The translations under genes and the position numbers were made by a program. The notes beneath the pieces are model-generated. The model did no database searches. It worked only from the letters and a program-made list of their open reading frames with translations, and had not been told where the DNA came from. From a virus, in IMG/VR virus record IMGVR_UViG_3300020183_000011: DNA of 64,000 nucleotides. One strand, 5' to 3'. Shown in pieces: positions 1 through 64,000 of the stretch. Numbering within the stretch: position 1 is the first letter of the stretch; each line of letters opens with the position of its first letter.

Positions 1-1
1 A

Positions 2-232
2 TTTGATAGGTTTGTTAACACACTATACGAACAACAACCATATGAAGTTAAGATCATCGAAGACTTATCAGAGTTCAACGAAGGTACCATTGATTCTGAG
101 ATTAATTTGGAAGATACTGTTAGCATTCTTGGTAATTACATTGATTCCATCCAAACGGAAGGAGATAAAGAAGCTATTAAATCTTTCGTAAAATCCCTAT
201 ATATTGAAGCAATTAACCAGGAGGTTGTTTGA
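2..232 (+). CDS. 47: Recombination endonuclease subunit gp47 (Mre11/SbcD-like), C-terminal fragment
   Basis: Frame 2 reads FDRFVNTLYEQQPYEVKIIEDLSEF...LEDTVSILGNYIDSI...SLYIEAINQEVV*; stop overlaps the gp46 start; T4 47-46 synteny. Confidence 0.85.
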   Translation, partial: FDRFVNTLYEQQPYEVKIIEDLSEFNEGTIDSEINLEDTVSILGNYIDSIQTEGDKEAIKSFVKSLYIEAINQEVV

Positions 233-1947
233 TTATATTCAAGTCTGTCAGTTGGAAAAACTTTTTATCAACTGGTAATGTCCCAAATAAAGTCGAACTA
301 AATGGTCACTCAACAACCTTAATCGTTGGGAAAAACGGTGAAGGTAAGTCTACTATCCTTGATGCACTTACCTTCTCACTGTTCAATAAACCATTTAGAG
401 ACGTCAACAAGAATCAACTAGTAAACTCTATCAACCAAAAGAACTGTGTGGTTGAGATTGAGTTTGATATTGGTCCCACTAAGTACCGTGTGGTGCGAGG
501 GATCAAACCAAATATCTTTGAGATATATCAAAACGGCACCATCATCAATCAAGACGCGGCTGTAAAAGATTATCAAAAAGTGCTCGAACAGCAGATCCTA
601 AAACTTAATTATAAAACGTTTACCCAAGTCGTGATATTAGGGTCTGCTTCCTTTGTACCGTTCATGCAGTTACCTGTGTGGCAACGTCGTGAAGTCATTG
701 AAGATATCCTTGACATCAAAGTATTCTCTACTATGAATATTATACTTAAAGAAAAGATGGTAGAAAACAAAGAGGAACTAACTTCTGTTGAGACAGAGAT
801 ACGTATCATCACTGAACAAGCTAAAGCTCAAAAGAGTTTGATCGATTCTCTACAACACTCTAAAGATCAAAACGTTAAAGTCTTAAGAGATAAAATCGGT
901 ACTAACATCTTAGAGATAAATGATAAGACACATCTTGTAAATCTACTCAATAAAGACATTGAAGAGTTGAACACTAAGTTAATAGATAAGCTTGATGTAG
1001 ATAAAAATATCGACACATGTAAATCAAACATGAATAAGTTATCACAGAAGCTTGCACAAGTTGATGAACACATCGAGTTCTTTACCAGTAATGAGACGTG
1101 TCCATCGTGTGAGCAAGGCATCCAACACGAACATAAAGATAAGATCATCGGTAAGATAACTGAAAGTAAACAGCAGATCACTAATAATATGGATACACTT
1201 AATTCTGCTTATGCTAAGTTGAGCATTGACTTACAAGAGAAGCAAGGCATACTTAATCAAATACAAGATAAGAACATCTTAATCTCAACAGAGATCAACG
1301 CGATGAACATGCTTATGAAAGCAAACAATCAGCTTGAAAAAGAGATCACTGAGTTATCTGTACAAGGCGATATCGATGTAGAGAAAGATAAGATCAAAAC
1401 ACTAGCTAATGAAGCTCTACAAAAGAATGAAGTAAAGATGACTCTTGTTAAAGAAAAACAATTGCAAGAGATAGCAAGCGTATTACTTAAGGACACTGGT
1501 ATCAAGACCACGATCATTCGTGAATACTTACCAGCTATGAACAAGTTGATTAACATGTACCTCTCAGCAATGGACTTCTTTGTTAAGTTCGAGCTCGACG
1601 AATCTTTTAATGAAACAATTAAATCTAGATTTAGAGATGAGTTCACGTATGCCTCGTTCTCAGAAGGAGAAAAGATGCGTATCGACTTGGCAATCCTATT
1701 TACTTGGCGCCAGATAGCTAAGATGAAAAACTCAGTCAACACCAACCTATTATTACTAGACGAGATATTCGACTCTAGTCTTGATGTGGCGGGTACTGAC
1801 TATTTCCTATCAGTGATGGATACACTTGGAGAAAACACCAATGTGTTCGTCATATCCCATAAAGGCGATGTGCTCCTTGATAAGTTTAAGAACAACATCC
1901 GCTTTGAAAAGACAAACGACTTCTCCACCGTAGTAACAAATTCTTAA
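229..1947 (+). CDS. 46: Recombination ATPase gp46 (Rad50/SbcC-like)
   Basis: Walker A GKNGEGKS, CPSC zinc hook in a coiled coil, FSEGEKMRIDLA signature, LLLLDE Walker B. Confidence 0.97.
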   Translation: MIIFKSVSWKNFLSTGNVPNKVELNGHSTTLIVGKNGEGKSTILDALTFSLFNKPFRDVNKNQLVNSINQKNCVVEIEFDIGPTKYRVVRGIKPNIFEIYQNGTIINQDAAVKDYQKVLEQQILKLNYKTFTQVVILGSASFVPFMQLPVWQRREVIEDILDIKVFSTMNIILKEKMVENKEELTSVETEIRIITEQAKAQKSLIDSLQHSKDQNVKVLRDKIGTNILEINDKTHLVNLLNKDIEELNTKLIDKLDVDKNIDTCKSNMNKLSQKLAQVDEHIEFFTSNETCPSCEQGIQHEHKDKIIGKITESKQQITNNMDTLNSAYAKLSIDLQEKQGILNQIQDKNILISTEINAMNMLMKANNQLEKEITELSVQGDIDVEKDKIKTLANEALQKNEVKMTLVKEKQLQEIASVLLKDTGIKTTIIREYLPAMNKLINMYLSAMDFFVKFELDESFNETIKSRFRDEFTYASFSEGEKMRIDLAILFTWRQIAKMKNSVNTNLLLLDEIFDSSLDVAGTDYFLSVMDTLGENTNVFVISHKGDVLLDKFKNNIRFEKTNDFSTVVTNS

Positions 1948-2044
1948 GTTATTGATTTATATAGCATAGTCACCCAGCAGCGCCCAGGACAGCGATCTTT
2001 TTTCCTAGATAGGCAAATATACCCTAATTGGGGCCAGGGGCCCA

Positions 2045-2073
2045 TGTACATTAATCCGATATTAGGGTATAAT
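2045..2073 (+). promoter_or_regulatory. Sigma70-like early promoter TGTACA-N17-TATAAT
   Basis: Same motif recurs at 2320, 4504, 10408, 10704, 17620, 22664 and 48687; TGTACT variants at 13101, 25320 and 47809. Confidence 0.85.
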
Positions 2074-2096
2074 GTTATTTCAACTAGGAGAGATAT

Positions 2097-2279
2097 ATGA
2101 CAACACAAATCACTTATTACTTACAATTTTCACCATCACAAAATCGACTTATCATTGACACCAAACTTGCCAATGACTGTGAGCTCAAAGAATCTACTCT
2201 AGCATCATCTTGGATCCAAGCAAAATACAACTTTGGCTATCCTTTAACTAACTACCAAGAATATCTTCTAGATCAATAA
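2097..2279 (+). CDS. Hypothetical early protein
   Basis: ORF with AGGAG SD downstream of a promoter. Confidence 0.65.
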   Translation: MTTQITYYLQFSPSQNRLIIDTKLANDCELKESTLASSWIQAKYNFGYPLTNYQEYLLDQ

Positions 2280-2296
2280 CTTACATAATTATTTAA

Positions 2297-2348
2297 TAAA
2301 ATCAATAACTTAGGGCCTATGTACATTAAATAGCCTTTTTGATATAAT
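2297..2348 (+). promoter_or_regulatory. Early promoter with upstream IHF-consensus site; 35-bp segment identical to 4481-4515
   Basis: AATCAATAACTTA (2300-2312) matches WATCAANNNNTTR; TGTACA at 2320, TATAAT at 2343. Confidence 0.8.
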
Positions 2349-2370
2349 GGTTATATAAATCGGAGAGATT

Positions 2371-4467
2371 ATGACAAAAATTGACTTAGTAGCAAAATTA
2401 TTAGCAAATGAAAACCTAACTGTGGTACAAGCTCCAGTTAGTACTGCTTCGTTTGACATCGTAAACCGTACACTAAGACTTCCTCAGTGGAAGGACATGA
2501 CACAAGACTTACTCGACATGTTAGTAGGTCACGAAGTTGGTCATGCTTTATATACTACTGAGGAAGCATACGTAACAAACAACCCTTATAAAAACACACC
2601 ACACTTCTCAGGTTACATGAATGTGCTTGAGGACGTTCGTATTGAAAAACTTATGAAGCGCAGATATCCTGGTCTTCGTAAGTCATTCAACTTAGGTTAC
2701 AAAGAACTTAACGATCGCGACTTCTTTGGTGTAGCTAATGGTTTCAAAGACATGTTGTTGATCGATAAGATCAACCTATATTTCAAAGCTGGTTACTCAT
2801 GCGGAGTAACGTTTGACGAAGTAGAGAAAGCTTACGTAAGACGTGCTGAAGAGACTGAAACATGTGATGATGTCATCAATCTAGCTAAAGAGATTTATGA
2901 CTATTCTAAGCAAGCTATGGAAGACAAGATCGAAGAGATGAAATCTCAATCAGATCAACACGACGAGTTTGATGACGAAGAGAACGAAGAGCAAGATAAC
3001 ACACAACAGTTCGAAGCTGATGAGACTGAAGACTTAGAAGAGACTGAAGAGCAAAGTCAACCATCACCATCAACTAAGCAAGATCCATTAAAAGATCTTG
3101 AAGACAGCCTCGAAGATATGCTTGAATCGCAAACAGAAAAGTCACTTAAGAATAAGATCGATGAGCTTGCTGATACATCAGTTAGGTATGAGTACATTAC
3201 AATCCCTAAATTTAAAATAAATCCTTTGGTAACTTATAACGAAGTGTTCAAGCAACATTCTGAGTATCAAGATGAGCTTAATAACCATAAGCTTATTACT
3301 CAAGACGATATCGAACGCGCTGAGAAGTTCAAAGCTGGTTCAAAAAATATCGTTAACTATCTTATAAAAGAATTTGAGATGCGTAAGTCAGCACAAAACT
3401 ATAAGCGTGCTAAGATCGCTAAGACAGGTTCATTAGACGGTAAAAAGCTTTATGCATATAAACTCAACGATGACATCTTCAAACAAGTCATGACTATCCC
3501 TAACGGTAAGAACCATGGTATGATATTCTTATTGGATTGGTCAGCTTCTATGGACGGTGTATTACGTCCTACATTAGAACAAGTCATCTCATTAGCAATG
3601 TTTTGTCGCGGTGCTCAGATCCCATTCCAAGTATTTGCATTCACTAATGGATGGGATGATCGTCGCTATAGAAACGATGATGGCAGTCGTAAACAACTAT
3701 ACAGCGATAAAGAAGTAGATACGTATGGTCTTGTGATGATGGAGTTATTCTCATCTAAGATGTCTCAATCAGAATTCAACAAGATGATAACTATCACATT
3801 ATCAAGATACTTTAACAATATTGGTAACTTCAAGACATCTGGTACACCACTCAACTCAGCGTTAGCATGGTTATACAACTACATCCCTGAATTTAAGAAT
3901 AAGAACGGCATAGAAAAAACGACACTCATCACGCTGACTGATGGCGAAGGTGAACGTATAAGAACAGGCTATGACATAGTCAGTTCACGCAGGACATTCG
4001 TTGATAACAAAGATTATGTGACTACTAAACCATTCATATCTGATACAGTGACTCATAAACATTATCCTATGAATGACAGCGCAGAGCAAACTAAGTCACT
4101 ACTACAGATGATCAAAGATAGATACGCTATCACTACTGTAGGATTTTACATCACTCGTCCTTCATATAGATCATTAGTGATGGCTATGTCTACACATTAT
4201 GGTTATACTTCACAAGCTAGTTATTATTCAGCTATTGAGACCATGAAGCGAGACATGAGACGTAACGGCTTTACGACCCTTAAGGATACAGGTCGTGACG
4301 AGCTCTTCATAGTGGCTGAATCCAAGACTAAGATTGAAGAGGATAAAGAGCTTAATATAGGTACCAAGGAGAGTGCTGCCAGGATCGCCCGGGAGCTTAC
4401 CAAAGTACTCTCAAATAAGAAGACCAGTCGTATATTACTTAATCAATTCATAGGCTTGGTAGCTTAA
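2371..4467 (+). CDS. Metallopeptidase-like/vWA-domain protein (CobT-like partner of a MoxR AAA ATPase)
   Basis: N-terminal HEVGH and NVLEDVRIE; acidic linker; vWA MIDAS motifs DWSAS, GTPL and TDGE. Confidence 0.85.
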   Translation: MTKIDLVAKLLANENLTVVQAPVSTASFDIVNRTLRLPQWKDMTQDLLDMLVGHEVGHALYTTEEAYVTNNPYKNTPHFSGYMNVLEDVRIEKLMKRRYPGLRKSFNLGYKELNDRDFFGVANGFKDMLLIDKINLYFKAGYSCGVTFDEVEKAYVRRAEETETCDDVINLAKEIYDYSKQAMEDKIEEMKSQSDQHDEFDDEENEEQDNTQQFEADETEDLEETEEQSQPSPSTKQDPLKDLEDSLEDMLESQTEKSLKNKIDELADTSVRYEYITIPKFKINPLVTYNEVFKQHSEYQDELNNHKLITQDDIERAEKFKAGSKNIVNYLIKEFEMRKSAQNYKRAKIAKTGSLDGKKLYAYKLNDDIFKQVMTIPNGKNHGMIFLLDWSASMDGVLRPTLEQVISLAMFCRGAQIPFQVFAFTNGWDDRRYRNDDGSRKQLYSDKEVDTYGLVMMELFSSKMSQSEFNKMITITLSRYFNNIGNFKTSGTPLNSALAWLYNYIPEFKNKNGIEKTTLITLTDGEGERIRTGYDIVSSRRTFVDNKDYVTTKPFISDTVTHKHYPMNDSAEQTKSLLQMIKDRYAITTVGFYITRPSYRSLVMAMSTHYGYTSQASYYSAIETMKRDMRRNGFTTLKDTGRDELFIVAESKTKIEEDKELNIGTKESAARIARELTKVLSNKKTSRILLNQFIGLVA

Positions 4468-4480
4468 TGAATATATCCAT

Positions 4481-4532
4481 TAAAATCAATAACTTAGGGC
4501 CTATGTACATTAAATCATATTTAGGGTATAAT
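4481..4532 (+). promoter_or_regulatory. Early promoter with IHF-consensus site (second copy of the 35-bp repeat)
   Basis: TAAAATCAATAACTTAGGGCCTATGTACATTAAAT identical to 2297-2331; TATAAT at 4527. Confidence 0.8.
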
Positions 4533-4564
4533 GGTTTTATATTAAATAAGGAGAGAACTATATT

Positions 4565-5800
4565 ATGAGATATAAAAGTGAACAAAAGCTTGAACTCCAA
4601 GCAAAGCTATTCGAGACTTATCCAGCCCTGGCTAAAAAGCCTGAGATCAGTAAGACGGATCTGATGGCAGTGGTAAATTCATTAGGTTATGATACCATGC
4701 CTTGGTTCATGATCGCTGGTCAAGTATCACGTGGTGTTTATAACGTGAAGGTGCCTACACACATTCCAAAACCTGTGCTTAAAGTGGTAAATACTCCAGT
4801 ACAAATCAAAAGCGAAGCTATCGTAAACTTCGAAAAGCCTGAGACATTGATCCCAGCCAAAGATCCTAACTATGTACCTTTCGGCAACTATACGGATCTT
4901 GAGACCATCATCAAAGCTGGTCTATTCTATCCAGCCTACATCGCTGGTCCTACTGGTAACGGTAAGTCAACCATGATCGAGCAGATCTGTGCTAAGTTCA
5001 AAAAGCCACTCATCCGTGTTAATCTTAACATGATGTCTGACGAAGAGCAACTCATCGGTGCTAAGACACTCGTTGATGGTAACGTACAAATCGTCGAGGG
5101 TCCAGTGCTCGTAGCTATGCGTAATGGTTACACACTACTACTTGACGAGATCGATGCTGGTTCAGCTAACACACTATTGTGTTTACAACCTATACTCGAA
5201 GGCAAGCCTTATTACTTCAAGCTTAAGAACGAGGTAATCGTTCCAGCTGGTGGTTTCAATATCATTGCTACAGCTAACACAAAGGGTAAAGGTTCAGACG
5301 ATGGTCGATACATCGGTACAAACGTACTTAACGAAGCATTCTTAGAGCGTTTCGCAGTGACATTCGAACAAGAGTATCCTAACGCAGCGACCGAAATGAA
5401 GATCGTTAAGAACCTCATGAAGCACTATAACTGTGAGGACCAAGACTTTGCAGACACCCTTATTAAATGGGCTGATGCAATCCGTCGTACGTTCGAAGAC
5501 GGAGGTGTAGACGAGACCATTACAACACGTCGTATGACTCACATCGTACGTGCGTTCAGCATCTTCAAAAAGAAGGACAAAGCTATCCAGTTATGTTGTA
5601 ACCGTTTTGATCCACAAACCAAAGCTGCATTCATGGATGTGTTCGATAAGATCTCGAACCCTCCACCAGAAGTAGTTAACTTAGGTGATGAACCAGTTAT
5701 AAGTGATGCTGCAGCCTACACTATCAGCGATGCTTATAATGCTGCGACAGCTGGTCAAACGGTAACACCAACTATACCGAATGGATCCAATGCAATTTAA
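4565..5800 (+). CDS. MoxR/CobS-like AAA+ ATPase
   Basis: GPTGNGKS, LLLDEID, ATANTKG, NEAFLERF. Confidence 0.9.
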   Translation: MRYKSEQKLELQAKLFETYPALAKKPEISKTDLMAVVNSLGYDTMPWFMIAGQVSRGVYNVKVPTHIPKPVLKVVNTPVQIKSEAIVNFEKPETLIPAKDPNYVPFGNYTDLETIIKAGLFYPAYIAGPTGNGKSTMIEQICAKFKKPLIRVNLNMMSDEEQLIGAKTLVDGNVQIVEGPVLVAMRNGYTLLLDEIDAGSANTLLCLQPILEGKPYYFKLKNEVIVPAGGFNIIATANTKGKGSDDGRYIGTNVLNEAFLERFAVTFEQEYPNAATEMKIVKNLMKHYNCEDQDFADTLIKWADAIRRTFEDGGVDETITTRRMTHIVRAFSIFKKKDKAIQLCCNRFDPQTKAAFMDVFDKISNPPPEVVNLGDEPVISDAAAYTISDAYNAATAGQTVTPTIPNGSNAI

Positions 5801-6125
5801 GGAACTGAAGCCAACACAGAAAATGTACGTGATCGAGGTGATGAATCGCTTCGATCATGATGCAGACGAGATTGAATTAATTGAGATGCAAGATTACCAT
5901 AAGATCATGCTTAGTAAACGTGACTCAGGATGTCCTAAGTTAGGTTATCCTAATTGGTTAATCGTATCAGAAAACAAAGTAGCAAAAGGTGTTTACAAAT
6001 TTCCGAGGCCCACTGACTCGGAATTGCAGGACTATCACAGTGGAAAAGTAGAAGCGGTGATTGACCTAACAAGGTTCTCACCATTATTAAATAACGTGAT
6101 CAAGGAGTACGGTCTAAAGCCGTAA
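5781..6125 (+). CDS. Hypothetical protein
   Basis: ORF overlapping the end of the ATPase gene. Confidence 0.6.
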   Translation: MDPMQFKELKPTQKMYVIEVMNRFDHDADEIELIEMQDYHKIMLSKRDSGCPKLGYPNWLIVSENKVAKGVYKFPRPTDSELQDYHSGKVEAVIDLTRFSPLLNNVIKEYGLKP

Positions 6126-6254
6126 TATATTATGAACTTAAAAAAATTATTTAACTTTAATTCAAAAACAGGGTATAATAGCTTAGTATTTGGTGAGATA
6201 AGCGACAATCTTATCAAAAATTCCCATAAAGTCGCGATTTCAAGGAGTAATAGT

Positions 6255-6506
6255 ATGTCAGCAACAAAATCATTAATCACTTACCTTCAAGCAGGTAAAA
6301 CTGTAACAGCTAAGCAAATCACAGCTCGTTTCGGTCTTGCTAATCCGCATGAAGCAGTTCGTCAATTACGTATGAAGGGTTATGCAGTTTATGCTAACAA
6401 TTCAAAATTATGGAATGGCGAAACAACCACACGTTACAGACTTGGTAAACCAAGCCGTGAGATGGTGGCTGCAGCTTATCAAATCTTAGGTGGTTCAGCA
6501 TTCTAA
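6255..6506 (+). CDS. Small winged-HTH DNA-binding protein
   Basis: AAGGAG SD before ATG 6255 (shorter than the track ORF); VTAKQITARFGLANPHEAVRQLRMKGY. Confidence 0.7.
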   Translation: MSATKSLITYLQAGKTVTAKQITARFGLANPHEAVRQLRMKGYAVYANNSKLWNGETTTRYRLGKPSREMVAAAYQILGGSAF

Positions 6507-6532
6507 GATTGGTATCTCTAGTAAGTCAATTC

Positions 6533-6558
6533 GAGGAGGCGCAATGCCTCCTCTCTTT
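6533..6558 (+). terminator. Intrinsic terminator-like hairpin
   Basis: GAGGAGGC-GCAAT-GCCTCCTC followed by TCTTT. Confidence 0.65.
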
Positions 6559-6596
6559 AGTATTCTCAAACGAGAGTCTTAAACAGAGGAGACAGT

Positions 6597-6929
6597 ATGA
6601 GAAAAGACGAGCTAAAGATTTCACAAAGCAAAGATCACAAAGGTGGTCGTAAATTTGATGGAGGTAAACTACAATATGGTTTATTGCCTCCACTTGCTTT
6701 ACGTGAGACGGTTAGAGTATTGACATTTGGTGCAGAAAAATATGAGCCTGATAATTGGCGTAGAGTTCCAGACGGTCCTCGTAGATACTTTGATGCAGCA
6801 CAGCGTCATCTATGGGCATACAAAGAAGGCGAGATAAGTGATCCAGAGACTGGTATTAATCACTTAGCACATGCATTATGTTGTATTATGTTTATGTTAG
6901 ATCTTGATGAAAGTGAGTATGAGCAATGA
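6597..6929 (+). CDS. dATP/dGTP diphosphohydrolase-like protein (DUF5664 family)
   Basis: GRKFDGGKLQYGLLP, FGAEKY..DNW, AAQRH, DPETGINHLAHA. Confidence 0.8.
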   Translation: MRKDELKISQSKDHKGGRKFDGGKLQYGLLPPLALRETVRVLTFGAEKYEPDNWRRVPDGPRRYFDAAQRHLWAYKEGEISDPETGINHLAHALCCIMFMLDLDESEYEQ

Positions 6930-7162
6930 GCAAAACAAGTAAAAATAAAATGAAAGCATGGCGTCGTATGGCAAAAAAATACTATGATCCAGAAAGAGGT
7001 GTATGGGTTAGAGTAGGCCGACAATTAAAGATGTTTACATCTGGTTATAAATCTCCAGTAAAAGCTATAGGTTTATTAGGAAATTTATTAAATAATATGG
7101 AAGATTCTAGTGAGATTTTAAAACGTTATAAGAAAGGGGTGAAGACAGATGAAACTAAGTAA
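6926..7162 (+). CDS. Hypothetical basic protein
   Basis: ORF translationally coupled on both sides. Confidence 0.55.
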   Translation: MSKTSKNKMKAWRRMAKKYYDPERGVWVRVGRQLKMFTSGYKSPVKAIGLLGNLLNNMEDSSEILKRYKKGVKTDETK

Positions 7163-7814
7163 AGAGACGCTCAGTATAATTAAAAACTATGCAAACATCA
7201 ACAGCAACTTATTATTTAAACCTGGAAATACCATCTCTACTATAGCTGTAGGTTCTGAGATCATGTCTACAGTAACGGTAGCTGAAACATTTCCTGAACA
7301 GTTCGGTATCTATGACGTGAACGAGCTGCTTGGTGCTCTATCATTATTCAATGATCCGAACTTAACTTTTGATGACAAGACATTGTTAATCAAAGAAGGT
7401 AATAGCTCTATTAAATGGTTCAAAGCTTCAGAAGAAGCAATCGTTGCTCCTAAGAAGGACATCGTATTTCCACAAGCAGAGATCGAGTTTAAGCTTGACT
7501 CAGCTGTACTAAATAATATCCTTAAGACTGCACCATTACTTAAAGCTACAGACGTGTCATTCGTTGGTAATGGTACAACAATATCAGTAGTAGTGTCTGA
7601 TAAAAAGAATAAGACAGCTAACTCATATCAATATGACATCTGTCCATCATCTTTAGTATTCAAAGTCAACATCAAAGTTGATAACCTTAAACTGATCAGT
7701 GGCAACTATGACGTATCGATCTCGTCTAAAAAGATCTCTCGTTTTGTGTCACAAAGTATCAATAGTTTAATTTATTATGTAGCGATTGAAGCAGATAGTA
7801 CATTTGAGATTTAA
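7149..7814 (+). CDS. 45: Sliding clamp gp45
   Basis: MKLSKETLSIIKNYANINSNL, FGIYDVNELL, YYVAIE. Confidence 0.95.
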   Translation: MKLSKETLSIIKNYANINSNLLFKPGNTISTIAVGSEIMSTVTVAETFPEQFGIYDVNELLGALSLFNDPNLTFDDKTLLIKEGNSSIKWFKASEEAIVAPKKDIVFPQAEIEFKLDSAVLNNILKTAPLLKATDVSFVGNGTTISVVVSDKKNKTANSYQYDICPSSLVFKVNIKVDNLKLISGNYDVSISSKKISRFVSQSINSLIYYVAIEADSTFEI

Positions 7815-7832
7815 TTATATCATGGAGTTATT

Positions 7833-8768
7833 ATGCAAGAATACTTATGGGTGGAGAAGTATCGTCCACAAAAGATCGACGATTGTGTCTTACCAAAGAA
7901 CTTAAAAGAAACATTTAAGCAGTTCGTCCAAACTGGTGAACTACCAAACTTCTTGTTTTGTGGTACAGCAGGTGTAGGTAAAACCACTGTAGCCAAAGCA
8001 TTATGTAACGAGATAGGTGCCGAATACCTACTCATCAACGGGTCTGAGGAATCAGGTATTGACGTACTCAGAACCAAGATCAAATCATTTGCCTCAACAG
8101 TATCTTTGACTGACTCAAAGAAAGTCATCATACTAGACGAAGCAGACTATCTAAACCCAAACTCTACACAACCAGCTCTTAGAGCTTTCATCGAAGAATT
8201 CTCTAACAACTGTCGTTTCATCTTTACGTGTAACTATAAGAACCGAATCATTGATCCTCTCCATTCAAGGTGTAGTGTGATTGATTTCAAGATCGAGAAT
8301 AATGAAAAGCAACAAATTGCTTCATCGTTCTTTAAACGAGTAATGAATATACTTACTCAAGAGAATATTGTAGCAGATCAAAAAGTTGTAGCAGAGTTAG
8401 TGACTAAACACTTTCCAGATTGGAGACGTGTACTAAATGAACTACAACGTTATTCTGTGTCTGGTAAGATCGACTCAGGCATATTATTAAATGTAACTGA
8501 AGAGTCATTCAAACAACTCATCACTAACCTCAAAGATAAAAACTACACAGAAGTTAGGAAATGGGTAGCTAAGAATGGAGATTCAGATACTATAAATATA
8601 TTTAGGCAGCTATACGACACGTCTTCTGTGAACATAGAAGCAGCGAGTATACCTCAACTAGTATTGATACTTGCCGATTATCAGTATAAGGCTGCATTCG
8701 TAGCAGATCATGAAGTAAACCTCATGGCTGCACTAACGGAGATCATGGCACAATGCAAGATGAAATAA
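7833..8768 (+). CDS. 44: Clamp loader large subunit gp44
   Basis: LWVEKYRP, GVGKTT, IILDEAD, SRC motif. Confidence 0.97.
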   Translation: MQEYLWVEKYRPQKIDDCVLPKNLKETFKQFVQTGELPNFLFCGTAGVGKTTVAKALCNEIGAEYLLINGSEESGIDVLRTKIKSFASTVSLTDSKKVIILDEADYLNPNSTQPALRAFIEEFSNNCRFIFTCNYKNRIIDPLHSRCSVIDFKIENNEKQQIASSFFKRVMNILTQENIVADQKVVAELVTKHFPDWRRVLNELQRYSVSGKIDSGILLNVTEESFKQLITNLKDKNYTEVRKWVAKNGDSDTINIFRQLYDTSSVNIEAASIPQLVLILADYQYKAAFVADHEVNLMAALTEIMAQCKMK

Positions 8769-9279
8769 TAAAAGACCAGTATGATGCAGAGGACTGGGAT
8801 AAAGCGATCTATTTAATAGAACGTGGGTTTATCAAACTAGATCATGTAGATAAACCTGACGATATCCGTGAAACCGCGATCAACATACATAACGCAAAGC
8901 TTAGGACGATCGACGAGTACATTAAAAACGGTGGAACACCGCCGTTCGAAGGGAAATAATGTTAACATTCATAGTCGGCGCATTATTAGGAGTTGCTTTA
9001 GGTTGGTACATACAAAGAGTATTAATCAACTATAAGATGAAGTTAATGCTTGATAGTATAGCAAACTCGCCAATAGAAACAAAGTTAAAAGTAGTGGATA
9101 TTGATCTAGTCAAGATCAAAGATAGGGTGTACGCGTATGATAGGAAGGATAACTCGTTCTTAGGATATGCTAACTCAAAGAATGAGATGGTAGACGACCT
9201 TCGTAAGAGATACCCAAATACATCATTCATGGCGAGGTCTTCAAACCTAAAAGAAGTAGAGTTCAATGACACCATTTGA
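8753..9279 (+). CDS. Two small hypothetical genes (8753-8959; 8959-9279 with an N-terminal TM helix) between 44 and 62
   Basis: Coupled ORFs from the track. Confidence 0.55.
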
Positions 9280-9646
9280 TTTTCTTAATGCTATAAACGA
9301 GAACAAGAAGGATCTATTTACAGACCCTCAAGCAGAGAAGGACTATAATGCCTTTATCATAAACAAAGGCCTATCATTCTTTCCAGACACAGTCTTATAT
9401 GCCAACCAGATGAACGTGATCAGGGATATTCCTAAGAAGTGGCAATTTGAGTTCCTCAAGAACTCTATCCCAAAGAAAAAGAGGTTTTCAAAATGGCATA
9501 AGAAGGAAGCCACTACAGACAGCCTTAAGCTTATCATGAACCATTACAAGTACTCTGAAAAGAAAGCTTATGAAGTATTAAATATCTTGACACCCAAGCA
9601 GTTAATAGAACTCCAACAAGCCTATGATAAGGGCGGTAGAAACTAG
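9266..9646 (+). CDS. 62: Clamp loader small subunit gp62
   Basis: PFDFLNAIN, YNAFIINKGLSFFPDT, KKRFSKW; synteny. Confidence 0.92.
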   Translation: MTPFDFLNAINENKKDLFTDPQAEKDYNAFIINKGLSFFPDTVLYANQMNVIRDIPKKWQFEFLKNSIPKKKRFSKWHKKEATTDSLKLIMNHYKYSEKKAYEVLNILTPKQLIELQQAYDKGGRN

Positions 9647-9652
9647 AAACCT

Positions 9653-9660
9653 TATAAATA
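9653..9660 (+). promoter_or_regulatory. T4-type late promoter TATAAATA
   Basis: Exact gp55 consensus; further copies at 11988, 33669, 35259, 38002, 43787, 49671, 50602 and 57973, mostly just upstream of gene starts. Confidence 0.75.
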
Positions 9661-9694
9661 TATTATGTAATTAAATAAAGAAAGTGATTTTATA

Positions 9695-10132
9695 ATGTCT
9701 ATAGCAATGGTGTATTATGATTGGACACCTGATGCAATGTTAGAAGTTGACTTGATCGAACCAGATAACTTCCTCAAAGTCAGAGAAACTCTAACCCGCA
9801 TCGGTATAGCGTCTAGAAAAGACAAGAAGCTATTCCAGTCATGCCATATACTACATAAACAAGGTAAGTACTTCATCGTACACTTTAAAGAATTGTTTGC
9901 CCTTGATGGCAAAGAATCTGATATCTCTATGTCCGATATCGAGAGACGAAATGTCATAGCTGAATTACTACAAGATTGGGGTCTGCTTAAGATTTTAGAT
10001 AAATCCAAGGCAGAACCAAAGGCTTCTCTATCTCAGATCAAAGTTGTTTCATACAAAGAAAAATCTGAGTGGGAATTAGTACCGAAATATAACATCGGCG
10101 GTATTAAACGTAACGTTACTATTAATAACTAG
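9695..10132 (+). CDS. regA: Translational repressor RegA
   Basis: FLKVRETLTRIGIAS, QSCHILHKQGKYFIVHFKELF, LVPKYNIG. Confidence 0.97.
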   Translation: MSIAMVYYDWTPDAMLEVDLIEPDNFLKVRETLTRIGIASRKDKKLFQSCHILHKQGKYFIVHFKELFALDGKESDISMSDIERRNVIAELLQDWGLLKILDKSKAEPKASLSQIKVVSYKEKSEWELVPKYNIGGIKRNVTINN

Positions 10133-10140
10133 GAGTTTTT

Positions 10141-10341
10141 ATGAGCATCAAACTTGATTTAACAATTGAAGAAATTAATACCATTCTTCGTTCTTTGGGT
10201 AAACACCCATTCGATGAGATCGTTGTATTAATCTCTAAAATTAAACAACAAGGTGAAATTCAACTTGCAGAGCAACAAAAATTAGCAGCAGAACAAGCTA
10301 CAGCTGCTGAACAAGCGCAATCAGAAACACCAGCTGAATAA
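10141..10341 (+). CDS. Hypothetical protein
   Basis: AGGAG SD; coiled-coil-like sequence. Confidence 0.6.
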   Translation: MSIKLDLTIEEINTILRSLGKHPFDEIVVLISKIKQQGEIQLAEQQKLAAEQATAAEQAQSETPAE

Positions 10342-10559
10342 TAACAGGTTTATTACTTTTTAATACTTTTAACTAGTCCTTTTTAATAAATATTGTATAA
10401 GTAATTATGTACATTAAATCAAAGTCATGATATAATGTATCTGTATGGTTGAATGATTGTACAAAGTTATATAGGCCTCAAGGTAGACCTTTATCTTATT
10501 GATATCTCTACTGACATGAGTTTATAAACGCAATATTTTATAAACAAAGGAGAACTACT

Positions 10560-10631
10560 ATGTGGACAAAACCAGCTGCAACTGAAATGCGCTTCGGTTT
10601 CGAAGTAACAATGTACGTAATGAACAAGTAA
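10560..10631 (+). CDS. pqqA: Pyrroloquinoline quinone precursor peptide PqqA
   Basis: 23-aa [26 protein letters not shown] with the ExxxY core; AAGGAG SD; own promoter at 10408-10436 and own terminator; not in the ORF track. Confidence 0.95.
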
Positions 10632-10667
10632 TTGTTCTAGTACATGGACTGGGGATACTCGGTCGGC

Positions 10668-10699
10668 AAAGGGGACTTAAAATGTCCCCTTTATTTTTT
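10668..10699 (+). terminator. Intrinsic terminator after pqqA
   Basis: AAAGGGGAC-TTAAAAT-GTCCCCTTT followed by ATTTTTT. Confidence 0.8.
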
Positions 10700-10758
10700 A
10701 CTATGTACATTAATTAATAATTATGGTATAATGGGCATATTAGTCAAGGAGAATCAAA

Positions 10759-11016
10759 ATAGCTATACCAAATAAAAAGTTTAAACCAAGACCAGACGAA
10801 AGGCAAGGCCTTGCAGTAGACGTGCCTGATGGCCAGTTCGAGAAGGCTTTCAGGAAGTTTAGAAACAAAGTACAAGACTCTGGTCTTTTACAAGAGATAC
10901 GTGATCGTATGCAGTACGAGAAACCATGCATCGCGCGTAAGAAAGCCAAGAATCAATCTCGTAAGAGATGGCTTAAGAAAGTAGCATCTACAAAGTTACC
11001 ACCAAAACTATATTAA
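10759..11016 (+). CDS. rpsU: Ribosomal protein bS21 homolog (probable ATA start; track start is GTG 10822)
   Basis: GLAVDV..GQFEKAFRKFRNKVQDSGLLQEIRDRMQYEKPCIARKK; AAGGAG SD 7 nt before the in-frame ATA at 10759. Confidence 0.88.
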   Translation: MAIPNKKFKPRPDERQGLAVDVPDGQFEKAFRKFRNKVQDSGLLQEIRDRMQYEKPCIARKKAKNQSRKRWLKKVASTKLPPKLY

Positions 11017-11026
11017 GGAGATCATA

Positions 11027-11089
11027 ATGGGTAATCGTGATAAGAAAAAAGAATCAAAAGGCAGACCTAAAAAAGATAAGGCAAAATAA
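11027..11089 (+). CDS. 20-aa lysine-rich micropeptide MGNRDKKKESKGRPKKDKAK
   Basis: TAAGGAG SD; stop overlaps the next ATG. Confidence 0.6.
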   Translation: MGNRDKKKESKGRPKKDKAK

Positions 11090-11292
11090 TGGTAGCAAAG
11101 AATGACATCACTAGTGATAGCATCTTATCAAAGTCAGCCACAAAAGAATTTGATAAGAACTTTGATGCCATCGATTGGTCAGTTAAGTTAGACGCTCCAC
11201 AAGACGGAGACCAAAGACTTAACAATGAAGGCAAACTTGAACATTATTATGGAGGACAGTGGAATGCAACAGGACAAAAAGAACCGACCTGA
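11089..11292 (+). CDS. Hypothetical protein
   Basis: Coupled ORF. Confidence 0.55.
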   Translation: MVAKNDITSDSILSKSATKEFDKNFDAIDWSVKLDAPQDGDQRLNNEGKLEHYYGGQWNATGQKEPT

Positions 11293-11491
11293 GTTACCAA
11301 GGGTCGACGTGCAAAAAGCAGTAAACGCTGTAGGTAACAGGTATTATATGATCTTGATGGCAGCACACATGGCCCGAGACATTACTAAACGAAGAGACTT
11401 CTTAGATCGTAAAGCAGAGAAGCTCCACTATTATGGCTATAAACCTATCAATCAAGCATTGCAGGATATTATAGATGACGCAGGATTATAA
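11264..11491 (+). CDS. rpoZ: RNA polymerase omega subunit-like protein
   Basis: PRVDVQKAVNAVGNRYYMILMAAHMARDI...KPINQALQDI resembles RpoZ ARVTV..A...IGNRF.LVL.AA.RAR...K....AL.EI; GGAGG SD before ATG 11264. Confidence 0.75.
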   Translation: MQQDKKNRPELPRVDVQKAVNAVGNRYYMILMAAHMARDITKRRDFLDRKAEKLHYYGYKPINQALQDIIDDAGL

Positions 11492-11597
11492 GTACACTCA
11501 ACAAGAATGGGATAAGACGGTAGGTTGGGGCAAAGTCCCCGAGGATCGTGAAGTTAAACCCGAGCCTCAAAAAGAAAATAACCTACCAACTAAATAG
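11475..11597 (+). CDS. 40-aa hypothetical protein MTQDYKYTQQEWDKTVGWGKVP...
   Basis: Short ORF below the track threshold. Confidence 0.5.
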   Translation: MTQDYKYTQQEWDKTVGWGKVPEDREVKPEPQKENNLPTK

Positions 11598-11684
11598 GTA
11601 TATACTGACGTATACCAAACGGCATATAAATTTTCGAGCGCGTTTCAATAAATAATTATAGAAACAACAACTAAGGAGATTTAA

Positions 11685-11933
11685 ATGAAAGCTTTGGTAT
11701 TACTCATAACTTTATTTTTTAGTATAGCTTCACATGCAGCAGATGTTGATCAAAACAATATCAACAATCAACAGTTTTCTAGACGACCATATGCAAAGGT
11801 TCCAGCTCCAAAAGCTGAAACATATGAAGGCGACGTGGTTAGTAAAGAAGAGCAAGTTGCTGAAGATAAATATAAGACACTACGTCTGCATCAATTAGGT
11901 CGTAGACCATACGCAGAAAAGAATACAGATTAA
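11685..11933 (+). CDS. Small secreted protein with two RRPY repeats
   Basis: Signal peptide ending ASHA; QQFSRRPY and HQLGRRPY; TAAGGAG SD. Confidence 0.7.
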   Translation: MKALVLLITLFFSIASHAADVDQNNINNQQFSRRPYAKVPAPKAETYEGDVVSKEEQVAEDKYKTLRLHQLGRRPYAEKNTD

Positions 11934-12056
11934 GTATTACTTAGGGTTTTGTGAGGTTCCCTCGTATTAAAATAACCTCACAAGTTGTATAAATAGTATT
12001 GCCTATGCCTTCGGGGTAGGTATTTTGTTAAACTCGCTTAAATAAGGAGAAAATAA

Positions 12057-12542
12057 ATGCGAACAACAAACGTTTCATTTGGCCCTATCTGGCCTTCAAC
12101 AGTTGGATTTGATAACATCATTAATGAGCTAGACGCTTTACTTAATGCTCAAACTCCAGCATCAACCTTCCCACCTCATAACATTATTAAGGTAGACGAC
12201 TATCAATACATCGTTGAACTTGCAATCGCAGGCTTTAATAAACAAGAGGTAACTATCACCCTTAAAGATGGACTACTCGAGATCAAAGGAAATAAAAATC
12301 CTGATGATGTAGATGTACAGTACCTCCATAAGGGAATTGGTACAAGATCATTCATTAAGACTATTAGACTTGCTGACACTGTTGAAGTTAAAGGTGCAGA
12401 GTTCAAGGATGGTATCTTACGTGTTGCTCTTGAGAATGTAATCCCTGAATCTAAGAAGCCTCGTAACATCGAGATCTCTGACTCACTTCCACTAATTCAA
12501 CCCAAAGAAAAAGAGTTGTTAGTAGAAAAGACTGATAGTTAA
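12057..12542 (+). CDS. Small heat-shock protein Hsp20 (IbpA-like)
   Basis: FPPHNII, ELAIAGF, YLHKGIGTRSF, GAEFKDGIL, PESKKPRNIEI. Confidence 0.95.
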   Translation: MRTTNVSFGPIWPSTVGFDNIINELDALLNAQTPASTFPPHNIIKVDDYQYIVELAIAGFNKQEVTITLKDGLLEIKGNKNPDDVDVQYLHKGIGTRSFIKTIRLADTVEVKGAEFKDGILRVALENVIPESKKPRNIEISDSLPLIQPKEKELLVEKTDS

Positions 12543-12576
12543 AGGGTAGGGGAGAGCAATCTCCCCTCATAAATAT

Positions 12577-13099
12577 ATGATGAAGAATGAATTGACAAAA
12601 GACTTAGTTTCTTATCCGTTTTTACGGAGGGGAAACTATCAACTAAAAGTTTCAGTACTTAAAAATATGAGTGTCGTGGTCGTAGGTAATCATCTAATGG
12701 ACATTGATAAGTTTTTTGTAAAACATTTTAGTAACTTAGAAACAGCAGCAGATTTTATAGAATTTACATTATTAAAGGATGAATATGGCGGACACTAAAT
12801 TATTAATCATTAAATTGATCAGCAGCGAAGAGATCTTATGTACTCAAATCTCATCAGGCGAGGGTGTAATGGTCATTAAAGATGCAGTATTATTGATCTA
12901 TAAACAAACTAAAGAAGGTAATATGTCAGTAGGTTTTGCTCCATATATGCCTTATGCAGATGGAACGATCTCACTAAATCACAGCGCTATTGCTTCAAAC
13001 AGTTATCCAAAACAAGAACTAGCAGACGAATATAATCGTATCTTTGGTTCAGGCATCATGATAGCTGGTGCAAACGACGCAGCATTTAAAGCCAAATAA
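12577..13099 (+). CDS. Two hypothetical genes (12577-12798; 12785-13099, a conserved T4-like small beta protein)
   Basis: IIKLISSEEI...YNRIFGSGI pattern typical of genes following hsp20 in T4-like phages. Confidence 0.6.
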
Positions 13100-13135
13100 T
13101 TGTACTTTTAATCCCAGACGGGATATAATTATATT

Positions 13136-13540
13136 ATGAAATCAGTTCCAGACTTCATTGAAGGCCATAAGCCTTCTAATGATATATTGATCTTAGGCCA
13201 ATGTCCCTCTTCTAAAACTAAACCATTTAAGAATGGGACATTTGCACGTCTGAGCAAATGGTTAGAAACTGTAGATGTGCATGCATTTGCATTCCATAAC
13301 GTGATACCTGATAAGATCAATAGTTATGACATTAAAGACGTACAGTATAAGAAGCTATACACTGTATCGCATGGTCGAAAGAAGATCATCGCATTAGGTG
13401 GGTTTGTAGAACGCGTATGTAAGAAGTATAACATACCACACTATAAGATAGATCATCCTTCTCCAAGGAATCGTAACTTAAATGACCCTAAATATGAAGA
13501 GCAGATGTTAAAACGACTAAGAGATTATCTCAATGATTGA
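13136..13540 (+). CDS. Uracil-DNA glycosylase superfamily protein
   Basis: ILILGQCP, NV, KIIALG and HPSPRN motifs. Confidence 0.75.
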   Translation: MKSVPDFIEGHKPSNDILILGQCPSSKTKPFKNGTFARLSKWLETVDVHAFAFHNVIPDKINSYDIKDVQYKKLYTVSHGRKKIIALGGFVERVCKKYNIPHYKIDHPSPRNRNLNDPKYEEQMLKRLRDYLND

Positions 13541-14699
13541 GACTACACAATACTATGACGAGTACATAAGATATTTTAGTCTTGCAAAGGATCAGCAAGA
13601 AAAGTGTAACGTATCTCTTAATCCACCGTATGGTATGATACCGCATGCAGAGTCGGACATGAATGATGATCTACTTCATTATATTGAACTATATGATGTG
13701 GTAGAACGTAAGTACGCAGGGTTTTCTCAGATAGTTAATGATTGCTTTTATGGCTGGACCGAAGATCACCCATACTGGAAAAAGATGGAAGCTGGTAAGA
13801 TCACTCGTCAACGGGATACGATAGCTAAGAACTGGACAGGAAAACACTCAGACTTTAAGTTACCTGAATGGCTGTACATCTTTATCCTCCATCGTGTATG
13901 CGGTTCTGCGATCAACTATTCTACAAAACCAAGTGGATATCACAATACCATACTATTTGGTTTACACAACTGTAAGACTATTGAAGACATGGTCGAGATG
14001 GTGAATAACTATCCATCATCGTTCTATACTTCTGTAGGTTATCAGTTCCCAGCTTTTCCTAAACCACCAGCAGATTCAAGATACAAAAAGGGTGGAGACT
14101 ATTACCTATCAGAGTATGCACCACGATTAGCAAGAGAACTAGCAGAGTATTTAGAATCTGGTGGTAAACGATCATTAAGAGAGATCGGTTCATTCATGTT
14201 GGATTGGAACGTTAAGAACGACTTAAGACAGTACCATTTTCAATACGCAGCAGTGGTTGCAGACGTGGCTGACTGGTATCCTCAGTATGTAGATAAGACA
14301 TCACCATTTTACTACGGTACAAATGCAGTAGAGTGTATATCATATCTTGCTAAACCTACATCTAAGATGAAACAAGAACAATTCTTAGATCAAGTAATGA
14401 TGAAGATATATGAAGATACTAAAGCATACCCATACAATGCAGAAGACGTATGCTGTGACTTCATCCGATGGGTAGAGAACTATGTCCGACCAGGATCTGA
14501 CTACGATCATCTTGATTTTGATAGTGTATGGTCGTCATGTAAGATTAAAGACCATCCATTTGGTAGACAGAAAGCAATGCTACAACTAGGATTAGTAGAC
14601 ACATTTAATAGTATGACAGCTCATCCATCAGATGATGCTATCTTAAAAGCAAACAACATGACTGTAGAACAATATAAGGAACTATGCAAAACACTCTAA
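13533..14699 (+). CDS. aGPT-Pplase-like helical DNA-modification enzyme (paralog 1)
   Basis: YDVVERKY, FQYAAVVADV, YGTNAVECI and C-terminal AEDVCCDFIRW resemble family motifs (F.AY...D, GPGA..GL, E..LCEF.KY). Confidence 0.6.
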   Translation: MIETTQYYDEYIRYFSLAKDQQEKCNVSLNPPYGMIPHAESDMNDDLLHYIELYDVVERKYAGFSQIVNDCFYGWTEDHPYWKKMEAGKITRQRDTIAKNWTGKHSDFKLPEWLYIFILHRVCGSAINYSTKPSGYHNTILFGLHNCKTIEDMVEMVNNYPSSFYTSVGYQFPAFPKPPADSRYKKGGDYYLSEYAPRLARELAEYLESGGKRSLREIGSFMLDWNVKNDLRQYHFQYAAVVADVADWYPQYVDKTSPFYYGTNAVECISYLAKPTSKMKQEQFLDQVMMKIYEDTKAYPYNAEDVCCDFIRWVENYVRPGSDYDHLDFDSVWSSCKIKDHPFGRQKAMLQLGLVDTFNSMTAHPSDDAILKANNMTVEQYKELCKTL

Positions 14700-15673
14700 C
14701 AAGGTTTATCGATAACGTCGAATATAAGAACATCACTTATAAAGGTACATCACCAGTATTACTAAAAGATGGAAAGCCTACAGAGTCTTGGATGAAGGAC
14801 TGGTCACTTGATAAACGTCTCGATAAGTTTTTTGAGTTCTGTCAAGAGTTTGATTTACGTCGTGATCAACTACTAGCAGAAGACTATCAGATCTTCTCAC
14901 ATCGTTTACATTGGCATGAACATCCGTTCTGTGATATCATGAAGAAGGTCATTGATCCTAAGTTAAGATTATGGTACACGCTTACGTTCTCCTTTAGTAA
15001 CGAACACTGGGGCACACTAACACGATTGATGTATCAAGGTCCAGAAAACCTAAGAGAACACTTCAAAGAAAACAGGCATGCACGTAATGACTTGTTTCAG
15101 ATCTACTATCCTAAGAACACTAACGTCAAAGAATGGTTGATCGATGGTCCTATGAAAGCTGCTGAGGAGATGTGGGGGTTTCTTGATAAACATCGTAATA
15201 GGTTAGGACGACCATACACGATGATGGAGTATGCAAAGTTATTAGAGAAGTATTTCAAAGAGAAACAAAACTTTCGTAGTCCATTATATCCATGCAAGAA
15301 CGCCGCACGATACATGGCTATGGCATATCCAGACATCGTAGATCCAGAGTCAGTATTGTTTGGTGGTACTGGTCACTTTGATGGTATGCATCAGATATTT
15401 GGTGTTAACTTAAACGGCAAAGTACAGTATGAGATCGATGTAGATGGTCAGTTCATACCTAAGAATAAGAACGGTGAGTTATGGCTATCACAGATGTATC
15501 AGCTTAGAGATGATCCACGCAACCCAATGAGAAAACAGAAGATGTTAAATATAGAAGATAAGACATGTTTCTTTTATAAGCACATTGCTATATCACATGG
15601 TGTTAAGTCACCTACTAAACGTATACCATATAACTGGATATTCCCTGAAACATTTAGTTTGAGGGTGGCATGA
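14684..15673 (+). CDS. aGPT-Pplase-like helical DNA-modification enzyme (paralog 2)
   Basis: FFEFC...DQLL..DY, GGTGHFDGM, C-terminal IEDKTCFFYK. Confidence 0.55.
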   Translation: MQNTLTRFIDNVEYKNITYKGTSPVLLKDGKPTESWMKDWSLDKRLDKFFEFCQEFDLRRDQLLAEDYQIFSHRLHWHEHPFCDIMKKVIDPKLRLWYTLTFSFSNEHWGTLTRLMYQGPENLREHFKENRHARNDLFQIYYPKNTNVKEWLIDGPMKAAEEMWGFLDKHRNRLGRPYTMMEYAKLLEKYFKEKQNFRSPLYPCKNAARYMAMAYPDIVDPESVLFGGTGHFDGMHQIFGVNLNGKVQYEIDVDGQFIPKNKNGELWLSQMYQLRDDPRNPMRKQKMLNIEDKTCFFYKHIAISHGVKSPTKRIPYNWIFPETFSLRVA

Positions 15674-16572
15674 GAACGTTCGTTGAAGGTGTAAACAAAG
15701 AAGTAGGCATGATGTCATGGTTAGAGGCCAAAGACTATTACCTATCTCTATGTGAAGGATGGACACCATATAACCCAGATCCGGTTGTTATTGAACATGA
15801 AGGCGTGCGAGTAGTTCGAGATGACCTTATCGTTGGTACAAAGACAAGAGCTGGTGATCTGCTAGCAGCAAAGATACCAAACGACACGTTAGTATATGTA
15901 CAGCCGAGAGTCGGGCTTGCTGGTGTATCTCTATGTGATGTAGCTAAGATACATGGTAAGAAGATCGTGTTGTTCATGCCATCATCAAAGCAGATATCAC
16001 ATCATCAAGCATGTTGTATTGAACGTGGGGCAGAGGTGCATTTTGAACGCATAGCTGCTATGCCTAACCTAAACTTAGCTGCTAAGAAGTATGCAGAGGA
16101 AAATGGTTATGCATTCATACCGCTTGGTTTAAAGCATGAACTAGCAACAGCAGGTATTGTATATGCTGCATCTAAGGTGCCAGAACCTGATGAAGTTTAT
16201 GTAGCTATAAGTACTGGTGTACTATCACGTGCACTACAGATCGCATGGCCAAATGCAAAGTTCCATTCGGTAGCTGTAGCTCGTAACCTACAACAAGGAG
16301 AATTAGGTAGAGCAGAATTTATTGACGAACCACTTGAATTTGCAACACCCGAAAAGCTTGAGAACTTACCGCCGTTCCCTACAGTACGTACATACGATGC
16401 TAAAGTTTGGAAGTACATACCAAAAAATACGGGTAAGAACATACTGATGTGGAACGTTGGAACAGATCCAGTATTAAACGATTACAGTATCATAGATAAG
16501 ACAGACTCATATAGAAAATGGAAAAAAGATGAAACTACTACTAACACAGCCACTCTCGCCAGTTTCCAATAA
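15670..16572 (+). CDS. PLP-dependent enzyme, fold type II (TrpB/ACC-deaminase-like)
   Basis: VVRDDLIVGTKTR with the Schiff-base Lys; VAISTGVL phosphate loop; YDAK; MWNVG. Confidence 0.8.
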   Translation: MRTFVEGVNKEVGMMSWLEAKDYYLSLCEGWTPYNPDPVVIEHEGVRVVRDDLIVGTKTRAGDLLAAKIPNDTLVYVQPRVGLAGVSLCDVAKIHGKKIVLFMPSSKQISHHQACCIERGAEVHFERIAAMPNLNLAAKKYAEENGYAFIPLGLKHELATAGIVYAASKVPEPDEVYVAISTGVLSRALQIAWPNAKFHSVAVARNLQQGELGRAEFIDEPLEFATPEKLENLPPFPTVRTYDAKVWKYIPKNTGKNILMWNVGTDPVLNDYSIIDKTDSYRKWKKDETTTNTATLASFQ

Positions 16573-17581
16573 GATACACTCGCATAAGGCATCACAAGGT
16601 ATCATCTATGCTGATCAGCTAAAGAATGCTGGGATGGATGTGACTGTCCACATGACTGGTAATCAACTACTTGACTATAATGCATACGATACAGTAGCGT
16701 TATATCATGGTAATGACTGGGGTGGATCACTCAACCTATTCGGTGGATTAGAGAACTATGCAAACATAGAGTACATCATCGCACTAAGTAACTTTCGAGG
16801 TGCAGTATGGTCGCTAGCGATAGATATGCCAGATTATTGGGGTATGTTATATCCGCGAGTCGAGGATGCTATTCGCAATGACAAGAAGATGAACAAGCTA
16901 TGGAAACAGGTAGATTGGGTTGGATTAAAAGATCTACAAGAACGAGCTATCACCTATGATCCAAACCTTGCTAAGAGATATAATAAGATAGCGATAGGTG
17001 ACAGCCATGCTATTTGTATGTACAGACCCGGATGGATGAACGTATCTACTCCGTTTAAGACATTACATGGAGCCATCTCAATGGGCTTCGACTCATTCAT
17101 ACCAGAAGGTGAGTACAATGAAATCGAAGTATACTTTGGCAACATTGATATTCGTCACCATTTGATGAGACAACTGGATCCGATTCAATCTACTAGAGAT
17201 CTTGCTGCTAGGTATATAAAAGAATGTCTACGCATTAAAGATCTATATAAAGCAAACGTTATGATATGGGAACAGTTACCTATAGAGAACGAGTCTCGAA
17301 TATTACCAAAGACTGGTTACTATAAAGGTACTGCATACACTGGAACACAGAAGGAACGTGATAACCTTCGTAAGATATTTAAAGAAGAGTTGTTGAAAGG
17401 TCCGATACCTGTATTTGAATGGGTAGACGACATGATAAACGATAAGGGTGAGCTTGATTTTGAGTTCATGGAGAAGCCTAAGTCGGTCCACTTGTCCAGA
17501 GCCTCATACCCACATTGGACTGGAGCTGACTGGAATGCTCCAAAAGCGTCCCCAAATAGTCTAGAGACATTCTTTTTATAA
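16529..17581 (+). CDS. Two-domain protein with a C-terminal SGNH hydrolase/acyltransferase-like domain
   Basis: IGDSH, FGNIDIRHH and SVHLS blocks. Confidence 0.55.
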   Translation: MKLLLTQPLSPVSNKIHSHKASQGIIYADQLKNAGMDVTVHMTGNQLLDYNAYDTVALYHGNDWGGSLNLFGGLENYANIEYIIALSNFRGAVWSLAIDMPDYWGMLYPRVEDAIRNDKKMNKLWKQVDWVGLKDLQERAITYDPNLAKRYNKIAIGDSHAICMYRPGWMNVSTPFKTLHGAISMGFDSFIPEGEYNEIEVYFGNIDIRHHLMRQLDPIQSTRDLAARYIKECLRIKDLYKANVMIWEQLPIENESRILPKTGYYKGTAYTGTQKERDNLRKIFKEELLKGPIPVFEWVDDMINDKGELDFEFMEKPKSVHLSRASYPHWTGADWNAPKASPNSLETFFL

Positions 17582-17655
17582 GTTATTGATTTATATAGCA
17601 ATTTATTTTAACATACCTATGTACATTAATTCGTGCATAGGGTATAATGATTTAT

Positions 17656-17994
17656 ATGATAATACGTCCGCACATTCCTAGGCGCAAGCCTAAAAAACCT
17701 AATGCTAAGCAACGTCAGCTCAAGGCTGATTGGCAAGCGCTATTAGCTAAGTACGATATTAAACCCGGTCACAAAGCAACTAAATCTAAGTTGCCGTCTG
17801 ATCCAGTAGTTATTCGTCGAGAAACTCCAAGCTATCCATCATTGAATAGCGGTGTTGGCTCGACAGCTAAAAAAGCATCACAACAATATACAGGTGATGC
17901 TATGATAGGTATCGGTCAGCTGCATAAATCCAATGCAGTTCCTATTTTCAAAGCCGAAGATGCAATAGACATTTCAAAAATGAGGAGAAACTAA
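17656..17994 (+). CDS. Conserved T4-like hypothetical basic protein
   Basis: YTGDAMIGIGQLHKSNAVP; ATG 17647 overlaps the -10 box, so 17656 is preferred. Confidence 0.65.
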   Translation: MIIRPHIPRRKPKKPNAKQRQLKADWQALLAKYDIKPGHKATKSKLPSDPVVIRRETPSYPSLNSGVGSTAKKASQQYTGDAMIGIGQLHKSNAVPIFKAEDAIDISKMRRN

Positions 17995-18663
17995 ATGAAA
18001 GCTAAAAATTTATCAGCTCTTTTAGCGTCATTACTATTAGTTGTTGGGTGTAGTTCTAATCCTAAAGTTGCAACTATTACTAATCCGTTAGAAGCAAAGC
18101 CAGATATTAAAAAACAAGAGGTCAAGTTCCTTGAACAATATGGTCATGTGAAACTTGAGTTCGATGAAAACGGTGAAGAGTGGTTAACACTTGAATCTAC
18201 AGGTACTGCTCCATTAAACTTCAATCATGCAAATTCTCGTGAAGAGGCGTTCATGGTTGCAAACATGAGAGCACAACGAAACCTAACAGAGTTCTTAAGC
18301 TCATCAGTCAAGTCTGATAAGGTTACTGACTCAATCTCTAAAGTAGTGTTAGATGATAACATCAACGGTTCAACTAGCGATACTAAAAAGCCAACACAAG
18401 GCTTAGATGCACTAGGTGAGATGGTAGGTATTGACAAGACTGAAACTGCTTCTGAAAATACAGAGAAACGTAACCGTGCAAACAAAGTAGCACAGACAGT
18501 TAAAGAGACTATAAGTCAATCAGCAAACGGTATCTTAAAAGGTACTATGATCGTAGAACGTAAGATCGATGCTGATGTGAACATGGTCGCTGTGACTATC
18601 AGAGTATCTAAGAAGTCAATCAATGCTTCACGTAAGATTAGAAACCAAATGGACGGTGTATAA
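17995..18663 (+). CDS. Lipoprotein (LPP20-like)
   Basis: Lipobox LVVGC; EEAFMVANMRAQRNL. Confidence 0.65.
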   Translation: MKAKNLSALLASLLLVVGCSSNPKVATITNPLEAKPDIKKQEVKFLEQYGHVKLEFDENGEEWLTLESTGTAPLNFNHANSREEAFMVANMRAQRNLTEFLSSSVKSDKVTDSISKVVLDDNINGSTSDTKKPTQGLDALGEMVGIDKTETASENTEKRNRANKVAQTVKETISQSANGILKGTMIVERKIDADVNMVAVTIRVSKKSINASRKIRNQMDGV

Positions 18664-18791
18664 TGATTAAATTTATAATCGGAGCGATCGTAGGCTTTTA
18701 TATAGGTAGCATAGGTGTTGAAGCATCTGTGGCTAAATTAAACACTGCTGTAGATACTGTACAAGAATGGTCTACTAGTGCGACTAAATAA
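18663..18791 (+). CDS. Small membrane protein (42 aa)
   Basis: MIKFIIGAIVGFYIGSIGV; coupled to the previous stop. Confidence 0.5.
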   Translation: MIKFIIGAIVGFYIGSIGVEASVAKLNTAVDTVQEWSTSATK

Positions 18792-19809
18792 ATTACTTTT
18801 AGCCGCACTAGCTTTTGCTGTTAACGCTAACGCAGAAGTCGTAGTGGTCACAGGCTATGGTGATAGCTATGAAGCTGCACTTAAGAACGCTAAGATAGCT
18901 GCGCTTGAAAAAGTTGTTGGTACTTTCATCATATCAGACACGATATGGAGATCTAACGAAAATGTCTTCGAACAGATCAAGCAGTATAATGGTGGTGTCA
19001 TCAAGTCTTATAAAGTAATTGATCAAAGACAAGGTCAAGTCACCATACAAGCAGACGTTGACGTTATTAAAAACAATAAGATGTTAGTTGAAAATGGTGC
19101 AACTTTAGACCAAGACCAACTAAACTCTAAGATCGATGACTTTAATAATAAGTTGAATATAGTTCAGCACTTAGATGACCCTAAAAAGGCGTTCTATATA
19201 AAGCCAGTGCAAGTGCAAGCTATACCAAAGGGCACACATGTATCTTTTAAGATAAACACACATGTGCAATGGCAGCCAAAATGGATATCAGATATCAAGT
19301 CATTTCACAGTTTAGTAGATGACAAAGGCAACACACATACTGACACAAGAGACAGGATCAATGGTGCTTTACTAAATAAAGCTATGACTACTAACCCATA
19401 CTTAGCCATACTTGGGTCTTTAGCTTATAGTGGTACTCAGCAAACGTATCAAACATCACAAGACCCAATGTTATGTTTATCTGATAAAAGGACTAGTGGT
19501 GATGTGACATGCTATAACGTAGCAGGCGGACTTAATAACATGCCGTATCATGAGATGAAGGTAGAAGTCGCAGCTTATGATTTAAACGGCAAAGAACTAT
19601 ATAAGACTAATGTTGACGTACAAAATGATATCATGTACGAATGGGTACAAGCTGGTCAAACAAAAAGATCTAGGTGGGGAGTAACACGAACCTTCGATCA
19701 ACCAGCCATCATAGTTTATGAAAATGAAGCCATGCGTTTCAATATAGACTTAACTATGCCGACTAATGTTGGAAAAAACGTTAACAATATAACCGTAAGG
19801 AGCATATGA
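18778..19809 (+). CDS. Secreted protein, LPP20/FlgT-N-like
   Basis: Signal peptide; VTGYG...ALKNAKIAALEKVVG. Confidence 0.6.
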   Translation: MRLNKLLLAALAFAVNANAEVVVVTGYGDSYEAALKNAKIAALEKVVGTFIISDTIWRSNENVFEQIKQYNGGVIKSYKVIDQRQGQVTIQADVDVIKNNKMLVENGATLDQDQLNSKIDDFNNKLNIVQHLDDPKKAFYIKPVQVQAIPKGTHVSFKINTHVQWQPKWISDIKSFHSLVDDKGNTHTDTRDRINGALLNKAMTTNPYLAILGSLAYSGTQQTYQTSQDPMLCLSDKRTSGDVTCYNVAGGLNNMPYHEMKVEVAAYDLNGKELYKTNVDVQNDIMYEWVQAGQTKRSRWGVTRTFDQPAIIVYENEAMRFNIDLTMPTNVGKNVNNITVRSI

Positions 19810-20029
19810 TGCCAGAAAAAGACAGGCGTACAGATAATTGGGGTGGTTACTGGGATTATAATCGAGATCCAAGACAGTATCACTTTCCACACAGTACTAG
19901 GGAAATTGGATGGGGCGAATATGAACCTCAATTCAATGGTCATAAAAAGCCAGCTGAACTCATAAACTGGTGGATGGTAGGATTCTTTGTCTTACTATTC
20001 TTATTACTACATAACTTAGGAATAATTTA

Positions 20030-20815
20030 GTGAAATTAGCATTCGCATCAGATCTACACTTAGAGTTTGAACCCATCACTCTCAATAATGACGAGAATGC
20101 TGATGTATTGGTGCTTGCCGGCGATATATGCGTGGCGAAACACTTTGATTCAAGACCTAACCTAACAGAATCTTATAAACAATTCTTTGAGGATTGTAGT
20201 AAGAAGTTTAAGCATATCATTTATGTGATAGGCAACCATGAGCATTATCATTATGTCTTTAATGATACTCACAAGCAATTACTTCAAAACCTAGGCCATG
20301 TGCCTAATATTCACATATTAAACAATCAGACTGTTACCATAGATGACATCACCTTTGTGGGTGGTACCATGTGGACAAATATGAATGAAGAAGATTCAAT
20401 GACTATGGGCGCTGTTACCGACTTCATGCCCGACTGGAGAATCATTAAGTATTTTGATGGAGTGAACTATCGTAAATATACACCTCAGCTATCCATACAA
20501 GAGTTTGATAGAACTGTCCAGTATATTAACATTGTCACCCAGCCAAAAGACAAGAAGTTTGTAGTGATTACACACCATAGCCCATCATTTCAATCCTGCC
20601 ATGAGAAATGGTCTGGTGATATTGGTAATGGCGCCTTTCATACGAACCTTGATGATTTTATTGCCTATCGCCCACAGATTAAAGCCTGGGTCCATGGTCA
20701 CACCCATGACCCTTGCGAATATGATATAAGTACCACAAGAATCGTCTGTAACCCCCGTGGCTATCCAAAAGAAGGTGGTCATGGATCTTTTAAATTAAAA
20801 TATGTGGAGGTTTAA
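20030..20815 (+). CDS. Calcineurin-like metallophosphoesterase
   Basis: SDLHLE, AGDI, GNHEHY, THHSP, HGHTH, NPRGY. Confidence 0.92.
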   Translation: MKLAFASDLHLEFEPITLNNDENADVLVLAGDICVAKHFDSRPNLTESYKQFFEDCSKKFKHIIYVIGNHEHYHYVFNDTHKQLLQNLGHVPNIHILNNQTVTIDDITFVGGTMWTNMNEEDSMTMGAVTDFMPDWRIIKYFDGVNYRKYTPQLSIQEFDRTVQYINIVTQPKDKKFVVITHHSPSFQSCHEKWSGDIGNGAFHTNLDDFIAYRPQIKAWVHGHTHDPCEYDISTTRIVCNPRGYPKEGGHGSFKLKYVEV

Positions 20816-23416
20816 AGTGAAAAAAAAGAACTATAATTTATTTACAACATCTTACGGTGAAACAGTCGTTAGGATTGAAAATCGTTTTGCGTTTCCTAAA
20901 TGGGCTTTAAAAACATATGGTAAGAATTGGATCAATAACAAAATGTTGATCGGATCATACTCTAAAGAGCAAATGCTATTGTGTTTGAAGAATGCAAAAT
21001 GATCATTAAACTAGATATAAATGAGATACCAGACGAAGTATATAACAAGCTTCTGATGGAGTTCGTAAAGAAAGCGATCATTGAAGGCATCGACGTACCT
21101 CGTGGTGCTAAGGTAGAGGATTGGAACTTAACTGCAGAGCTAATCATTCCAACTGTACATTAATGAACGAATATCGAATAGAAACATTCGTGCGCAGACT
21201 TAATAAATTAGGCATAGATGTAACATTTGCTGCCAATTATCCTTGGATTTATTTTGATACTATTAATGGTAAAGAAGTAACAGGAACATTTCATGCTAAT
21301 CATGGATGGACTGCATTTTTTAGTCCTGTTGATTTACATGGTCAAGTTAAATTTAGTGATAGACGAGAAGTATTTAAAAAGGTAAGAAGCATGCTATGAT
21401 AGTATATAAAAACAAACCAAAGAACAGTTGGATATCTCCATATGAGATCGTCGATAAGTTAATCTTTTGGCGTGAGGTAGGCTATGATGAACCATTAGTT
21501 GAGAACATCGTCAAGTATACAAAACTTGGTTGGTTCTGTGGTGTATTATATGACATTAGATCATTCTTTGAACGTGACATCAACTACGTTAAGATCGATC
21601 CATGGGATGCATGGTCAGTCGATAGTACCTTATCTCCTATCATCGCACCATTACTTAAAGAACTTAAACGTGTAAAACATGGATCTCCATTTGTAGAAGA
21701 CGAAGATGTACCATTAAAATTAAGACGCAATCAAAAAGGTAAAACATCTGCTCGATATCAGGATACCCATTCTACCGATGAGGATAATGATCCTATATTT
21801 CATAAACGATGGGACTATATACTTGATGAGATGATCTGGACATTTGAACAGTTATCTGATTGGGATCATGATGGTAAATTCTACGATCATACTAAATCTC
21901 GTAAAGAAAAGGATCTAAATAAATCAGTACGTAAGATTAAAGTAGATAAAGTTGGTCTAAAGAAACACTGGGCGCGTATTGATAACGGTCTAAGACTATT
22001 TGGAAAATACTATAGAGCATTATGGGACTAGAAGAGATATGGAAGCAACTCTATGAATTCTATGGAGATCAACTGGCGCATCCTGAAGTTGAGCCTAAAC
22101 GATTTGCTTATCAATGTAAGTTGTTTCGTTACATAAATAGTAATGGTCAAAAGCCTTTTAATAACATCCCACAAGGAAAAGAAAATGGAATTTAAAAATA
22201 AAGACGAAGTGGTCATCGTCGACGAAAAAGTAACCACAGTATTTGAAGCAAAACAAGTGGATCCTGTATATCCATGCGATGGTATAGGTAAAACAAAAAT
22301 CCAATGCAGTAAGAGATGGATAGAATCATTATCTGACTGCGCTTAACTTAAGGAATATATTATGGACGTAATTTTAATGATATTTGGTATGAGTTTTGTA
22401 GATAGCATGATATCTCCCCAGGCCCCACAAGCGATCGTGGTTGAGGTCGCTAAGTTTCAGCCTAAAAAAGATGAGCCGGACCCATATGCATGGCTTATTG
22501 CAGAACTAAATGAACCTTCCCAGTAATACAAACCTATTAGCTAGTAAGCAAACTATGTCCTAGGCTGTCCTGGGCAGCTCCCAGATAAAAGTCCAATGTA
22601 ATCAAAGACTTATATATTATGCAAGTTATTGATCCATATAGCAATTTATTTTTAGCTCCGCTATGTACATTAATTAGCAAATACTATATAATGGTTCTAT
22701 ATTAATAAGGAGAGAGATTAATGATTACAAATATCACAGAAAAGCAAGCTTTAGATTATATCACAGCTTATGCTACACAAGATCATGATGGCGATTTTCT
22801 AGCTGCTATGATCCATATCAAAGAAAACATTTCAGATATTGCCGACATCAAGCTTCGTGTTTGCTTTGCGATAGCTTTTAACGGCTTTCAAAACTTCTTT
22901 GCTGAACCGGAGGCTGTATAATGAGAACATCAACCAGTTATGTAATGACAGTGGATCCATTATCTGCTGTGGACATGGAAAAGCTAGACGCTGTTCGTAA
23001 GACAGTATCTATGCTTAACAAGAATTCACCTACTAAAAAATATGTTAAGCTTCATGGGCGTGGTCCTCGTATTTTACCAGCCTTTGCTGCAGGTAAAAGT
23101 ATCAGTAGGTTCCAACAAGAATTGCCATTAGCTTATGCAGAACGTTTCGATGTCTATATTTACAGAAGGAGATAATATGACACAGCTAGACTTATTCAAA
23201 GACGAAGACCAACAAGTTAAGGACTTCGTAGAAGCAAATTCGTTTCATCTGACTGATGACGTGGTTGACTATATCAACGAACGTCTTACTGAGATGTTTA
23301 ACATCGACTATGATACTATACATGTGGATGACTTCGATACTAAGTGTGCCATGGCCGAAGCCATGATGAAGCAGATTGGTAAGAACTTACAGTCAACACC
23401 CGAGGAATGGATCTGA
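20802..23416 (+). other. Run of small hypothetical early-type genes (20802, 20981, about 21163, 21396, 22143/22185, about 22362, 22721, 22921, about 23177)
   Basis: Coupled short ORFs; promoter at 22664-22692. Confidence 0.55.
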
Positions 23417-24693
23417 CAGAAGTCTATGACATACTAGAAGATCTTGCAGCAAATCCTTCGCGGAACTATAAGATCGATCTACTAAAGAAACACGAGAACA
23501 ACAAAGTGTTACGTGAAGTGGTTCGTCTAGCACTAGACCCTTTCACACAGTTTTATATTCGTAAGATCCCAAAGTACGAAGCAACTGGGAGTGGTTGCCT
23601 ACTTGGTGCAATGGATCAACTGTTTGAGTTAAGCAGCCGTATCGTAACTGGTAATGCTGCCATAGAACACCTCACTCAGGTCCTTACTTCACTCTCTCCG
23701 AAAAATGCTAAGGTGCTTGAACGCATCATAGCAAAGGACCTGAAATGTGGTGTATCTACTGCTACAGCCAACGATGTTTGGCTTGGCCTTATTTTAGATT
23801 ATCCCTGTATGCTGGCTTCCCAATACGAACAGAAGCTTGTAGATAAGATCAATTGGCCAGCATACGTCCAATTAAAGATGGATGGCATGAGGTTTAATGC
23901 CGTTGTTCGTGATGATAAGTGCGAGTTCAAGTCTCGTAATGGTAAGACCATCGATCTACTTGGTAACCTTGAAAAAGAGTTTGTTAAGATGGCAAACGGT
24001 ATGGACTGTGTGTTTGATGGTGAGCTGCTCGTCGCCGACGAAGATGGCTATCCATTGAATAGACAGACTGGTAACGGTATACTTAATAAAGCATTGAAAG
24101 GTACCATATCTGCTAAGGAAGCAGCAATGGTTCGTGCTACTGTATGGGACTTCATACCTTACATGTACTTTACATCAGGCGAATGTCCTACTCCGTACAA
24201 ATCTAGGTTTGCACAGTTGGTTGACTTACCCGAAAAGATCCAACTTGTGCCTAACTTCACTGTAGAGACCATTGAAGAGGCACAAGCAAAGTTTAAAGAG
24301 TATTACGACATTGGAGAGGAAGGCATCATACTCAAAGATATGAACGCTCCATGGGAAAACAAACGATCTAAGTCACTTATTAAATTTAAGGGTGAGTTAG
24401 AGTGTGATTTAAAGATCGTCGATGTTGAAGACGGCACAGGTAAGTATGAAGGACTATTGGGAGCCCTCGTCTGTGAGTCAGATGATGGCATTATTAAAGT
24501 TAAAGTGGGGAGTGGATTTAACGATGAAGATCGCGCGAAGATTAAAAAGCAAGATGTCGTTGGTAAGGTGGTGGCTGTCAGGTACAACGCTCGTATTAGG
24601 AGCAAACACGAAGGTGAGAGTTTATTCCTCCCAATCTTTGTGGAGATCCGTGAAGACAAAGATAAAGCAGATTCGTCTGGGGCTATAAAATGA
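23407..24693 (+). CDS. 30: ATP-dependent DNA ligase gp30
   Basis: KMDGMR, FDGEL, EEGIILK, KFK, VGSG, LFLPIF. Confidence 0.96.
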   Translation: MDLTEVYDILEDLAANPSRNYKIDLLKKHENNKVLREVVRLALDPFTQFYIRKIPKYEATGSGCLLGAMDQLFELSSRIVTGNAAIEHLTQVLTSLSPKNAKVLERIIAKDLKCGVSTATANDVWLGLILDYPCMLASQYEQKLVDKINWPAYVQLKMDGMRFNAVVRDDKCEFKSRNGKTIDLLGNLEKEFVKMANGMDCVFDGELLVADEDGYPLNRQTGNGILNKALKGTISAKEAAMVRATVWDFIPYMYFTSGECPTPYKSRFAQLVDLPEKIQLVPNFTVETIEEAQAKFKEYYDIGEEGIILKDMNAPWENKRSKSLIKFKGELECDLKIVDVEDGTGKYEGLLGALVCESDDGIIKVKVGSGFNDEDRAKIKKQDVVGKVVAVRYNARIRSKHEGESLFLPIFVEIREDKDKADSSGAIK

Positions 24694-24964
24694 AAGTAGA
24701 GCAGCTTATTCAACAAGAGATGAATAGAATATCAGATGAGCTCATAGACACATCAATTAAGCAGAGACAAAAGAATCGTTTATGGAGACTGTGGGCTAAA
24801 GCATTAGGTGAGAAAGCCTCTGAGTGTGATAGAGAGTCAGACAAGGTTACAGTTATCCGTACCATAGTGATTGGCGTTAACTTCATCACATGTCTATTCA
24901 TTATTGCAGGCATTATAAGGCATTGGTAGCATAAATACTTAATTGCAACGTTAAGGAGCGCATC

Positions 24965-25318
24965 GTGAAGTATTTAGCGCTTTTATTATTATCGTTATCA
25001 GTTCAGGCAGCAGATCTTCCAAAAGAGTTGTATATGCCTAATGATGATAATGGGTTTGTAGTAGTAACAACTGAAGAGTGTAAAATTGATGAAGCAAAAA
25101 AAGAATATCTATATCGAGCTTATGCAACAGAAAACGATGGTACTATGCATGAAGGTTGCTGGAATGATCCAGACCTCCACAGTAAGCATCGTGACATTCC
25201 TGTATTTAATCTTACTTTTGGCCCAGGTCTAGTTGTTACCTATAAACAACACCTATTCTCGTCAGAAAAGAAAAGATGGGAAGTTGCTCCATCTATCGAG
25301 GTTAAACCACAATTATAA
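24965..25318 (+). CDS. Secreted hypothetical protein
   Basis: Signal peptide; TAAGGAG SD. Confidence 0.6.
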   Translation: MKYLALLLLSLSVQAADLPKELYMPNDDNGFVVVTTEECKIDEAKKEYLYRAYATENDGTMHEGCWNDPDLHSKHRDIPVFNLTFGPGLVVTYKQHLFSSEKKRWEVAPSIEVKPQL

Positions 25319-25354
25319 GTGTACTTTAAATATCTTTAATGGTATAATTATATC

Positions 25355-27847
25355 ATGAGTAGATTCTATACAAACGTTGTCAAATACGGCAACCAGTTAT
25401 TTTTGCGTTACGTTAATAATGGTCAGGCATTCAAAAGTAAAGTACCATTTCAACCTACATTATTTCAAGCTAGTAACACTGCCGATCAATCATCTATTTG
25501 GAAAACACTGGATGGTATTCCTGTCGTGCCTAAAAAGTTTGAGTCTATCAAAGCAGCCACTGAATATATAGACTTATACAAGGACGTAGAAGGTAAAGAG
25601 TTCTTTGGTAATACACAGTTTCAATATCAATACATCACAGAGGCTTATCCTAAGACCATAAACTGGGACAAAGACCTGATTAAGTTGTACTCGATCGACA
25701 TCGAGACAGCAACAGAAGATGGGTTTCCTAGCATCAAAGAAGCAAACGAAGAAGTATTGCTTATCACCATCAAGGATAATAATCATAAGCAGATAGTGAC
25801 CATCGGCTCTCGTCCGTACATGACAGACCGAAAAGATGTTAAGTTCATGCATTGTAAAGACGAAGCAGACTTACTCAAAACCTTTGTAGTGTTTTGGTCT
25901 AATAATTATCCTGACGTGATCACAGGTTGGAACATCAACTCATTCGATATCCCATACTTAGTCAATAGGATACGCTTAGTAATAGGTGATGAGTATGTCA
26001 AACGACTATCACCATGGGGTGTTGTCAACGAGAAGTCTGCTTATGTTGGCAAAGGTGAGACAATACAATCATACTCGATCTTAGGCATATCAATCCTCGA
26101 TTACTTAGACTTATACAAAAAGTTTACATACACGAACCAAGAATCATACAAGCTTGACTACATAGCACACATCGAGCTTGGTAAAAAGAAGCTTGAGAAT
26201 CCTGAAGATAACTTCAAAGACTTCTATACAAATCATTGGAAGACGTTTGTCGATTACAACATCCATGATACCGAACTCGTAGACGAGCTAGAAGACAAGA
26301 TGAAACTCATTGAGCTTGTGTTTACCCTAGCATATAGCTCTAAGATCAACTATGAAGATGTATTCTCTCCTGTTCGTATGTGGGACATGATCATCTTTAA
26401 CTATCTACATGAACGACGTATAGCCATACCACTTAAAGAAGAGTCTACAAAGTCTGCTGAGTTTGAAGGCGCATATGTTAAGGAACCACTTGTTGGTCCA
26501 CATAGATGGGTTGCATCGTTCGACTTGAACTCACTGTATCCACACCTTATCATGCAGTATAACATGAGTCCTGAAACAATCACTGACAAGAGGTTGAACA
26601 TTAATGTGGATAAACTCTTAGCACATGAACCTATAGAAGTCCCAGTCGGACTGTCTACATCTGCTAATGGTTGGTGTTATACTAAAGACGAGAAAGGTTT
26701 CCTTCCAGCATTGATGGAAGAGATGTACAACAATCGTTCTAAGTTTAAGAAACAAATGTTAAAAGCAGAACAAGAATACGAACATAATAAAGATCCTCAG
26801 CTTGTCAAAGATATATCTAAGCTTAAGAACCTACAGATGGCAATGAAGATCGCATTGAACTCAGCTTATGGTGCTATCGGTAATAAATACTTCCGTTATT
26901 ACGACTTACGTATAGCTGAAGGTATCACCATATCTGGTCAGCTATCCATTAGATGGATGGCAAACAAGCTTAACGACTTCATGAATAAGACCATGAAGAC
27001 TGATAACAAAGACTATGTCATAGCTATCGATACCGATTCAATATACTTATCTCTCGAAGATCTTGTAGAAAAGGTATGTGTAGACAAGACTACTGAAGAG
27101 AAGGTGGCATTCATGGATAAGACATGTGAACGTGTCATCCAACCATTCATCGATGGTGGTTATCAAGAGCTTACAACATACATGAATGCATACTCACAAA
27201 AGATGCAGATGAAACGCGAAGTGCTTGCAGATAAAGCCATATGGATCGGCAAGAAAAGATATGTGTTAAACGTACATAATTCCGAAGGAGTACAATATGC
27301 GAAACCTAAGATTAAAGTTATGGGCCTTGAAATGGTTAAATCGTCGACACCTGCTGTTGTCCGCTCGAAACTCAAGGATGCATTGGAGGTCATCTTGCAT
27401 CAGGACCAAAGTGCACTTCAGACATTCGTCCAAGAATTCAAGAAAAAATTCTCCACGCTCTCTGTCTCTGATGTCGCATTTCCTCGATCGATTTCTGGAT
27501 TAAAAGAATACAATACTGCTCAATCGATCTACAAGAAAGGTACACCTATTCAAGTTCGAGGCGCTCTACTGTTTAACTACTATCTAAAACAAAAAGGTTT
27601 GACTAAGAAGTATGAGCCAATTACGAATGGTGGTAAGATCAAGTTTGTTTACTTACGAACACCAAATCCAATAAACGAAAACGTCATAGCATTTAACTCT
27701 GTGTTACCTAAAGAGTTTGGATTAGATGACTACATAGATTATGATACACAGTTCGAGAAAGTATTCCTTGACGCATTGGAAAACGTCATCGAACCGTTAG
27801 GATGGCATGCTGAAGAGAAAGCTTCTCTTGAGTCTTTCTTTGGTTAG
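25355..27847 (+). CDS. 43: Family B DNA polymerase gp43
   Basis: DIET exonuclease motif, SFDLNSLYP, KIALNSAYG, DTDS, C-terminal clamp-binding SLESFF. Confidence 0.98.
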   Translation: MSRFYTNVVKYGNQLFLRYVNNGQAFKSKVPFQPTLFQASNTADQSSIWKTLDGIPVVPKKFESIKAATEYIDLYKDVEGKEFFGNTQFQYQYITEAYPKTINWDKDLIKLYSIDIETATEDGFPSIKEANEEVLLITIKDNNHKQIVTIGSRPYMTDRKDVKFMHCKDEADLLKTFVVFWSNNYPDVITGWNINSFDIPYLVNRIRLVIGDEYVKRLSPWGVVNEKSAYVGKGETIQSYSILGISILDYLDLYKKFTYTNQESYKLDYIAHIELGKKKLENPEDNFKDFYTNHWKTFVDYNIHDTELVDELEDKMKLIELVFTLAYSSKINYEDVFSPVRMWDMIIFNYLHERRIAIPLKEESTKSAEFEGAYVKEPLVGPHRWVASFDLNSLYPHLIMQYNMSPETITDKRLNINVDKLLAHEPIEVPVGLSTSANGWCYTKDEKGFLPALMEEMYNNRSKFKKQMLKAEQEYEHNKDPQLVKDISKLKNLQMAMKIALNSAYGAIGNKYFRYYDLRIAEGITISGQLSIRWMANKLNDFMNKTMKTDNKDYVIAIDTDSIYLSLEDLVEKVCVDKTTEEKVAFMDKTCERVIQPFIDGGYQELTTYMNAYSQKMQMKREVLADKAIWIGKKRYVLNVHNSEGVQYAKPKIKVMGLEMVKSSTPAVVRSKLKDALEVILHQDQSALQTFVQEFKKKFSTLSVSDVAFPRSISGLKEYNTAQSIYKKGTPIQVRGALLFNYYLKQKGLTKKYEPITNGGKIKFVYLRTPNPINENVIAFNSVLPKEFGLDDYIDYDTQFEKVFLDALENVIEPLGWHAEEKASLESFFG

Positions 27848-28223
27848 TATACAAGGCTGTGCTATCTTAGGAGTCGGTGGTGCATATCAAACTATTGATA
27901 ATGTATCTACTGGTGTAAACGTAGTATCGTATGGCGCTACAGGAAAAGGATTATCAGATCATGCTGCATCTACTATCACAGGCAAAGATTGCCAAATGTT
28001 TAACGTATTACAACATAAAAATATTTGTAGGATAAGGAAAACTTATGAAGTGCGACATCTGCAAGAAGGAAATAAACAGCAGTTGCAAGTGGAAACCTTG
28101 CCAACTATTAAAGTACCTAAAGAAAGGAAAAAACTAAATGTCACAAGATTGGGTAAAAGACATGAACGACATGCACGCAAAGTTCGGTGTGCGAGAAGTC
28201 GTGTCAAAAATGGATGCAAATAA
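27807..28223 (+). CDS. Putative lipoprotein
   Basis: Lipobox IQGC; overlaps both neighbours. Confidence 0.5.
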   Translation: MLKRKLLLSLSLVSIQGCAILGVGGAYQTIDNVSTGVNVVSYGATGKGLSDHAASTITGKDCQMFNVLQHKNICRIRKTYEVRHLQEGNKQQLQVETLPTIKVPKERKKLNVTRLGKRHERHARKVRCARSRVKNGCK

Positions 28224-28539
28224 ACTATTGGACTTCTTACAGTTTCGTATAGGTTGTTTACAAGAAGAACTAGACGAACTCAAAGCGGCAAAGAATGGTG
28301 ATGATGCAGTCGATGCATTGATCGACCTATCTGTGTTTGCTATCGGTACATTAGATCTATTTGGTATCGATGCACATATGGCATGGGACCGAGTATATAA
28401 ATCTAACATTACCAAGGAAGTTGGTATCAAGGAAGGTCGACCAAACCCACTAGGTTTGCCTGATCTTATCAAGCCTGAAGGATGGACAGCACCAACTCAT
28501 AAAAATAACACAGGAGCATTCGACAAGATTTATGACTAA
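28138..28539 (+). CDS. MazG/PRA-PH-like NTP pyrophosphohydrolase (candidate dCTPase/dUTPase)
   Basis: LQEELDEL, VDALIDL, SNITK, KPEGW. Confidence 0.8.
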   Translation: MSQDWVKDMNDMHAKFGVREVVSKMDANKLLDFLQFRIGCLQEELDELKAAKNGDDAVDALIDLSVFAIGTLDLFGIDAHMAWDRVYKSNITKEVGIKEGRPNPLGLPDLIKPEGWTAPTHKNNTGAFDKIYD

Positions 28540-29125
28540 AGATAAGTATAATCAAATGTTACAATTTGCACAGATGCTTGCATCTGGTCCATGTAAAGTG
28601 TATAAAAAAGATGTGCATGAAGATATCTCAAAGATGGCTAAAGCTATCTATGAAAGTGATTATCAACAAAGCAAAAGACCACGTACATATGAAGAAGTAT
28701 ACGATGACTGTAAACATATAGTCATAGAATATGCTTTAGCTGAACGCTTAAAAGGTATGAGAAATCCTAAAGAATTTGATAAGACTGATGCTGATTCTTA
28801 TTATTGGGATGTGCTAGTAGAATTTATCATGGCAAATATACTATTTGAATGTAAGAGGCATAAAGAAAATGGTGGTGAAATGTTTTCATACTCAAATAAA
28901 GGTATGGAAACATTCTTTAAACATAAAGATAAATTAGATTACGTGGTTACTGCGCGTGTGAATGATTTTGAAGATTATTATCTAGTAAATTTTACTTATA
29001 TAATGGATGCTCCATCGTTTAAAAAATACTGGGAACCTAGTAAATATAAACCATTATGGGAATCTATGTATAATAACTTTAACAGCCTCAGGGAAAAAGC
29101 TTGTGTAAAAATAAATTTACTTTAA
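28532..29125 (+). CDS. Hypothetical protein, possible PD-(D/E)xK nuclease fold
   Basis: EYA..., WDVLV..., FECK arrangement. Confidence 0.4.
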   Translation: MTKDKYNQMLQFAQMLASGPCKVYKKDVHEDISKMAKAIYESDYQQSKRPRTYEEVYDDCKHIVIEYALAERLKGMRNPKEFDKTDADSYYWDVLVEFIMANILFECKRHKENGGEMFSYSNKGMETFFKHKDKLDYVVTARVNDFEDYYLVNFTYIMDAPSFKKYWEPSKYKPLWESMYNNFNSLREKACVKINLL

Positions 29126-29169
29126 TTATTAAATGTGGTATTATACTACTATAACATGGGAGTTATATT

Positions 29170-29517
29170 ATGAAACAATATTCAAGACCGTCAGCAAACA
29201 TCTTATTAGAAGCCGCTGATATCCAAGAACGAAAAGGCAATGATTACAACAATGCCAATTCTCGAGTACAACAAGCAGATTATTATGAACACGGTGTCTG
29301 GACTATCCTTGACATCATGAAAGCAAAGTATCTCCGCATGGTCTCAGTGTTAGAAGCACAAGAGGCTGGAGGTATACCTAACTTTGAATCGGTCGAAGAC
29401 TCAGCTCTTGACATGATCAACTATGCATCGTTCTTAGTTGCGTACTGTCGTCATCAAGTCCCTGGTCAAGATCCTAATCGAGACATCTTTAACAAACCTA
29501 AGAAGGTGACAAAATGA
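29170..29517 (+). CDS. Nucleotide-modification-associated domain 1 (DUF1599-like, all-alpha NTP-PPase-like)
   Basis: RKGNDY, K.LR, ESVEDSALDMINY. Confidence 0.7.
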   Translation: MKQYSRPSANILLEAADIQERKGNDYNNANSRVQQADYYEHGVWTILDIMKAKYLRMVSVLEAQEAGGIPNFESVEDSALDMINYASFLVAYCRHQVPGQDPNRDIFNKPKKVTK

Positions 29518-30209
29518 GTACAGTCTATGGTGTAAGTAATATCCGAAACATCTTTACCGAGAAGCTAAAGATGGGTGACTTCGTCATCGACAAGACTGGT
29601 GTTAAGACTATCGAGATCATGAATGCAGCCTTCTTTGCAAATGCGCCGACTATATTTGGTACAGTCAACGAAGACTATGTTAAGCGTGAACTCGAATGGT
29701 ATAACTCTAAGTCACGCAATGTGAATGATATTCCAGGTGGAGCACCAGAGATATGGAAAATGGTATCATCAACAAAAGGTCGCATCAACTCTAACTATGG
29801 TTGGTGTATATACTCGTTTGAGAATGGCGATCAATTTACTAAAGTAGTCGACGAACTTACAAATAATCCAGACTCTCGTAGAGCGGTCATGATCTATACA
29901 AGACCATCTATGCATTATGACTATAACACTGACGGTATGTCTGACTTCATATGTACTAACACTGTACAATACATGATTAGAAATAATAAACTTCATTCTA
30001 TGGTTTACATGAGATCTAACGATGCGGTGTTTGGCTATAAGAATGATTATGCATGGCAAAAGCATGTGTTACTAGAAGTATGGGAATACTTAAGACATGC
30101 ACACAGTAAGTTTGATGACTTGCAACTAGGTGATATCTATTGGAACGTAGCATCACTTCATATATACGAAAGGCACTTTAAGTTTATAAATGACCCTGCA
30201 GCCAACTAA
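29514..30209 (+). CDS. 42: dCMP hydroxymethylase (T4 gp42-like)
   Basis: RRAVMIYTRPSM..DYN.DGMSDFICTNTVQY, MRSNDAVFGYKNDYAWQ, SLHIYERHF; Asp in NDY is the dCMP-specificity residue. Confidence 0.9.
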   Translation: MSTVYGVSNIRNIFTEKLKMGDFVIDKTGVKTIEIMNAAFFANAPTIFGTVNEDYVKRELEWYNSKSRNVNDIPGGAPEIWKMVSSTKGRINSNYGWCIYSFENGDQFTKVVDELTNNPDSRRAVMIYTRPSMHYDYNTDGMSDFICTNTVQYMIRNNKLHSMVYMRSNDAVFGYKNDYAWQKHVLLEVWEYLRHAHSKFDDLQLGDIYWNVASLHIYERHFKFINDPAAN

Positions 30210-30669
30210 GTGGAAAGATGTCGGTAAATGGTATAAGAGATACCTCAAGTTAGCTAAAGAGGTATCGACATGGTCTAAAGATCCTAGCACCCAAGTTGGT
30301 GCTGTCGTCGTTGGATCTAAAGGACAGATATTGTCACAAGGATACAATGGGTTTCCACGTAATATAGCCGATACGCCCAGACGATTAAAAGACAGAAAAG
30401 TTAAGTTGTCACTCGTAGTGCATGCTGAGATGAACGCTATATATAATGCAACATACTCCGGAGTATCATTAGACGGTGCGATCATGTTTATCTATGGTTT
30501 ACCAGCATGCTCTGAGTGTGCTAAGGGTATCATTCAAGTCGGGATAAGTAAAGTGGTAGTATCAAAACAATGTATAGAATCTCGCCCGCATTGGAACGAA
30601 TCATGGAAAAGTTCTAAGGCCATGTTCGATGAGGCTGGAGTTAAAATTTTTGTAATCGATGAGGAGTAA
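30190..30669 (+). CDS. cd: dCMP deaminase
   Basis: SKDPSTQVGA, GYNG, HAEMNAI, C..C. Confidence 0.92.
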   Translation: MTLQPTKWKDVGKWYKRYLKLAKEVSTWSKDPSTQVGAVVVGSKGQILSQGYNGFPRNIADTPRRLKDRKVKLSLVVHAEMNAIYNATYSGVSLDGAIMFIYGLPACSECAKGIIQVGISKVVVSKQCIESRPHWNESWKSSKAMFDEAGVKIFVIDEE

Positions 30670-30671
30670 TC

Positions 30672-30893
30672 ATGGCACAACCAGGTAATAAAGCAAGAGT
30701 TCATCCAAGCAGAAGATATAATAACCCAATGGTATATAAATCAGGCAAACCTAGATTACGACCATTGAACGTAAAACAATTAGCAGACTTATTAGATAAG
30801 ACACAGCGAAACAAAGATAAACAAAAGATAGTTAGAGAGATGCGTCGTAAAGGTTTAATTCACATCAAAAAATATCATCCGGAAATTTTATAA
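30672..30893 (+). CDS. Small basic hypothetical protein
   Basis: GAGGAG SD. Confidence 0.6.
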   Translation: MAQPGNKARVHPSRRYNNPMVYKSGKPRLRPLNVKQLADLLDKTQRNKDKQKIVREMRRKGLIHIKKYHPEIL

Positions 30894-30902
30894 GGAAAAC
30901 AC

Positions 30903-31982
30903 ATGGGACTATTAGAAAAATTAAAAGGTAACTCAACGATCAAAGACACAGCTATCTTAGCTCAGTCCAAGTTCTTTACAAAGAAGGACATGATCCCAAC
31001 ATCCATTCCAGCAATCAACATTGCATTGAGTGGTAAACTTGACGGCGGTTTAACACCAGGTCTAACGATGTGGGCAGGTCCATCAAAACACTTCAAGACA
31101 GCGTTCAGTTTATTGATGGCCAAGTCTTATATGGATAAGTATCCAGAATCTGTATTATTATTCTATGATTCAGAGTTTGGTACACCACAGTCTTACTTCC
31201 AATCCTTTAGTATCGACCAAGAACGAGTGCTTCATACTCCTGTCACAGACGTAGAACAACTTAAGTTCGATATCATGAAGCAGATCGAAGGCATCGAGCG
31301 TGATGACAAGATCATGATCATCATAGACTCTATCGGTAACCTTGCATCTAAGAAGGAAGTTGAAGATACCCTCGAAGGTAAGTCTGTCGCAGATATGTCA
31401 AGAGCAAAACAAATCAAATCATTATTCCGTATGGTCACACCACACCTTACGCTTAAGGATATCCCAATGGTCGTAGTTAACCACACTTACATGACCATGG
31501 AGATGTACTCTAAGCCTGTAGTTGGTGGTGGTACTGGTTCATACTATTCAGCTGATAACATCTACATCCTTGGTCGTCAACAAGAGAAGGATGGTACTGA
31601 GTTATCTGGTTATAACTTTATTATCAACGTGGAGAAATCAAGATATGTCAGAGAAAAATCTAAGATACCTGTTACTGTTCATTTTAATGGTGGTATTAGC
31701 AAGTGGAGTGGGTTGCTTGATATTGCTTTGGAAACTGGTCATGTGGTTAAGCCATCTGTTGGTTGGTTTGCTAGGGTAAACACAGAGACTGGCGAGATCG
31801 GTGAGAAGTTTAGGATCAAAGATACCGATACCAAAGAGTTTTGGATGCCAATACTTATGGACAAATCTTTCCAAGATGCAGTCAAAAACAAGTACCAAGT
31901 CGCGCATGGTTCTATCATCAAAGATGAAGACATCATGGATGAGTTAGAATCAATCGAGGACATCGATGCTACACAAGATTAA
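30903..31982 (+). CDS. uvsX: RecA-like recombinase UvsX
   Basis: AGPSKHFKT, FYDSEFG, IDSIGNLAS, VNHTY. Confidence 0.97.
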   Translation: MGLLEKLKGNSTIKDTAILAQSKFFTKKDMIPTSIPAINIALSGKLDGGLTPGLTMWAGPSKHFKTAFSLLMAKSYMDKYPESVLLFYDSEFGTPQSYFQSFSIDQERVLHTPVTDVEQLKFDIMKQIEGIERDDKIMIIIDSIGNLASKKEVEDTLEGKSVADMSRAKQIKSLFRMVTPHLTLKDIPMVVVNHTYMTMEMYSKPVVGGGTGSYYSADNIYILGRQQEKDGTELSGYNFIINVEKSRYVREKSKIPVTVHFNGGISKWSGLLDIALETGHVVKPSVGWFARVNTETGEIGEKFRIKDTDTKEFWMPILMDKSFQDAVKNKYQVAHGSIIKDEDIMDELESIEDIDATQD

Positions 31983-32262
31983 GTACGAGACTGGTCCATA
32001 CGACGTCAATTCTTATTATATCACATACACAGAAGGCAAGTATGCAGGAGTAAAGATAGTACTAGGCGCAGTCAAGTTCGTTGAGAACGTAGAGAAAGAT
32101 AACTGTACTTTAAAATATAACTATGATATAATTGATGGTATAGTTGAAGAGTCTGATAAGAAGGACTTTGATATATACATTGGAGACACCTTGATGCAGA
32201 TGTTATCTGACGGTGTTAAGAACAACGATTTAGTTTATACAGGCGGTGTTGATGAGGATTGA
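31966..32262 (+). CDS. Small protein at the gp40 position
   Basis: Lies between uvsX and 41. Confidence 0.5.
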   Translation: MLHKIKYETGPYDVNSYYITYTEGKYAGVKIVLGAVKFVENVEKDNCTLKYNYDIIDGIVEESDKKDFDIYIGDTLMQMLSDGVKNNDLVYTGGVDED

Positions 32263-33640
32263 AGACACAATCTTAAGTAATTTGATTCACAACGAAGAGT
32301 ACTGTCGTAAGGTATTGCCATTCCTTAAGAAGAGATACTTCTCTGAACGTAAGGATGCTATGGTGTTTGAAGAGATCAATAGGTTCTTTAACACTTACAA
32401 TAAGCCAATCACCAACGAGATCCTTCAGATCGAGGTTGGCAATCGTAAGGACATGTCAGACACAGACTTTAATGAAACAATGATAGCTGTCAAGAACCTT
32501 ACAAAACAAGATACAAATGAGGAGTGGTTGTTAAATGAAACGGAAACTTTTTGCAAGAAGAAAGCAGTATACAATGCCATACTCGACTCCATCGCGATCA
32601 TTGATGGAAGAGATAAAGAAAGACAAGATGACGCTATTCCATCGTTACTATCAGATGCTCTTGGCGTTAGTTTCGATAATCATGTTGGGCATTCCTATCT
32701 TGCTGATTCTGATGCACGCTATGAGTTCTATCATAAAGTAGAAGAGAAGGTTAGGTTCGACCTTGACATGTTGAATAAGATCACTAAGGGTGGTCTAAGT
32801 AACAAGACATTAAACGTAGTGCTTGCAGGCACAGGTGTAGGTAAGTCATTATTCATGTGTCATTGTGCCGCGGCAAACTTACTAGCAAATAAAAATGTAT
32901 TGTATATAACCATGGAGATGGCTGAAGAACGTATCGCAGAACGTATCGATGCAAACTTACTTAACCTCTCTATGGATGAGTTAAAGGTGGTCGATAAACC
33001 CATCTTTGATAATCGGTTAGATAAGGTCAGGAAAAAGTCTGAAGGTAAACTTATCATCAAGGAATACCCAACTGCCGGTGCCCATGCTGGTCATTTTAGG
33101 GCATTACTTGAAGAGTTAAAGCTTAAACAAGAGTTTACTCCTGACATTATCTACATCGATTATCTAAATATATGTAGTTCACAACGACTTCGATATGGGG
33201 CTAACGTAAACAGTTATACCTATGTCAAGACGATTGCTGAAGAACTAAGGGGTTTGGCAGTTGAGTATAATGTACCTATAGTGAGTGCCACACAGACTAC
33301 TCGGTCCGGTTTTACGAATTCCGACCCAGGTCTTGAGGACACATCCGAATCCTTTGGTTTGCCAGCAACTGTTGATCTCATGTTAGCTTTGATATCTACA
33401 GAAGATCTTGAAGCTCTAGGTCAAATCATGATCAAACAACTTAAGAATAGATACAACGACCCATCTTATTACAAACGATTCGTCATCGGTGTTGATAGGT
33501 CTAAGATGAAGCTATTTGACGTGGAAGTATCGGCACAGACTAACATAGCAGATGCAGGTCAAGACGATAAGCCTGTGTTTGATAAGTCTGAGTTTGGCCG
33601 GCGATCCAACGCCGAAGGGTTTACTGGATTCAAGTTTTAA
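32252..33640 (+). CDS. 41: Replicative helicase gp41
   Basis: AGTGVGKS, ITMEMAE, IDYLN, SATQTTR, QLKNRY. Confidence 0.97.
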   Translation: MRIEDTILSNLIHNEEYCRKVLPFLKKRYFSERKDAMVFEEINRFFNTYNKPITNEILQIEVGNRKDMSDTDFNETMIAVKNLTKQDTNEEWLLNETETFCKKKAVYNAILDSIAIIDGRDKERQDDAIPSLLSDALGVSFDNHVGHSYLADSDARYEFYHKVEEKVRFDLDMLNKITKGGLSNKTLNVVLAGTGVGKSLFMCHCAAANLLANKNVLYITMEMAEERIAERIDANLLNLSMDELKVVDKPIFDNRLDKVRKKSEGKLIIKEYPTAGAHAGHFRALLEELKLKQEFTPDIIYIDYLNICSSQRLRYGANVNSYTYVKTIAEELRGLAVEYNVPIVSATQTTRSGFTNSDPGLEDTSESFGLPATVDLMLALISTEDLEALGQIMIKQLKNRYNDPSYYKRFVIGVDRSKMKLFDVEVSAQTNIADAGQDDKPVFDKSEFGRRSNAEGFTGFKF

Positions 33641-33643
33641 ACA

Positions 33644-33664
33644 GGGAGCTACGGCTCCCTTTTT
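33644..33664 (+). terminator. Intrinsic terminator
   Basis: GGGAGC-TACG-GCTCCC-TTTTT. Confidence 0.85.
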
Positions 33665-33680
33665 GTTATATAAATAACCA

Positions 33681-34670
33681 ATGGACATCATATCATTTAT
33701 AAAAAAATCTCTAGCACAAGTTACAGTAACTGCAGATAAAAAAGATATTGTAGTTAAATCAAAGGATAGAGAAAAGACTAAAGCAGCTCTAGAGAAGGCT
33801 CTTAAAGCCAAGAACATAAAGTTTAAGAGTGTATTTAAGAAAAGTAAATCTTCAAGCTTAGACGTGCTTGAGGTCTCTGGCTATGCTGGCGATATCATAT
33901 TTAAACCAATCATTCAAAAGGGAGCTGGAGGGGTTGGTTTCGAAAAAGAACTTAAACTCGATCTTGAAAACTACTTTAATGGTGCAAATAAAAAAGACCT
34001 AAAACATGGAGATGTTTTAGCTGAGCTAGAAAAAGTATTAAAGATGACCCAGCGTTCAGGATACAAAGTAATCCATGAAGGATCTAAAAATCAAAAGAGA
34101 CTATTAACATATTCTCCAGGTAAACTATCAGTAAGTAACTCGACAGGAGTTACACTAACAGACTTAACTTTAGAAAAGGCTGGCAAAAAAGTATACCTAT
34201 CTCTTAAGATGTCTAAGTCATACTATATCTTATCAGCATCTATATTCAATTACTTTTTAGATAAAAAACTTAACTCATCACTATGCGAGTATTTAGGACT
34301 TGATGGGGCAATGATGGGTGGGTTTGGTAAAGAGTATTATTGTGTTACTAAAAAACCAAACTATAATAGAGTAAGAGCAAACATAGAAAAATTCTTGTCT
34401 GTAGCTTATGGTTCAAACGTAGTTATAGTTCACAAGAAGATGATGAACAATGTCATGGTATCTGATATCAAGTCATCAGCTTCAGTTAAGGTATCAGATC
34501 TTGATGCTGAATCATATATCTATCCTGAAGTAGGTAAACGTAAGTATGCTGCCATCAAATTTAACGCTGACATCAATAAGCATAAATATATAGTTAATTT
34601 CCAATTTCGTGGAACCACGGCCACTGACACGGGCCCTAAATACCTCAGGATTTTAATGGAAAGGTTGTAA
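33681..34670 (+). CDS. Late hypothetical protein, restriction-endonuclease-like PD-(D/E)xK pattern
   Basis: GFEKEL...TDLTL...YLSLK; TATAAATA directly upstream. Confidence 0.45.
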   Translation: MDIISFIKKSLAQVTVTADKKDIVVKSKDREKTKAALEKALKAKNIKFKSVFKKSKSSSLDVLEVSGYAGDIIFKPIIQKGAGGVGFEKELKLDLENYFNGANKKDLKHGDVLAELEKVLKMTQRSGYKVIHEGSKNQKRLLTYSPGKLSVSNSTGVTLTDLTLEKAGKKVYLSLKMSKSYYILSASIFNYFLDKKLNSSLCEYLGLDGAMMGGFGKEYYCVTKKPNYNRVRANIEKFLSVAYGSNVVIVHKKMMNNVMVSDIKSSASVKVSDLDAESYIYPEVGKRKYAAIKFNADINKHKYIVNFQFRGTTATDTGPKYLRILMERL

Positions 34671-34703
34671 CAATTCGTTACAAACTGTTACAATTTGGTA
34701 ACA
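34667..34703 (+). repeat. Four GTWACA repeats at 10/10/11-bp spacing abutting a promoter
   Basis: GTAACA 34667, GTTACA 34677, GTTACA 34687, GTAACA 34698; TATAAT at about 34724. Confidence 0.7.
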
Positions 34704-34746
34704 CCTTTAATTAAGATGTATGGTATAATAAGAATATAGAGAATTT

Positions 34747-35364
34747 ATGCTCAATTTTAAAGAATATATAAAAGAACAACAGGAATTTAAGCCAGGTTAC
34801 CTAACCATATTTGACATAGATGACACTCTATTCCATACGACTGCCAAGATCATAATACGTAAGTCTGGTAAGGCTATAAAGAAGCTTACTAGTGGTGAGT
34901 TTAATACCTATAAATTAGGTCCTGGAGAGTCCCCAGACTTCTATGAGTTCGAAGATGCAGAGAAGTTCAATAAAGAATCTAAGCCAATCACTAAGATGTT
35001 TAATAAGGCTAAGGCCCTCTTAGCTGATACCAAGAAGCATCCAAACAACAAAGTAATCATAGTCACAGCAAGGCCAAACCTAGACGATAGGGAAACCTTC
35101 TTAAATACATTTAGGAAGTTTAACTTTGACATCGATAAGGTTCGAGTAGAAAGGGCTGGAAGGATCAGTTCTTTAAACGCGGCCCAAAGTAAAGCTGTCA
35201 TCATCAATAACTACTTGAAAACAAAACAGTTTGACAAAGTTAGGCTGTTTGACGATAGTATAAATAATCTTAATGAGTTTCTCAAGTTAGAGAAACATTT
35301 CCCAAGCATTAAATTTACTGCTTGGCATGCACATACAGATGGGACAGTGAGACAAGTCAAATGA
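34747..35364 (+). CDS. HAD-family phosphatase (PNKP-phosphatase-like) with a capsid-targeting-like N-terminus
   Basis: FDIDDTL, VTAR, K, FDDS; starts MLNFKEYIKE. Confidence 0.8.
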   Translation: MLNFKEYIKEQQEFKPGYLTIFDIDDTLFHTTAKIIIRKSGKAIKKLTSGEFNTYKLGPGESPDFYEFEDAEKFNKESKPITKMFNKAKALLADTKKHPNNKVIIVTARPNLDDRETFLNTFRKFNFDIDKVRVERAGRISSLNAAQSKAVIINNYLKTKQFDKVRLFDDSINNLNEFLKLEKHFPSIKFTAWHAHTDGTVRQVK

Positions 35365-36545
35365 TTAAGTTTACAGAATTCTTAACAGAAGCCGCAGATG
35401 ACGGCAAATTAAAGCATATCCACCATCCAGAGGATCGTCCACTGATGCATGGTAAAAAGGGGTTTGAACATGCCTTTGGTGCTTTAAGTCAAGCACATGA
35501 ACACTTAAAGTCTGGTAAGAAGAGCACTGATATGACCATGAAGTATGATGGCTCTCCAGCTATTGTATTCGGTCATCACCCAAAGACAGGTAAGTTCTTC
35601 GTAGCTTCTAAGTCTGCATTCAACAAGAACCCAAAGATTAACTATTCTTTAGAAGACATCGAACGTAATCACGGTCATGCTCTAGGTCTTGTACAAAAAC
35701 TATCTGCAGCATTAGAACACCTACCTAAAGTATCACCTAAGAAGGGTGTATTCCAAGGTGACATGATGTTTAGTCACGGAGATGTGGTGCATAACCCAAA
35801 CGGATCAGCTTCATTTACACCGAACACCATCACTTACTCTGCTCATGGTACAGAAGCTAACAATATTAAGAAAGCAAAGGTTGGTGTAGTCGTACACCAA
35901 CAGTATCGTGGATTAGATTTACATACTATGAAGGCTAGTCCTAATATCGAACATAAGTTTAAAGCACATCCAGATGTATGGCATAAAGGTGCAGAACATG
36001 ATACATCGTTCACTAACTACTCGCCTAAGTCACAACTAGAATTTAATAAACACATGGAGAAAGCTAAGGCTATCCATGATACACATCATAAGACGATGTA
36101 TCCGCTTACAGAGCCTCATCATGGAGAAGGCGGCCATCTAGCTACATATATAAACAAAACGGTCAGGAACGATGAGAAGCCAACACCACGTGGCTTTCAA
36201 CAGCATATCCTTGACAGATCACAAGCATCACAAGATAAACTTAAGACTGCTGCAGCTGCACAGAAGAAACAAGCTGAGGCAAGATCACACGTTGATCATA
36301 TACAGAAAAACAAAGAACACTATGATAATTTATTGAAGATGCACCAGCATCTAGCAGCGGCAAAGAACACGTTGGTGTCAGCGCTTAATGCCCATCCCGG
36401 TACATTAAGTCATCATATCAATGGTAAACCAACTGCACCTGAAGGTTTTGTAGTACACCATCAGAACGAGCCAACTAAGTTGGTTAATCGAGCAGAGTTT
36501 AGTAAAGCAAACCTTTTAAAAGGAAAAAAGAATGTTAACATTTAA
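35361..36545 (+). CDS. DUF6267-like protein, RNA-ligase/ATP-grasp nucleotidyltransferase-like
   Basis: KYDGSP, FVASKS, FQGDMM, EGFV, KLVNR ligase-like motif series; starts MIKFTEFLTE. Confidence 0.65.
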   Translation: MIKFTEFLTEAADDGKLKHIHHPEDRPLMHGKKGFEHAFGALSQAHEHLKSGKKSTDMTMKYDGSPAIVFGHHPKTGKFFVASKSAFNKNPKINYSLEDIERNHGHALGLVQKLSAALEHLPKVSPKKGVFQGDMMFSHGDVVHNPNGSASFTPNTITYSAHGTEANNIKKAKVGVVVHQQYRGLDLHTMKASPNIEHKFKAHPDVWHKGAEHDTSFTNYSPKSQLEFNKHMEKAKAIHDTHHKTMYPLTEPHHGEGGHLATYINKTVRNDEKPTPRGFQQHILDRSQASQDKLKTAAAAQKKQAEARSHVDHIQKNKEHYDNLLKMHQHLAAAKNTLVSALNAHPGTLSHHINGKPTAPEGFVVHHQNEPTKLVNRAEFSKANLLKGKKNVNI

Positions 36546-36822
36546 AGAGTATCTATTAGAGTATGCGATCGACGCTAAAGGTCATAAGTCTTCTACAGGC
36601 GGGTTGACTAAGAAAGGTGTTGATGCATACAACAGAGAAAACCCTGGCAGCAACTTAAAGATGGCCGTAACTACAAAACCATCTAAGTTAAAACCTGGAA
36701 GCAAAGCAGCAGGCCGACGTAAGTCATTCTGTGCTCGTATGGGTGGAGTCAAAGGCCCAATGAAGGACGAGAACGGTAAACCAACAAGGAAGGCACTTGC
36801 CTTAAGGAAATGGAATTGCTAA
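36532..36822 (+). CDS. DUF6321-like small basic protein
   Basis: GGLTKKG, RRKSFCARM, LRKWNC; starts MLTFKEYLLE. Confidence 0.65.
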   Translation: MLTFKEYLLEYAIDAKGHKSSTGGLTKKGVDAYNRENPGSNLKMAVTTKPSKLKPGSKAAGRRKSFCARMGGVKGPMKDENGKPTRKALALRKWNC

Positions 36823-37421
36823 ACTTTAAAGAATACTTAAAAGAAGAAACTGATGCTAAGCACCATGTCTTAGCATTTGGTCGTATGAACCCACCTACAA
36901 CTGGTCATATGAAGGTGATTGATAAGGTGCACGATGTTGCGGCTAAACATAGCGCTAGTCATGGCGTCGTTACTTCACATAGCCAAGACAAGAAGAAAAA
37001 CCCTTTGACTGCTGCACAAAAGTTGAAACATTTAAAACGTTATTCTCCACAGACAAACTTTAAAGCATCATCTCCTGAGAGTCCAACTATACTACATCAT
37101 GCTGCTGATCTACATAAGAAAGGTATAACACACTTACATGTGGTGGTTGGTTCTGATCGTAAGAAAGAGATGCATGATTTACTACATAAGTATAATAATA
37201 AAGAATCTGGTCATGGTCATTATAACTTTAAGAAGATAACTGTACATTCTGCAGGTAGTAGAGACCCAGATGCTGAAGGTACTAGTGGAGTATCAGGTAC
37301 TAAACAAAGAGAACATGCCGCGATAAAACACTTTGACAAGTTTAAGAAGGGCGTGCCTTCACATGTATCAGATGCACACGCTAAAGAATTAATGCACGAC
37401 GTACACCATGGGATGAAATAA
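36810..37421 (+). CDS. Cytidylyltransferase-like (HIGH-superfamily) nucleotidyltransferase
   Basis: FGRMNPPTTGH, KNPL, VVGSDR, SGTKQR; N-terminus (L)LNFKEYLKE. Confidence 0.85.
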   Translation: MELLNFKEYLKEETDAKHHVLAFGRMNPPTTGHMKVIDKVHDVAAKHSASHGVVTSHSQDKKKNPLTAAQKLKHLKRYSPQTNFKASSPESPTILHHAADLHKKGITHLHVVVGSDRKKEMHDLLHKYNNKESGHGHYNFKKITVHSAGSRDPDAEGTSGVSGTKQREHAAIKHFDKFKKGVPSHVSDAHAKELMHDVHHGMK

Positions 37422-38006
37422 TGAAACAACTAATCTTAGCATCACTATTATTAACTGGCTGTAGCTTCATCATGCCAGTACCACATGATCCAGCCGAAGC
37501 TGCAAAGCTCGTGGATGTTAAACAGAAGATGGAGACTCTAACCTGTGATGCTACAAAGGACTTCCCAAGATGGCAGTCAACCGTAGACGACCTTAGATGG
37601 TTAAACCTATACACAGAGTTTAGAGCAGACCCACAAGCAAAGACTATTGAGGAACTATATTTCGCAATCCAAAAGGCTAGGGACGGTTCAGTACCTTACT
37701 GTGAAGCCGCTTTAAAACTACAAAAGACTCGTATTCAAGTAATCGAGAAAGCATGGAAAGGAAGGTAATATGTCAGTATTAGACGACTTAAGAACGGCAA
37801 TGAAAGAGCCAGGCATCAAAGGTGCATTGGCCCAACAACTACATGACATCACAGAACAATACAATGATGGCATCCTTACAGAAGCTGAATTTAAAGACTT
37901 GGTAGAACAGATTGCTGATGTCCAAGCTAACGATGAGCTTGCAGGAGATGAGGTAACTTCAAGATGGGTCGTAAATATAACTAAAGTGATTCTCTCGGCC
38001 GTATAA
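37421..38006 (+). CDS. Lipoprotein (37421-37768) and small helical protein (37770-38006)
   Basis: Lipobox LTGC; adjacent ORFs. Confidence 0.55.
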
Positions 38007-38038
38007 ATAATAGTAATACCTTATATAGATGGAATAAA

Positions 38039-39712
38039 ATGAAGAACTATAGACAGCTTATCAAAGAACTGCCTTCCAAGACGCTTATAATGTCTGTTGG
38101 AAGCTTTAACCCGCCTACTCTCCAAAGCGAGATGGCTTTCAAGCTAGTCGAGAAGCTAGTTGAGACTCATAATGCTGACCATGTCATATACGTGACAGAG
38201 GAAGCAAACAACCTCCCAGTAGACAGAAAGATACACTTCCTTGATCTCATGTTCAATAAGTTAAACTTTCGTCCATTGTCAGAGGAGAAGCTAGTATCAG
38301 AGATCGGTAAGTTAAAGTCAAGGTATAAGAACGTCATCGTAGTTACTTCAGAAGACAAGTCTAAGCTATACGAGTCAATGCAAGTGGTATCCACAGGATA
38401 CCCTGACGTAGAAACACCTAAGCTCCGTTCAATGGTTACCAAAGGTGACTATCAAACATTTAAGAAAAACCTCCCGTCCTCAGTAAGAGACATCGATGCA
38501 AGACGCATGATGAACGAAATGAGACAAGCTCAAGGGCTTGAGTTCATCAAGGAAGACGTTAAGTTCTCTGTAGACATGTTAAGAGACAAGTACTTTAAAG
38601 GTGAGATCTACCACATCGGTGACATCGTTGAGTCTGCTGGACAACAATATGAAATCATGGACCGTGGATCAAACTACCTAGTGGTCGTCAATAACACAGG
38701 TGACTTATCACGTAAATGGGTAAAAGACGTGACTCTAGTCGAAGCATGCTGGAAAGGCTATAAAGCAAAAGGCCTCAAGAAAAAGGGCAACAAGATGGTG
38801 CCTAACTGTGTACCTGAGGAAGTCAAAGAAGACACAGACCCACAAGTATCCTATAAAGGATACACTACAAAGAACATGCATCACAGCGCTGACTTAGCTA
38901 AGACATTCAAGCTCGCTTCAGCAGACGCTAAGGATCCAATAGCTATGCTTAATGCTATCAAGACTACAGACACATACTTAGAGCTACATAACGATAGAGG
39001 TGATAATCCTACACTCGACCAGCTCAAGACATGGAAACATGCACACATCAAAGCTAAAGAAGCCTTACAAAAGATCGGTCACTTTGATGCACACCAAGAA
39101 CACTGGCTACAAAGCTCAGAAGCTCTAGACAAGATGTTGATACCTCATGCTTCGAAGTTAAGAGAAGAGTTAGACATCGGTAAGCATAGTAATCAAAACA
39201 TCGAGCGTTCTGTAACCATGTTCCAAAACTTCATGAAGATGGGTAAAAAAGAACCTGGCTTCATCAAAGACCCTAAATCAGGCGACTTAGCTAAACCTAT
39301 AGAGCCAAACGTTAGTCAACAGATAGATGACTTAGAGCCAAATTGGCCAAGACATGTACAGACAAAAGTTGGTCATACGTTAGCTACGCGAGACCACCTT
39401 CGCAGACAAAAAGTGCAATACGCTACAGAATCTACAAACATATTGGTAGGTGACATGATGGATGAGGACTTTGCTGTTAAGTTTTCTGAAAGTCATGGCG
39501 GAGAAGTAGGAGACGGTATAGGAGATGAAGACATAACGAAAGTTAAGTCGATACCACCACACCTTGTACCTAAAAAAGAATTCGGTGATGTTTCTAAACA
39601 AAAGGGTAAAGGGTTCTCTGCATTGTTTAATGGCAAAGAGAACGTGGACTTTGACTTTCAAACATTTAAAAACTATAGGTTGCAAAGAGAACAAGGAAAA
39701 AAGAATAAATAG
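38039..39712 (+). CDS. Degenerate cytidylyltransferase-like domain fused to further modules (including CWKGY...VPNCVP)
   Basis: GSFNPPTLQS lacks the His; LR..Y..GEI..IGD SH3-like block; starts MKNYRQLIKE. Confidence 0.65.
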   Translation: MKNYRQLIKELPSKTLIMSVGSFNPPTLQSEMAFKLVEKLVETHNADHVIYVTEEANNLPVDRKIHFLDLMFNKLNFRPLSEEKLVSEIGKLKSRYKNVIVVTSEDKSKLYESMQVVSTGYPDVETPKLRSMVTKGDYQTFKKNLPSSVRDIDARRMMNEMRQAQGLEFIKEDVKFSVDMLRDKYFKGEIYHIGDIVESAGQQYEIMDRGSNYLVVVNNTGDLSRKWVKDVTLVEACWKGYKAKGLKKKGNKMVPNCVPEEVKEDTDPQVSYKGYTTKNMHHSADLAKTFKLASADAKDPIAMLNAIKTTDTYLELHNDRGDNPTLDQLKTWKHAHIKAKEALQKIGHFDAHQEHWLQSSEALDKMLIPHASKLREELDIGKHSNQNIERSVTMFQNFMKMGKKEPGFIKDPKSGDLAKPIEPNVSQQIDDLEPNWPRHVQTKVGHTLATRDHLRRQKVQYATESTNILVGDMMDEDFAVKFSESHGGEVGDGIGDEDITKVKSIPPHLVPKKEFGDVSKQKGKGFSALFNGKENVDFDFQTFKNYRLQREQGKKNK

Positions 39713-39715
39713 AAA

Positions 39716-40168
39716 ATGGACAAACTAATAGCATCTTTAAAAGTAATCCTTGGTAATACGTTCGTCATGTATTTCAAGACCCATTCATATCATTGGAACG
39801 TTGAAGGCATAAACTTCAGTCAGTATCATGACTTCTTTGCCACGATCTATGAAGACTTATATGGTGCTGTAGACCCATTTGCAGAAGAGATTAGAAAGCT
39901 AGATACTTATGCTCCTATCAGCTTGATGGAGTTATATAACTATAAGACTATCACAGAAGACGCTACAAAACCAACAACTATCCATGAGATGTTAGTCAAC
40001 TTGTTGATGGCAAACACAGAATTATTATCTGCTTTGTCTGCAGCCTTTGATACAGCTACAGCTGAAAAACAACAAGGCCTTGCAAACTACATAGCAGATC
40101 GTATGGCCGCACATAAGAAACATGAATGGATGTTAACAGCATCACTTAAGAACATTGGAGGAGTGTAA
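39716..40168 (+). CDS. dps: Dps-family ferritin-like protein
   Basis: HSYHWNVEG..F...HDFF..IYE, D..AE.IR, H.KHEWML. Confidence 0.93.
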   Translation: MDKLIASLKVILGNTFVMYFKTHSYHWNVEGINFSQYHDFFATIYEDLYGAVDPFAEEIRKLDTYAPISLMELYNYKTITEDATKPTTIHEMLVNLLMANTELLSALSAAFDTATAEKQQGLANYIADRMAAHKKHEWMLTASLKNIGGV

Positions 40169-43100
40169 TGAAGACGCTAAAAGAGTTTAACTTACAGATA
40201 AACGAAGTATTAAGAGCATCTGATCCCATTGATAAATGGATCTCAGACTTCGTACACTCTAAGAATGCTAAGTTTGCTGGTAAGACTACTAAAGAACGCA
40301 TCGAGATGGCAAAAGGTGCATACTATGGTGCACAAAAACATAGGATGACTAGAATGGAATCGGTAGCAGTATCGCAAAATAGTACAGCTAAAGTAGATAT
40401 GAGAGAAGCCGCGCGTGAACATTTAGTACATGTTAACGATGGTTCTAAGTATGACGAAGAGCCTCATGAAAAAGATGTAGAGCATATCATGGCTGGTGTT
40501 AAACAACATGGTGGTGAACACGCTGGTGCATCTGACAAAGGTGTATTCTTTAAGTTCAAATCAAAAGAACATGCTGATGCATTTAAAGCTCATGCCAATA
40601 AATGTCCTAATAAATCATGCGACGCAGAGCATGTTACAGAAGGATATGAGAATGACATGGTTGATAAGAAAAAGGTATTGAACCCTCCAATTCCACTAAC
40701 ACAAAAGAAAAAGGCTGTTAAAGACTTCCTCAAGAAAGAGGAAGCAGAACTAGACGAAGGTAAAGTATACGACCCTATCACTAAGAAGATGGTAGCTAGT
40801 AAACCTATCAAAGTTCAAGCTGGTGGAGGTGCTACAAGAAACGGTGTTCCTGTAGAGACTGGTCCATCTAAATACAAGAGTAAGCTGCCTATGAGTAAAG
40901 CTGCTGCAGTATTAGCTGCAGAAGAGATAGGAATAGATGAAGGCGATAACGGTTTAGCAGCAAAAGCTAAGAAGTCTGGTGTATCCTTATCTACACTCAA
41001 GACAGTATACAAGAGAGGCGTAGCCGCATGGAACTCCGGTCATCGTCCAGGTACAACGCCTGCACAATGGGGTATGGCACGCGTTAACTCATACATCACA
41101 AAGGGTAAAGGTACATATCACGGAGCCGATAAAGACCTACGTGAAGACGCACGTCTTGATAAGAAAGAATACCATAAAGGTATGAGTGCTGCTACCGCAA
41201 AAGCTCGTGTAGCACATTGGAAAAAAGCAGATAAGATGTCTGACAGCAATCCAAAGGCATATAAGCCAGCACCTGGTGACAAGACTGCAAAGACTACACC
41301 AAGCGTACATACTAAGAAGTACCATGCTATGTACGGAGAAGCTAAAGAAGGTAAAAATAAGTGGCACATCTATGATACTAAGACAAGAGAAGTTCATAGT
41401 ACATATAATAATAAGAATGTAGCCATACGTAAGTATGAAGAACTAAACGATAAGCATAAGGGTTATGATAGTCCAGGTGGTTTAGTACACTCTAAATATG
41501 GTCTTAGACAAGAGCTACAGAAAGAAGAGACAGAGATCAATGAGATATCTAAATATACATTAGCTAGATATATCGATAAGGCTGCACAAGACGTACATGA
41601 TAAAGCTTTAGCTGCTGGTTCACATCATGGCGGTAAGAGCTATAAAGAATTCATGAAGAACTATACTAAGTCTGGTAAAAGACAAGCTGGTATCACTAGA
41701 GCTGCAGTTAAGCTTGCTACACAAAAAGAAGAGGTACAAGTAGACGAAGCTATCGCTAAGAAGTTGCCAGTACAGCATGCAGTGAATGCTGTAACTAAGA
41801 CATTAGGTTCACAAGCTGCTACAAGGTTCTTAGGTCATCTAAAACCTGGTACAGATAAACATACATCATGGGATAAAGTAAACGATGCTTTGATGAAGCA
41901 AGGTGTACAAACACATCACATCGCTTCTATAGCACAAAAGACTTCTCATGAAAACATGAATGAATCAAGAGGTCATAAAGTATTAGCAACGTTCTTTAAG
42001 AACAGAGAAGTTGCACAAAGAGCTTTTACTGGCCAAAATCAACCTAAAGCTGCTGAACCAAAAGAAACTGATAAAAATAAGTTGCCTATGAGTAAAGCTG
42101 CAGCAGTATTAGCAGCAGAAGATCAATACACTTCAGAGTATAAGATCAAGTATTATGTAGACCCGATTACTGGTGAGAACAAACAAAGAAAGATTAGGCC
42201 TCACCGTGTCAACTTTAAAAACAGTAAGATGCATGGAGAACCAGTACAACAAGATGCACAAGCAGATTACGGCATGAAAGAAGGATATGTAGCAGAAGGT
42301 GGTTTCGATAACTATCATGAGATAGCTAAGGAACTTGTTAAACGTCATGGTAAGAACGTTGATTCTGGTCATATCAATGACATAGCTGGCGAGAGAGATA
42401 CTCACAGAGGTCTTGATCATTCCGAAGTCATGCATCATGTTAACAAGATACTAAACAAAGAAGTTAAAGAAGGTGATGAGTATGATGAAGTATGGAAAGA
42501 ATACAAAGGAAAAACATTTAAAAAGGAAAGTCGTATGATTAATTTTAAAGACTACTTAAAAGAAGCTTTATCAGCTAAACAAAAGAAGATCGCTGCTATC
42601 GCTGGCGATAAAGATAAGATCGATGCTGATGATCTAGCTGCTTTAAGAGCTGGTAAGAAGCCTGTAGAAGAAGCTAAGAAGTGCATGGACGAAGATGACA
42701 TGGACGAATCAGGTCTTCGTATGGCTGCACACGCGGCTCATAAAGCTGGTAAGAAAGAGTTTGAGTTTCAAGGCAAGACTTATCCAGTTAAAGTACAAAA
42801 AGAAGGCGTGTTAAAGCCTGAACTTGAAAAAGGTTTCCCTGCACGTGGTGTAAAGACTGGTGCTTCTGCCCCAAAAGGTACAACATACATGCCTAAGAAA
42901 AATGTTAAAGAAGAAGTAGAACAGATCGACGAGTTATCTAAGAAGACACTAGGTTCTTATGCGCATAAAGCTGTCGATGACACGCAAGATAAAGTTCATG
43001 ATGCTTATGATTCAGGAACACCAACAAGACATGAACTTGAGGTGCAAGGTGGAAAAAATAATGATGGAAAATACGGATATAAACCTCTTCAAAATAGATT

Positions 43101-43791
43101 AACTGGTGTAGCAAGAGCTGCAAAAAGATTAGGTGATAAAGAAATTTCTAAGCGCACTGAAAAATCAGTAGCTCACCATCTTAAACAAAGATATCATTAT
43201 GATAATATGGATGATAGAAAGGCAGCCAATTCTGATAATGCTGCACGTCATCAATATTATCGCGCAAAAGATCATATTGAAAAAGCTTCAGGAGTTAAAG
43301 AAGAAGTAGAGTTAGACGAAGGTCGCATGAAAGAACTTGCAATGGATCTTAAAGATATGAGCCATGACGAGTTTCATAAACATTATGGTAAGCCTAAATC
43401 ATACTATGATCCATTAAACTTCAAGAAGCCAGTACAAAAAGGCCATGAAATGGATCGTGCTAAAGCTTTAGCTCAACGTGGTATCCAATCTTTATCTAAA
43501 GAAGAAGTAGAACAAGAAATGTCACCATACCTAAAAGCAACACTTGCAGTTATGGATGAATCAAAGTACGACGATTATAAAGATGCATTAAGATCTAAGA
43601 AAGCTACTCAATCTGCATATGATAAAGACTTTAAGCCAGACACAACTCATCCACATATTCAAGTGGTTAAGGGTACACAGTATGGCGGAGAGAACCAAAA
43701 AGATGATGACTATGATGAGAAGCCTGATGAACCAAAAGAGAAGCGCGGACGTGGCAGACCAGCGGGATCTAAGTCAGGTGCTAGAGTATAA
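40168..43791 (+). CDS. 1207-aa modular protein; probable internal head polyprotein (contains a DUF5824-like module)
   Basis: MKTLKEF start; basic modules separated by acidic EEVELDE-type linkers; VYKRGVAAW...HRPG...QWGMARVNS module. Confidence 0.7.
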   Translation: MKTLKEFNLQINEVLRASDPIDKWISDFVHSKNAKFAGKTTKERIEMAKGAYYGAQKHRMTRMESVAVSQNSTAKVDMREAAREHLVHVNDGSKYDEEPHEKDVEHIMAGVKQHGGEHAGASDKGVFFKFKSKEHADAFKAHANKCPNKSCDAEHVTEGYENDMVDKKKVLNPPIPLTQKKKAVKDFLKKEEAELDEGKVYDPITKKMVASKPIKVQAGGGATRNGVPVETGPSKYKSKLPMSKAAAVLAAEEIGIDEGDNGLAAKAKKSGVSLSTLKTVYKRGVAAWNSGHRPGTTPAQWGMARVNSYITKGKGTYHGADKDLREDARLDKKEYHKGMSAATAKARVAHWKKADKMSDSNPKAYKPAPGDKTAKTTPSVHTKKYHAMYGEAKEGKNKWHIYDTKTREVHSTYNNKNVAIRKYEELNDKHKGYDSPGGLVHSKYGLRQELQKEETEINEISKYTLARYIDKAAQDVHDKALAAGSHHGGKSYKEFMKNYTKSGKRQAGITRAAVKLATQKEEVQVDEAIAKKLPVQHAVNAVTKTLGSQAATRFLGHLKPGTDKHTSWDKVNDALMKQGVQTHHIASIAQKTSHENMNESRGHKVLATFFKNREVAQRAFTGQNQPKAAEPKETDKNKLPMSKAAAVLAAEDQYTSEYKIKYYVDPITGENKQRKIRPHRVNFKNSKMHGEPVQQDAQADYGMKEGYVAEGGFDNYHEIAKELVKRHGKNVDSGHINDIAGERDTHRGLDHSEVMHHVNKILNKEVKEGDEYDEVWKEYKGKTFKKESRMINFKDYLKEALSAKQKKIAAIAGDKDKIDADDLAALRAGKKPVEEAKKCMDEDDMDESGLRMAAHAAHKAGKKEFEFQGKTYPVKVQKEGVLKPELEKGFPARGVKTGASAPKGTTYMPKKNVKEEVEQIDELSKKTLGSYAHKAVDDTQDKVHDAYDSGTPTRHELEVQGGKNNDGKYGYKPLQNRLTGVARAAKRLGDKEISKRTEKSVAHHLKQRYHYDNMDDRKAANSDNAARHQYYRAKDHIEKASGVKEEVELDEGRMKELAMDLKDMSHDEFHKHYGKPKSYYDPLNFKKPVQKGHEMDRAKALAQRGIQSLSKEEVEQEMSPYLKATLAVMDESKYDDYKDALRSKKATQSAYDKDFKPDTTHPHIQVVKGTQYGGENQKDDDYDEKPDEPKEKRGRGRPAGSKSGARV

Positions 43792-43820
43792 ATAACTAAT
43801 TACATTTAAGGAGTAATAAA

Positions 43821-44747
43821 ATGGCTTTATGGGGAAAATCAGATACTTTAGCGGCATCGCCAAAGTATGTAACTAGAAAGGCGGTGTTCGATGCGCAGAG
43901 CAAAGTTAGTTCAGCAAATGACACTATCGATCTATCAAGTGCAAATACAAATTTTTCAACAGGTGATGGCGTTGTTTACACTGGTGCTAGCGGCATTGGT
44001 TTAACACAAGACACATCATACTATGTGATGAGACAAACAGATAACACAATTAAGTTAGCAACTACAGAAGCTGGCGCTAAAGCTGGTGCAACTGGTATTA
44101 ACCTAACAGCTGGTGCAACAGGTGCTATTGGTTTCTTACAACGTAATGCTGAAGGTAATGAATCTACTGCAGCAGGTAACGGCGACCATATCAACAACGG
44201 AAGCGACCTCTACTTCATCGATGCTGACGAAGCTCAACAAGCAGAGAACAAAGCTCGCGGATTAACAGGTCCTGGTTGGTGGTTATATCGTTCATGGACA
44301 AATGCAGACGGTTCAGTACAACATAGAGCAGAATGCTTGATCGCTATGGGCGCATACTCAGGTGCTACAGGTGTTGGTACATACCAAGCTCAAACTGGTG
44401 ATGCTTCAGATGATTCAGTTTTAGTAGATGCTACAGTATCTATTACTACACAACCATCTAATGTTTCTGTAACTGCTCCAGCTACAGCTTCATTCTCAAT
44501 AGTTGCTGCAATTGCTGGCGCTGGTTCATTGACATATCAATGGCAAATCCAACAATCAGGTGTTGGTGCATTTGCTGACGTAACTACTGGTTCAGGTGGC
44601 ACAACTGCTACATATACAACTGCTGCAACTGCAGTAGCTGCAGGAGCTGGTGCTACAAACGGTGATAAGTTCCGTTGTATCGTTGGTGCTTCAACAGGTA
44701 ATACAGACGTTACATCTAATGCTGTAACATTAACAGTAACAGCTTAA
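43821..44747 (+). CDS. Virion structural protein with a C-terminal Ig-like domain
   Basis: MALWG start, PGWW, ITTQP...LTYQWQ...FRCIV...SNAVTLTV; late promoter and TAAGGAG SD. Confidence 0.75.
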   Translation: MALWGKSDTLAASPKYVTRKAVFDAQSKVSSANDTIDLSSANTNFSTGDGVVYTGASGIGLTQDTSYYVMRQTDNTIKLATTEAGAKAGATGINLTAGATGAIGFLQRNAEGNESTAAGNGDHINNGSDLYFIDADEAQQAENKARGLTGPGWWLYRSWTNADGSVQHRAECLIAMGAYSGATGVGTYQAQTGDASDDSVLVDATVSITTQPSNVSVTAPATASFSIVAAIAGAGSLTYQWQIQQSGVGAFADVTTGSGGTTATYTTAATAVAAGAGATNGDKFRCIVGASTGNTDVTSNAVTLTVTA

Positions 44748-44781
44748 TAGAGTAGGGGAGGAAACTCCCCCCTCTTTTAAT

Positions 44782-45737
44782 ATGAACCAAGTGTTGACAG
44801 AAGATAATTTTTTACAGTATGCTATGCATCATTATGACAATAGCCAATGTTATTCGTTGGAAGAGTTTAATGATGACTTAAAGAGGTTTTTATATCTTAA
44901 GAAGTTGTTTAGTAGATATAAACATGAGTGTGATTTAAAAGAGAACTTAATACTAAATCATCTCATAGTAATCTATAACATATTTGGAGATAGTTCTACT
45001 AATATGTTGTTCTTTAAGATAGAGGAAGAGTATTGGGACACATTAGTAACTTTCTTGGTATTCCTTAACAGGATGCCTGAAGATATACCTCAATACGGAA
45101 TAAAATTATCAGAGATTAAACTTGACGATCATATTATACAAACGCTTAGGAAGATTTAATGTCGCAAGTAATAGATAACATAATAGCTTACAAAGTACTC
45201 ACCATGTTGGTTAAACCCTTCAGGGAGACTGATGCCTATAGATTGGGCATCATCGATGCAAAAGGAAAAAATCTCATAAAGCCTTCTGTTCTTTCCTCAC
45301 AGGAAGAAAAGAACTCTTACACGTTCCTACATCGATTAGTCTTTAACATGAAAAAGATAATCAACAAACTGCCGGGTGGAGAAAGTAAATTAAAGAGTCT
45401 AGCTGCGGCTTTCTTTTTAATCAAAGAATACTATGAAAATAATACTCGTTCTACATCGATGATGGAGGAAAAGTATAATAAACTAATAGAGTCTAATGCG
45501 ATACTAGCAGAAGAAACTATTATCATAGAGAAGTACATGAAAGACATAGATGAAGATGGTGGTGCGGGTGGCGTTTCTGGAGGAGGTGGAGCTAGCGCTG
45601 CTCCAGTTGCAAACGTAACAGGCTCGATGGTATCTACAGACATCCCATTACCTAAAAAGAAAGATTTAGAAAAATACAAGAAGACGAATCAAGCTGGTGT
45701 TGTAGCTATGACTCGTCGTAACAATAAGGTGTTATAA
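44782..45737 (+). CDS. Two conserved T4-like hypothetical genes (44782-45159; 45159-45737)
   Basis: AMHHYDN...LILNHLIVIYNIFG; AYRLGIIDAKG...HRLVFNMKK. Confidence 0.7.
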
Positions 45738-45738
45738 T

Positions 45739-46344
45739 ATGTGGTTATTGAGCTTATTACCAGATAGTTTACTCTATGGATTTATCCTATCTGTCATGGG
45801 TATCGGAGCAGCACTCTTTATATTTGGTACGTTTACAGTATTCCTGCCTCTAGTTAAAGGTTGGGGTATGTTGATGAGAACGATCGGTACATTACTATTG
45901 ATAGGTAGCGTATACTTATATGGTGGTTATGGTACAGAGATGAAGTGGAGAGCTGAAGCCGCTAAACTAAAAGCAGATATGGATCGTAAGGTCGCATTAT
46001 CTGAAAAGAATTCAAAACAAGTAGTCACAAAATATATTGAAAAAGTAAAGGTAGTTAAGGAGAAAGGTAATGTCATTATTAAAGAAGTCCCTAAATATAT
46101 CACTAAAGATGCTGACGCTAACTGCGTTGTGCCTAAGTCTTTTGTCTTGCTCCACGATTCTGCCGCAAAAAATGAAGTTCCCGACTCCACCCAAGGAGTT
46201 GATGGAGCCGCCAGCGGAACTAAACTCTCTACCATCGGAGAAACAATAACGATCAACTACAATAACTATCATCAGTTATCAGAAAGATTGAAAGCGTTAC
46301 AAGACTGGGTTAGTTCACAAGAAAGAATCTATAATGGCAAATGA
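45739..46344 (+). CDS. Membrane protein, i-spanin-like
   Basis: N-terminal TM helices; IIKEVPKY...C.VP..FVLLHD.AA; LKALQDW. Confidence 0.5.
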   Translation: MWLLSLLPDSLLYGFILSVMGIGAALFIFGTFTVFLPLVKGWGMLMRTIGTLLLIGSVYLYGGYGTEMKWRAEAAKLKADMDRKVALSEKNSKQVVTKYIEKVKVVKEKGNVIIKEVPKYITKDADANCVVPKSFVLLHDSAAKNEVPDSTQGVDGAASGTKLSTIGETITINYNNYHQLSERLKALQDWVSSQERIYNGK

Positions 46345-46717
46345 TTTAGAACAGTTAGAACGTATAGTCGAAAAGCTAGATATATCGATAGATAAGCTTA
46401 CAGAAGTTAGCAATAACGTAAGTAAGTTACTAGCAGTGCATGATACTAGATTAAACGTCATAGAGAAAGATACCGTGCGAAACGAAGACGACATACGAGA
46501 TATTCATGTAAAGATGGATAATATAGCTAAAGAGATCAATGCAAAGTTGGACGAATCTATGCGTAGTAGTGTAGAGGGCCATGCTAAGATCCAAGCTGCT
46601 ATCGAAGACAAGCTTAAAGGCATCGATGCCCGCGTACGAGTATTAGAAGTATGGCGTTGGTTAGTTATTGGCGGTGCACTTGCTATTGGATACCTAGTTA
46701 ATAAGTTGTATAAATGA
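46334..46717 (+). CDS. Coiled-coil protein with a C-terminal TM helix
   Basis: LAVHDTRL; LEVWRWLVIGGA. Confidence 0.55.
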   Translation: MANDLEQLERIVEKLDISIDKLTEVSNNVSKLLAVHDTRLNVIEKDTVRNEDDIRDIHVKMDNIAKEINAKLDESMRSSVEGHAKIQAAIEDKLKGIDARVRVLEVWRWLVIGGALAIGYLVNKLYK

Positions 46718-47421
46718 AAACCCTTAATGAATTAAAGCTTCAATTACAATACCATAAACAGTTAAATCCAAAGTTATGGGACGGCTTTGTATTGAAACCT
46801 CAGATCAGAGCAAAGCTATTACAGTTCGCAGAAGTATGGAGAGAATATGCTAAGATTCCTAAGTCAGCTGTTAAAGAAGTTATCATGCTCGGCGGAAACG
46901 CTAACTACAATTACACTGATAAGTCTGACATTGATGTACATGTGGTTGTTGATAAGTCTTTAATATCTAAAGATAACCCATTACTAGACGACTACCTACA
47001 AGATAAGAAACAGATGTGGACTATGGCACATAAGATTACCATTCTTGGATATGGGCTAGAACCATATGCACAAGATATATCGGTTGAATATCCAAAACAA
47101 CAAGGCGTCTATTCATTGACAAAGGATGAATGGCTAGCAAAGCCAGAATTTGTTGGTGATGATATGTTGAAAGACCCATACCTTAAGAAGAAGGTTAAGT
47201 TCTATATGAAGATGATCGACGACATGATTAAAGGCCATGTTGATATTGATTCAGTAAAACACTTCAAAGAAAAACTCAGAGACATGCGTGGAGTTGCTAT
47301 TAAGAAAGGTGGAGAGTTCTCATTCGAAAACCTAGTATTTAAAGAACTACGCAATCAAGGCTATTTAGACAAACTATCAGTATACCAAAGAACAGAACAA
47401 GACCAAGCATTAAGTTTATAA
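46714..47421 (+). CDS. Pol-beta-superfamily nucleotidyltransferase
   Basis: LGGNANYNY...SDIDVH, EPYAQD, GEFSFENLVFKELR; starts MKTLNE. Confidence 0.8.
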   Translation: MKTLNELKLQLQYHKQLNPKLWDGFVLKPQIRAKLLQFAEVWREYAKIPKSAVKEVIMLGGNANYNYTDKSDIDVHVVVDKSLISKDNPLLDDYLQDKKQMWTMAHKITILGYGLEPYAQDISVEYPKQQGVYSLTKDEWLAKPEFVGDDMLKDPYLKKKVKFYMKMIDDMIKGHVDIDSVKHFKEKLRDMRGVAIKKGGEFSFENLVFKELRNQGYLDKLSVYQRTEQDQALSL

Positions 47422-47432
47422 TAAAGGATATC

Positions 47433-47807
47433 ATGGAAAATACTAATGAATTTTGGGGTTATCATCTAATATTGGACTGTCACGCATGTGATGTTCCTAG
47501 CATCAAGAGTTATGATAATGTTCATAACTGGATTAAGACTCTAGTTAAAGATATAGATATGGAACCTATTGGTGAGCCTCGTATCGAATATACAGCAGCA
47601 GAGTTTCCCGACAAGGCAGGATTTACAGCAGTACAGATCATAGTAACATCAAGTATAGTAGCACACTTCATTGACTCTACGGGTGATGTCTATATAGATG
47701 TATTCTCATGCAAGCCGTTTGATAATGCTGTAGTCATCTCCTCAATCAACAAAGCATTTGCTCCTAAGAAAGTCAGAGCTAATTACCTAACCAGACAAGC
47801 TGGATAA
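47433..47807 (+). CDS. S-adenosylmethionine decarboxylase (SpeD)-like pyruvoyl proenzyme
   Basis: GYHLILD, GFTAVQIIVTSSIVAH, YIDVFSCKPFD. Confidence 0.8.
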   Translation: MENTNEFWGYHLILDCHACDVPSIKSYDNVHNWIKTLVKDIDMEPIGEPRIEYTAAEFPDKAGFTAVQIIVTSSIVAHFIDSTGDVYIDVFSCKPFDNAVVISSINKAFAPKKVRANYLTRQAG

Positions 47808-47842
47808 TTGTACTTTAATTAATACATAGGATATAATACATT

Positions 47843-48076
47843 ATGAAGTATTTTGATATCAAGTGGATCTCTACGATCCTTATCATAGTATCCGGAACCG
47901 TATTAGCCTTAAAGTTACCTGTCATGAGGTTTGCTTTTCCAGGCTTTGTTATTGCTCATGGCATACTCACACATCACTTCTATAAAGTACATCCAAACAA
48001 ACCACTATTTATCCAAAATATCTACTTCTTTTTCTTAAACATCATGGCCAGTTATATTTGGCTTATTAAAGGATAA
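47843..48076 (+). CDS. Small membrane protein
   Basis: Three hydrophobic segments; own promoter. Confidence 0.55.
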   Translation: MKYFDIKWISTILIIVSGTVLALKLPVMRFAFPGFVIAHGILTHHFYKVHPNKPLFIQNIYFFFLNIMASYIWLIKG

Positions 48077-48078
48077 TC

Positions 48079-48132
48079 ATGCAATTTAAACCATTAGGTA
48101 AGAAAGTATTAGTAGCTATATTAGAAAATTAA
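48079..48132 (+). pseudogene. Truncated GroES (co-chaperonin) N-terminal remnant
   Basis: MQFKPLGKKVLVAILEN* with AAGGA SD resembles the GroES start M..KPL.DRVLV. Confidence 0.55.
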
Positions 48133-48167
48133 TATACTTTAATTAAGTTATATTATATAATGGTCTT

Positions 48168-48677
48168 ATGACAATGTTGAAGATATTAGCTGTGATGAGT
48201 TTTATCATCATTCAAGGCTGTGCTACAGAATTAGGTGTAAAGCACATGAAAGATCGTGACTATAAAGTTCAAGGTCATTTAGATCGTGACGAGTACGATG
48301 AAATCATTCGTATTGTTAAGGCTAATCCAAACGACATCATAAATTTTTATGCATCAAGCAGAGGCGGTACCAGTCATGACTTATTTGATTGTATGGATGC
48401 ATTATATCAACATGGTCAAGTCTATTGGTATAGTTTAGATCGCTGTGATAGTGCATGTGCTGTATTAGCACTTAGTACCAAACACGCTAACGGGCACTTT
48501 AGGTTACATAGCTTTTATCGGCACCATAACCATCATACTGAGACTGCTCCTGCCTACAATCACCAGATATTAGACCACTTGAACAAATATGGATATGATA
48601 CTACTAAATTAGATCATATGTTTCATAGTGTAGAAGAGCTATGGGATATTACTTTAGATGACGGTAAATTGAAATGA
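48168..48677 (+). CDS. Lipoprotein with a ClpP/crotonase-like peptidase domain
   Basis: Lipobox IQGC; SRGG, CDSACA, FRLH. Confidence 0.55.
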   Translation: MTMLKILAVMSFIIIQGCATELGVKHMKDRDYKVQGHLDRDEYDEIIRIVKANPNDIINFYASSRGGTSHDLFDCMDALYQHGQVYWYSLDRCDSACAVLALSTKHANGHFRLHSFYRHHNHHTETAPAYNHQILDHLNKYGYDTTKLDHMFHSVEELWDITLDDGKLK

Positions 48678-48723
48678 AAAAATTAATGTACATTAATTGT
48701 TATTTGAGATATAATTATACTAT

Positions 48724-49737
48724 ATGTTATACATCGATTCTAAATACGTAGGACAAATCTCCTACAAACTCCGTAACTTTAAAAAGAAAGCCGACTACTA
48801 TTGGAACTTTAGTTGTCCGATATGTGGTGACTCAAAGAAAAATACTTTAAAAGCTCGCGGATATGTATTTAAAAATGATAATAGATTAGTATACAAGTGC
48901 CATAATTGTGGTATATCAACTTCTGTAGGTAACTTGATAAAGCAATTAGATCCTATCATGTATAACGAATACGTGTTAGAAAGATATAAAGAATCAACTT
49001 CGCACCACACACCTCATGCCCAGCTTAAATTGGAGACACCTACTGTTTCCGTTGAGTTAAAAGATAATATATTAGATAAGTTGGATCCGATAGAAGTATT
49101 ACCTATCAGTCATCCAGCAATACAGTACCTTATATCACGTAAGATACCTAAAGATAAATGGAAGTTACTTTATTACACAGATACATTTAAAGCATACACT
49201 AATTCTGTAAAGTTTCATTTCACAAACACCAAAGACGATCATCCTCGTATCGTCATACCATACTTTAATGAACATGGTAAAGTATTTGCGTTTCAAGCTA
49301 GAGCACTTGGCGGTGAACAACCTAAGTATTACTCTATTAAGATAGACGATAAAGAAGAGAAGATCTATGCTTTAGATCGTGTAGATTATTCTAAGAGGAT
49401 ATATGTTACAGAAGGTCCTATCGATTCTTTATTTGTGCCTAACTGTATAGCAGTCTCAGGCGCATCATTTGATACACCAACTATTAAATCATTAGCTAGC
49501 AATGCTACGCTTATCATGGATAATGAACCAAGGTCTAAAGAGATATGTAAGTTCATAAACAAGTTGATTGAATCCAATTATACAGTATGTCTATGGCCTG
49601 ACACAGTAAGAGAAAAAGATATCAATGAGATGATCATGGCTGGTAAGACTATCGAGTCAATCATGGACACTATAAATACAAATACATTCCAAGGAATGGA
49701 AGCAAAGCTTAAATTTACACAGTGGAGAAAGTGTTGA
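48724..49737 (+). CDS. 61: DNA primase gp61
   Basis: CPICGDS, CHNCG, TEGPIDS, DNEPR, KDINEM. Confidence 0.97.
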   Translation: MLYIDSKYVGQISYKLRNFKKKADYYWNFSCPICGDSKKNTLKARGYVFKNDNRLVYKCHNCGISTSVGNLIKQLDPIMYNEYVLERYKESTSHHTPHAQLKLETPTVSVELKDNILDKLDPIEVLPISHPAIQYLISRKIPKDKWKLLYYTDTFKAYTNSVKFHFTNTKDDHPRIVIPYFNEHGKVFAFQARALGGEQPKYYSIKIDDKEEKIYALDRVDYSKRIYVTEGPIDSLFVPNCIAVSGASFDTPTIKSLASNATLIMDNEPRSKEICKFINKLIESNYTVCLWPDTVREKDINEMIMAGKTIESIMDTINTNTFQGMEAKLKFTQWRKC

Positions 49738-50606
49738 AAGTACTAATCACAGGAGTTACAGGATACATCGGCTCACACTTAGCAAAGGTGTTATTTGAAG
49801 CTGGTCATAAGATTACCGGGATTGATATACAATGGAAGAAACATAATGATAAAGTGTCTCGTTACTGCCATCGCATATTAATCAAAGACGTAACTAAACA
49901 TATATGTGATGAAGACTATGACGTCATCGTACATCTTGCAGGGCTAATCCAAGTCGAAGAGAGCGTAGCATACCCAACAAAGTACTACTCAACAAACCTT
50001 GGTGGCACAGTAAACATGTTGAGACAAAACATCAACCATGAACCACACTTTATATTCGCATCGACAGCTGGAGCATTTGACGCTCAGTCGCCTTATGCTA
50101 GATCTAAAGTAGCTGCCGAAGATGTCATCAAAGAAAGATCAAAGAACTATACTATATTTAGGTTCTTTAATGTTGCTGGTTCTGATGGTATGCACAGACA
50201 AGTAGGTAGATCCTCACACTTGATTCGTACTGCTGCAGAAGCCGCAGCAGGTAAGAGGGATTACATGAACATTTATGGAGATGATTATGATACACCAGAT
50301 GGTAGTTGTGTTAGGGATTATATTCACGTTGTGGATCTTGTTAACGCTATTCGTGATACGATTAAGCATGGTCCCTTTAACACACCATACGAATGTATTG
50401 GTTCGGGCAAAGGGTACTCGGTCAAAGAAGTAGTTCAAACCATGAAAGATGTTACGGGTCAAGACTTTACCGTAAAGATGGAGGGTCGTAGAGCTGGAGA
50501 TCCTGCTTCTTTAGCAATTAGTAATAGATTCAACCTGTTACAGCCACAATATCAACTAAAAGATATGTGTCTATCTGCATACAACATTGAAATGGCCACT
50601 ATATAA
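49722..50606 (+). CDS. UDP-glucose 4-epimerase-like (GalE) SDR
   Basis: TGVTGYIG, YARSK, RFFNVAG, DGSCVRDYIHV, RRAGDP. Confidence 0.88.
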   Translation: MEKVLKVLITGVTGYIGSHLAKVLFEAGHKITGIDIQWKKHNDKVSRYCHRILIKDVTKHICDEDYDVIVHLAGLIQVEESVAYPTKYYSTNLGGTVNMLRQNINHEPHFIFASTAGAFDAQSPYARSKVAAEDVIKERSKNYTIFRFFNVAGSDGMHRQVGRSSHLIRTAAEAAAGKRDYMNIYGDDYDTPDGSCVRDYIHVVDLVNAIRDTIKHGPFNTPYECIGSGKGYSVKEVVQTMKDVTGQDFTVKMEGRRAGDPASLAISNRFNLLQPQYQLKDMCLSAYNIEMATI

Positions 50607-50647
50607 ATACAAATAGCCTACCTTAAAAATACACCCACGGAGTTTAA

Positions 50648-52435
50648 ATGAAAAAAGTTTTAGATAATGGAATTCAGATAGACCTATCTCGGGACCAGTT
50701 ATTCGATGAATTAGGTATAATCAGGTTAAAAGAATCATACATGGCAGATAATGAAGAAAGTCCACAAGAAAGATTCGCGTTCGTATCAAATCATTTCGCA
50801 ACAGATAAATATCACGCACAAAGGTTGTATGAGTATAGTAGCAAGCATTGGTTAAGCTATGCTACACCGGTTTTATCGTTTGGTAGATCTAAACGCGGTT
50901 TACCGATATCATGTTTTTTAAACTTTATTGAAGATACGGCCGAAGGGTTGGTGGAGAACTTAAGTGAAACTAATTGGTTATCTATGCTTGGTGGTGGTGT
51001 TGGCATTGGCTTTGGAATTAGGTCTGCTGACGATAAGTCTACTGGCGTTATGCCTCATCTTAAAATGTATGATGCTAGCTCTCTTGCTTATCGTCAAGGC
51101 CGTACTCGTCGCGGCAGTTATGCTGCTTACCTGGATATTTCACATCCTGACATTTTAATGTTCCTTGAGATGCGTAAGCCAACAGGTGACCAAAACATGC
51201 GTTGCTTGAACTTACATCATGGTGTAAACATTCCAGATAGTTTCATGGAGATCATCGAAAGATGTATGATCGATGAAGCGGCTGATGATATATGGGAACT
51301 AAAAGACCCACACTCAGGTATAGTGACAGAAAAAGTATCAGCAAAAGAATTATGGCAAAAACTATTAGAACTTCGTATGCAAACGGGTGAACCGTACCTA
51401 CACTTTATCGATGAGTCTAATAGGAAGTTGCCACAATGGTTGAAGGATAAAGGATTACAAGTACATCAATCAAATCTTTGTTCTGAGATCATCCTACCTA
51501 CTAATGAAAAACGTACAGCAGTATGTTGTTTGTCTAGTTTAAACTTGGAGTATTATGATGATTGGAAAGATGATAAGTTGTTTCTTAAAGACGTTGCAGA
51601 GATGTTGGATAATGTGTTACAACACTTTATTGACAATGCTCCTTCTGTTATTAAGCGCGCTAAGTATTCTGCTTCTCGCGAACGGTCTATTGGTATTGGC
51701 GCTCTTGGTTTGCACGCTCTATTGCAGCGAAAGAATATCCCATGGGAGTCCGCGATGGCTACAGGACTCAATAAGCAGATATTCGCACATATTAGAGGGA
51801 GTCTCGATAAAGCAAACAAACAACTCGGAAAAGAAAGAGGAGAAGCGCCAGATGCCGAAGGCACTGGAAACAGGTTTAGTCATCTTATGGCTATTGCTCC
51901 CAATGCTAGCTCTTCTATCATTATGGGTAATACTTCCCCATCAATAGAACCATTTAGAGCAAATGCTTATAGACAAGATACATTATCAGGATCTCATCTA
52001 CATAAGAACCAGTACCTTGATAAGATACTCAAAGATAAAGCAGGAGATAAATACGATGAAGTTTGGTCTTCTATCATAGCAAACGATGGTTCAGTTCAAC
52101 ACCTAGATATCTTAGATGATTGGGCGAAAGACGTGTTTAAGACGTCTATGGAGATCGACCAACGTTGGGTAGTTCAACACGCAGCAGATCGTCAAGAGTT
52201 TATTGACCAAGCACAAAGCTTAAATGTATTCTTTAGACCTGACGCTCATATTAAATATATCCATGCAGTTCATTTCCAAGCATGGAAACAAAAACTTAAA
52301 ACTATGTACTACTGTAGATCAGATAAGATCGCTAAGGCTGATAAGGTAGCTAAGAAGATCGAGCGTGAAGTTATCGCAGAGATCGACTTAAAAGCTATGA
52401 CAGAAGGCGAAACTTGTTTAGCGTGCGAGGGATAA
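50648..52435 (+). CDS. nrdA: Ribonucleotide reductase class Ia alpha subunit (no ATP cone)
   Basis: ISCF, SNLCSEI, APNASS, TMYY, C-terminal CLACEG. Confidence 0.96.
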   Translation: MKKVLDNGIQIDLSRDQLFDELGIIRLKESYMADNEESPQERFAFVSNHFATDKYHAQRLYEYSSKHWLSYATPVLSFGRSKRGLPISCFLNFIEDTAEGLVENLSETNWLSMLGGGVGIGFGIRSADDKSTGVMPHLKMYDASSLAYRQGRTRRGSYAAYLDISHPDILMFLEMRKPTGDQNMRCLNLHHGVNIPDSFMEIIERCMIDEAADDIWELKDPHSGIVTEKVSAKELWQKLLELRMQTGEPYLHFIDESNRKLPQWLKDKGLQVHQSNLCSEIILPTNEKRTAVCCLSSLNLEYYDDWKDDKLFLKDVAEMLDNVLQHFIDNAPSVIKRAKYSASRERSIGIGALGLHALLQRKNIPWESAMATGLNKQIFAHIRGSLDKANKQLGKERGEAPDAEGTGNRFSHLMAIAPNASSSIIMGNTSPSIEPFRANAYRQDTLSGSHLHKNQYLDKILKDKAGDKYDEVWSSIIANDGSVQHLDILDDWAKDVFKTSMEIDQRWVVQHAADRQEFIDQAQSLNVFFRPDAHIKYIHAVHFQAWKQKLKTMYYCRSDKIAKADKVAKKIEREVIAEIDLKAMTEGETCLACEG

Positions 52436-52624
52436 TATGCAACTAGAAGGAATGATGAAAAGATTAAAAGACGCTGGCCGTGATATTTTTATAGGGCTTA
52501 ACAATGCAGCAACATTAAAGAAAAGATATGTTGAGCCGCATGTTTATGTAAAGATAAATGGCAAGAAAGTAAAGATCATGGATATTACGGTAAGTGAATG
52601 TAATATATATTTGGAGACAGAGGA

Positions 52625-53377
52625 ATGAAGAAGTTTTTAGCAATACTACTATTAGGATTTACATCATTAGCATCAGCAAACCCAATAGATGACAAGTGTC
52701 CACAGCATGTATGGCAAGGTGCACCAGCATTAAAAGATGGTAATAACCAATACTTATGTCGTATCGGTTATGCAGTCAACTATAACTATGCTACAAAGGT
52801 TGCGTACTATGCAGTAGAACATGTAGTTCCAGCAAACTTAGTAAAGAACGCACCACGTAAAGACGAATTCAGAGAAGATCCAGAAGTTCCTGTACAACAT
52901 AGACAAACGCTTGCAGATTATACTGGTATGGGATATGATCGTGGTCATATTGCTCCAGCCGCAGACATGACATTTGATAAGACTGCTATGTCTGAATCGT
53001 TCTATCTAACTAACATGATGCCACAAGTGCCAGGTAATAATCGTGGTATTTGGAAATACCTTGAAGAGAACGTACGATATTGGGCACAAGTTAAAGGTGA
53101 AGTATACGTAATCACTGGAGCTTTGTTTGAAGGTGCACCATTAATGATGAATAAGGTTTCTGTACCATCACATGTATACAAGATCATCATCGATCCAAAG
53201 ACAGGCAGTCAAATAGCTTTCTTATTTCCTAATGAGAAGCTAGATCCAAAACTCATAGATAATTATTCAGTATCTGTTGAATCTATAGAACAAAGAGCTG
53301 GCATAAACTTCTCGCCAAAGTTACCTGATAGATGGATTGCTTACGAAAAAACTAAATTAAAACTAAAAGACTTCTAA
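52625..53377 (+). CDS. Secreted DNA/RNA non-specific endonuclease (NucA/EndoG family)
   Basis: Signal peptide; YDRGHIAP, SFYLTNMMPQ, NRGIWKYLE. Confidence 0.92.
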   Translation: MKKFLAILLLGFTSLASANPIDDKCPQHVWQGAPALKDGNNQYLCRIGYAVNYNYATKVAYYAVEHVVPANLVKNAPRKDEFREDPEVPVQHRQTLADYTGMGYDRGHIAPAADMTFDKTAMSESFYLTNMMPQVPGNNRGIWKYLEENVRYWAQVKGEVYVITGALFEGAPLMMNKVSVPSHVYKIIIDPKTGSQIAFLFPNEKLDPKLIDNYSVSVESIEQRAGINFSPKLPDRWIAYEKTKLKLKDF

Positions 53378-53378
53378 G

Positions 53379-54359
53379 ATGACAAATAAACTAACAGATA
53401 CCCGAGAGTATTTCAAACCGTTTAACTATCCATGGGCATATGAATCATGGTTAAAACACGAACAAGCACACTGGCTTCATACAGAAGTTCCGATGGCAGA
53501 AGACGTAAAAGATTGGAAAAAGAAACTAACTGCTGAAGAGAAACACTTCCTTACAAACATATTTAGGTTCTTTACACAAGGAGACATCGACGTTGCTGGT
53601 GGATATGTAAAGAACTACTTACCATACTTCCCTCAACCAGAGATTAGAATGATGCTTATGGGGTTTGCTGCTCGTGAAGCATTACACATCGCAGCATACT
53701 CTCATTTGATTGAGACATTAGGTATGCCTGAATCTACGTACAATGAATTCTTGGAATACCAAGAGATGAAAGATAAACACGATTACGTTACTGACCTATC
53801 TAGTCGAAATGGCGATCTTGATAGCACTGCCACTCACATCGCAGTATTCTCTGCTTTCACGGAGGGTATGCAGTTATTTAGTTCTTTCATTATGCTTCTT
53901 AATTTTCCAAGACATGGACTTATGAAAGGTATGGGTCAGATCGTTACATGGTCAATCGTAGACGAGACCATGCATGCTGAGAATATGATTAAACTATTCA
54001 AGACGTTTATCAAAGAGAACAACGAGATCTGGAATGATGATCTTAAGAGTCGTATATATACTATAGCAGAGAAGATGGTTGAACTCGAAGATAAGTTCAT
54101 CGACCTATCATTCTCTGGTACACACATGAGAGAACTTGAACCAGCAGACGTTAAACAATACATCCGTTACATCGCTGACAGACGTTTAATCTCATTAGGA
54201 TTAAAAGGTATCTTTAAAGTTAAAAAGAACCCATTACCATGGGTAGAGGAGATGATCAATGCTCCAGTTCATGGTAACTTCTTTGAGAACCGCGTTACAG
54301 ACTATGCCAAAGGTGCATTGAAAGGTTCTTGGCAGGATGTATGGGGTGGAGCCCAATAA
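53379..54359 (+). CDS. nrdB: Ribonucleotide reductase class Ia beta subunit
   Basis: FFTQGD, EALHIAAY, EGMQLFSSF, DETMH, NFFE. Confidence 0.96.
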   Translation: MTNKLTDTREYFKPFNYPWAYESWLKHEQAHWLHTEVPMAEDVKDWKKKLTAEEKHFLTNIFRFFTQGDIDVAGGYVKNYLPYFPQPEIRMMLMGFAAREALHIAAYSHLIETLGMPESTYNEFLEYQEMKDKHDYVTDLSSRNGDLDSTATHIAVFSAFTEGMQLFSSFIMLLNFPRHGLMKGMGQIVTWSIVDETMHAENMIKLFKTFIKENNEIWNDDLKSRIYTIAEKMVELEDKFIDLSFSGTHMRELEPADVKQYIRYIADRRLISLGLKGIFKVKKNPLPWVEEMINAPVHGNFFENRVTDYAKGALKGSWQDVWGGAQ

Positions 54360-54505
54360 TGGCAACAAAATTATTTGAATGCACTAACTGTGAGAGTCAT
54401 GGTAAGATTACCGTAAAGACTAATGATGTCACGGTAGAGGACATAGTATTTTGTCCTGTATGTGGTGCAGAGATATTTGACGAAGAAGACGACTACGAAG
54501 AATGA
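54359..54505 (+). CDS. 48-aa zinc-ribbon protein with an acidic tail
   Basis: CTNC...CPVCG...DEEDDYEE; coupled on both sides; not in the track. Confidence 0.75.
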   Translation: MATKLFECTNCESHGKITVKTNDVTVEDIVFCPVCGAEIFDEEDDYEE

Positions 54506-54933
54506 CATGGACCTACAAGGGCGAACCAGTAGAAGAGATCGATGAGAAGTATACAGGATTCGTTTACATCATAACTAACTTAGTTACTGGTAAAGCATAC
54601 ATCGGTAAGAAGTTATCAAAGTTTAGTAAGACATCAGTGAAGACCGTTACGCTTAAGAATGGTACAAAGAAAAAGAAAAAGATTCGTAGCAAGATAAATT
54701 CAGATTGGAAGACCTATTGGTCTTCAAGTAAAGAAATACAAGACGATGTCAAAGCATTGGGTGAAGATAAGTTCAAACGGGAAATACTCATGTTTTGTTT
54801 GTCTAAGGGAACGGCCTCATATTTTGAGGCCAAGTACCAAATGCAGAATGAAGTATTAGAGCACCCTGATATGTGGTATAATGGGATCATAAATTGTAGA
54901 GTACATAGGAGTCATATAAAGTATGAAGATTAG
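54502..54933 (+). CDS. GIY-YIG endonuclease (stand-alone, endonuclease II-like)
   Basis: GFVYIITN...YIGKK, Y.SS, E, YN. Confidence 0.85.
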   Translation: MTWTYKGEPVEEIDEKYTGFVYIITNLVTGKAYIGKKLSKFSKTSVKTVTLKNGTKKKKKIRSKINSDWKTYWSSSKEIQDDVKALGEDKFKREILMFCLSKGTASYFEAKYQMQNEVLEHPDMWYNGIINCRVHRSHIKYED

Positions 54934-55207
54934 ATTAGCATTTTTATTGATAACACTGATAGCTGTAGTGGCAAGTTATTTTGCGTATGCATCATATATC
55001 CAAACAAAGCACTATGAAAATATCTTAGTTGAATTTGATAAAAAAATAAATTTTGCCAATAGTAGATACGATAATGTTCAAGAGGAAGATCATAAATTAA
55101 ACGTTAAGATAGACAGTCTTAATGCACAGATCAATGAACTTAATAACAAGATCCGTATCCAAGAAGCACTAATAATTGAAACTCGTGCTAAATTAAAAAG
55201 AAAATAG
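54923..55207 (+). CDS. Membrane-anchored coiled-coil protein
   Basis: N-terminal TM helix plus heptad repeats. Confidence 0.55.
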   Translation: MKIRLAFLLITLIAVVASYFAYASYIQTKHYENILVEFDKKINFANSRYDNVQEEDHKLNVKIDSLNAQINELNNKIRIQEALIIETRAKLKRK

Positions 55208-55209
55208 TT

Positions 55210-56190
55210 ATGAAGAGAGTATTGATCACAGGCGGAGCTGGTTTCATCGCACATCATGTAATTAACCACATTTTAAATACTACTGATTGGAATGTAGTAA
55301 CATTAGATCGATTAGATTTTTCTGGAAATTTAAATAGATTAGCTGAAGTTGTTCCAAACGACGGAAGAGTTAAAACTGTGTTTCATGATCTTAAAGCTGA
55401 ATTAAATTCACAAATAATCAAATCAATAGGTGATATAGATATCATTTTACATCTTGCTGCAGGTTCCCATGTGGATCGATCAATTGAATTCCCTATGGAG
55501 TTTGTTATGGACAATGTTGTTGGTACATGTAACATATTAAACTATGCAAGAACATTACCAAATTTAGAGCGGTTCATTTACTTCTCAACAGATGAAGTGT
55601 TTGGTCCTGCTCCAAATGGTATAAATTATAAAGAATATGACAGATATAATAGTTCTAATCCATACTCAGCTTCAAAAGCTGGCGGTGAAGAGCTTGCCGT
55701 TGCATTCGCTAATACATACAAGATGCCTCTTTATATTACTCATACCATGAACGTATTTGGGGAGAGACAACATCCTGAGAAATATATTCCGGTTTGTATC
55801 AAACGTGTAAGAGATGGTGAAAAAATCATCATCCACTCAGATCCAACTAAAACTATTCCTGGTAGCAGATGTTATATACATGCTTTAGATGTTGCAGAAG
55901 CTTTAATATTCATATTAAATCTAAAAGATCAATACAATGGTTCTAAATTCAATGTTGTAGGTAAAGAAGAAATAAATAATCTACAATTAGCACAAATTAT
56001 ATCTGATGCACAAGGCAAAAAACTTATCTATGAGTTATCGGACTTTCATAGTGCAAGACCCGGTCATGACTTACGATATGCTTTAGATGGTGGTTTATTA
56101 AGAGAACTTGGGTGGGAACCTAAGATATCGCTTAAAGAACGTATCAAAGAAGTCGTTGATTGGACATTAAAAAACGATAGATGGTTATAA
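55210..56190 (+). CDS. dTDP-glucose 4,6-dehydratase-like (RmlB)
   Basis: TGGAGFI, SHVDRSI, STDEV, YSASK, RPGHDLRY. Confidence 0.92.
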   Translation: MKRVLITGGAGFIAHHVINHILNTTDWNVVTLDRLDFSGNLNRLAEVVPNDGRVKTVFHDLKAELNSQIIKSIGDIDIILHLAAGSHVDRSIEFPMEFVMDNVVGTCNILNYARTLPNLERFIYFSTDEVFGPAPNGINYKEYDRYNSSNPYSASKAGGEELAVAFANTYKMPLYITHTMNVFGERQHPEKYIPVCIKRVRDGEKIIIHSDPTKTIPGSRCYIHALDVAEALIFILNLKDQYNGSKFNVVGKEEINNLQLAQIISDAQGKKLIYELSDFHSARPGHDLRYALDGGLLRELGWEPKISLKERIKEVVDWTLKNDRWL

Positions 56191-56212
56191 ACTTATAACA
56201 TAAATAATATAT

Positions 56213-56542
56213 ATGGATCAAATAACGATAGACGAATCAGCTGCTAATAAGATTAAAACTCTCTTAGCTGACGAGGAAAACAAAGATTTATTGCTACGCA
56301 TATTCGTGTCTGGAGGCGGGTGCTCCGGATTTCAATACGGGTTCACGTTTGATGAATGTCAAAATGAAGACGACTTTGTCATAGAACAATATGGTATTAA
56401 ACTATTAGTAGACGCCATGAGCATGCAGTATTTAACAGGTGCAGAGATAGGTTATAAAACATCTTTAATGGGAGAACAATTTGAGATAAAGAACCCAAAT
56501 GCTACAAGTAAATGTGGATGCGGTTCATCATTCTCAGCATAA
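56213..56542 (+). CDS. erpA: Fe-S cluster insertion protein ErpA/IscA
   Basis: [18 protein letters not shown]. Confidence 0.9.
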
Positions 56543-56543
56543 T

Positions 56544-56951
56544 ATGGCTTATTCAGATAAAGTTTTAGATCACTATGAAAACCCGAGAAATGTAGGAAGC
56601 CTTGATAAAGCAGATCCAAATGTAGGAACAGGGATGGTGGGTGCACCTGCTTGCGGTGACGTCATGAAATTACAAATTCAAGTAGGAGAAGATGGTGTTA
56701 TCGAAGATGCAAAGTTTAAAACTTATGGTTGCGGTTCTGCTATTGCCAGTTCTAGTCTTGTTACAGAATGGCTCAAGGGCAAAACACTTGACGAGGCAAT
56801 TGCAATCAAGAATTCAGATATTGCGGAAGAATTAGCTTTACCTCCTGTAAAAATTCACTGTTCAGTTTTAGCTGAAGATGCTATTAAAGCAGCTATCGCT
56901 GATCTTCAAAATAAACAAGTAAAAGCAGCCAAGTGTGTCTGCAAAGTATGA
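56544..56951 (+). CDS. iscU: Fe-S scaffold IscU
   Basis: MAYSDKVLDHYENPRNVG, APACGD, YGCGSA, LPPVKIHC. Confidence 0.96.
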   Translation: MAYSDKVLDHYENPRNVGSLDKADPNVGTGMVGAPACGDVMKLQIQVGEDGVIEDAKFKTYGCGSAIASSSLVTEWLKGKTLDEAIAIKNSDIAEELALPPVKIHCSVLAEDAIKAAIADLQNKQVKAAKCVCKV

Positions 56952-57967
56952 ATACAGTAATGTTAATCTCAGCGCTTTCATTAAGCGCAATCGCAGCATT
57001 TTACTCGATCGCTGGACTAGCTGCCATATTCGCTGCAGCTGTGGTGCCTATCATCATCATGGGAGGCATCTTAGAAGTATCTAAGTTGGTCGTCGCGTCA
57101 TGGTTATACCAGAACTGGGATGAAGTCCCATTCTCATTCAAAGCATACTTTACTTCTGCTATCGTTATCCTCATGATGTTAACATCTATGGGTATCTTTG
57201 GCTTCTTATCAAAGGCACACTTAGACCAAGCAGTTCCAGCTGGAGATATTACAGCTCAGGTCCAGATCTTTGATGACAAGATCAAGACTGAAAGAGAGAA
57301 CATTGAAGCAGCTCGTAAAGCATTAAAACAAATGGACGCTCAGGTAGACGAGAAGCTTGCTCGTACTACAGACGATAAAGGAACAGAACGTGCAGTACAG
57401 ATCCGTAGAGCTCAATCATCTGAACGTAAGAAACTACAGAACGAGATCACTGTAGCTCAGGCATCTATAGTTAAACTACAAGCTGAGCGAGCTCCTGTCG
57501 CATCTCAAGCTCGTAAGGTCGAGGCTGAAGTTGGTCCGGTTAAGTATATCGCAGCTTTAATCTATGGAGATACCTTAGACCAGAACATGCTGGAAAAAGC
57601 TGTCCGTTGGGTCATCATCATGATCGTCTTGGTGTTTGATCCGCTTGCAGTTCTTATGCTAGTGGCAGTAAACTGGTCTTTAAAAAAAAGACAACCTGAA
57701 GTAGAGCCGGAAGAACTTCCTGAGGATCTATCACCTTGGCTGAATTATCCTATTGATTTAAAGAAACCAAAAAGAAAACCCCGTAAACGTAAGTGGCTTG
57801 AACCTGATCCTGTACCTCTACCAGAGGAAGCAGAATGGAATGATGGAACACATTATGATCCAGATGAGTATGTCTCCCCTTCAAAGACCATTGAGCAAGA
57901 AGTTGACGAACTTAATCATAAGCCTTTGAATTCATTAGAAAGATTAAATAAAAAATACGGACCCTAA
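56948..57967 (+). CDS. Multi-TM coiled-coil membrane protein
   Basis: Three N-terminal TM helices, TSMGIFGFLSKAH, coiled coil, FDPLA TM. Confidence 0.7.
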   Translation: MNTVMLISALSLSAIAAFYSIAGLAAIFAAAVVPIIIMGGILEVSKLVVASWLYQNWDEVPFSFKAYFTSAIVILMMLTSMGIFGFLSKAHLDQAVPAGDITAQVQIFDDKIKTERENIEAARKALKQMDAQVDEKLARTTDDKGTERAVQIRRAQSSERKKLQNEITVAQASIVKLQAERAPVASQARKVEAEVGPVKYIAALIYGDTLDQNMLEKAVRWVIIMIVLVFDPLAVLMLVAVNWSLKKRQPEVEPEELPEDLSPWLNYPIDLKKPKRKPRKRKWLEPDPVPLPEEAEWNDGTHYDPDEYVSPSKTIEQEVDELNHKPLNSLERLNKKYGP

Positions 57968-57984
57968 ACTATTATAAATAGTAC

Positions 57985-58532
57985 ATGGGCGATATTTTTA
58001 AACTAATTGCTGATGTAGGATTCCCAATAGCCGGAGCATGTGCTGCTGGATATTTTGTGTTTCTTACCGTTAAATTTATCCTTGATGGGGTGACAGGCTC
58101 AGTAAAGGGTATGTCTAACATCATTAAAGCTTTGGATAGACGGGTAGCAGCAATGAATCACGACGTTATTCGCATAGATACTAAGGTGTCTCATGCATTA
58201 GGTATACCACCAGATCTAGATAGGATCGCGAGGGCCGAACAGTCAGACGCTAGGAGAGACTAGTGGAAGATATAGCTGACTTAATAAGCAAGTATGGGTT
58301 TCCCATCGTTGCAGCAGGCGGATTAGGATACTTCGTCTACTATATATGGAAATGGGTAACTGAAGAGATAGACCCTGTAATAGGTGAATCAAATAAAGTT
58401 TTAATTGAACTGATCGATCGTATCCGCATGTTGGATAATGACTTGATCAGGCTCAACCAAAAAGTGAATGTCATTTTGTCTTTAAGAGAGAGGGAAGAAA
58501 ATGAAGTTCACGATAAGGATACTAAGTCTTAG
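57985..58532 (+). CDS. Tandem paralogous single-TM proteins (57985-58263; 58263-58532), holin-like
   Basis: Both have GFPI(A/V) TM and (L/I)D.R...(M/L)..D.IR; late promoter at 57973. Confidence 0.6.
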
Positions 58533-58953
58533 TATTTTACTGATAGGTTGTGTCGCTCAGGCCCAACCACTCCCTGATTATACGTTCAAGAATCCATCCT
58601 TTAATGGAAATGGATACAGTAGCCACATATTGACTATTGAAAATCAAGAACGAACACGAAAAGATAATATCAAGAAAGAGATCCAAGCTGCATTAGATAA
58701 AGCAAAAAACGATGCTAACAACACTAATGTAGCTAAGTTCCTTAACAACCTTGAAAGCCGTATATATGCACAGATTAGTCAAAACCTAGCAACAGAGATG
58801 TTTGCAGATGGTGGTGCAACAAGTGGTACATTAAATTTCGAAGGTAACATCATAAATTGGAACAGGACTGGTACTGAGATCACAATGAACGTGACTGACT
58901 ATCTAGGCAGCACAACGACTGTTGTTATACCACTAGGACAGTGGCAATTCTAA
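58501..58953 (+). CDS. csgF: Curli assembly protein CsgF
   Basis: Signal peptide; YTFKNPSFNG, ENQ, LESRIYAQIS, VTD..G.TT...IP. Confidence 0.85.
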   Translation: MKFTIRILSLSILLIGCVAQAQPLPDYTFKNPSFNGNGYSSHILTIENQERTRKDNIKKEIQAALDKAKNDANNTNVAKFLNNLESRIYAQISQNLATEMFADGGATSGTLNFEGNIINWNRTGTEITMNVTDYLGSTTTVVIPLGQWQF

Positions 58954-58954
58954 A

Positions 58955-59755
58955 ATGTATAAACTACTAATTTTATTATCGCTGATGTTTTTAGCTGGTT
59001 GTGCAACTACTCGCGTAGTCACTACACCAGAAAAGCCTGTAGAGGTGAAGAGTATCATGCAAAAAGAGTTTGATACTATACCTCCACCTGCTGGTAGACC
59101 GATTATCGTAGCTGTATATACGTTTATTGATAAGACTGGTCAAAGAAGACCTGCTGCTAATTTTGCAAACCTTAGTTCAGCGGTAACACAAGGAGCCGAG
59201 GCTTTCTTAATAAAGGCTTTACAAGATGTAGGTAAAGGTGTTTGGTTTGAAGTCGTCGAAAGGGTAGGTATCGATAGCTTGACTAAAGAGAGACAACTAA
59301 TTCGTCAGATGCGTGAGGCGTATGATGGTCCTAAAGCTAAACCGTTAGGTCCAATGCTTTATGCAGGTGTCATCGTAGAAGGTGGTATAACTGGATATGA
59401 TACAAGCGTTAAGAGTGGTGGTAGTGCTGCACGTATGTTAGGCATTGGACCACAGACACAATACAGCGAAGACATAGTAACAGTAAGTCTTAGAGTTATT
59501 AGTGTAAACTCTGGTAAAGTTTTAGCTGCTGTAAATATACAGAAAACTATTTACAGCGCTAGTGATAGCATGGCAGTATTAAAGTTTATTAAAGATGGAA
59601 CACAGGCATTTGAGATAGAAAGTGGGTTAACCATAAATGAGCCTGGAACTCAAGCAGTAAAAGCTGCTATAGAGAGTGCAGTAGTAGAGTTAATAAAAGA
59701 AGGTAGCAAGAAAGGTATCTGGGAATTCTCCTATGAACCCTTGCAACCACAATAA
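58955..59755 (+). CDS. csgG: Curli secretion channel lipoprotein CsgG
   Basis: Lipobox LAGC; AVYTFIDKTGQR, SSAVTQG, WFEVVER.G...L.KERQLIR, NEP...AV..AIE.AV. Confidence 0.93.
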   Translation: MYKLLILLSLMFLAGCATTRVVTTPEKPVEVKSIMQKEFDTIPPPAGRPIIVAVYTFIDKTGQRRPAANFANLSSAVTQGAEAFLIKALQDVGKGVWFEVVERVGIDSLTKERQLIRQMREAYDGPKAKPLGPMLYAGVIVEGGITGYDTSVKSGGSAARMLGIGPQTQYSEDIVTVSLRVISVNSGKVLAAVNIQKTIYSASDSMAVLKFIKDGTQAFEIESGLTINEPGTQAVKAAIESAVVELIKEGSKKGIWEFSYEPLQPQ

Positions 59756-59761
59756 GGAAAG

Positions 59762-60550
59762 ATGATGATAAAATCATTAAAACTTTTTATCATGATTTTA
59801 TTATTAAGTTTCAATGCATGGGCTGCAGACAATAGTATCTACATTGATCAAAGTGGTGATAACAGCACCATCGATGTGATACAAACTGGTGCAGGTAACG
59901 TCATACGTGGCATACAAGGAGTTGGTACAGGTAACACAACACCAGCAAAGATGTATGGTAACAACAGTGTAATCGATATCCAACAAATTGGTAGTACTAA
60001 CACATTAAACTTAGGTTTAAACGTAAGTACAGCAGTTGGTCGTGCGTATGGTATCGACTTAACATACTATGTAACTGGTAATAATGGTACAGCAACCATC
60101 AACAGTAACAATGCTGGTTCAGGTACAAGTGGAAGTAACTTCATAGATGTGCGTCAAACTGGTAACAGTGCAAGCATTAACTTGAACGTATTAGGTAGTA
60201 AGAATGACTTTACTGCTGTTACATCAGGTGGAGCTTCTAACAGTATCACTGCTACTATTAATGCAAACGAGACAGTAAGTAATATTAGTATGACTGGTGG
60301 TGCAAGTAATACATTTACTGGTACTCTTAGCAGCAACAAAGGTCAAGTTAACGTAACTACTGTTGGCGCAAGTAATGGTGTGACACTATCGCAAACTGGT
60401 ACTGCTGGTATTAATGGTCATGAATTTACACTAAACCTAACTGGATCTAGTAACACGTTTGGTGTTACTCAATCTGGAACTATTGACACAACAGTTAATG
60501 TATTGAGTTCTGGAAGCGGTAATACATGGAACATTACTACTGGAAATTAA
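59762..60550 (+). CDS. Curlin-repeat (CsgA/CsgB-like) secreted protein
   Basis: Signal peptide; repeated Q-x-G-x-x-N units (NSIYIDQSGDNSTIDVIQTGAGN); Gly/Asn/Ser/Thr-rich. Confidence 0.75.
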   Translation: MMIKSLKLFIMILLLSFNAWAADNSIYIDQSGDNSTIDVIQTGAGNVIRGIQGVGTGNTTPAKMYGNNSVIDIQQIGSTNTLNLGLNVSTAVGRAYGIDLTYYVTGNNGTATINSNNAGSGTSGSNFIDVRQTGNSASINLNVLGSKNDFTAVTSGGASNSITATINANETVSNISMTGGASNTFTGTLSSNKGQVNVTTVGASNGVTLSQTGTAGINGHEFTLNLTGSSNTFGVTQSGTIDTTVNVLSSGSGNTWNITTGN

Positions 60551-61644
60551 TATGTATCATATTGCTCTGGCCGCAACTAACACTTGCGGCCGTGGGTAGT
60601 ATAACTGAACTTCAAAACACCCCCGCAAACATCCAACGTAAAGGCTCTAGTCTTACCGGAAATAAAGGTATAGGTGTAGAGATGAACGACGTCGTCAAGA
60701 CGGCTCAAGGCAAAACAGGTATAACTTTTGCTGACGACACAAGAGTACAAGTAAGTGAAAACAGTAAGCTAGTCATCGATGACTTTGTGTATGACCCTAA
60801 TAGCAAGAAGGGTGGTAAGCTTGCAATGAAGGTCGCTTTAGGCACAGTACGTTATGCATCAGGTGCAGTCGCACATAATAACCCAGACAACGTTAAGATC
60901 AATACACCAAGCGCTACTATCGCAGTCAGAGGTACAGACTTTACTGCTACAGTAGACGAGTTAGGTAGGAGCACCATAATCTTATTACCAAGTTGTCCTA
61001 AAGATTATAAAGACGTCATACTTGATTGTAAGACTGGTAAAATCGAAGTACTTACAGACGAAGGCAAAGTTGTATTAGATCAACCGTTTCAAGCCACGAG
61101 GGTTGATAACAGAGATAGTAAGCCGTTTAAACCAGTTACTTTAAACTTAGATGAAACTCAAATAAGTAACATACTCATATTAAGTCCACCAAAAGAGCTT
61201 AGAGAGTCTGATGAAGATAAATCTAAGAAGAGATCTGAAGTAAAAGGTGCACTAGATGTAGACTTCTTAGCGGAGAACAAACTCATAAACGTGTTAGAAA
61301 AACAGGCAGCTGAGACATATAAGAGCAAGCTAGATCGAAACTTCTTAGATAATGATTTATTAGCAAACATACTAGACATCATCAATGCACAATTAGCAGC
61401 TCAATTAGATCTATTAGGTAAGACTAAGTCTGGATTATTACCAGATTATATACCAACTTCTGGTGTATTAGTTGAAGTCGATGATCTACAAGTCACATTA
61501 TGTCGTGAAGGTAACGGAGATGTACAATGCATCACGACTCCAAAAAATCAAAATACAACCATAACACAAACTCAAGGACCAGTAGAGATCAAGAATAGGA
61601 TTAACAATGGTGGTAACACGGTTATTAACGCTACTCAAAATTAG
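60526..61644 (+). CDS. Secreted FecR-domain protein
   Basis: Signal peptide; F.DDT.V.V.ENSKLVIDDFVYDP, TPSATIAVRGTDF. Confidence 0.85.
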   Translation: MEHYYWKLICIILLWPQLTLAAVGSITELQNTPANIQRKGSSLTGNKGIGVEMNDVVKTAQGKTGITFADDTRVQVSENSKLVIDDFVYDPNSKKGGKLAMKVALGTVRYASGAVAHNNPDNVKINTPSATIAVRGTDFTATVDELGRSTIILLPSCPKDYKDVILDCKTGKIEVLTDEGKVVLDQPFQATRVDNRDSKPFKPVTLNLDETQISNILILSPPKELRESDEDKSKKRSEVKGALDVDFLAENKLINVLEKQAAETYKSKLDRNFLDNDLLANILDIINAQLAAQLDLLGKTKSGLLPDYIPTSGVLVEVDDLQVTLCREGNGDVQCITTPKNQNTTITQTQGPVEIKNRINNGGNTVINATQN

Positions 61645-63130
61645 TCTATTGTTATTTTGCTTAGGTGCAAAAGCTGAAACTTTAGGTATAGGCTTTGAAA
61701 ATAATAGCATAGACGGGTGGACAGTTTCTGGAACATTAGCCGCTACGAAGAGTACATGGAGTTCTACAGGAGTGGGTGTAGCTCTTACCACAGGAGTTAC
61801 AAACTATAGTCCAGGTGGAGGTAAGACGTGGAACATAAACCCATATGGATCTTATATGGCTAGTATACAAGCTGGATCTTCAAACACTGTTACTTTTGAT
61901 AGTGCTATCAGCAGCTTAGGGTTGACTGGCACTGAAAATACTGCTATTAAACAATACCTGACATATCAATCACAAAACGGTGGAGGTGGAAACCCTACTC
62001 CAACTAATTCTAGCTGGATGAAAAAAACTTTTACGTTACAAACTGGTGTAACATACACGATTGCTTGGCAATACTTGAGTACAGACTACACACCATATAA
62101 TGACGGTAGTATCATGACACTAACACACACTAGTAATGCTAATATCATGCCAACACTAAACAACCTTGCACAAAGATATGCATTGTTAGGTTTTACAAAT
62201 CCTGGAACCGGTAACTATGCTACAGGCAGTTATGGAGCTACAGGATGGCAAGTAGCTCAGTTTACTGTTCCAGAAAATGGTAGTTATACTTTAGGCTTTG
62301 CATCGTTTAACTTAGGTGACACTGCATTGAGTCCTATCTTATTCATAGACGTCATGCAAGGAACTACTACACTCAATGGACAAACGTTTACACCAGTAAC
62401 ACCAAATGCTGGTAGCTCTGCTCCACCTCCTCCAGCTCCAGGCCCATCTTACAGTTCTGGAATAACACCAGCACAAACGACTACAAAGAACAATGCAAAT
62501 ACTATCAGACAAGGACAACATGGTAACGAGATATACGTTGAACAGTCTGGAAATAACAACACCTTTGATATTAGTCAAGGAGCTACAGTTACGGGTAAAG
62601 CTAGGATAGAACTATATTCTACGGGAGATAATAATACTTTTAACTTGAAACAAGGAAAGAACTCTGATGGCACTACGCCTTTGGCTGATAGTAATAATCA
62701 TTACTTATACTTTAACCTAAACGGTAGCTCAAACAATATCACTACAAGACAAGTGGATGGGACGACTTCAGGATCTGGTCATTTTAATCATTCGACTGTG
62801 GCTGGAAGCAATAACAGTATATTAAACTTACAAACTGGATCTGGTAGCAAGACTTTATTTCAAAGCGTAACTGGTAATAATAACACTGTGTCGACTACTC
62901 AGCAAGATTCTGGTCAACACTACTTAGACCTTAAACTAACTGGTCCTGGTCATAACACGACCATACTTCAGTCTGGTTCAGGTAATCATGCAGCAACCAT
63001 AGACTTAACAAATTCTGGTGGAGCAGCTACATTAAACCTTAATCAGTCAGGATCAACTAATCAAGTTTACAGTATCCAACAAAGTTGTGTTACTGCTGCA
63101 GGTTGCTCAACAAGCATCACACAACCATAG
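61607..63130 (+). CDS. Secreted two-domain protein: N-terminal beta-sandwich-like domain, Pro linker, C-terminal curlin repeats
   Basis: PPPPAPGP linker; GNEIYVEQSGNNN and further QxG..N repeats. Confidence 0.7.
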   Translation: MVVTRLLTLLKISLLLFCLGAKAETLGIGFENNSIDGWTVSGTLAATKSTWSSTGVGVALTTGVTNYSPGGGKTWNINPYGSYMASIQAGSSNTVTFDSAISSLGLTGTENTAIKQYLTYQSQNGGGGNPTPTNSSWMKKTFTLQTGVTYTIAWQYLSTDYTPYNDGSIMTLTHTSNANIMPTLNNLAQRYALLGFTNPGTGNYATGSYGATGWQVAQFTVPENGSYTLGFASFNLGDTALSPILFIDVMQGTTTLNGQTFTPVTPNAGSSAPPPPAPGPSYSSGITPAQTTTKNNANTIRQGQHGNEIYVEQSGNNNTFDISQGATVTGKARIELYSTGDNNTFNLKQGKNSDGTTPLADSNNHYLYFNLNGSSNNITTRQVDGTTSGSGHFNHSTVAGSNNSILNLQTGSGSKTLFQSVTGNNNTVSTTQQDSGQHYLDLKLTGPGHNTTILQSGSGNHAATIDLTNSGGAATLNLNQSGSTNQVYSIQQSCVTAAGCSTSITQP

Positions 63131-63141
63131 ATAAATAACAA

Positions 63142-63885
63142 ATGAAAAAGTATAAGACTATTTGCATCTCTGACACTCATCTTGGTTCTAAGGATGCTAA
63201 GGCTGATCTACTTAATAATTTCCTTAAACACCATGAATGTGATAATCTGTTCTTAGTAGGAGACATCATAGATGGATGGAAGATACAGCAGAACAAATGG
63301 AAATGGAAGCAAAGCCATACTAATGTTATCCGTAGGATACTAGGTTATGCTAAACGTGGAACTAAGGTTACATATGTGACTGGCAACCATGATGAGTTCC
63401 TTAGACCATTCGTCAATCAGTTTGCTTTAGGTTCTATTACTATATGTAACCAAGCAGAGTATAGAGACACTGATGGAAACCTATTCTTAGTAACACATGG
63501 TGACATGTTTGATGGTATTACAAGAGTTGGTAAATGGATTGGGTTTCTTGGCGATACAGCTTATGATTGTGTATTATGGATCAATACTAAATTTAACTAC
63601 ATAAGACATAGGTTAGGGTTTGGTTATTGGTCATTAAGTAAGTTTCTTAAACATCAAGTAAAGAAAGCGATAGATTTTGTATTCAAATTCGAAGAAAACC
63701 TTGCAGGATACTGTGAACGAAAAAACTTTGATGGAGTTATTTGCGGCCATATCCATACTCCACAGATTAAGACAATCAATGGAATAATCTACATGAATGA
63801 TGGTGACTGGGTAGAATCATGCTCAGCTCTTGTAGAACATGAAGATGGTAAATGGGAAATAATTTATTGGAATGAGATCATATGA
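63142..63885 (+). CDS. plcP: PlcP-type phospholipase C (LpxH-like metallophosphoesterase)
   Basis: SDTHLG, GDIIDGW, GNHDE, HGDMFD, YWSLS, CGHIH, NDGDWVESCSALVE. Confidence 0.82.
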   Translation: MKKYKTICISDTHLGSKDAKADLLNNFLKHHECDNLFLVGDIIDGWKIQQNKWKWKQSHTNVIRRILGYAKRGTKVTYVTGNHDEFLRPFVNQFALGSITICNQAEYRDTDGNLFLVTHGDMFDGITRVGKWIGFLGDTAYDCVLWINTKFNYIRHRLGFGYWSLSKFLKHQVKKAIDFVFKFEENLAGYCERKNFDGVICGHIHTPQIKTINGIIYMNDGDWVESCSALVEHEDGKWEIIYWNEII

Positions 63886-64000
63886 AGATATTAATAGTAA
63901 CAGACAATTTAAGAGATCAAGTCAATGGCGTTGTCACTACATACAAAAATATTGAGGATCATGCTGTTTCTGCTGGTCATAGTATTGTTTATCTTGATCC
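63882..64000 (+). CDS. GT4 glycosyltransferase (Agt-like), N-terminus, truncated by the window end
   Basis: MKILIVTD...QVNGVVTT, coupled to the plcP stop. Confidence 0.75.
   Translation, partial: MKILIVTDNLRDQVNGVVTTYKNIEDHAVSAGHSIVYLD

Follow-up and report, generated by a model that had tools for sequence, protein, structure and literature searches.

The window, i.e. the whole 64-kb stretch of viral DNA analysed here, contains a host-type metabolic gene inside a genuine phage genome: pqqA, which encodes the peptide precursor of PQQ, with viral genes on both sides. The observation as a whole, first made in an initial annotation of the window, is confirmed as real. Moreover, pqqA is kept by selection in this phage lineage, as it is present in 15 of 15 close relatives and has a dN/dS of 0.09-0.17. 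From the sequence evidence, we consider it likely that this pqqA is a host-derived auxiliary metabolic gene (AMG) with which a lytic T4-like phage of Methylophilaceae would supply the PQQ precursor.

The window encodes a Methylophilaceae-type PqqA

The initial annotation had called a 23-codon open reading frame pqqA and had noted its resemblance to the Methylophilaceae type.

10560-10631, plus strand: pqqA coding sequence, 23 codons and stop

The translation is as described there, and the 23-residue peptide exceeded the cut-offs of both PqqA families, i.e. Pfam PF08042 (42.4 bits; cut-off 21.1) and the NCBIfam equivalog TIGR02107 (40.4 bits; cut-off 20). The E-x-x-x-Y pair is present as E15-V-T-M-Y19; based on established PqqA/PqqE biochemistry, Glu15 and Tyr19 are presumably the residues that become PQQ. 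The Methylophilaceae assignment was borne out as well: 29 of 129 sampled Methylophilaceae copies and 21 of 128 viral copies encode exactly this peptide, which represents the commonest Methylophilaceae PqqA type, and its 11-residue peptide type was found almost exclusively in Methylophilaceae records.

Viral and Methylophilaceae pqqA genes were gathered with degenerate DNA patterns, e.g. for FGFEVTMY. All viral PqqA copies contain the E-x-x-x-Y motif, the retention of which is partly built into the search pattern. Outside the codons constrained by the pattern, W2, P5 and R11 are invariant among 107 distinct viral PqqA sequences, and position 9 is either E or D. As judged from these sequences, the N-terminal recognition part of PqqA is conserved, its binding to PqqD being a prediction.

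pqqA stands alone in the replication module of a T4-like phage

The window represents the replication module of a T4-like phage and, by CheckV figures for related contigs, about a third (~35%) of a full genome of ~180 kb. On the 5' side of pqqA are the genes for a Rad50-like gp46, CobS, the gp45 clamp, the gp44/62 clamp loader and RegA; on the 3' side are those for bS21, an omega-like protein, Hsp20, ligase, gp43 polymerase, UvsX, gp41 helicase, primase and RNR. The three genes directly 3' of pqqA (10741-12542) are small and host-like, i.e. bS21 (PHROGs match, E = 3e-12), an RNA polymerase omega/Rpb6-like ORF (Pfam E = 3e-4, which is weaker than the cut-off) and Hsp20. Neither tRNAs in the window nor a close GenBank relative of the window were found.

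The gene had been described as stand-alone, with no pqqB-E in the window. In tblastn searches with PqqB, C, D and E, neither the window nor any of 127 other viral loci gave a match, in agreement with that description; of 120 bacterial control loci, by contrast, 27 contained the operon by the same query, with 50-65% identity. Similarly, no pqqB-E were found in an enlarged viral set of 289 loci (2.1 Mb; the window and 288 related loci), five larger related contigs had neither PqqC nor a true PqqE, and a scan of the other ORFs in the window found nothing PQQ-related. Finally, among 50,697 phage records, Methylophilus PqqB and PqqC had no match besides two mislabelled Acinetobacter chromosomal contigs, and no true PqqE was found, the only matches being distant radical SAM proteins with 21-27% identity. 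The two contigs, which are recorded as 'Acinetobacter phage MD-2021a' (L008, i.e. CAKLQF020000010.1, and CAKLQH020000055.1), contain a chromosomal pqqABCDE operon, ppk and gcd; they are apparently bacterial and were rejected as examples of a phage with a pqq operon. Further pqq genes or a dehydrogenase could lie in the part of the window phage genome beyond the visible third.

pqqA is predicted to be an insulated transcription unit

The expression signals of pqqA are as follows.

10408-10436, plus strand: promoter TGTACA-17-TATAAT with TG extension, member of a phage promoter class of ~12 sites
10443-10559, plus strand: predicted 5' leader, ~117 nt, its start deduced from the -10 box
10548-10552, plus strand: Shine-Dalgarno sequence AGGAG, 7 nt before the ATG (GGAG at 10549-10552)
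10668-10699, plus strand: intrinsic terminator with a 9-bp stem (10668-10692), a 7-nt loop and a T run to 10699
10704-10732, plus strand: next promoter, same class, for the bS21 gene, starting 5 nt past the pqqA T run

The strong Shine-Dalgarno sequence, separate promoter, leader of about 120 nt and terminator reported initially could thus all be located. Because pqqA has its own promoter and terminator and is adjoined by the next promoter, we conclude that it is organized as an insulated monocistronic unit.

The promoter belongs to a class, taTGTACAttaa-N11-gGTATAATg, with ~12 plus-strand sites in the window, and members of this class are also present upstream of the genes for DNA polymerase, helicase, primase and bS21. 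The core word occurred 22 times compared to 10.4 times expected, a count that was reached by 0 of 100 shuffles. Plus-strand taTGTACAttaa-class sites are at window positions 2045, 2320, 4504, 10408, 10704, 17620, 22664, 25320, 32104, 47809 and 48687. By sequence, the class is phage-wide and would drive replication as well as takeover genes; a phage factor might recognize its upstream box, which differs from the TTGACA consensus. Early transcription of pqqA would be expected only by way of the promoter class that it has in common with replication genes and the likeness to T4; by the same likeness, host shut-off may occur during infection.

The AAGGAGAA word has a median position of -13 in viral and bacterial pqqA copies alike. 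Using a strict definition, there are two strong plus-strand terminators in the 64 kb, one of which is the pqqA terminator. Moreover, a terminator-like hairpin was detected 3' of pqqA in 60 of 125 viral and 107 of 119 bacterial copies compared to 2 in control windows.

The pqqA leader contains a covarying hairpin

The whole pqqA transcript is predicted to be structured (folding z = -3.96 versus shuffles), and two hairpins were identified in the leader.

10482-10512, plus strand: hairpin H1, arms GGTAGA and TCTACT within the conserved CTCAAGGTAGAC ... CTCTACTGA
10520-10545, plus strand: hairpin H2, just 5' of the ribosome-binding site, from single-sequence folds

In seven T4-like relatives, the H1 consensus is CTCAAGG(T/C)AGAC, a loop and CTCT(A/G)CTGA, and RNAalifold of these seven gave a helix of 6 bp with 2 compensatory pairs and 0 broken pairs. 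We then used a search pattern that tolerated non-pairing bases at both variable positions. The pattern matched 77 IMG/VR contigs, and an intact pqqA was located 31-48 nt downstream in 59 of 78 matches (IMG/VR and window). All 29 distinct IMG/VR versions of H1 found 5' of pqqA pair at both variable positions, in four combinations; by contrast, 10 of the 15 or so matches without pqqA, which served as a control, are non-pairing. These ~15 matches, which are GC-rich coding matches with non-pairing bases, were rejected as true H1. A covariance analysis of the leader had been proposed in the initial annotation, and H1 covaries. The H1 motif occurs once in the window and in 0 of 117 bacterial pqqA upstream regions, and no Rfam families were found at 9600-12100 of the window. 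An exact 40-mer from the window leader had no match in IMG/VR. H1 is confined to one T4-like sub-lineage, while the coding sequence is the feature common to all phage groups.

The sequence of H2 is variable, yet single-sequence folds contain the hairpin in each of the seven relatives; RNAalifold missed H2, as this variable sequence could not be aligned. The invariant CUC of the leader is paired in most folds with the GAG of the ribosome-binding site. As to what the leader structure does, translation control and message stability are guesses.

Phage pqqA is conserved and under purifying selection

To determine how far pqqA follows the phage lineage, we sorted 80 RegA relatives from IMG/VR by RegA identity to the window.

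RegA at least 88% identical, at least 500 nt of downstream sequence: 15 loci; pqqA in 15 of 15, 190-660 nt after regA, 14 intact and 1 with an intron
RegA 78-84% identical: ~17 loci; pqqA in 5
RegA less than 78% identical: 45 loci; pqqA in 0

Among the 107 distinct viral pqqA sequences, the synonymous divergence is 0.57 and the non-synonymous 0.085. dN/dS is 0.085 for viral and 0.076 for bacterial pqqA and, without the codons fixed by the search pattern, 0.17 and 0.155, respectively. We conclude that purifying selection on phage pqqA equals that on the host copies.

The nucleotide identity between phage and bacterial pqqA is up to 96%, including the ribosome-binding site. The local GC content around pqqA is 0.35-0.40, and that of the phage is 0.38. 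A 15-nt inverted repeat, TNATGA-N3-TCATNA (e.g. TCATGAAAATCATGA and CTAATGATTTTCATTAG), is located ~130 nt 5' of bacterial pqqA (L129-L248); it was detected for 39 of 91 Methylophilaceae pqqA copies and in 0 of 91 control windows and is a candidate operator for a regulator. What phage pqqA copies retain is mostly the half-site-like ATGATTTT (28 of 104 copies compared to 2 in controls).

A group I intron splits pqqA in relatives of the window phage

In four loci of the H1-motif scan, the pqqA reading frame is broken after ...EMRFG. The inserts of these four loci match the Rfam group I intron model RF00028 over the full model length with 65-96 bits (gathering score 50). Using the junction as a pattern, we found pqqA split in 14 IMG/VR contigs (L268, L307, L253, L300 and L400-L409), after the first base of codon 14 of the 69-nt gene. 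Rfam default filters missed several of these introns and permissive filters recovered more; with the latter, 10 of the 14 contigs reached the gathering score or more (65-96 bits).

The pqqA introns are 231-278 nt long, have no ORF, end with a G, and follow a U that pairs with a G in the P1 helix. Moreover, the intron guide and the Gly13 codon covary at the third base of the codon (GGA/UCC, GGU/ACC and GGG/CCC). In all 11 contigs in which both exons were located, the joined exons encode a canonical PqqA; because the exons still join to a perfect PqqA, the spliced message appears to be under selection. One intron carrier has a RegA that is 99% identical to that of the window.

L268:4123-4361, minus strand: intron in pqqA (L268 is the same contig as L325)

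The pqqA in the window is intron-free, the equivalent site being between 10599 and 10600. The intron junction was found in 0 of 361 Methylophilaceae genomes, and our literature searches found no paper linking a group I intron with pqqA. Intron-split alleles provide a natural handle on expression, as spliced junction reads can be sought in metatranscriptomes.

pqqA is present in diverse methylophages and escapes annotation

Searching viral sequences with the peptide by tblastn, as had been suggested, gave matches in Venkman, P19250A, MEP301, MEP401, MEP402, four Melnitz genomes and a 41-kb spring podovirus. Stand-alone pqqA is thereby present in nine cultured methylophage records of sipho-, podo- and myovirus types, nine being the cultured methylophage records that matched and other named methylophages falling outside this count. 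In the GenBank methylophage records, pqqA is either unannotated or lies under an antisense 'hypothetical protein', consistent with the initial suspicion that gene callers miss it. The 'hypothetical protein' coding sequences at L001:2961-3056 (Melnitz) and L002:2067-2195 (MW202481), both of which run antisense to pqqA, are probably spurious and mask the gene. The papers on the methylophage isolates do not mention PQQ genes.

The FGFEVTMY pattern matched at least 120 IMG/VR contigs, with a full PqqA ORF at every match listed. By gene context, with two shared neighbouring proteins required, the contigs listed formed 14 clusters, including a Venkman-like cluster of 71, an unnamed group of 20 and the T4-like group of the window with 15; further clusters are Melnitz-like, MEP401-like and others. 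In several siphoviruses, pqqA is antisense to the neighbouring genes. Among the T4-like phages, pqqA adjoins the baseplate hub gene in Melnitz and follows regA in the window lineage, and these two look like separate acquisitions. Altogether, it is about an even call whether pqqA is a near-universal hallmark of Methylophilaceae phages that was taken up independently ~10 times and missed in annotation, with one T4-like lineage having a covarying leader and a putative self-splicing intron.

A proposed precursor supply for the PQQ machinery of the host

Each of five Methylophilaceae genomes contains one pqqC and one pqqE but 3-7 dispersed copies of pqqA; in Ca. Methylopumilus universalis (1.3 Mb), there are three pqqA genes, each more than 100 kb from pqqC. 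While pqqB-E are not present in cis in the viral loci, these five genomes would offer pqqC and pqqE in trans. Each PQQ made destroys one PqqA peptide, while the enzymes are reused. In Methylosinus trichosporium, an orphan pqqA that was missed by gene prediction reaches ~12,000-14,000 RPKM and pqqB-E 160-370 RPKM, i.e. the pqqA transcript is 30-80 times more abundant (PMC3615186). The host copy numbers and these RNA-seq data agree with a bulk need for the precursor and not for the enzymes.

In the mechanism that we propose, the phage would transcribe pqqA from its own sigma-70-type promoter, of the class common to its replication genes. The resulting mRNA would be short and monocistronic, begin with a structured leader and end at its own terminator. 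PqqA would then be bound by host PqqD, cross-linked between Glu15 and Tyr19 by host PqqE and trimmed by proteases, and host PqqB and PqqC would complete PQQ, which would serve the periplasmic methanol dehydrogenase that powers the cell. Because the peptide is identical to that of the host, host PqqD, PqqE, PqqB and PqqC would process phage PqqA; and because one peptide is spent per PQQ and the enzymes are reused, the phage would need the precursor gene alone to keep or raise PQQ output. The initial annotation had likewise proposed that the phage supplies just the consumable substrate following host shut-off, which would agree with all of our observations. By analogy from copy number and the RNA-seq of another methylotroph, precursor supply may limit PQQ synthesis in Methylophilaceae, and pqqA may benefit phage yield. 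PQQ is recycled rather than consumed, and a need for fresh PQQ within one infection is therefore assumed; this is the weakest link of the mechanism, in which leakage or new apo-enzyme must create the need.

Alternative explanations for phage pqqA

An alternative is that pqqA mainly serves a methanol dehydrogenase which the phage encodes beyond the window, apo-enzyme and precursor being brought together. In two relatives, L282 and L288, the leader, pqqA and terminator are followed ~190 nt downstream by an XoxF-like methanol dehydrogenase gene, the product of which bears a signal peptide and shares 83-84% identity with Ca. Methylopumilus XoxF.

L282:1-542, minus strand: methanol dehydrogenase, partial (cut by contig end)
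L288:5645-5953, plus strand: methanol dehydrogenase, partial (cut by contig end)

L282 and L288 are probably of the type of the Baikal population VP_266, which encoded both genes. The pairing in these phages and the fact that only ~35% of the window phage genome is visible favour this explanation. However, pqqA in the window adjoins bS21, no methanol dehydrogenase was found in the 64 kb, and the cultured methylophage genomes, including the complete 141-kb Melnitz, have none, yet all of them contain pqqA (nine records); similarly, no such gene was found in any GenBank phage. We therefore regard a dehydrogenase partner as an unlikely main reason for pqqA in the window phage.

pqqA could also be a neutral hitchhiker, i.e. 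a host cassette that is useless to the phage and repeatedly picked up by recombination with the many near-identical host copies. The identity of up to 96% to bacterial copies, which extends over the ribosome-binding site, would be expected in this case, as would the host-like upstream motifs and terminators that accompany many phage copies. A neutral cassette is, however, difficult to reconcile with a single syntenic site in 15 of 15 close relatives, a dN/dS as low as in the hosts at a synonymous divergence of ~0.5-0.6, the rewiring to a phage promoter with a lineage-specific covarying leader, and exons that are intact around the intron, making this explanation quite improbable.

Still harder to support is a regulator or decoy that would redirect host metabolism, either by titration of PqqD and PqqE with the peptide or through the structured RNA working as a sponge or small RNA. 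The conserved, covarying leader structure fits with an RNA function, but H1 is restricted to one T4-like sub-lineage and it is the coding sequence that the phage groups have in common. Moreover, the peptide is the host substrate; because it is identical and has Glu15 and Tyr19 intact, the enzymes cannot tell phage PqqA from their substrate. We consider a regulator or decoy highly improbable.

Finally, the initial annotation had named a host-derived misassembly as a possible source of error, and the host-identical peptide and very short gene are compatible with misassembled host DNA or an attachment-site remnant; this is practically excluded because the same regA-pqqA synteny is repeated in 15 independent contigs from different metagenomes, and, moreover, phage genes and phage-class promoters are present on both flanks, pqqA is found in complete genomes of isolated phages, the gene is whole with its ribosome-binding site and not a 3' fragment, and the local GC content equals that of the phage.

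Relation to known systems

The supply of PQQ precursor by a host-derived phage gene, which we favour, is not a new idea. Coutinho et al. 2020 (Microbiome 8:163, PMC7678222) reported PqqA together with a methanol dehydrogenase in the Baikal population VP_266 and gave the same rationale, i.e. sustaining methanol oxidation. Like the window phage, VP_266 is a freshwater Methylophilaceae phage with a gene for the PQQ precursor; it pairs pqqA with a dehydrogenase, as do the window relatives L282 and L288, whereas in the window pqqA stands alone beside bS21 with no dehydrogenase in 64 kb. The VP_266 paper describes one metagenomic population and does not include cultured phages, expression signals, leader structure or an intron. 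Beyond this paper, our literature searches gave no report of viral pqqA. Apparently new here are the wide distribution over methylophages, both cultured and uncultured, the autonomy of the cassette, the covariation in the leader and the presence of an intron.

The chromosomal pqqA of Methylophilaceae resembles that of the window in the identical 23 residues, the ribosome-binding site and a terminator ~20 nt downstream; also, orphan pqqA copies away from pqqBCDE are the rule in the hosts, as in the phage. By contrast, the window copy resides in a phage, has a promoter of the phage class and lacks TNATGA-N3-TCATNA, and its leader hairpin is lineage-specific and absent from all 117 bacterial upstream regions. 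The pqqA of Methylosinus trichosporium OB3b is likewise stand-alone, was overlooked in gene prediction and has a transcript level far exceeding that of pqqB-E (PMC3615186), but it is chromosomal, belongs to an alphaproteobacterial methanotroph and encodes another peptide type.

A parallel exists in psbA of cyanophages, which encodes D1. In both cases, the phage carries only the part that is rapidly consumed and uses stable partners of the host. Some cyanophage psbA genes contain a group I intron, similar to the intron in pqqA of some phages here. The two differ in that D1 is a protein subunit lost to photodamage while PqqA is a peptide converted to a small-molecule cofactor, the turnover of which would have to be fast enough to count within an infection.

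Implications for methylotroph phages

The proposed role of pqqA is testable in cultured phage-host pairs, i.e. Melnitz, Venkman and the MEP phages on OM43 and P19250A on LD28. Because gene callers skip a gene of 69 nt, surveys of auxiliary genes under-count pqqA, which marks methylotroph phages across many lineages. If pqqA is indeed a near-universal hallmark, uncultured phages could be assigned to methylotroph hosts by this simple marker, and the PQQ precursor peptide would be a limiting consumable of methylotroph energy metabolism during infection. In lakes and coastal seas, Methylophilaceae, i.e. OM43, LD28 and their relatives, account for a large share of methanol turnover. Infection would directly tune C1 oxidation, as cyanophage psbA does photosynthesis, if their phages replenish the precursor routinely.

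What the first reader, a model, noticed from the sequence alone, without database searches (positions are those of the whole stretch)
13101..17581. Candidate cytosine-hypermodification operon: amino-acid-transfer-type enzymes in a phage with a dCMP hydroxymethylase
Seen: five overlapping genes under one promoter, encoding a UDG-like protein, two divergent paralogs with aGPT-Pplase-type motifs (AEDVCCDFIRW; IEDKTCFFYK), a fold-II PLP enzyme and an SGNH-type protein. Established: aGPT-Pplase plus PLP enzymes build amino-acid/amine-modified thymidines on 5-hmdU DNA in phages such as phiW-14, ViI and M6. Seen: the TS-family gene at 29514 is gp42-like with the dCMP-specific Asp (GYKNDYAW), and no DNA glucosyltransferase is recognisable in the window. 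Inference: this chemistry may be redirected to 5-hydroxymethylcytosine (transfer, PLP-dependent trimming, possible SGNH acylation), giving a base I cannot match to a described pathway.
Basis: partly seen in the sequence, partly recalled or inferred. Interest (0 to 1): 0.88.

Follow-up and report, generated by a model that had tools for sequence, protein, structure and literature searches.

The report
Kinase-less hydroxymethylcytosine DNA hypermodification operon
A lake phage related to T4 makes 5-hydroxymethylcytosine, but instead of T4's sugar-adding enzymes it has a five-gene operon related to the enzymes that attach amino acids to thymine in other phages, so its DNA probably carries a decorated cytosine that has not been described chemically.

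Summary
There are five overlapping + strand genes at 13136-17581:
- p1: a weak UDG-superfamily match.
- p2: an all-helical protein. Its model is closest to the solved amino-acid:DNA transferase PUGT (Z 10.2). It has an invariant Glu304-x3-Cys308 that maps onto PUGT's Glu243/Cys247.
- p3: a distant paralog of p2 (hhalign 90.8%).
- p4: a PLP enzyme of the same PHROG as the DNA decarboxylase M6 gp52, with the PLP lysine aligned.
- p5: a two-domain protein whose C-terminal half has an SGNH fold (Z 13.7) and keeps all four signature residues.

The TS-family gene at 29514 is a T4 gp42 dCMP hydroxymethylase (E 4e-83, Asp179 kept).

In about 80 related phage contigs the cassette usually lies directly behind gp42 and dCMP deaminase. 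All 37 linked gp42 genes keep the dCMP-type Asp. Five related genomes, two of them near complete, have no 5-hmdU DNA kinase, no dUMP-type hydroxymethylase and no glucosyltransferase. SGNH and p2-like domains occur fused in other phages. A similar fusion in cultured Aeromonas phage 44RR2.8t has only weakly supported homology to p2.

Best reading: post-replicative, amino-acid-type hypermodification of 5-hmC, with the SGNH enzyme standing where the kinase would be. The chemistry is inferred, not shown. This scan has already noted the same cassette in at least 40 other genomes.

The parts
13100..13129 (+). Promoter-like site: TTGTAC, 18 nt spacer, TATAAT, ending 6 nt before the p1 ATG. If it is used, the mRNA would be leaderless or nearly so.
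   Evidence: Sequence read. It is below the threshold of the consensus scan (-35 matches 3 of 6). Not verified.
13136..13540 (+). p1, a small UDG-superfamily-like protein (134 aa). It is an accessory member, absent from most related cassettes.
   Evidence: PF03167 E 3.3e-4, 21.2 bits, below the 24.3 cut-off. Orthologs conserve G-(Q/I/L)-(C/N)-P-S and H-P-S-x-x-N-R-x-L-N. Present in only about 30 of 80 loci.
13533..14699 (+). p2, an aGPT-Pplase-superfamily (AADT-like) helical enzyme and the predicted DNA base transferase. Glu304 and Cys308 are the likely catalytic dyad.
   Evidence: AF2 model with pLDDT 95. Best VIA match is PUGT 8z2n_B: Z 10.2, rmsd 3.9 A, 208 residues aligned, model 9-319 on chain 8-258. 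E304 and C308 are invariant in 49 diverse homologs. hhalign against a PF18723 profile gives E 0.0014 over 148 colinear columns. ESM Atlas: 25 of 30 nearest clusters carry PF18723.
14684..15673 (+). p3, a divergent paralog of p2 that keeps its own Glu291-x3-Cys295. It is an accessory member, missing from roughly a fifth to a quarter of the related cassettes whose contig reaches that position.
   Evidence: hhalign of the p2 family against the p3 family: probability 90.8%, E 1.2e-6, 131 columns including the ExxxC motif. E291, D292, K293 and C295 are invariant in 28 homologs. ESM Atlas: 25 of 30 nearest clusters carry PF18723. Presence and absence across loci.
15670..16572 (+). p4, a fold-type II PLP enzyme of the M6 gp52 / ViI gp226 family, which are DNA-linked amino-acid decarboxylases. 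Lys58 is the predicted PLP lysine.
   Evidence: phrog_7093 E 6.9e-38. M6 gp52 falls in the same PHROG at E 2e-159. K58 aligns with gp52 K36, and the C-terminal PFP...YD.K.W...N.G block is shared. Cysteine synthase 2EGU E 0.007.
16529..17581 (+). p5, a two-domain enzyme. The N-terminal alpha/beta domain (about 1-143) weakly resembles the N-terminal half of T4 beta-glucosyltransferase. Residues 144-331 are an SGNH domain with Ser159, Gly181, Asn205 and His321.
   Evidence: AF2 model with pLDDT 90. Foldseek E 3e-6 to GDSL/SGNH esterases. VIA Z 13.7-13.0, rmsd about 3.0 A, about 165 residues aligned. GDSH 157-160, G181, D207 and H321 are invariant and N205 nearly so. PF09198 E 0.05 here and 0.001-0.009 in orthologs. 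Fused to a p2-like domain in P0282 and P0270.
28138..28539 (+). MazG/PRA-PH-type nucleotide pyrophosphatase in the gp42 module, a candidate dCTP-clearing enzyme.
   Evidence: PF01503 E 5.8e-6. Conserved next to gp42 in relatives.
29170..29517 (+). Small protein directly upstream of gp42. Its ortholog shows a weak match to Nmad1 (DUF1599).
   Evidence: The L035 ortholog hits PF07659 at E 1.5e-4. Syntenic in most relatives.
29514..30209 (+). gp42-type dCMP hydroxymethylase, the source of 5-hydroxymethyl-dCMP.
   Evidence: E 4.3e-83 to T4 gp42 structures 1B49/1B5E, with Asp179 conserved. 57-60% identical to gp42 of cultured T4-like phages.
30190..30669 (+). dCMP deaminase whose start overlaps the end of gp42.
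   Evidence: PF00383 E 7.5e-20. The pair is conserved in relatives.

Best explanation
The operon is a post-replicative DNA hypermodification cassette that acts on 5-hydroxymethylcytosine.

Steps supported by homology:
- gp42, probably helped by the MazG-type pyrophosphatase, gives hm-dCTP, so the phage DNA contains 5-hmC.
- p2 is a DNA-base-flipping enzyme of the aGPT-Pplase/AADT superfamily with the Glu-x3-Cys dyad.
- p4 is a PLP enzyme of the family that decarboxylates amino acids already attached to DNA bases.
- p5 is a catalytically complete SGNH enzyme that works with p2.

Inferred mechanism:
1. p5 modifies the 5-CH2OH group of flipped-out hmC, most likely by O-acylation, to create a leaving group. 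It thereby takes the place of the 5-hmdU DNA kinase of the thymidine pathways.
2. Cys308 of p2 attacks C6 and the leaving group departs, giving an exocyclic methylene. An amino acid then adds through a side-chain or alpha atom.
3. p4 removes the carboxylate, leaving an amine-bearing cytosine, for example an aminoethoxymethyl-type group if the donor is serine.

p3 is a second transferase or a DNA-handling partner, and p1 (UDG-like) is an accessory protein. Neither is part of the conserved core.
For: Identity of gp42, including Asp179.

The cassette is tied to gp42:
- In most of about 80 related contigs the order is pol, MazG, Nmad1-like, gp42, dcd, [p1], p2, [p3], p4, p5, uvsX.
- All 37 linked hydroxymethylases keep the dCMP-type N-D motif.
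- Five related genomes, two of them near complete (99% and 91%), each have only one TS-family gene.

p2:
- Confident model, with the solved AADT PUGT as top structural match above the other HhH glycosylases.
- The offset of 61 between the aligned ranges puts E304/C308 on E243/C247, the PUGT active-site residues (PMC11472151).
- In M6 gp51 and ViI gp247 both residues are essential (PMC8989533).
- E and C are invariant in 49/49 p2 and 28/28 p3 homologs.

p4: same PHROG as M6 gp52, with the PLP lysine aligned. Decarboxylase activity on DNA-linked amino acids has been shown for gp52 and gp226 (PMC8989533).

p5:
- SGNH fold and S-G-N-H residues.
- Natural SGNH + p2-like fusions, and p2+p5 without p4 in L063/L069, make p5 and p2 the functional core.
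- Aeromonas phage 44RR2.8t has a similar SGNH-helical fusion, though its helical half is only weakly matched.

No 5-hmdU DNA kinase (PF18748) in five related genomes, and no small P-loop protein in the window.
Against: - No chemistry has been measured, so the base, the donor and the order of steps are all inferred.
- p2 and p3 do not reach any of the three Pfam aGPT-Pplase models. Sequence-level links to PF18723 are weak (E 0.0014 to 0.01).
- For helical proteins, Z about 10 is within the range the tool warns can arise from a common arrangement.
- The residue-level superposition of E304/C308 on E243/C247 is deduced from the range offsets and was not seen in an alignment.
- SGNH enzymes are mostly hydrolases. 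The acyl donor is unknown, and the usual triad Asp is absent (Lys318 stands three residues before His321).
- The rest of this phage's genome is not held. The absence of a kinase or a second hydroxymethylase therefore rests on relatives.
- A dCMP deaminase overlaps gp42, so an hm-dUMP route cannot be excluded from sequence alone.
Confidence: 0.72

Rival explanations
1. The substrate is 5-hydroxymethyluracil, not 5-hmC. The dCMP deaminase coupled to gp42 converts hm-dCMP to hm-dUMP, which enters DNA in place of some T and is then hypermodified as in M6 or ViI.
For: The deaminase gene overlaps the end of gp42 here and follows it in most relatives. The closest characterised enzymes (AADT, gp52) act on thymidine derivatives. 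From memory, untested: T-even dCMP deaminases accept hm-dCMP in vitro.
Against: T4 itself encodes both gp42 and a dCMP deaminase and still makes hmC DNA, so the pair is ordinary. In G002 the deaminase lies 60 kb away from the gp42-cassette block, so adjacency is not required. The 5-hmdU DNA kinase that all characterised T pathways need is absent from five related genomes. The residue after the catalytic Glu is Asp in 44/49 p2 and 28/28 p3 homologs, against Thr in AADT and His in M6 gp55. That fits recognition of a different base, though this is inference.
Confidence: 0.1
2. p5 alone makes the final modification, an O-acyl ester of 5-hmC, or removes one. p2, p3 and p4 would then serve another purpose, such as reading, repairing or editing modified bases, rather than transferring an amino acid.
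For: SGNH-fold O-acetyltransferases exist among the matches (PatB, OatA). Aeromonas phage 44RR2.8t has the SGNH-helical fusion and gp42 but no p4-like PLP gene. M6 gp55, of the clade nearest p2 and p3, was dispensable in vitro.
Against: The strict conservation of the AADT-type Glu/Cys dyad in p2 and p3 points to covalent C6 chemistry rather than mere binding. p4 of the DNA-decarboxylase family follows p2 in most cassettes and needs an amino-acid adduct as its substrate.
Confidence: 0.1
3. The cluster is a DNA repair module (an HhH-type glycosylase, a UDG and accessory enzymes) that protects hmC DNA, for example by removing hmU or uracil, and adds nothing to the DNA.
For: The other structural matches of p2 are 8-oxoG glycosylases, AGOG and MutY. 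p1 is UDG-like.
Against: A repair role explains neither the PLP decarboxylase homolog nor the SGNH partner fused to the helical domain. The invariant residues are the AADT Glu/Cys dyad. No glycosylase-type catalytic Asp/Lys motif was looked for. p1 is absent from most cassettes.
Confidence: 0.05

Closest known systems
Thymidine hypermodification pathways of phages M6, ViI, PaMx11 and PhiW-14 (dUMP hydroxymethylase, 5-hmdU DNA kinase PF18748, amino-acid:DNA transferase PF18724, PLP decarboxylase; Lee et al. 2021, PMC8989533)
   Same: [quoted passage not shown] A PLP enzyme of the same PHROG with the same lysine. The genes are clustered next to the pyrimidine hydroxymethylase. The logic is post-replicative modification of a 5-hydroxymethylpyrimidine.
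   Different: The hydroxymethylase is gp42-type (dCMP, Asp179). There is no 5-hmdU DNA kinase. An SGNH-fold two-domain enzyme is the conserved partner instead. p2 and p3 fall outside all three Pfam aGPT-Pplase models. The host phage is a T4-superfamily myovirus.
PaMx11 gp46 / PUGT, 5-PmdU glycinyltransferase (PDB 8Z2M, 8Z2N; Wen et al. 2024, PMC11472151)
   Same: It is the best structural match of the p2 model (Z 10.2, 208 residues aligned). Active-site Glu243 and Cys247 correspond by offset to p2 Glu304 and Cys308.
   Different: Only 9% identity. p2 is 100 residues longer. Thr244 next to the Glu is Asp305 in p2. The substrate of PUGT is phosphorylated hmU.
T4 hmC pathway (gp42, gp56, alpha- and beta-glucosyltransferases)
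   Same: The gp42 ortholog is 57-60% identical, with a nucleotide pyrophosphatase and a dCMP deaminase in the same module. The modification is built on hmC after replication. The N-terminal domain of p5 weakly resembles the N-terminal half of beta-GT.
   Different: No glucosyltransferase is present. The predicted decoration is derived from an amino acid or an acyl group, not from a sugar.
Aeromonas phage 44RR2.8t ORF233c (795 aa; homologs in phages 31, 25, Aes012, phiAS4)
   Same: Its N-terminal 330 residues are 33% identical to p5 (E 3e-37). Its C-terminal part gives a weak PF18723 match and carries E-I-A-C-C. The phage has gp42 and lacks glucosyltransferases (Petrov et al. 2010, PMC2993671).
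   Different: It is a single fused polypeptide. No p4-like PLP gene is in the genome. The protein is annotated only as hypothetical, and homology of its helical half to p2 was not confirmed by hhalign.
TET/C5-methyltransferase hypermodification contigs with a P-loop kinase and an aGPT-Pplase (Burke et al. 2021, PMC8256090)
   Same: Thymidine-type transferases were proposed there to act on 5-hmC in DNA.
   Different: In those contigs hmC is made after replication by methyltransferase plus TET, and a P-loop kinase is present. Here hmC is made before replication by gp42 and there is no kinase. Neither case has a determined product.

Membership tests
T4 gp42 dCMP hydroxymethylase | Full-length similarity to solved T4 gp42, with Asp at position 179 (Asn in dUMP-specific enzymes) | tested here: met
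   E 4.3e-83 to 1B49/1B5E. MRSNDAVFGYKNDYAWQK aligns with T4 MRSNDVVFGFRNDYAWQK, and the D179N mutant entry 6L18 shows the position.
Thymidine hypermodification pathway (M6/ViI type) | A dUMP hydroxymethylase that supplies 5-hmdU | tested here: not met
   The only TS-family gene in the window and in five related genomes is gp42-type. The rest of this genome is not held.
Thymidine hypermodification pathway (M6/ViI type) | 5-hmdU DNA kinase (PF18748, P-loop) | tested here: not met
   No PF18748 match in G001 (99% complete), G002 (91%) or G003-G004. There is one sub-threshold 10.5-bit hit in G005. BLAST with M6 gp54 was negative. The window has no small Walker-A protein.
Thymidine hypermodification pathway (M6/ViI type) | PLP-dependent decarboxylase of the gp52/gp226 family with the PLP lysine | tested here: met
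   phrog_7093 E 6.9e-38. M6 gp52 is in the same PHROG. K58 aligns with K36.
aGPT-Pplase superfamily (Pfam PF18723, PF18724, PF18746) | A match to a family model above its gathering score | tested here: not met
   No hit for p2 or p3 at E up to 1. Only 1 of 49 p2 homologs hits PF18723, at E 0.01. There are no hits in related genomes.
aGPT-Pplase superfamily (Pfam PF18723, PF18724, PF18746) | A two-bundle HhH-glycosylase-like helical fold as in PUGT | tested here: met
   VIA Z 10.2, rmsd 3.9 A, 208 of 288 residues aligned to 8z2n_B. This ranks first, above DUF2419 (8.4), AGOG (8.3) and Ogg (7.8). Caveat: helical folds score high by chance.
aGPT-Pplase superfamily (Pfam PF18723, PF18724, PF18746) | Conserved Glu and Cys four residues apart near the C-terminus (essential in M6 gp51 and ViI gp247) | tested here: met
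   E304/C308 in 49/49 and E291/C295 in 28/28 homologs. The same spacing occurs in M6 gp51 (EVETVLCKW) and M6 gp55 (IEHTLCEF). Colinear hhalign against a PF18723 profile gives E 0.0014.
SGNH/GDSL hydrolase superfamily (p5 residues 144-331) | The SGNH fold with Ser (block I GDS), Gly (II), Asn (III GxND) and His (V) | tested here: met
   Foldseek E 3.4e-6, VIA Z 13.7. GDSH 157-160, G181, D207 and H321 are invariant and N205 nearly so. The block V Asp is not present (K318).
UDG superfamily (p1) | A match to PF03167 above the cut-off, with motifs A and B | tested here: inconclusive
   21.2 bits against a cut-off of 24.3, but the match covers the whole model (6-141 of 141). Motif-like GQCPS and HPSPRN are conserved. 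No structure was predicted.
T4 hmC glucosyltransferases | A full-length match to PF09198 (beta-GT), or any GT in the cassette | tested here: not met
   Only positions 26-114 of 167 match the N-domain of p5, at E 0.05. The same partial match is the only one in four related genomes. Alpha-GT was not searched for separately.

The most novel reading that the evidence does not exclude
A kinase-independent route to a new natural DNA base. An SGNH-fold enzyme, carrying a domain derived from the acceptor half of a glucosyltransferase, esterifies the hydroxymethyl group of 5-hmC in duplex DNA. A new clade of Cys-dependent base transferases then replaces the ester with an amino acid. A PLP enzyme decarboxylates it, giving an amine-bearing cytosine (for example 5-aminoethoxymethyl- or 5-aminoalkyl-cytosine). 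This base would be widespread in freshwater and marine T4-like phages, and a simpler fused version would operate in cultured Aeromonas phages.
Probability: 0.35. Interest if true: 0.9.

Novelty: new variant of a known kind. Interest (0 to 1): 0.8.

Why it matters
All characterised non-sugar pyrimidine hypermodifications made by AADT-type enzymes are on thymine. On hmC, the characterised decorations are sugars.

A conserved, abundant cassette that joins the gp42 pathway to AADT-like, PLP and SGNH enzymes predicts an undescribed class of cytosine modification in environmental T4-like phages. It has 142 clusters at 50% identity for p2 alone and occurs in about 80 IMG/VR contigs.

This would matter in several ways:
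- Such a base would affect restriction, CRISPR and other nuclease defences.
- It could bias sequencing of aquatic viromes.
- It would add enzymes that write new groups onto hmC in DNA, which is of direct interest for hmC-labelling chemistry.
- The SGNH + helical fusion in Aeromonas phages 44RR2.8t, 31 and 25 offers a cultured system. It may also answer a question open since 2010: what those gp42-positive, glucosyltransferase-negative phages do with their hmC.

Tried and rejected
- megablast of the operon and tblastn of p2 and p3 against 50,697 phage records: no match. No cultured phage carries an unfused p2 or p3.
- BLASTP of p2 against p3: nothing significant. Paralogy appeared only at profile level.
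- phmmer and profile search of p2, p3 and p1 against PDB sequences: nothing.
- hhalign of the p2 family against the single sequences M6 gp51 and 44RR ORF233c C-terminus: no signal. hhalign of the p3 family against gp51, gp55 and the PF18723 profile: E 0.12-0.49. Homology of the 44RR helical half to p2 therefore rests on a weak PF18723 hit (E 0.0036), a weak alignment to the gp55 profile (E 0.044) and the ExxCC motif.
- Foldseek alone gave no p2 match at E <= 0.001. The AADT link needed VIA-align.
Whole-genome statements therefore rest on five IMG/VR relatives.
- The 337-aa ORF at 48724, next to an epimerase gene, was checked as a possible hidden glycosyltransferase. It is the gp61 primase.
- Presence or absence of the deaminase cannot separate hmC from hmU. 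G002 simply keeps its deaminase elsewhere.
- Iyer et al. 2013, the original aGPT-Pplase paper, is not in the held library. I could not check whether it already listed this clade.
Its fold assignment stays weak.

Full report
**What is there**

The window is part of a T4-superfamily phage. It encodes gp46, gp45, gp44, a B-family polymerase, UvsX, gp41, gp61, RNR and a dCMP deaminase. The polymerase is about 52% identical to those of cyanomyophages. The primase is 46% identical to that of Methylophilales phage Melnitz. Earlier notes of this scan place the phage with lake methylotrophs. I did not test that.

At 13136-17581 five + strand ORFs overlap by 8, 16, 4 and 44 nt. A perfect TATAAT ends 6 nt before the first ATG, but its -35 is weak and the consensus scan did not call it. 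'One promoter' is therefore plausible and unproven.

**The hydroxymethylase**

The gene at 29514-30209 aligns over its whole length with T4 dCMP hydroxymethylase (E 4e-83) and keeps Asp179, the residue that selects cytosine. A MazG/PRA-PH-type pyrophosphatase and a small Nmad1-like ORF precede it. A dCMP deaminase overlaps its end.

**p2 and p3**

Neither protein matches Pfam, PHROGs or PDB sequences.

p2 belongs to a large uncharacterised family: 929 clusters at 90% identity and 142 at 50%. In 49 diverse members G124, S125, G135, N138, F236, D244, G262, E304 and C308 are invariant.
- The AF2 model is confident (pLDDT 95, pTM 0.93) and all-helical.
- Foldseek found only weak HhH-glycosylase and PUGT matches.
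- VIA-align ranks the solved 5-PmdU glycinyltransferase PUGT (PaMx11 gp46, an AADT) first: Z 10.2, rmsd 3.9 A, 208 residues aligned. DUF2419, AGOG and Ogg follow at Z 8.4 to 7.1.
- The aligned ranges (model 9-319, chain 8-258) give an offset of 61. That puts E304/C308 on E243/C247, which line the PUGT active site (PMC11472151).
- The equivalent residues are essential in M6 gp51 and ViI gp247 (PMC8989533).

The same Glu-x3-Cys motif is in M6 gp51 (EVETVLCKW) and in M6 gp55 of clade 1 (IEHTLCEFDKY).

p3 is a distant paralog of p2: hhalign probability 90.8%, E 1.2e-6, 131 columns ending in the motif. It keeps E291/C295 in 28 of 28 homologs.

Sequence links to Pfam clade 1 are weak but colinear (E 0.0014; E 0.005; one member at E 0.01). 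Language-model features put both proteins next to PF18723-bearing clusters (25 of 30 hits each, scores 0.95-0.97). None of PF18723, PF18724 or PF18746 detects them. I read p2 and p3 as new, divergent clades of the aGPT-Pplase superfamily. They are not members of the curated AADT family.

**p4**

p4 hits phrog_7093 at E 7e-38, the PHROG of M6 gp52. gp52 is the enzyme shown to decarboxylate an amino acid attached to a DNA base. Lys58 aligns with the PLP lysine K36 of gp52, and a C-terminal PFP...YD.K.W...N.G block is shared.

**p5**

The model (pLDDT 90) has two domains. Residues 144-331 are an SGNH fold (Foldseek E 3e-6; VIA Z 13.7-13.0, rmsd about 3 A). Ser159 (in GDSH), Gly181 and His321 are invariant and Asn205 (in GNID) nearly so. 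There is no block V Asp.

The N-terminal alpha/beta domain gives a repeatable sub-threshold match to the N-terminal half of T4 beta-glucosyltransferase, here and in orthologs.

p5-like and p2-like domains are fused in metagenomic proteins P0282 and P0270. In Aeromonas phage 44RR2.8t, ORF233c (795 aa) joins a p5-like half (33% identity) to a helical half with a weak PF18723 hit and an E-I-A-C-C motif. hhalign did not confirm the homology of that helical half to p2.

**p1**

p1 has a sub-threshold but full-length UDG match. Conserved motifs resemble UDG motifs A and B.

**Context in relatives**

About 80 IMG/VR contigs carry p2.
- In most the order is pol, MazG, Nmad1-like, gp42, dcd, [p1], p2, [p3], p4, p5, uvsX. 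The cassette therefore sits directly behind the hmC module. In the window's own clade it has moved about 16 kb upstream.
- All 37 linked hydroxymethylases keep the N-D motif.
- p2, p4 and p5 are the common core. p3 is missing from roughly a fifth to a quarter of the cassettes whose contig reaches that position, and p1 from most. Two contigs have p2+p5 without p4. One group of contigs shows p2+p3 without p4 or p5, although several of those contigs are short.
- Five related genomes, two estimated 99% and 91% complete, have one TS-family gene each. They have no 5-hmdU DNA kinase and no canonical aGPT-Pplase. Their only beta-GT signal lies inside p5.
- The window has no small Walker-A protein.

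**How it most likely works**

Shown by homology:
- hmC is made through gp42.
- p2 (and p3) is a base-flipping, Cys-dependent enzyme.
- p4 is a decarboxylase for DNA-linked amino acids.
- p5 is a complete SGNH enzyme.

Inferred:
- In the thymidine pathways a P-loop kinase, often linked or fused to a clade 1 helical domain, phosphorylates 5-hmU before AADT displaces the phosphate. Here no such kinase exists, while an SGNH enzyme is the obligatory and sometimes fused partner of the helical enzyme.
- p5 therefore probably esterifies the hydroxymethyl group of hmC to make it a leaving group.
- p2 then forms the C6 thioether and exocyclic methylene and adds an amino acid. p4 removes the CO2.
- Because PLP needs a free alpha-amine, attachment through a side chain (as with serine in ViI) is the simplest case.
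- From memory, untested here: C5-methyltransferases can exchange the hydroxyl of hmC with thiols without prior activation. p2 might therefore act directly, and p5 could have another role.

**Rivals**

- An hmU route through deamination of hm-dCMP cannot be excluded by sequence. It lacks the kinase, however, and T4 carries the same gene pair.
- p5 might be the sole modifier.
- The cluster might be a repair module. That does not explain p4 or the fusions.

**Novelty and earlier work**

No paper in the held library describes AADT-type chemistry on gp42-derived hmC. Burke et al. 2021 proposed a kinase plus aGPT-Pplase acting on TET-made hmC, without a product. Petrov et al. 2010 noted that phages 44RR, 31 and 25 have gp42 but no glucosyltransferase.

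After my analysis I found that this scan had already reported the same cassette in at least 40 other genomes, with similar verdicts. Those are AI notes and not independent proof.

I rate this a new variant of a known kind, of high interest, with the chemistry still to be determined.

Noticed in passing
L087:4408-5931 (Aeromonas phage 44RR2.8t ORF234c): A sodium:solute symporter gene (PF00474, E 6e-53) lies directly upstream of the SGNH-helical fusion ORF233c. It may import the small molecule that is attached to hmC.
   Followed up: no
L095 (Erythrobacter phage vB_EliS_R6L gp1; also phage ZS04 and Microcystis phage Mae-JY30): The only cultured-phage tblastn matches of p4 (33-34% identity, E 2e-33 to 5e-25) lie inside large ORFs annotated as DNA modification methylase. 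This suggests a methyltransferase-PLP fusion and another cytosine hypermodification route.
   Followed up: partly
L035:8902-9315: In relative G002 a cytidylyltransferase-like gene (PF01467, E 3e-13) lies between gp42 and p2, while the dCMP deaminase is about 60 kb away. It may make a CDP-activated donor.
   Followed up: partly
window 49722-50606 and 55210-56190: Two NAD-dependent sugar-nucleotide epimerase/dehydratase genes (PF01370, PF16363) flank the RNR genes. No glycosyltransferase was found near them, and the neighbouring ORF at 48724 is the gp61 primase.
   Followed up: partly
window 13136-13540 (p1): Motif B, HPSPRNRNLN, recalls the HPSPRN motif of SMUG1, the 5-hmU DNA glycosylase (from memory, untested). 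The motif A position that is usually Asp or Asn is Cys here and Asn in some orthologs. p1 may police hmU that arises from hmC.
   Followed up: partly
G001 (IMG/VR relative, 99% complete): No ThyA and no ThyX were found. gp42 is the only TS-family gene, whereas relatives G002, G003 and G005 carry ThyX.
   Followed up: partly
window 52625-53377, 58955-59755, 60526-61644: The phage encodes a non-specific DNA/RNA endonuclease (PF01223, E 3e-54), a CsgG-like lipoprotein (PF03783, E 3e-46) and a FecR-domain protein. The last two are unusual cargo for a T4-like phage.
   Followed up: no
window 13124-13138: TATAAT ends 6 nt before the p1 start codon, and no Shine-Dalgarno sequence can fit between them. 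If this promoter is used, p1 would be translated from a leaderless or nearly leaderless mRNA.
   Followed up: no

Follow-up and report, generated by a model that had tools for sequence, protein, structure and literature searches.

A shared N-terminus on a cluster of predicted phage enzymes as a probable T4-type capsid-targeting propeptide

Within a 64,000-nucleotide stretch of viral DNA (IMG/VR record IMGVR_UViG_3300020183_000011; hereafter the window), several otherwise unrelated proteins begin with nearly the same ten residues. This raises the question of what such a sequence does. It may send its carriers into the head, as the first-pass annotation proposed; alternatively, it could act in the cytoplasm, serve purely as a removable propeptide, or reflect nothing more than similar DNA at gene starts.

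The T4 reference

The capsid targeting sequence (CTS) of T4, MKTYQEFIAE, is carried by IPII and IPIII, with a similar one on IPI, and is removed by the prohead protease gp21 (Mullaney and Black 1996, via PMC9026906 and PMC3012670). Its residues 4 and 7 control targeting, while residues 8 and 10 control processing (PMC9026906). We confirmed the MKTYQEFIAE N-terminus in the sequences of ipII and ipIII, which bears out the reference that the first-pass annotation had used. As a positive control, our regular expression was applied to all 267 T4 ORFs and returned ipII, ipIII and gp61.1 only.

A shared N-terminus in the window

The cluster comprises the following features.

34747..35364, + strand: HAD-type (DxDxT) phosphatase-like protein, 205 aa; tag MLNFKEYIKE at 34747-34776
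35361..36545, + strand: DUF6267 protein, 394 aa, with a predicted RNA-ligase-like nucleotidyltransferase fold; tag MIKFTEFLTE at 35361-35390
36532..36822, + strand: DUF6321 small basic protein, 96 aa, pI 10.2 (Pfam DUF6321, 2.2e-24); tag MLTFKEYLLE at 36532-36561
36816..37421, + strand: HIGH-signature nucleotidyltransferase ("cytidylyltransferase"), 201 aa, TTG start; tag LLNFKEYLKE at 36816-36845
37421..38006, + strand: two untagged genes, a lipoprotein-like 115-aa ORF (pI 8.4) and an acidic 78-aa ORF (pI 4.2), serving as internal negative controls
38039..39712, + strand: 557-aa protein with a degenerate HIGH-transferase N-domain; tag variant MKNYRQLIKE at 38039-38068
39716..40168, + strand: Dps/ferritin-like protein (PF00210, 1.7e-21), untagged
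40168..43791, + strand: 1207-aa basic multi-module protein; N-terminal leader MKTLKEFNLQINE at 40168-40206
42535..42564, + strand: internal tag copy MINFKDYLKE at residue 790 of the 1207-aa ORF, at a gene-fusion junction; possible internal start or cleavage site
43821..44747, + strand: head protein with an Ig-like C-terminal part (phrog_613 head protein, 1e-34), untagged
46714..47421, + strand: pol-beta-type nucleotidyltransferase-like protein, 235 aa; leader MKTLNE before a conserved LKLQLQYH block

The motif M-x-x-F-x-E-[FY]-[IL]-x-E opens four adjoining genes, those for the HAD-type phosphatase, DUF6267, DUF6321 and the HIGH nucleotidyltransferase; a fifth copy is internal to the 1207-aa ORF, and MKNYRQLIKE, a close variant, opens a sixth protein. 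Across all 95 ORFs of the window (20,479 aa), the strict expression matched six times, compared with 0.46 in residue shuffles (shuffle maximum 3), and five of the six matches fell within the cluster, four of them exactly at an N-terminus. The shared N-terminus of the cluster proteins is thus far above chance. Among the five N-terminal tags and the internal one, position 4 is F or Y and position 7 is F or Y, save for L at 7 in the 557-aa protein, while position 8 is L or I and position 10 is E in all six of these strict or near-strict tags. The conserved residues (positions 1, 4, 7, 8 and 10) coincide with those that experiments on the CTS found important, 4, 7, 8 and 10 being the key positions, in agreement with the T4-type identity that had been proposed; like the CTS of IPII and IPIII, the leader is ten residues long, with M1, aromatic residues at 4 and 7, an aliphatic residue at 8 and Glu at 10. 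The earlier list of carriers was confirmed, with two looser entries: the HAD, DUF6267, DUF6321 and HIGH transferase tags are exact and MKNYRQLIKE is a variant, but the start of the 1207-aa protein and the MKTLNE of the pol-beta-type nucleotidyltransferase (NTase) lie outside the strict motif and keep (L/I)xE at shifted positions.

DUF6267 starts at the ATG at 35361, which couples to the HAD stop codon as ATGA, rather than at a TTG at 35322. Where the window's HIGH transferase has a TTG start, its orthologues use ATG. The tag codons differ synonymously among the genes, and a comparison of the DNA 5' of the tagged genes in the window revealed no conservation among them. The late-promoter box TATAAATA occurred at a frequency not above chance. 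The tagged proteins have pI values of 8.7-10.2, whereas three of four untagged cluster neighbors are acidic (pI 4.2-5.4).

Conservation and modularity in relatives

We counted tags family by family over 80 related loci. The tag was present on 79/79 DUF6267 orthologues, 34/37 DUF6321 orthologues and 38/50 HIGH transferase orthologues, and on 13 of 18 orthologues of the 557-aa protein, some of which have a canonical form (e.g., MKQFKEYLKE). Only three of 13 HAD orthologues carried it, and the orthologue in relative G001 has an untagged start; the HAD tag is lineage-specific. In the same loci, helicase, UvsX, Dps and six other neighbor families had no tags at all; orthologues of the lipoprotein-like 115-aa ORF (0/10), of the acidic 78-aa ORF (0/11) and of Dps (0/11) were uniformly untagged. 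The first-pass annotation had reasoned that a motif equally common in non-virion genes would speak against its reading; in whole-genome censuses of two complete relatives the tags were instead restricted to the cluster, which holds every N-terminal tag of G001 (in the helicase-to-primase interval) and three of the four of G002.

Among 45 distinct DUF6267 N-termini, M1, F4, F/Y7, L/I8 and E10 were conserved in every case (100%), in contrast to positions 2, 5 and 6, which were free to vary. Position 8 was spelled by seven codons and E10 by two, yet the amino acids were invariant, and the tag is therefore conserved at the protein level. It is retained on orthologues down to ~35% identity. Among DUF6267 cluster representatives, 62/150 were tagged and the remainder started at the domain itself; in the DUF6267 and NTase families, roughly one member in two is without the tag and starts right after the predicted cut. 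Untagged homologues of the cluster enzymes also exist, the transferase homologue of P-HM2 among them. These sequences show the tag to be modular.

Predicted identities of the tagged proteins

DUF6267 (Pfam match 3.2e-97) gave a confident AF2 model (pLDDT 94.2) in which residues 1-12, the tag, are disordered. K61, D63 and G64 (KxDG, motif I) are invariant or nearly so in 72 sequences of 34-75% identity, and E361-G362-x-V364 and K373...R377 are conserved in the order expected of ligase motifs IV (EGxxxK-like) and V (LxKxK-like), to which they may correspond. When the model was aligned with VIA-align, RNA ligases dominated the non-helical top rows at Z 7.1-8.5 over 180-205 residues, a range that is not decisive by the tool's calibration. 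Foldseek gave no match at E <= 0.001, its weak matches being mostly ligases, and comparison with solved ligases gave no match at the sequence level. DUF6267 is thus modeled with a fold resembling that of RNA ligases, and its KxDG is invariant. The model aligns with the adenylyltransferase domains of Naegleria Rnl5-type 5cot, T. brucei REL1, fungal Trl1 and T4 Rnl1/Rnl2, and DUF6267 has the KxDG of ATP-dependent RNA ligases as well as EGxV and K..R motifs near the C-terminus. Unlike those ligases, it has a ~120-residue helical insert (residues 222-343), and its Z values are middling.

The HIGH transferase matched PF01467 (CTP_transf_like) at 31.3 bits versus a cut-off of 21 (E 2.6e-7), TIGR00125 at its cut-off, and the cytidyltransferase families phrog_3041 and phrog_395; T28, G30 and H31 of the (T/H)xGH motif are invariant. 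Its AF2 model (pLDDT 90.5) matched PPAT, NMNAT, NaMNAT and FAD synthetase in Foldseek at probability 1.0, with E about 3e-4 (2.5e-4). By profile, motif and modeled Rossmann-like fold, we assign it as a PPAT/NMNAT-like member of the HIGH nucleotidyltransferases. The 557-aa protein also matched phrog_395 and phrog_3041. In the HAD protein, DIDDT (DxDxT motif I) lies at residues 23-27; its family matches are weak, to phrog_415 (polynucleotide kinase family) at E 2.3e-6 and, as the sole Pfam match, to DUF2608 at 19.5 bits, below the cut-off of 22.6. A comparison with PDB sequences gave no match.

The 1207-aa protein contains DUF5824 at residues 267-325 and repeated EExE[LI][DN]E linkers at residues 195, 256, 457, 920 and 1049. 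In G001, its two parts are encoded by separate genes that are each tagged at the N-terminus, the one for the C-terminal part starting with MLKFNDFLKE; orthologues of its N-terminus carry the canonical tag MKSYKDMINE. The pol-beta-type NTase matched phrog_36119 (3.4e-74) and, weakly, PF01909 (NTP_transf_2). Members of its family have canonical tags (MKHYSGFLNE, MLNFKEYVTE, MITFKEYLTE) right before the conserved block, and some begin exactly at that LKLQLQYH block; whether the window copy, with its MKTLNE, belongs to the tagged set is uncertain. Fused forms also occur, DUF6267 with the transferase in phrog_455 and the transferase with DUF5824 in phrog_3041.

Protease, scaffold and virion proteomes

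A gp21-type protease (Peptidase_S77; PF03420) was found in relatives G001, G002 and Melnitz at E 1e-33 to 3e-38, the window being without a head module. In G001, the scaffold-like proteins flanking Peptidase_S77 contain 5-6 (L/I)xE per 100 aa versus a proteome mean of 1.0; the T4 comparison gave a peak density of 5.95, in a 269-aa ORF, versus 1.23. Since cargo must survive the prohead protease, avoidance of internal (L/I)xE would be expected; it was clear only in DUF6267 (observed/expected 0.35), and the transferase and DUF6321 families showed none.

Mass spectrometry of cyanophage S-SM1 virions detected the T4-GC190 cytidylyltransferase (25 counts), together with GC1453, GC1454, GC1455, GC425 and GC426 (PMC3037559 Suppl. 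Table 8). We found that all six genes map to the syntenic gp41-gp61 interval. The S-SM1 transferase, to which the window transferase is 39% identical (E 6e-38), begins with MKKFSAFLNE. The transferase of S-SZBM1 (S-SZBM1_140), likewise detected in virions (PMC9146016), begins with MRFRQFIIE. The DUF6267 homologues of S-SM1 and S-SZBM1 are untagged and absent from both published virion protein lists. The correlation of tag with virion detection spans these two proteomes and may reflect protein abundance. Because GC1453 and GC1454 were found in S-SM1 virions and are without a canonical tag, the tag is not the sole route into the particle. Cytidyltransferases are frequently found in cyanophage virion proteomes, and the S-CREM2 authors caution that abundant non-structural proteins may co-purify with virions (PMC10665884).

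The cyanophage virion cytidylyltransferases T4-GC190 and S-SZBM1_140 are thus homologous enzymes with a tag of the same type, and those of S-SM1, S-SZBM1 and S-CREM2 (ORF154) share the location between gp41 and gp61. The papers describing these phages differ from our reading in that they report detection only, with no targeting signal and with doubts about contamination (PMC3037559, PMC9146016, PMC10665884), and the tag here is found also on DUF6267, DUF6321, HAD and others. The window's head protein is similar to S-SZBM1_136, a "virion structural protein" (8e-22), and its N-terminus resembles the mass spectrometry-detected T4-GC425 of S-SM1; residues 236-260 of the 557-aa protein form a 25-residue Cys/Trp motif common to the virion-detected S-SZBM1_139.

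Weighing the explanations

We consider it probable that the shared N-terminus is a portable T4-type capsid-targeting propeptide whose cargo is retained in the head, with virion evidence drawn from the cyanophage homologues. Cyanophage virions hold the tagged transferase while the untagged DUF6267 is not listed, which supports packaging indirectly; together with the modularity of the tag, its restriction to the cluster and the protease in relatives, this lends indirect backing to the central proposal of the first-pass annotation. It is unlikely, in our estimation, that the tag is instead a cytoplasmic docking or regulatory peptide, which would assemble an enzyme complex or time turnover by a protease, with the virion transferase an abundant protein that co-purified. 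The enzymes are functionally linked, as the fusions in phrog_455 and phrog_3041 attest; the S-CREM2 authors raised co-purification themselves (PMC10665884); and the existence of untagged homologues means that the tag is dispensable for catalysis. However, the conserved positions match the mapped T4 CTS positions one-for-one, protease site included, the two proteomes show the tagged transferase and not the adjoining untagged DUF6267, and with six genes of the syntenic interval virion-detected in S-SM1, chance co-purification is hard to invoke.

Less credible still is a propeptide that a gp21-type or other Glu-specific protease removes, serving as a processing signal or locking the protein like a zymogen, with no targeting, no head retention and no injection. 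Positions 8 and 10 do make a canonical (L/I)xE site, the repeated EExE[LI][DN]E of the 1207-aa protein resemble polyprotein junctions, and the shortened NTase leaders MKTLNE and MKITLKE retain the cleavage part alone. Yet the aromatic residues 4 and 7, which in T4 are needed for targeting and irrelevant for cleavage, are 100% conserved. Moreover, gp21-type proteases are active inside proheads, so their substrate must first arrive there. We regard as highly improbable a resemblance at the nucleic-acid level or by chance, whether through a translation-initiation region held in common, a hotspot of recombination duplicating gene starts, or AT-rich composition bias. The tag codons are AT-rich (AAA, GAA, TTT), the genes adjoin, and T4-like phages are known to shuffle modules at gene starts (PMC4122927, PMC2839356), but the upstream DNA is unrelated, the tag outlasts divergence to ~35% identity, and both the synonymous codons (seven for L8, two for E10) and the shuffles (0.46 versus 6) contradict such an origin.

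A candidate route into the host

If the N-terminus is a capsid-targeting propeptide, aromatic residues 4 and 7 would dock the tagged proteins on the prohead scaffolding core during head assembly, and a gp21-type prohead protease would cut after Glu10, at the (L/I)-x-E of positions 8-10. The mature, mostly basic enzymes would remain in the head with the DNA and exit at infection. The predicted cargo comprises the RNA-ligase-like DUF6267, the HIGH-family nucleotidyltransferase and its long paralogue, DUF6321, the HAD-type phosphatase, both halves of the 1207-aa protein and possibly the pol-beta-type nucleotidyltransferase. For this phage, we infer the docking, cleavage, retention and injection, as well as anything that the enzymes may do early in the host.

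Such a system would resemble that of the T4 internal proteins in placing a leader on otherwise unrelated, mostly basic proteins, in its hyperplastic genes, whose cargo varies between relatives, and in its phage lineage, which encodes both a protease of the gp21 type and a scaffold rich in (L/I)xE. It differs from T4 in its lineage, which is aquatic, Kyanoviridae-like and very distant from the T-evens, and a literature search found no paper on such a tag outside the T-evens. Whereas the T4 internal proteins are small inhibitors, the cargo here consists of mid-sized to large predicted enzymes (ligase-like, HIGH and pol-beta nucleotidyltransferases, and a HAD phosphatase) plus a 1207-aa multi-module protein, one of the tags sits inside an ORF, where two genes are fused, and packaging and cleavage are predicted.

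The ligase-like and NMNAT/PPAT-like modeled folds are compatible with RNA end repair or with NAD or nucleotide chemistry, neither of which is favored. If packaged, the cluster enzymes would enter the host together with the DNA. The T4 ADP-ribosyltransferase Alt has its own propeptides, not an IP-type CTS, and no sequence or fold relation to the cluster enzymes, but it is a precedent for an enzyme that is packaged in a T4-type head, undergoes trimming by gp21 and enters the host with the DNA at infection.

A shared N-terminal tag between the helicase and primase genes

The window comes from a T4-related aquatic myophage. Its genes are arrayed on one strand and encode a clamp loader, a DNA polymerase, UvsX and NrdAB along with a gp41-type helicase and a gp61-type primase. 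A near-identity DNA search of the phage collection with the window returned no match, and at the protein level its relatives are the Kyanoviridae and their allies: T4-like cyanophages, Pelagibacter phage HTVC008M, Methylophilales phage Melnitz and Stenotrophomonas phage DLP6. The helicase-to-primase interval holds a cluster of genes tagged with a ten-residue motif, M-x-x-F-x-E-[FY]-[IL]-x-E, which we found on six window genes or gene parts, listed here between the two flanking genes:

32246-33640, gp41-type helicase
34747, tag MLNFKEYIKE, start of the HAD-like gene
35361, tag MIKFTEFLTE, start of the DUF6267 gene
36532, tag MLTFKEYLLE, start of the DUF6321 gene
36816, tag LLNFKEYLKE, start of the HIGH-signature nucleotidyltransferase (transferase) gene, TTG codon
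38039, tag variant MKNYRQLIKE, start of the 557-aa protein gene
42535, in-frame internal MINFKDYLKE, residue 790 of a 1207-aa ORF
48724-49737, gp61-type primase

The first-pass annotation had noted that unrelated proteins begin with the same motif, and our counts confirm it: a strict regular expression gave 6 matches in 95 window ORFs (20,479 residues) versus 0.46 in residue shuffles (maximum 3), with five of the six inside the cluster and four at residue 1. The domain calls mostly stand up: we regard those of DUF6267 (3e-97), DUF6321 (2e-24) and CTP_transf_like, which scores above cut-off, as solid, and the HAD and pol-beta calls as weak. We place the start of DUF6267 at the ATG of 35361, which overlaps the preceding stop as ATGA, and not at the upstream TTG of a longest-ORF call. 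We accepted the TTG start of the transferase because its orthologues have ATG at the same codon. The pol-beta-type nucleotidyltransferase (NTase) retains just a shortened leader, MKTLNE.

Could the motif have arisen by chance, or be a signal at the mRNA level? We rejected both origins on the shuffle counts, on the DNA upstream of the tagged genes, which is unrelated from one to another, and on synonymous codon use, since in the DUF6267 tags L8 is written with seven different codons and E10 with two. We also looked at the T4 late-promoter consensus box, TATAAATA. All ten window copies lie on the coding strand (e.g., 35259, 38002 and 43787), and three are 34-100 nt upstream of the genes for DUF6267, the 557-aa protein and a head protein; ten versus 7.9 expected is not significant and not above chance, and we therefore do not infer expression timing from these boxes.

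The tag matches the T4 capsid targeting sequence

T4 internal proteins ipII and ipIII both begin with MKTYQEFIAE. As summarized in a review (PMC9026906), Mullaney and Black (1996) assigned targeting by this sequence mainly to residues 4 and 7 and processing to residues 8 and 10. Among 45 distinct DUF6267 N-termini, M1, F4, F/Y7, L/I8 and E10 are invariant and positions 2, 5 and 6 are free to vary, so that the key T4 positions (4, 7, 8 and 10) are exactly positions held invariant in these DUF6267 tags.

As a positive control, we applied the same N-terminal expression to all 267 T4 ORFs, and only ipII, ipIII and gp61.1 matched:

NC_000866 18966-19130, minus strand, T4 gp61.1, 54 aa, starts MKTFKEFIKE

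Notably, it is encoded between genes 41 and 61 of T4 itself. The profile phrog_2086 is matched by gp61.1 over profile positions 108-154 and by the window protein at 45159-45737 over profile positions 5-108. These are complementary halves of the profile; direct BLASTP finds no similarity between the two proteins, and we do not claim homology.

Conservation and modularity of the tag

Across 80 related IMG/VR loci, the tag is present in 79/79 DUF6267 orthologues, 34/37 DUF6321, 38/50 transferase and 13/18 557-aa protein orthologues, and in 3/13 of the HAD family, where it is lineage-specific. Tagged orthologues number zero for the helicase, UvsX, a 78-aa ORF and several more neighbors, as well as for two genes lying within the cluster, a lipoprotein-like ORF (37421-37768), whose signal peptide ends in LLLTGC, and a Dps/ferritin-like protein (39716-40168).

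In the whole DUF6267 family, 62 of 150 representatives (clusters at 50% identity) are tagged, and many others start directly at the conserved KLKHLEH block. The NTase family follows the same pattern, with leaders such as MKHYSGFLNE, MLNFKEYVTE and MITFKEYLTE directly preceding a conserved [LM]K[LI]xLQYH block at which some homologues begin exactly. The tag is modular, each of the two families having tagged and leaderless members.

We examined two related, essentially complete phage genomes, G001 (160 kb) and G002 (174 kb, with terminal repeats). A motif equally frequent in non-virion genes would speak against the packaging that the first-pass annotation proposed, and this is not what we found. 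Every N-terminal tag in G001 falls inside the cluster, as do 3/4 of the tag matches in G002. The five strict G001 tags are on DUF6267, DUF6321, 590-aa, 860-aa and His-rich 363-aa proteins, and the G001 transferase carries a looser variant. Melnitz bears the tags MQGFKTFLSE, LINFSKYITE and MKKFSEIIE.

The order helicase, DUF6267, cytidylyltransferase, virion structural protein, primase is common to the window, Melnitz, HTVC008M and the cyanophages P-HM2, S-SM1 and S-SZBM1. In G001 (59924-61624, minus strand), the helicase is followed first by an untagged HAD gene and then by the tagged 363-aa protein, which is unrelated; the window has an untagged 329-aa protein in the leading place, and its HAD gene bears the tag. 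Cargo and tag placement have thus been shuffled between close relatives. We left the untagged 329-aa protein (33681-34670) out of the set; it is no homologue of the tagged proteins of 350-360 aa found in the same slot of G001, Melnitz and HTVC008M.

Prohead protease and candidate cleavage sites

In T4, the prohead protease gp21 cuts after (L/I)xE, and an Asp at tag position 10 stops this processing but leaves targeting intact. G001, G002 and Melnitz encode a Peptidase_S77 (gp21) protease, and the two G001 proteins flanking it contain 5.2 and 6.2 (L/I)xE per 100 residues versus a proteome mean of 1.0. The T4 maximum is 5.95 versus 1.23, in a 269-aa ORF at 104117-104926 that we take, by its position, to be probably the gene 22 scaffold. 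From the protease and these site-dense neighbors, gp21 cleavage specificity seems to have been retained in the lineage of these relatives.

Internal depletion of (L/I)xE is clear in the window, where five smaller proteins contain 2 sites outside their tags, and in the DUF6267 orthologues of the 80 loci, which have 0.20 per 100 aa outside the tag versus a background of 1.13 (observed/expected 0.35). The transferase and DUF6321 families show no such depletion, and we dropped site avoidance as evidence for cargo on the strength of this disagreement among families.

G001 has two separate genes in place of the 1207-aa ORF (40168-43791): one encodes a 907-aa protein that aligns to residues 1-663, the other an 860-aa protein that begins MLKFNDFLKE and aligns to residues 891-1207. 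The internal tag at residue 790 is located at the junction of the two parts. This arrangement is consistent with fusion of the two genes, the tag perhaps surviving as an internal cleavage site or an internal start. Five acidic linkers of nearly identical sequence, EExE[LI][DN]E, also lie in the ORF (residues 195, 256, 457, 920 and 1049); each ends in (L/I)xE, as would be expected if a gp21-type protease cut a polyprotein there.

Tagged homologues in cyanophage virions

Published proteomes of purified cyanophage virions include products of this interval. Sullivan et al. (2010; PMC3037559, text and Supplementary Table 8) detected the putative cytidylyltransferase T4-GC190 in S-SM1 virions with 25 peptide counts, together with GC1453, GC1454, GC1455, GC425 and GC426. 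We found that this set corresponds to SSM1_188, 190, 191, 192, 195 and 197, in the syntenic helicase-to-primase interval, and that the transferase begins with MKKFSAFLNE and GC1455 with MLSFKELQE; some S-SM1 virion proteins have no tag. S-SZBM1 virions likewise contained the cytidylyltransferase and the product of the adjoining gene (PMC9146016), and this transferase starts MRFRQFIIE, the same pattern with a one-residue shift. Neither S-SM1 nor S-SZBM1 has a tag on its DUF6267 homologue, and in neither is this protein among those detected, a correlation between tag and detection with n = 2. P-HM2, which has no virion proteome, has both DUF6267 and transferase untagged.

Cytidyltransferases are frequent in cyanophage virion proteomes and may be carried into the cell, with co-purification raised as a caution (PMC10665884). 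None of these three papers (PMC3037559, PMC9146016 and PMC10665884) mentions a targeting signal. In open-access text, we found no capsid targeting sequence described in cyanophages or marine T4-likes or for DUF6267, and none outside the T-evens for these families.

Taken together, this convergent, indirect evidence, with the protease known from relatives, makes it likely that the tagged proteins are packaged in the head via a T4-type tag. That they are also injected with the DNA is plausible, as the T4 internal proteins and Alt provide an analogy. The T4 capsid-targeting system is known; what is new is the predicted enzyme cargo on such tags in a distant aquatic lineage. If packaging is correct, the rule M-x-x-aromatic-x-x-aromatic-[LI]-x-E at a gene start would predict capsid-internal proteins of aquatic T4-like phages, account for the "cytidylyltransferase" recurring in cyanophage virion proteomes, and imply that the T4 targeting and processing code has been conserved despite the very deep split separating T-even from Kyanoviridae-like phages. 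It would also point to a previously unrecognized class of injected enzymes, whose early role is directly testable in the culturable phages Melnitz, HTVC008M and S-SM1. Such a tag would, in addition, be a natural means of getting foreign proteins into the capsids of marine phages.

Predicted functions of the enzyme cargo

The AlphaFold2 model of DUF6267 (pLDDT 94.2; tag disordered) has as its best structural neighbors a Naegleria nick-sealing RNA ligase (Z = 8.5), REL1 (7.9), Trl1 (7.9), T4 Rnl1 (7.5) and Rnl2 (7.3), with DNA ligases next (Z ~6.5), and its alignment contains an invariant K61-x-D63-G64 and conserved EGxV and K..R motifs. A Foldseek search with this model gave no match at E <= 0.001. 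Because the Z values are middling, we call the predicted fold ligase-like and do not file the protein as a ligase. The transferase model (pLDDT 90.5) matches PPAT, NMNAT/NaMNAT and FAD synthetase about equally, and the HAD-like protein contains the motif DIDDT and weakly matches a polynucleotide-kinase PHROG. Sequence searches of all three against PDB sequences gave only noise. Among relatives these domains are reshuffled, and fusions join DUF6267 to the transferase (phrog_455) and the transferase to DUF5824 (phrog_3041; Melnitz and HTVC008M).

These folds are compatible with the RNA-repair or NAD counter-defense role suggested by the first-pass annotation, although we regard that role as rather unlikely. 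In the fullest form of this idea, aquatic T4-like phages would use an ancient portable tag to stock the head with a set for nucleic-acid end processing and nucleotide handling, made up of an RNA-ligase-like enzyme, nucleotidyltransferases of the HIGH and pol-beta types and a HAD phosphatase. The set would act in the first seconds before phage gene expression, possibly resealing tRNA/RNA cut by host anticodon nucleases or rebuilding or neutralizing the nucleotide cofactors or signals of abortive infection; we hold this scenario to be speculative and improbable as a whole.

The tagged proteins have basic isoelectric points (pI 8.7-10.2); of their four untagged neighbors in the cluster, three are acidic. 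Histidine makes up 9.6% of DUF6267 (35361-36545) and 12.3% of the transferase (36816-37421) versus 2.5% for the window's proteins, and the tagged 363-aa protein of G001 is likewise His-rich. The 557-aa protein has a Cys/Trp motif of 25 residues, CWKGYK...VPNC, at residues 236-260 (38744-38818), which shares 64% identity with part of S-SZBM1_139, found in virions by mass spectrometry (PMC9146016). The same motif is present again in the Melnitz transferase and in several function-unknown PHROGs.
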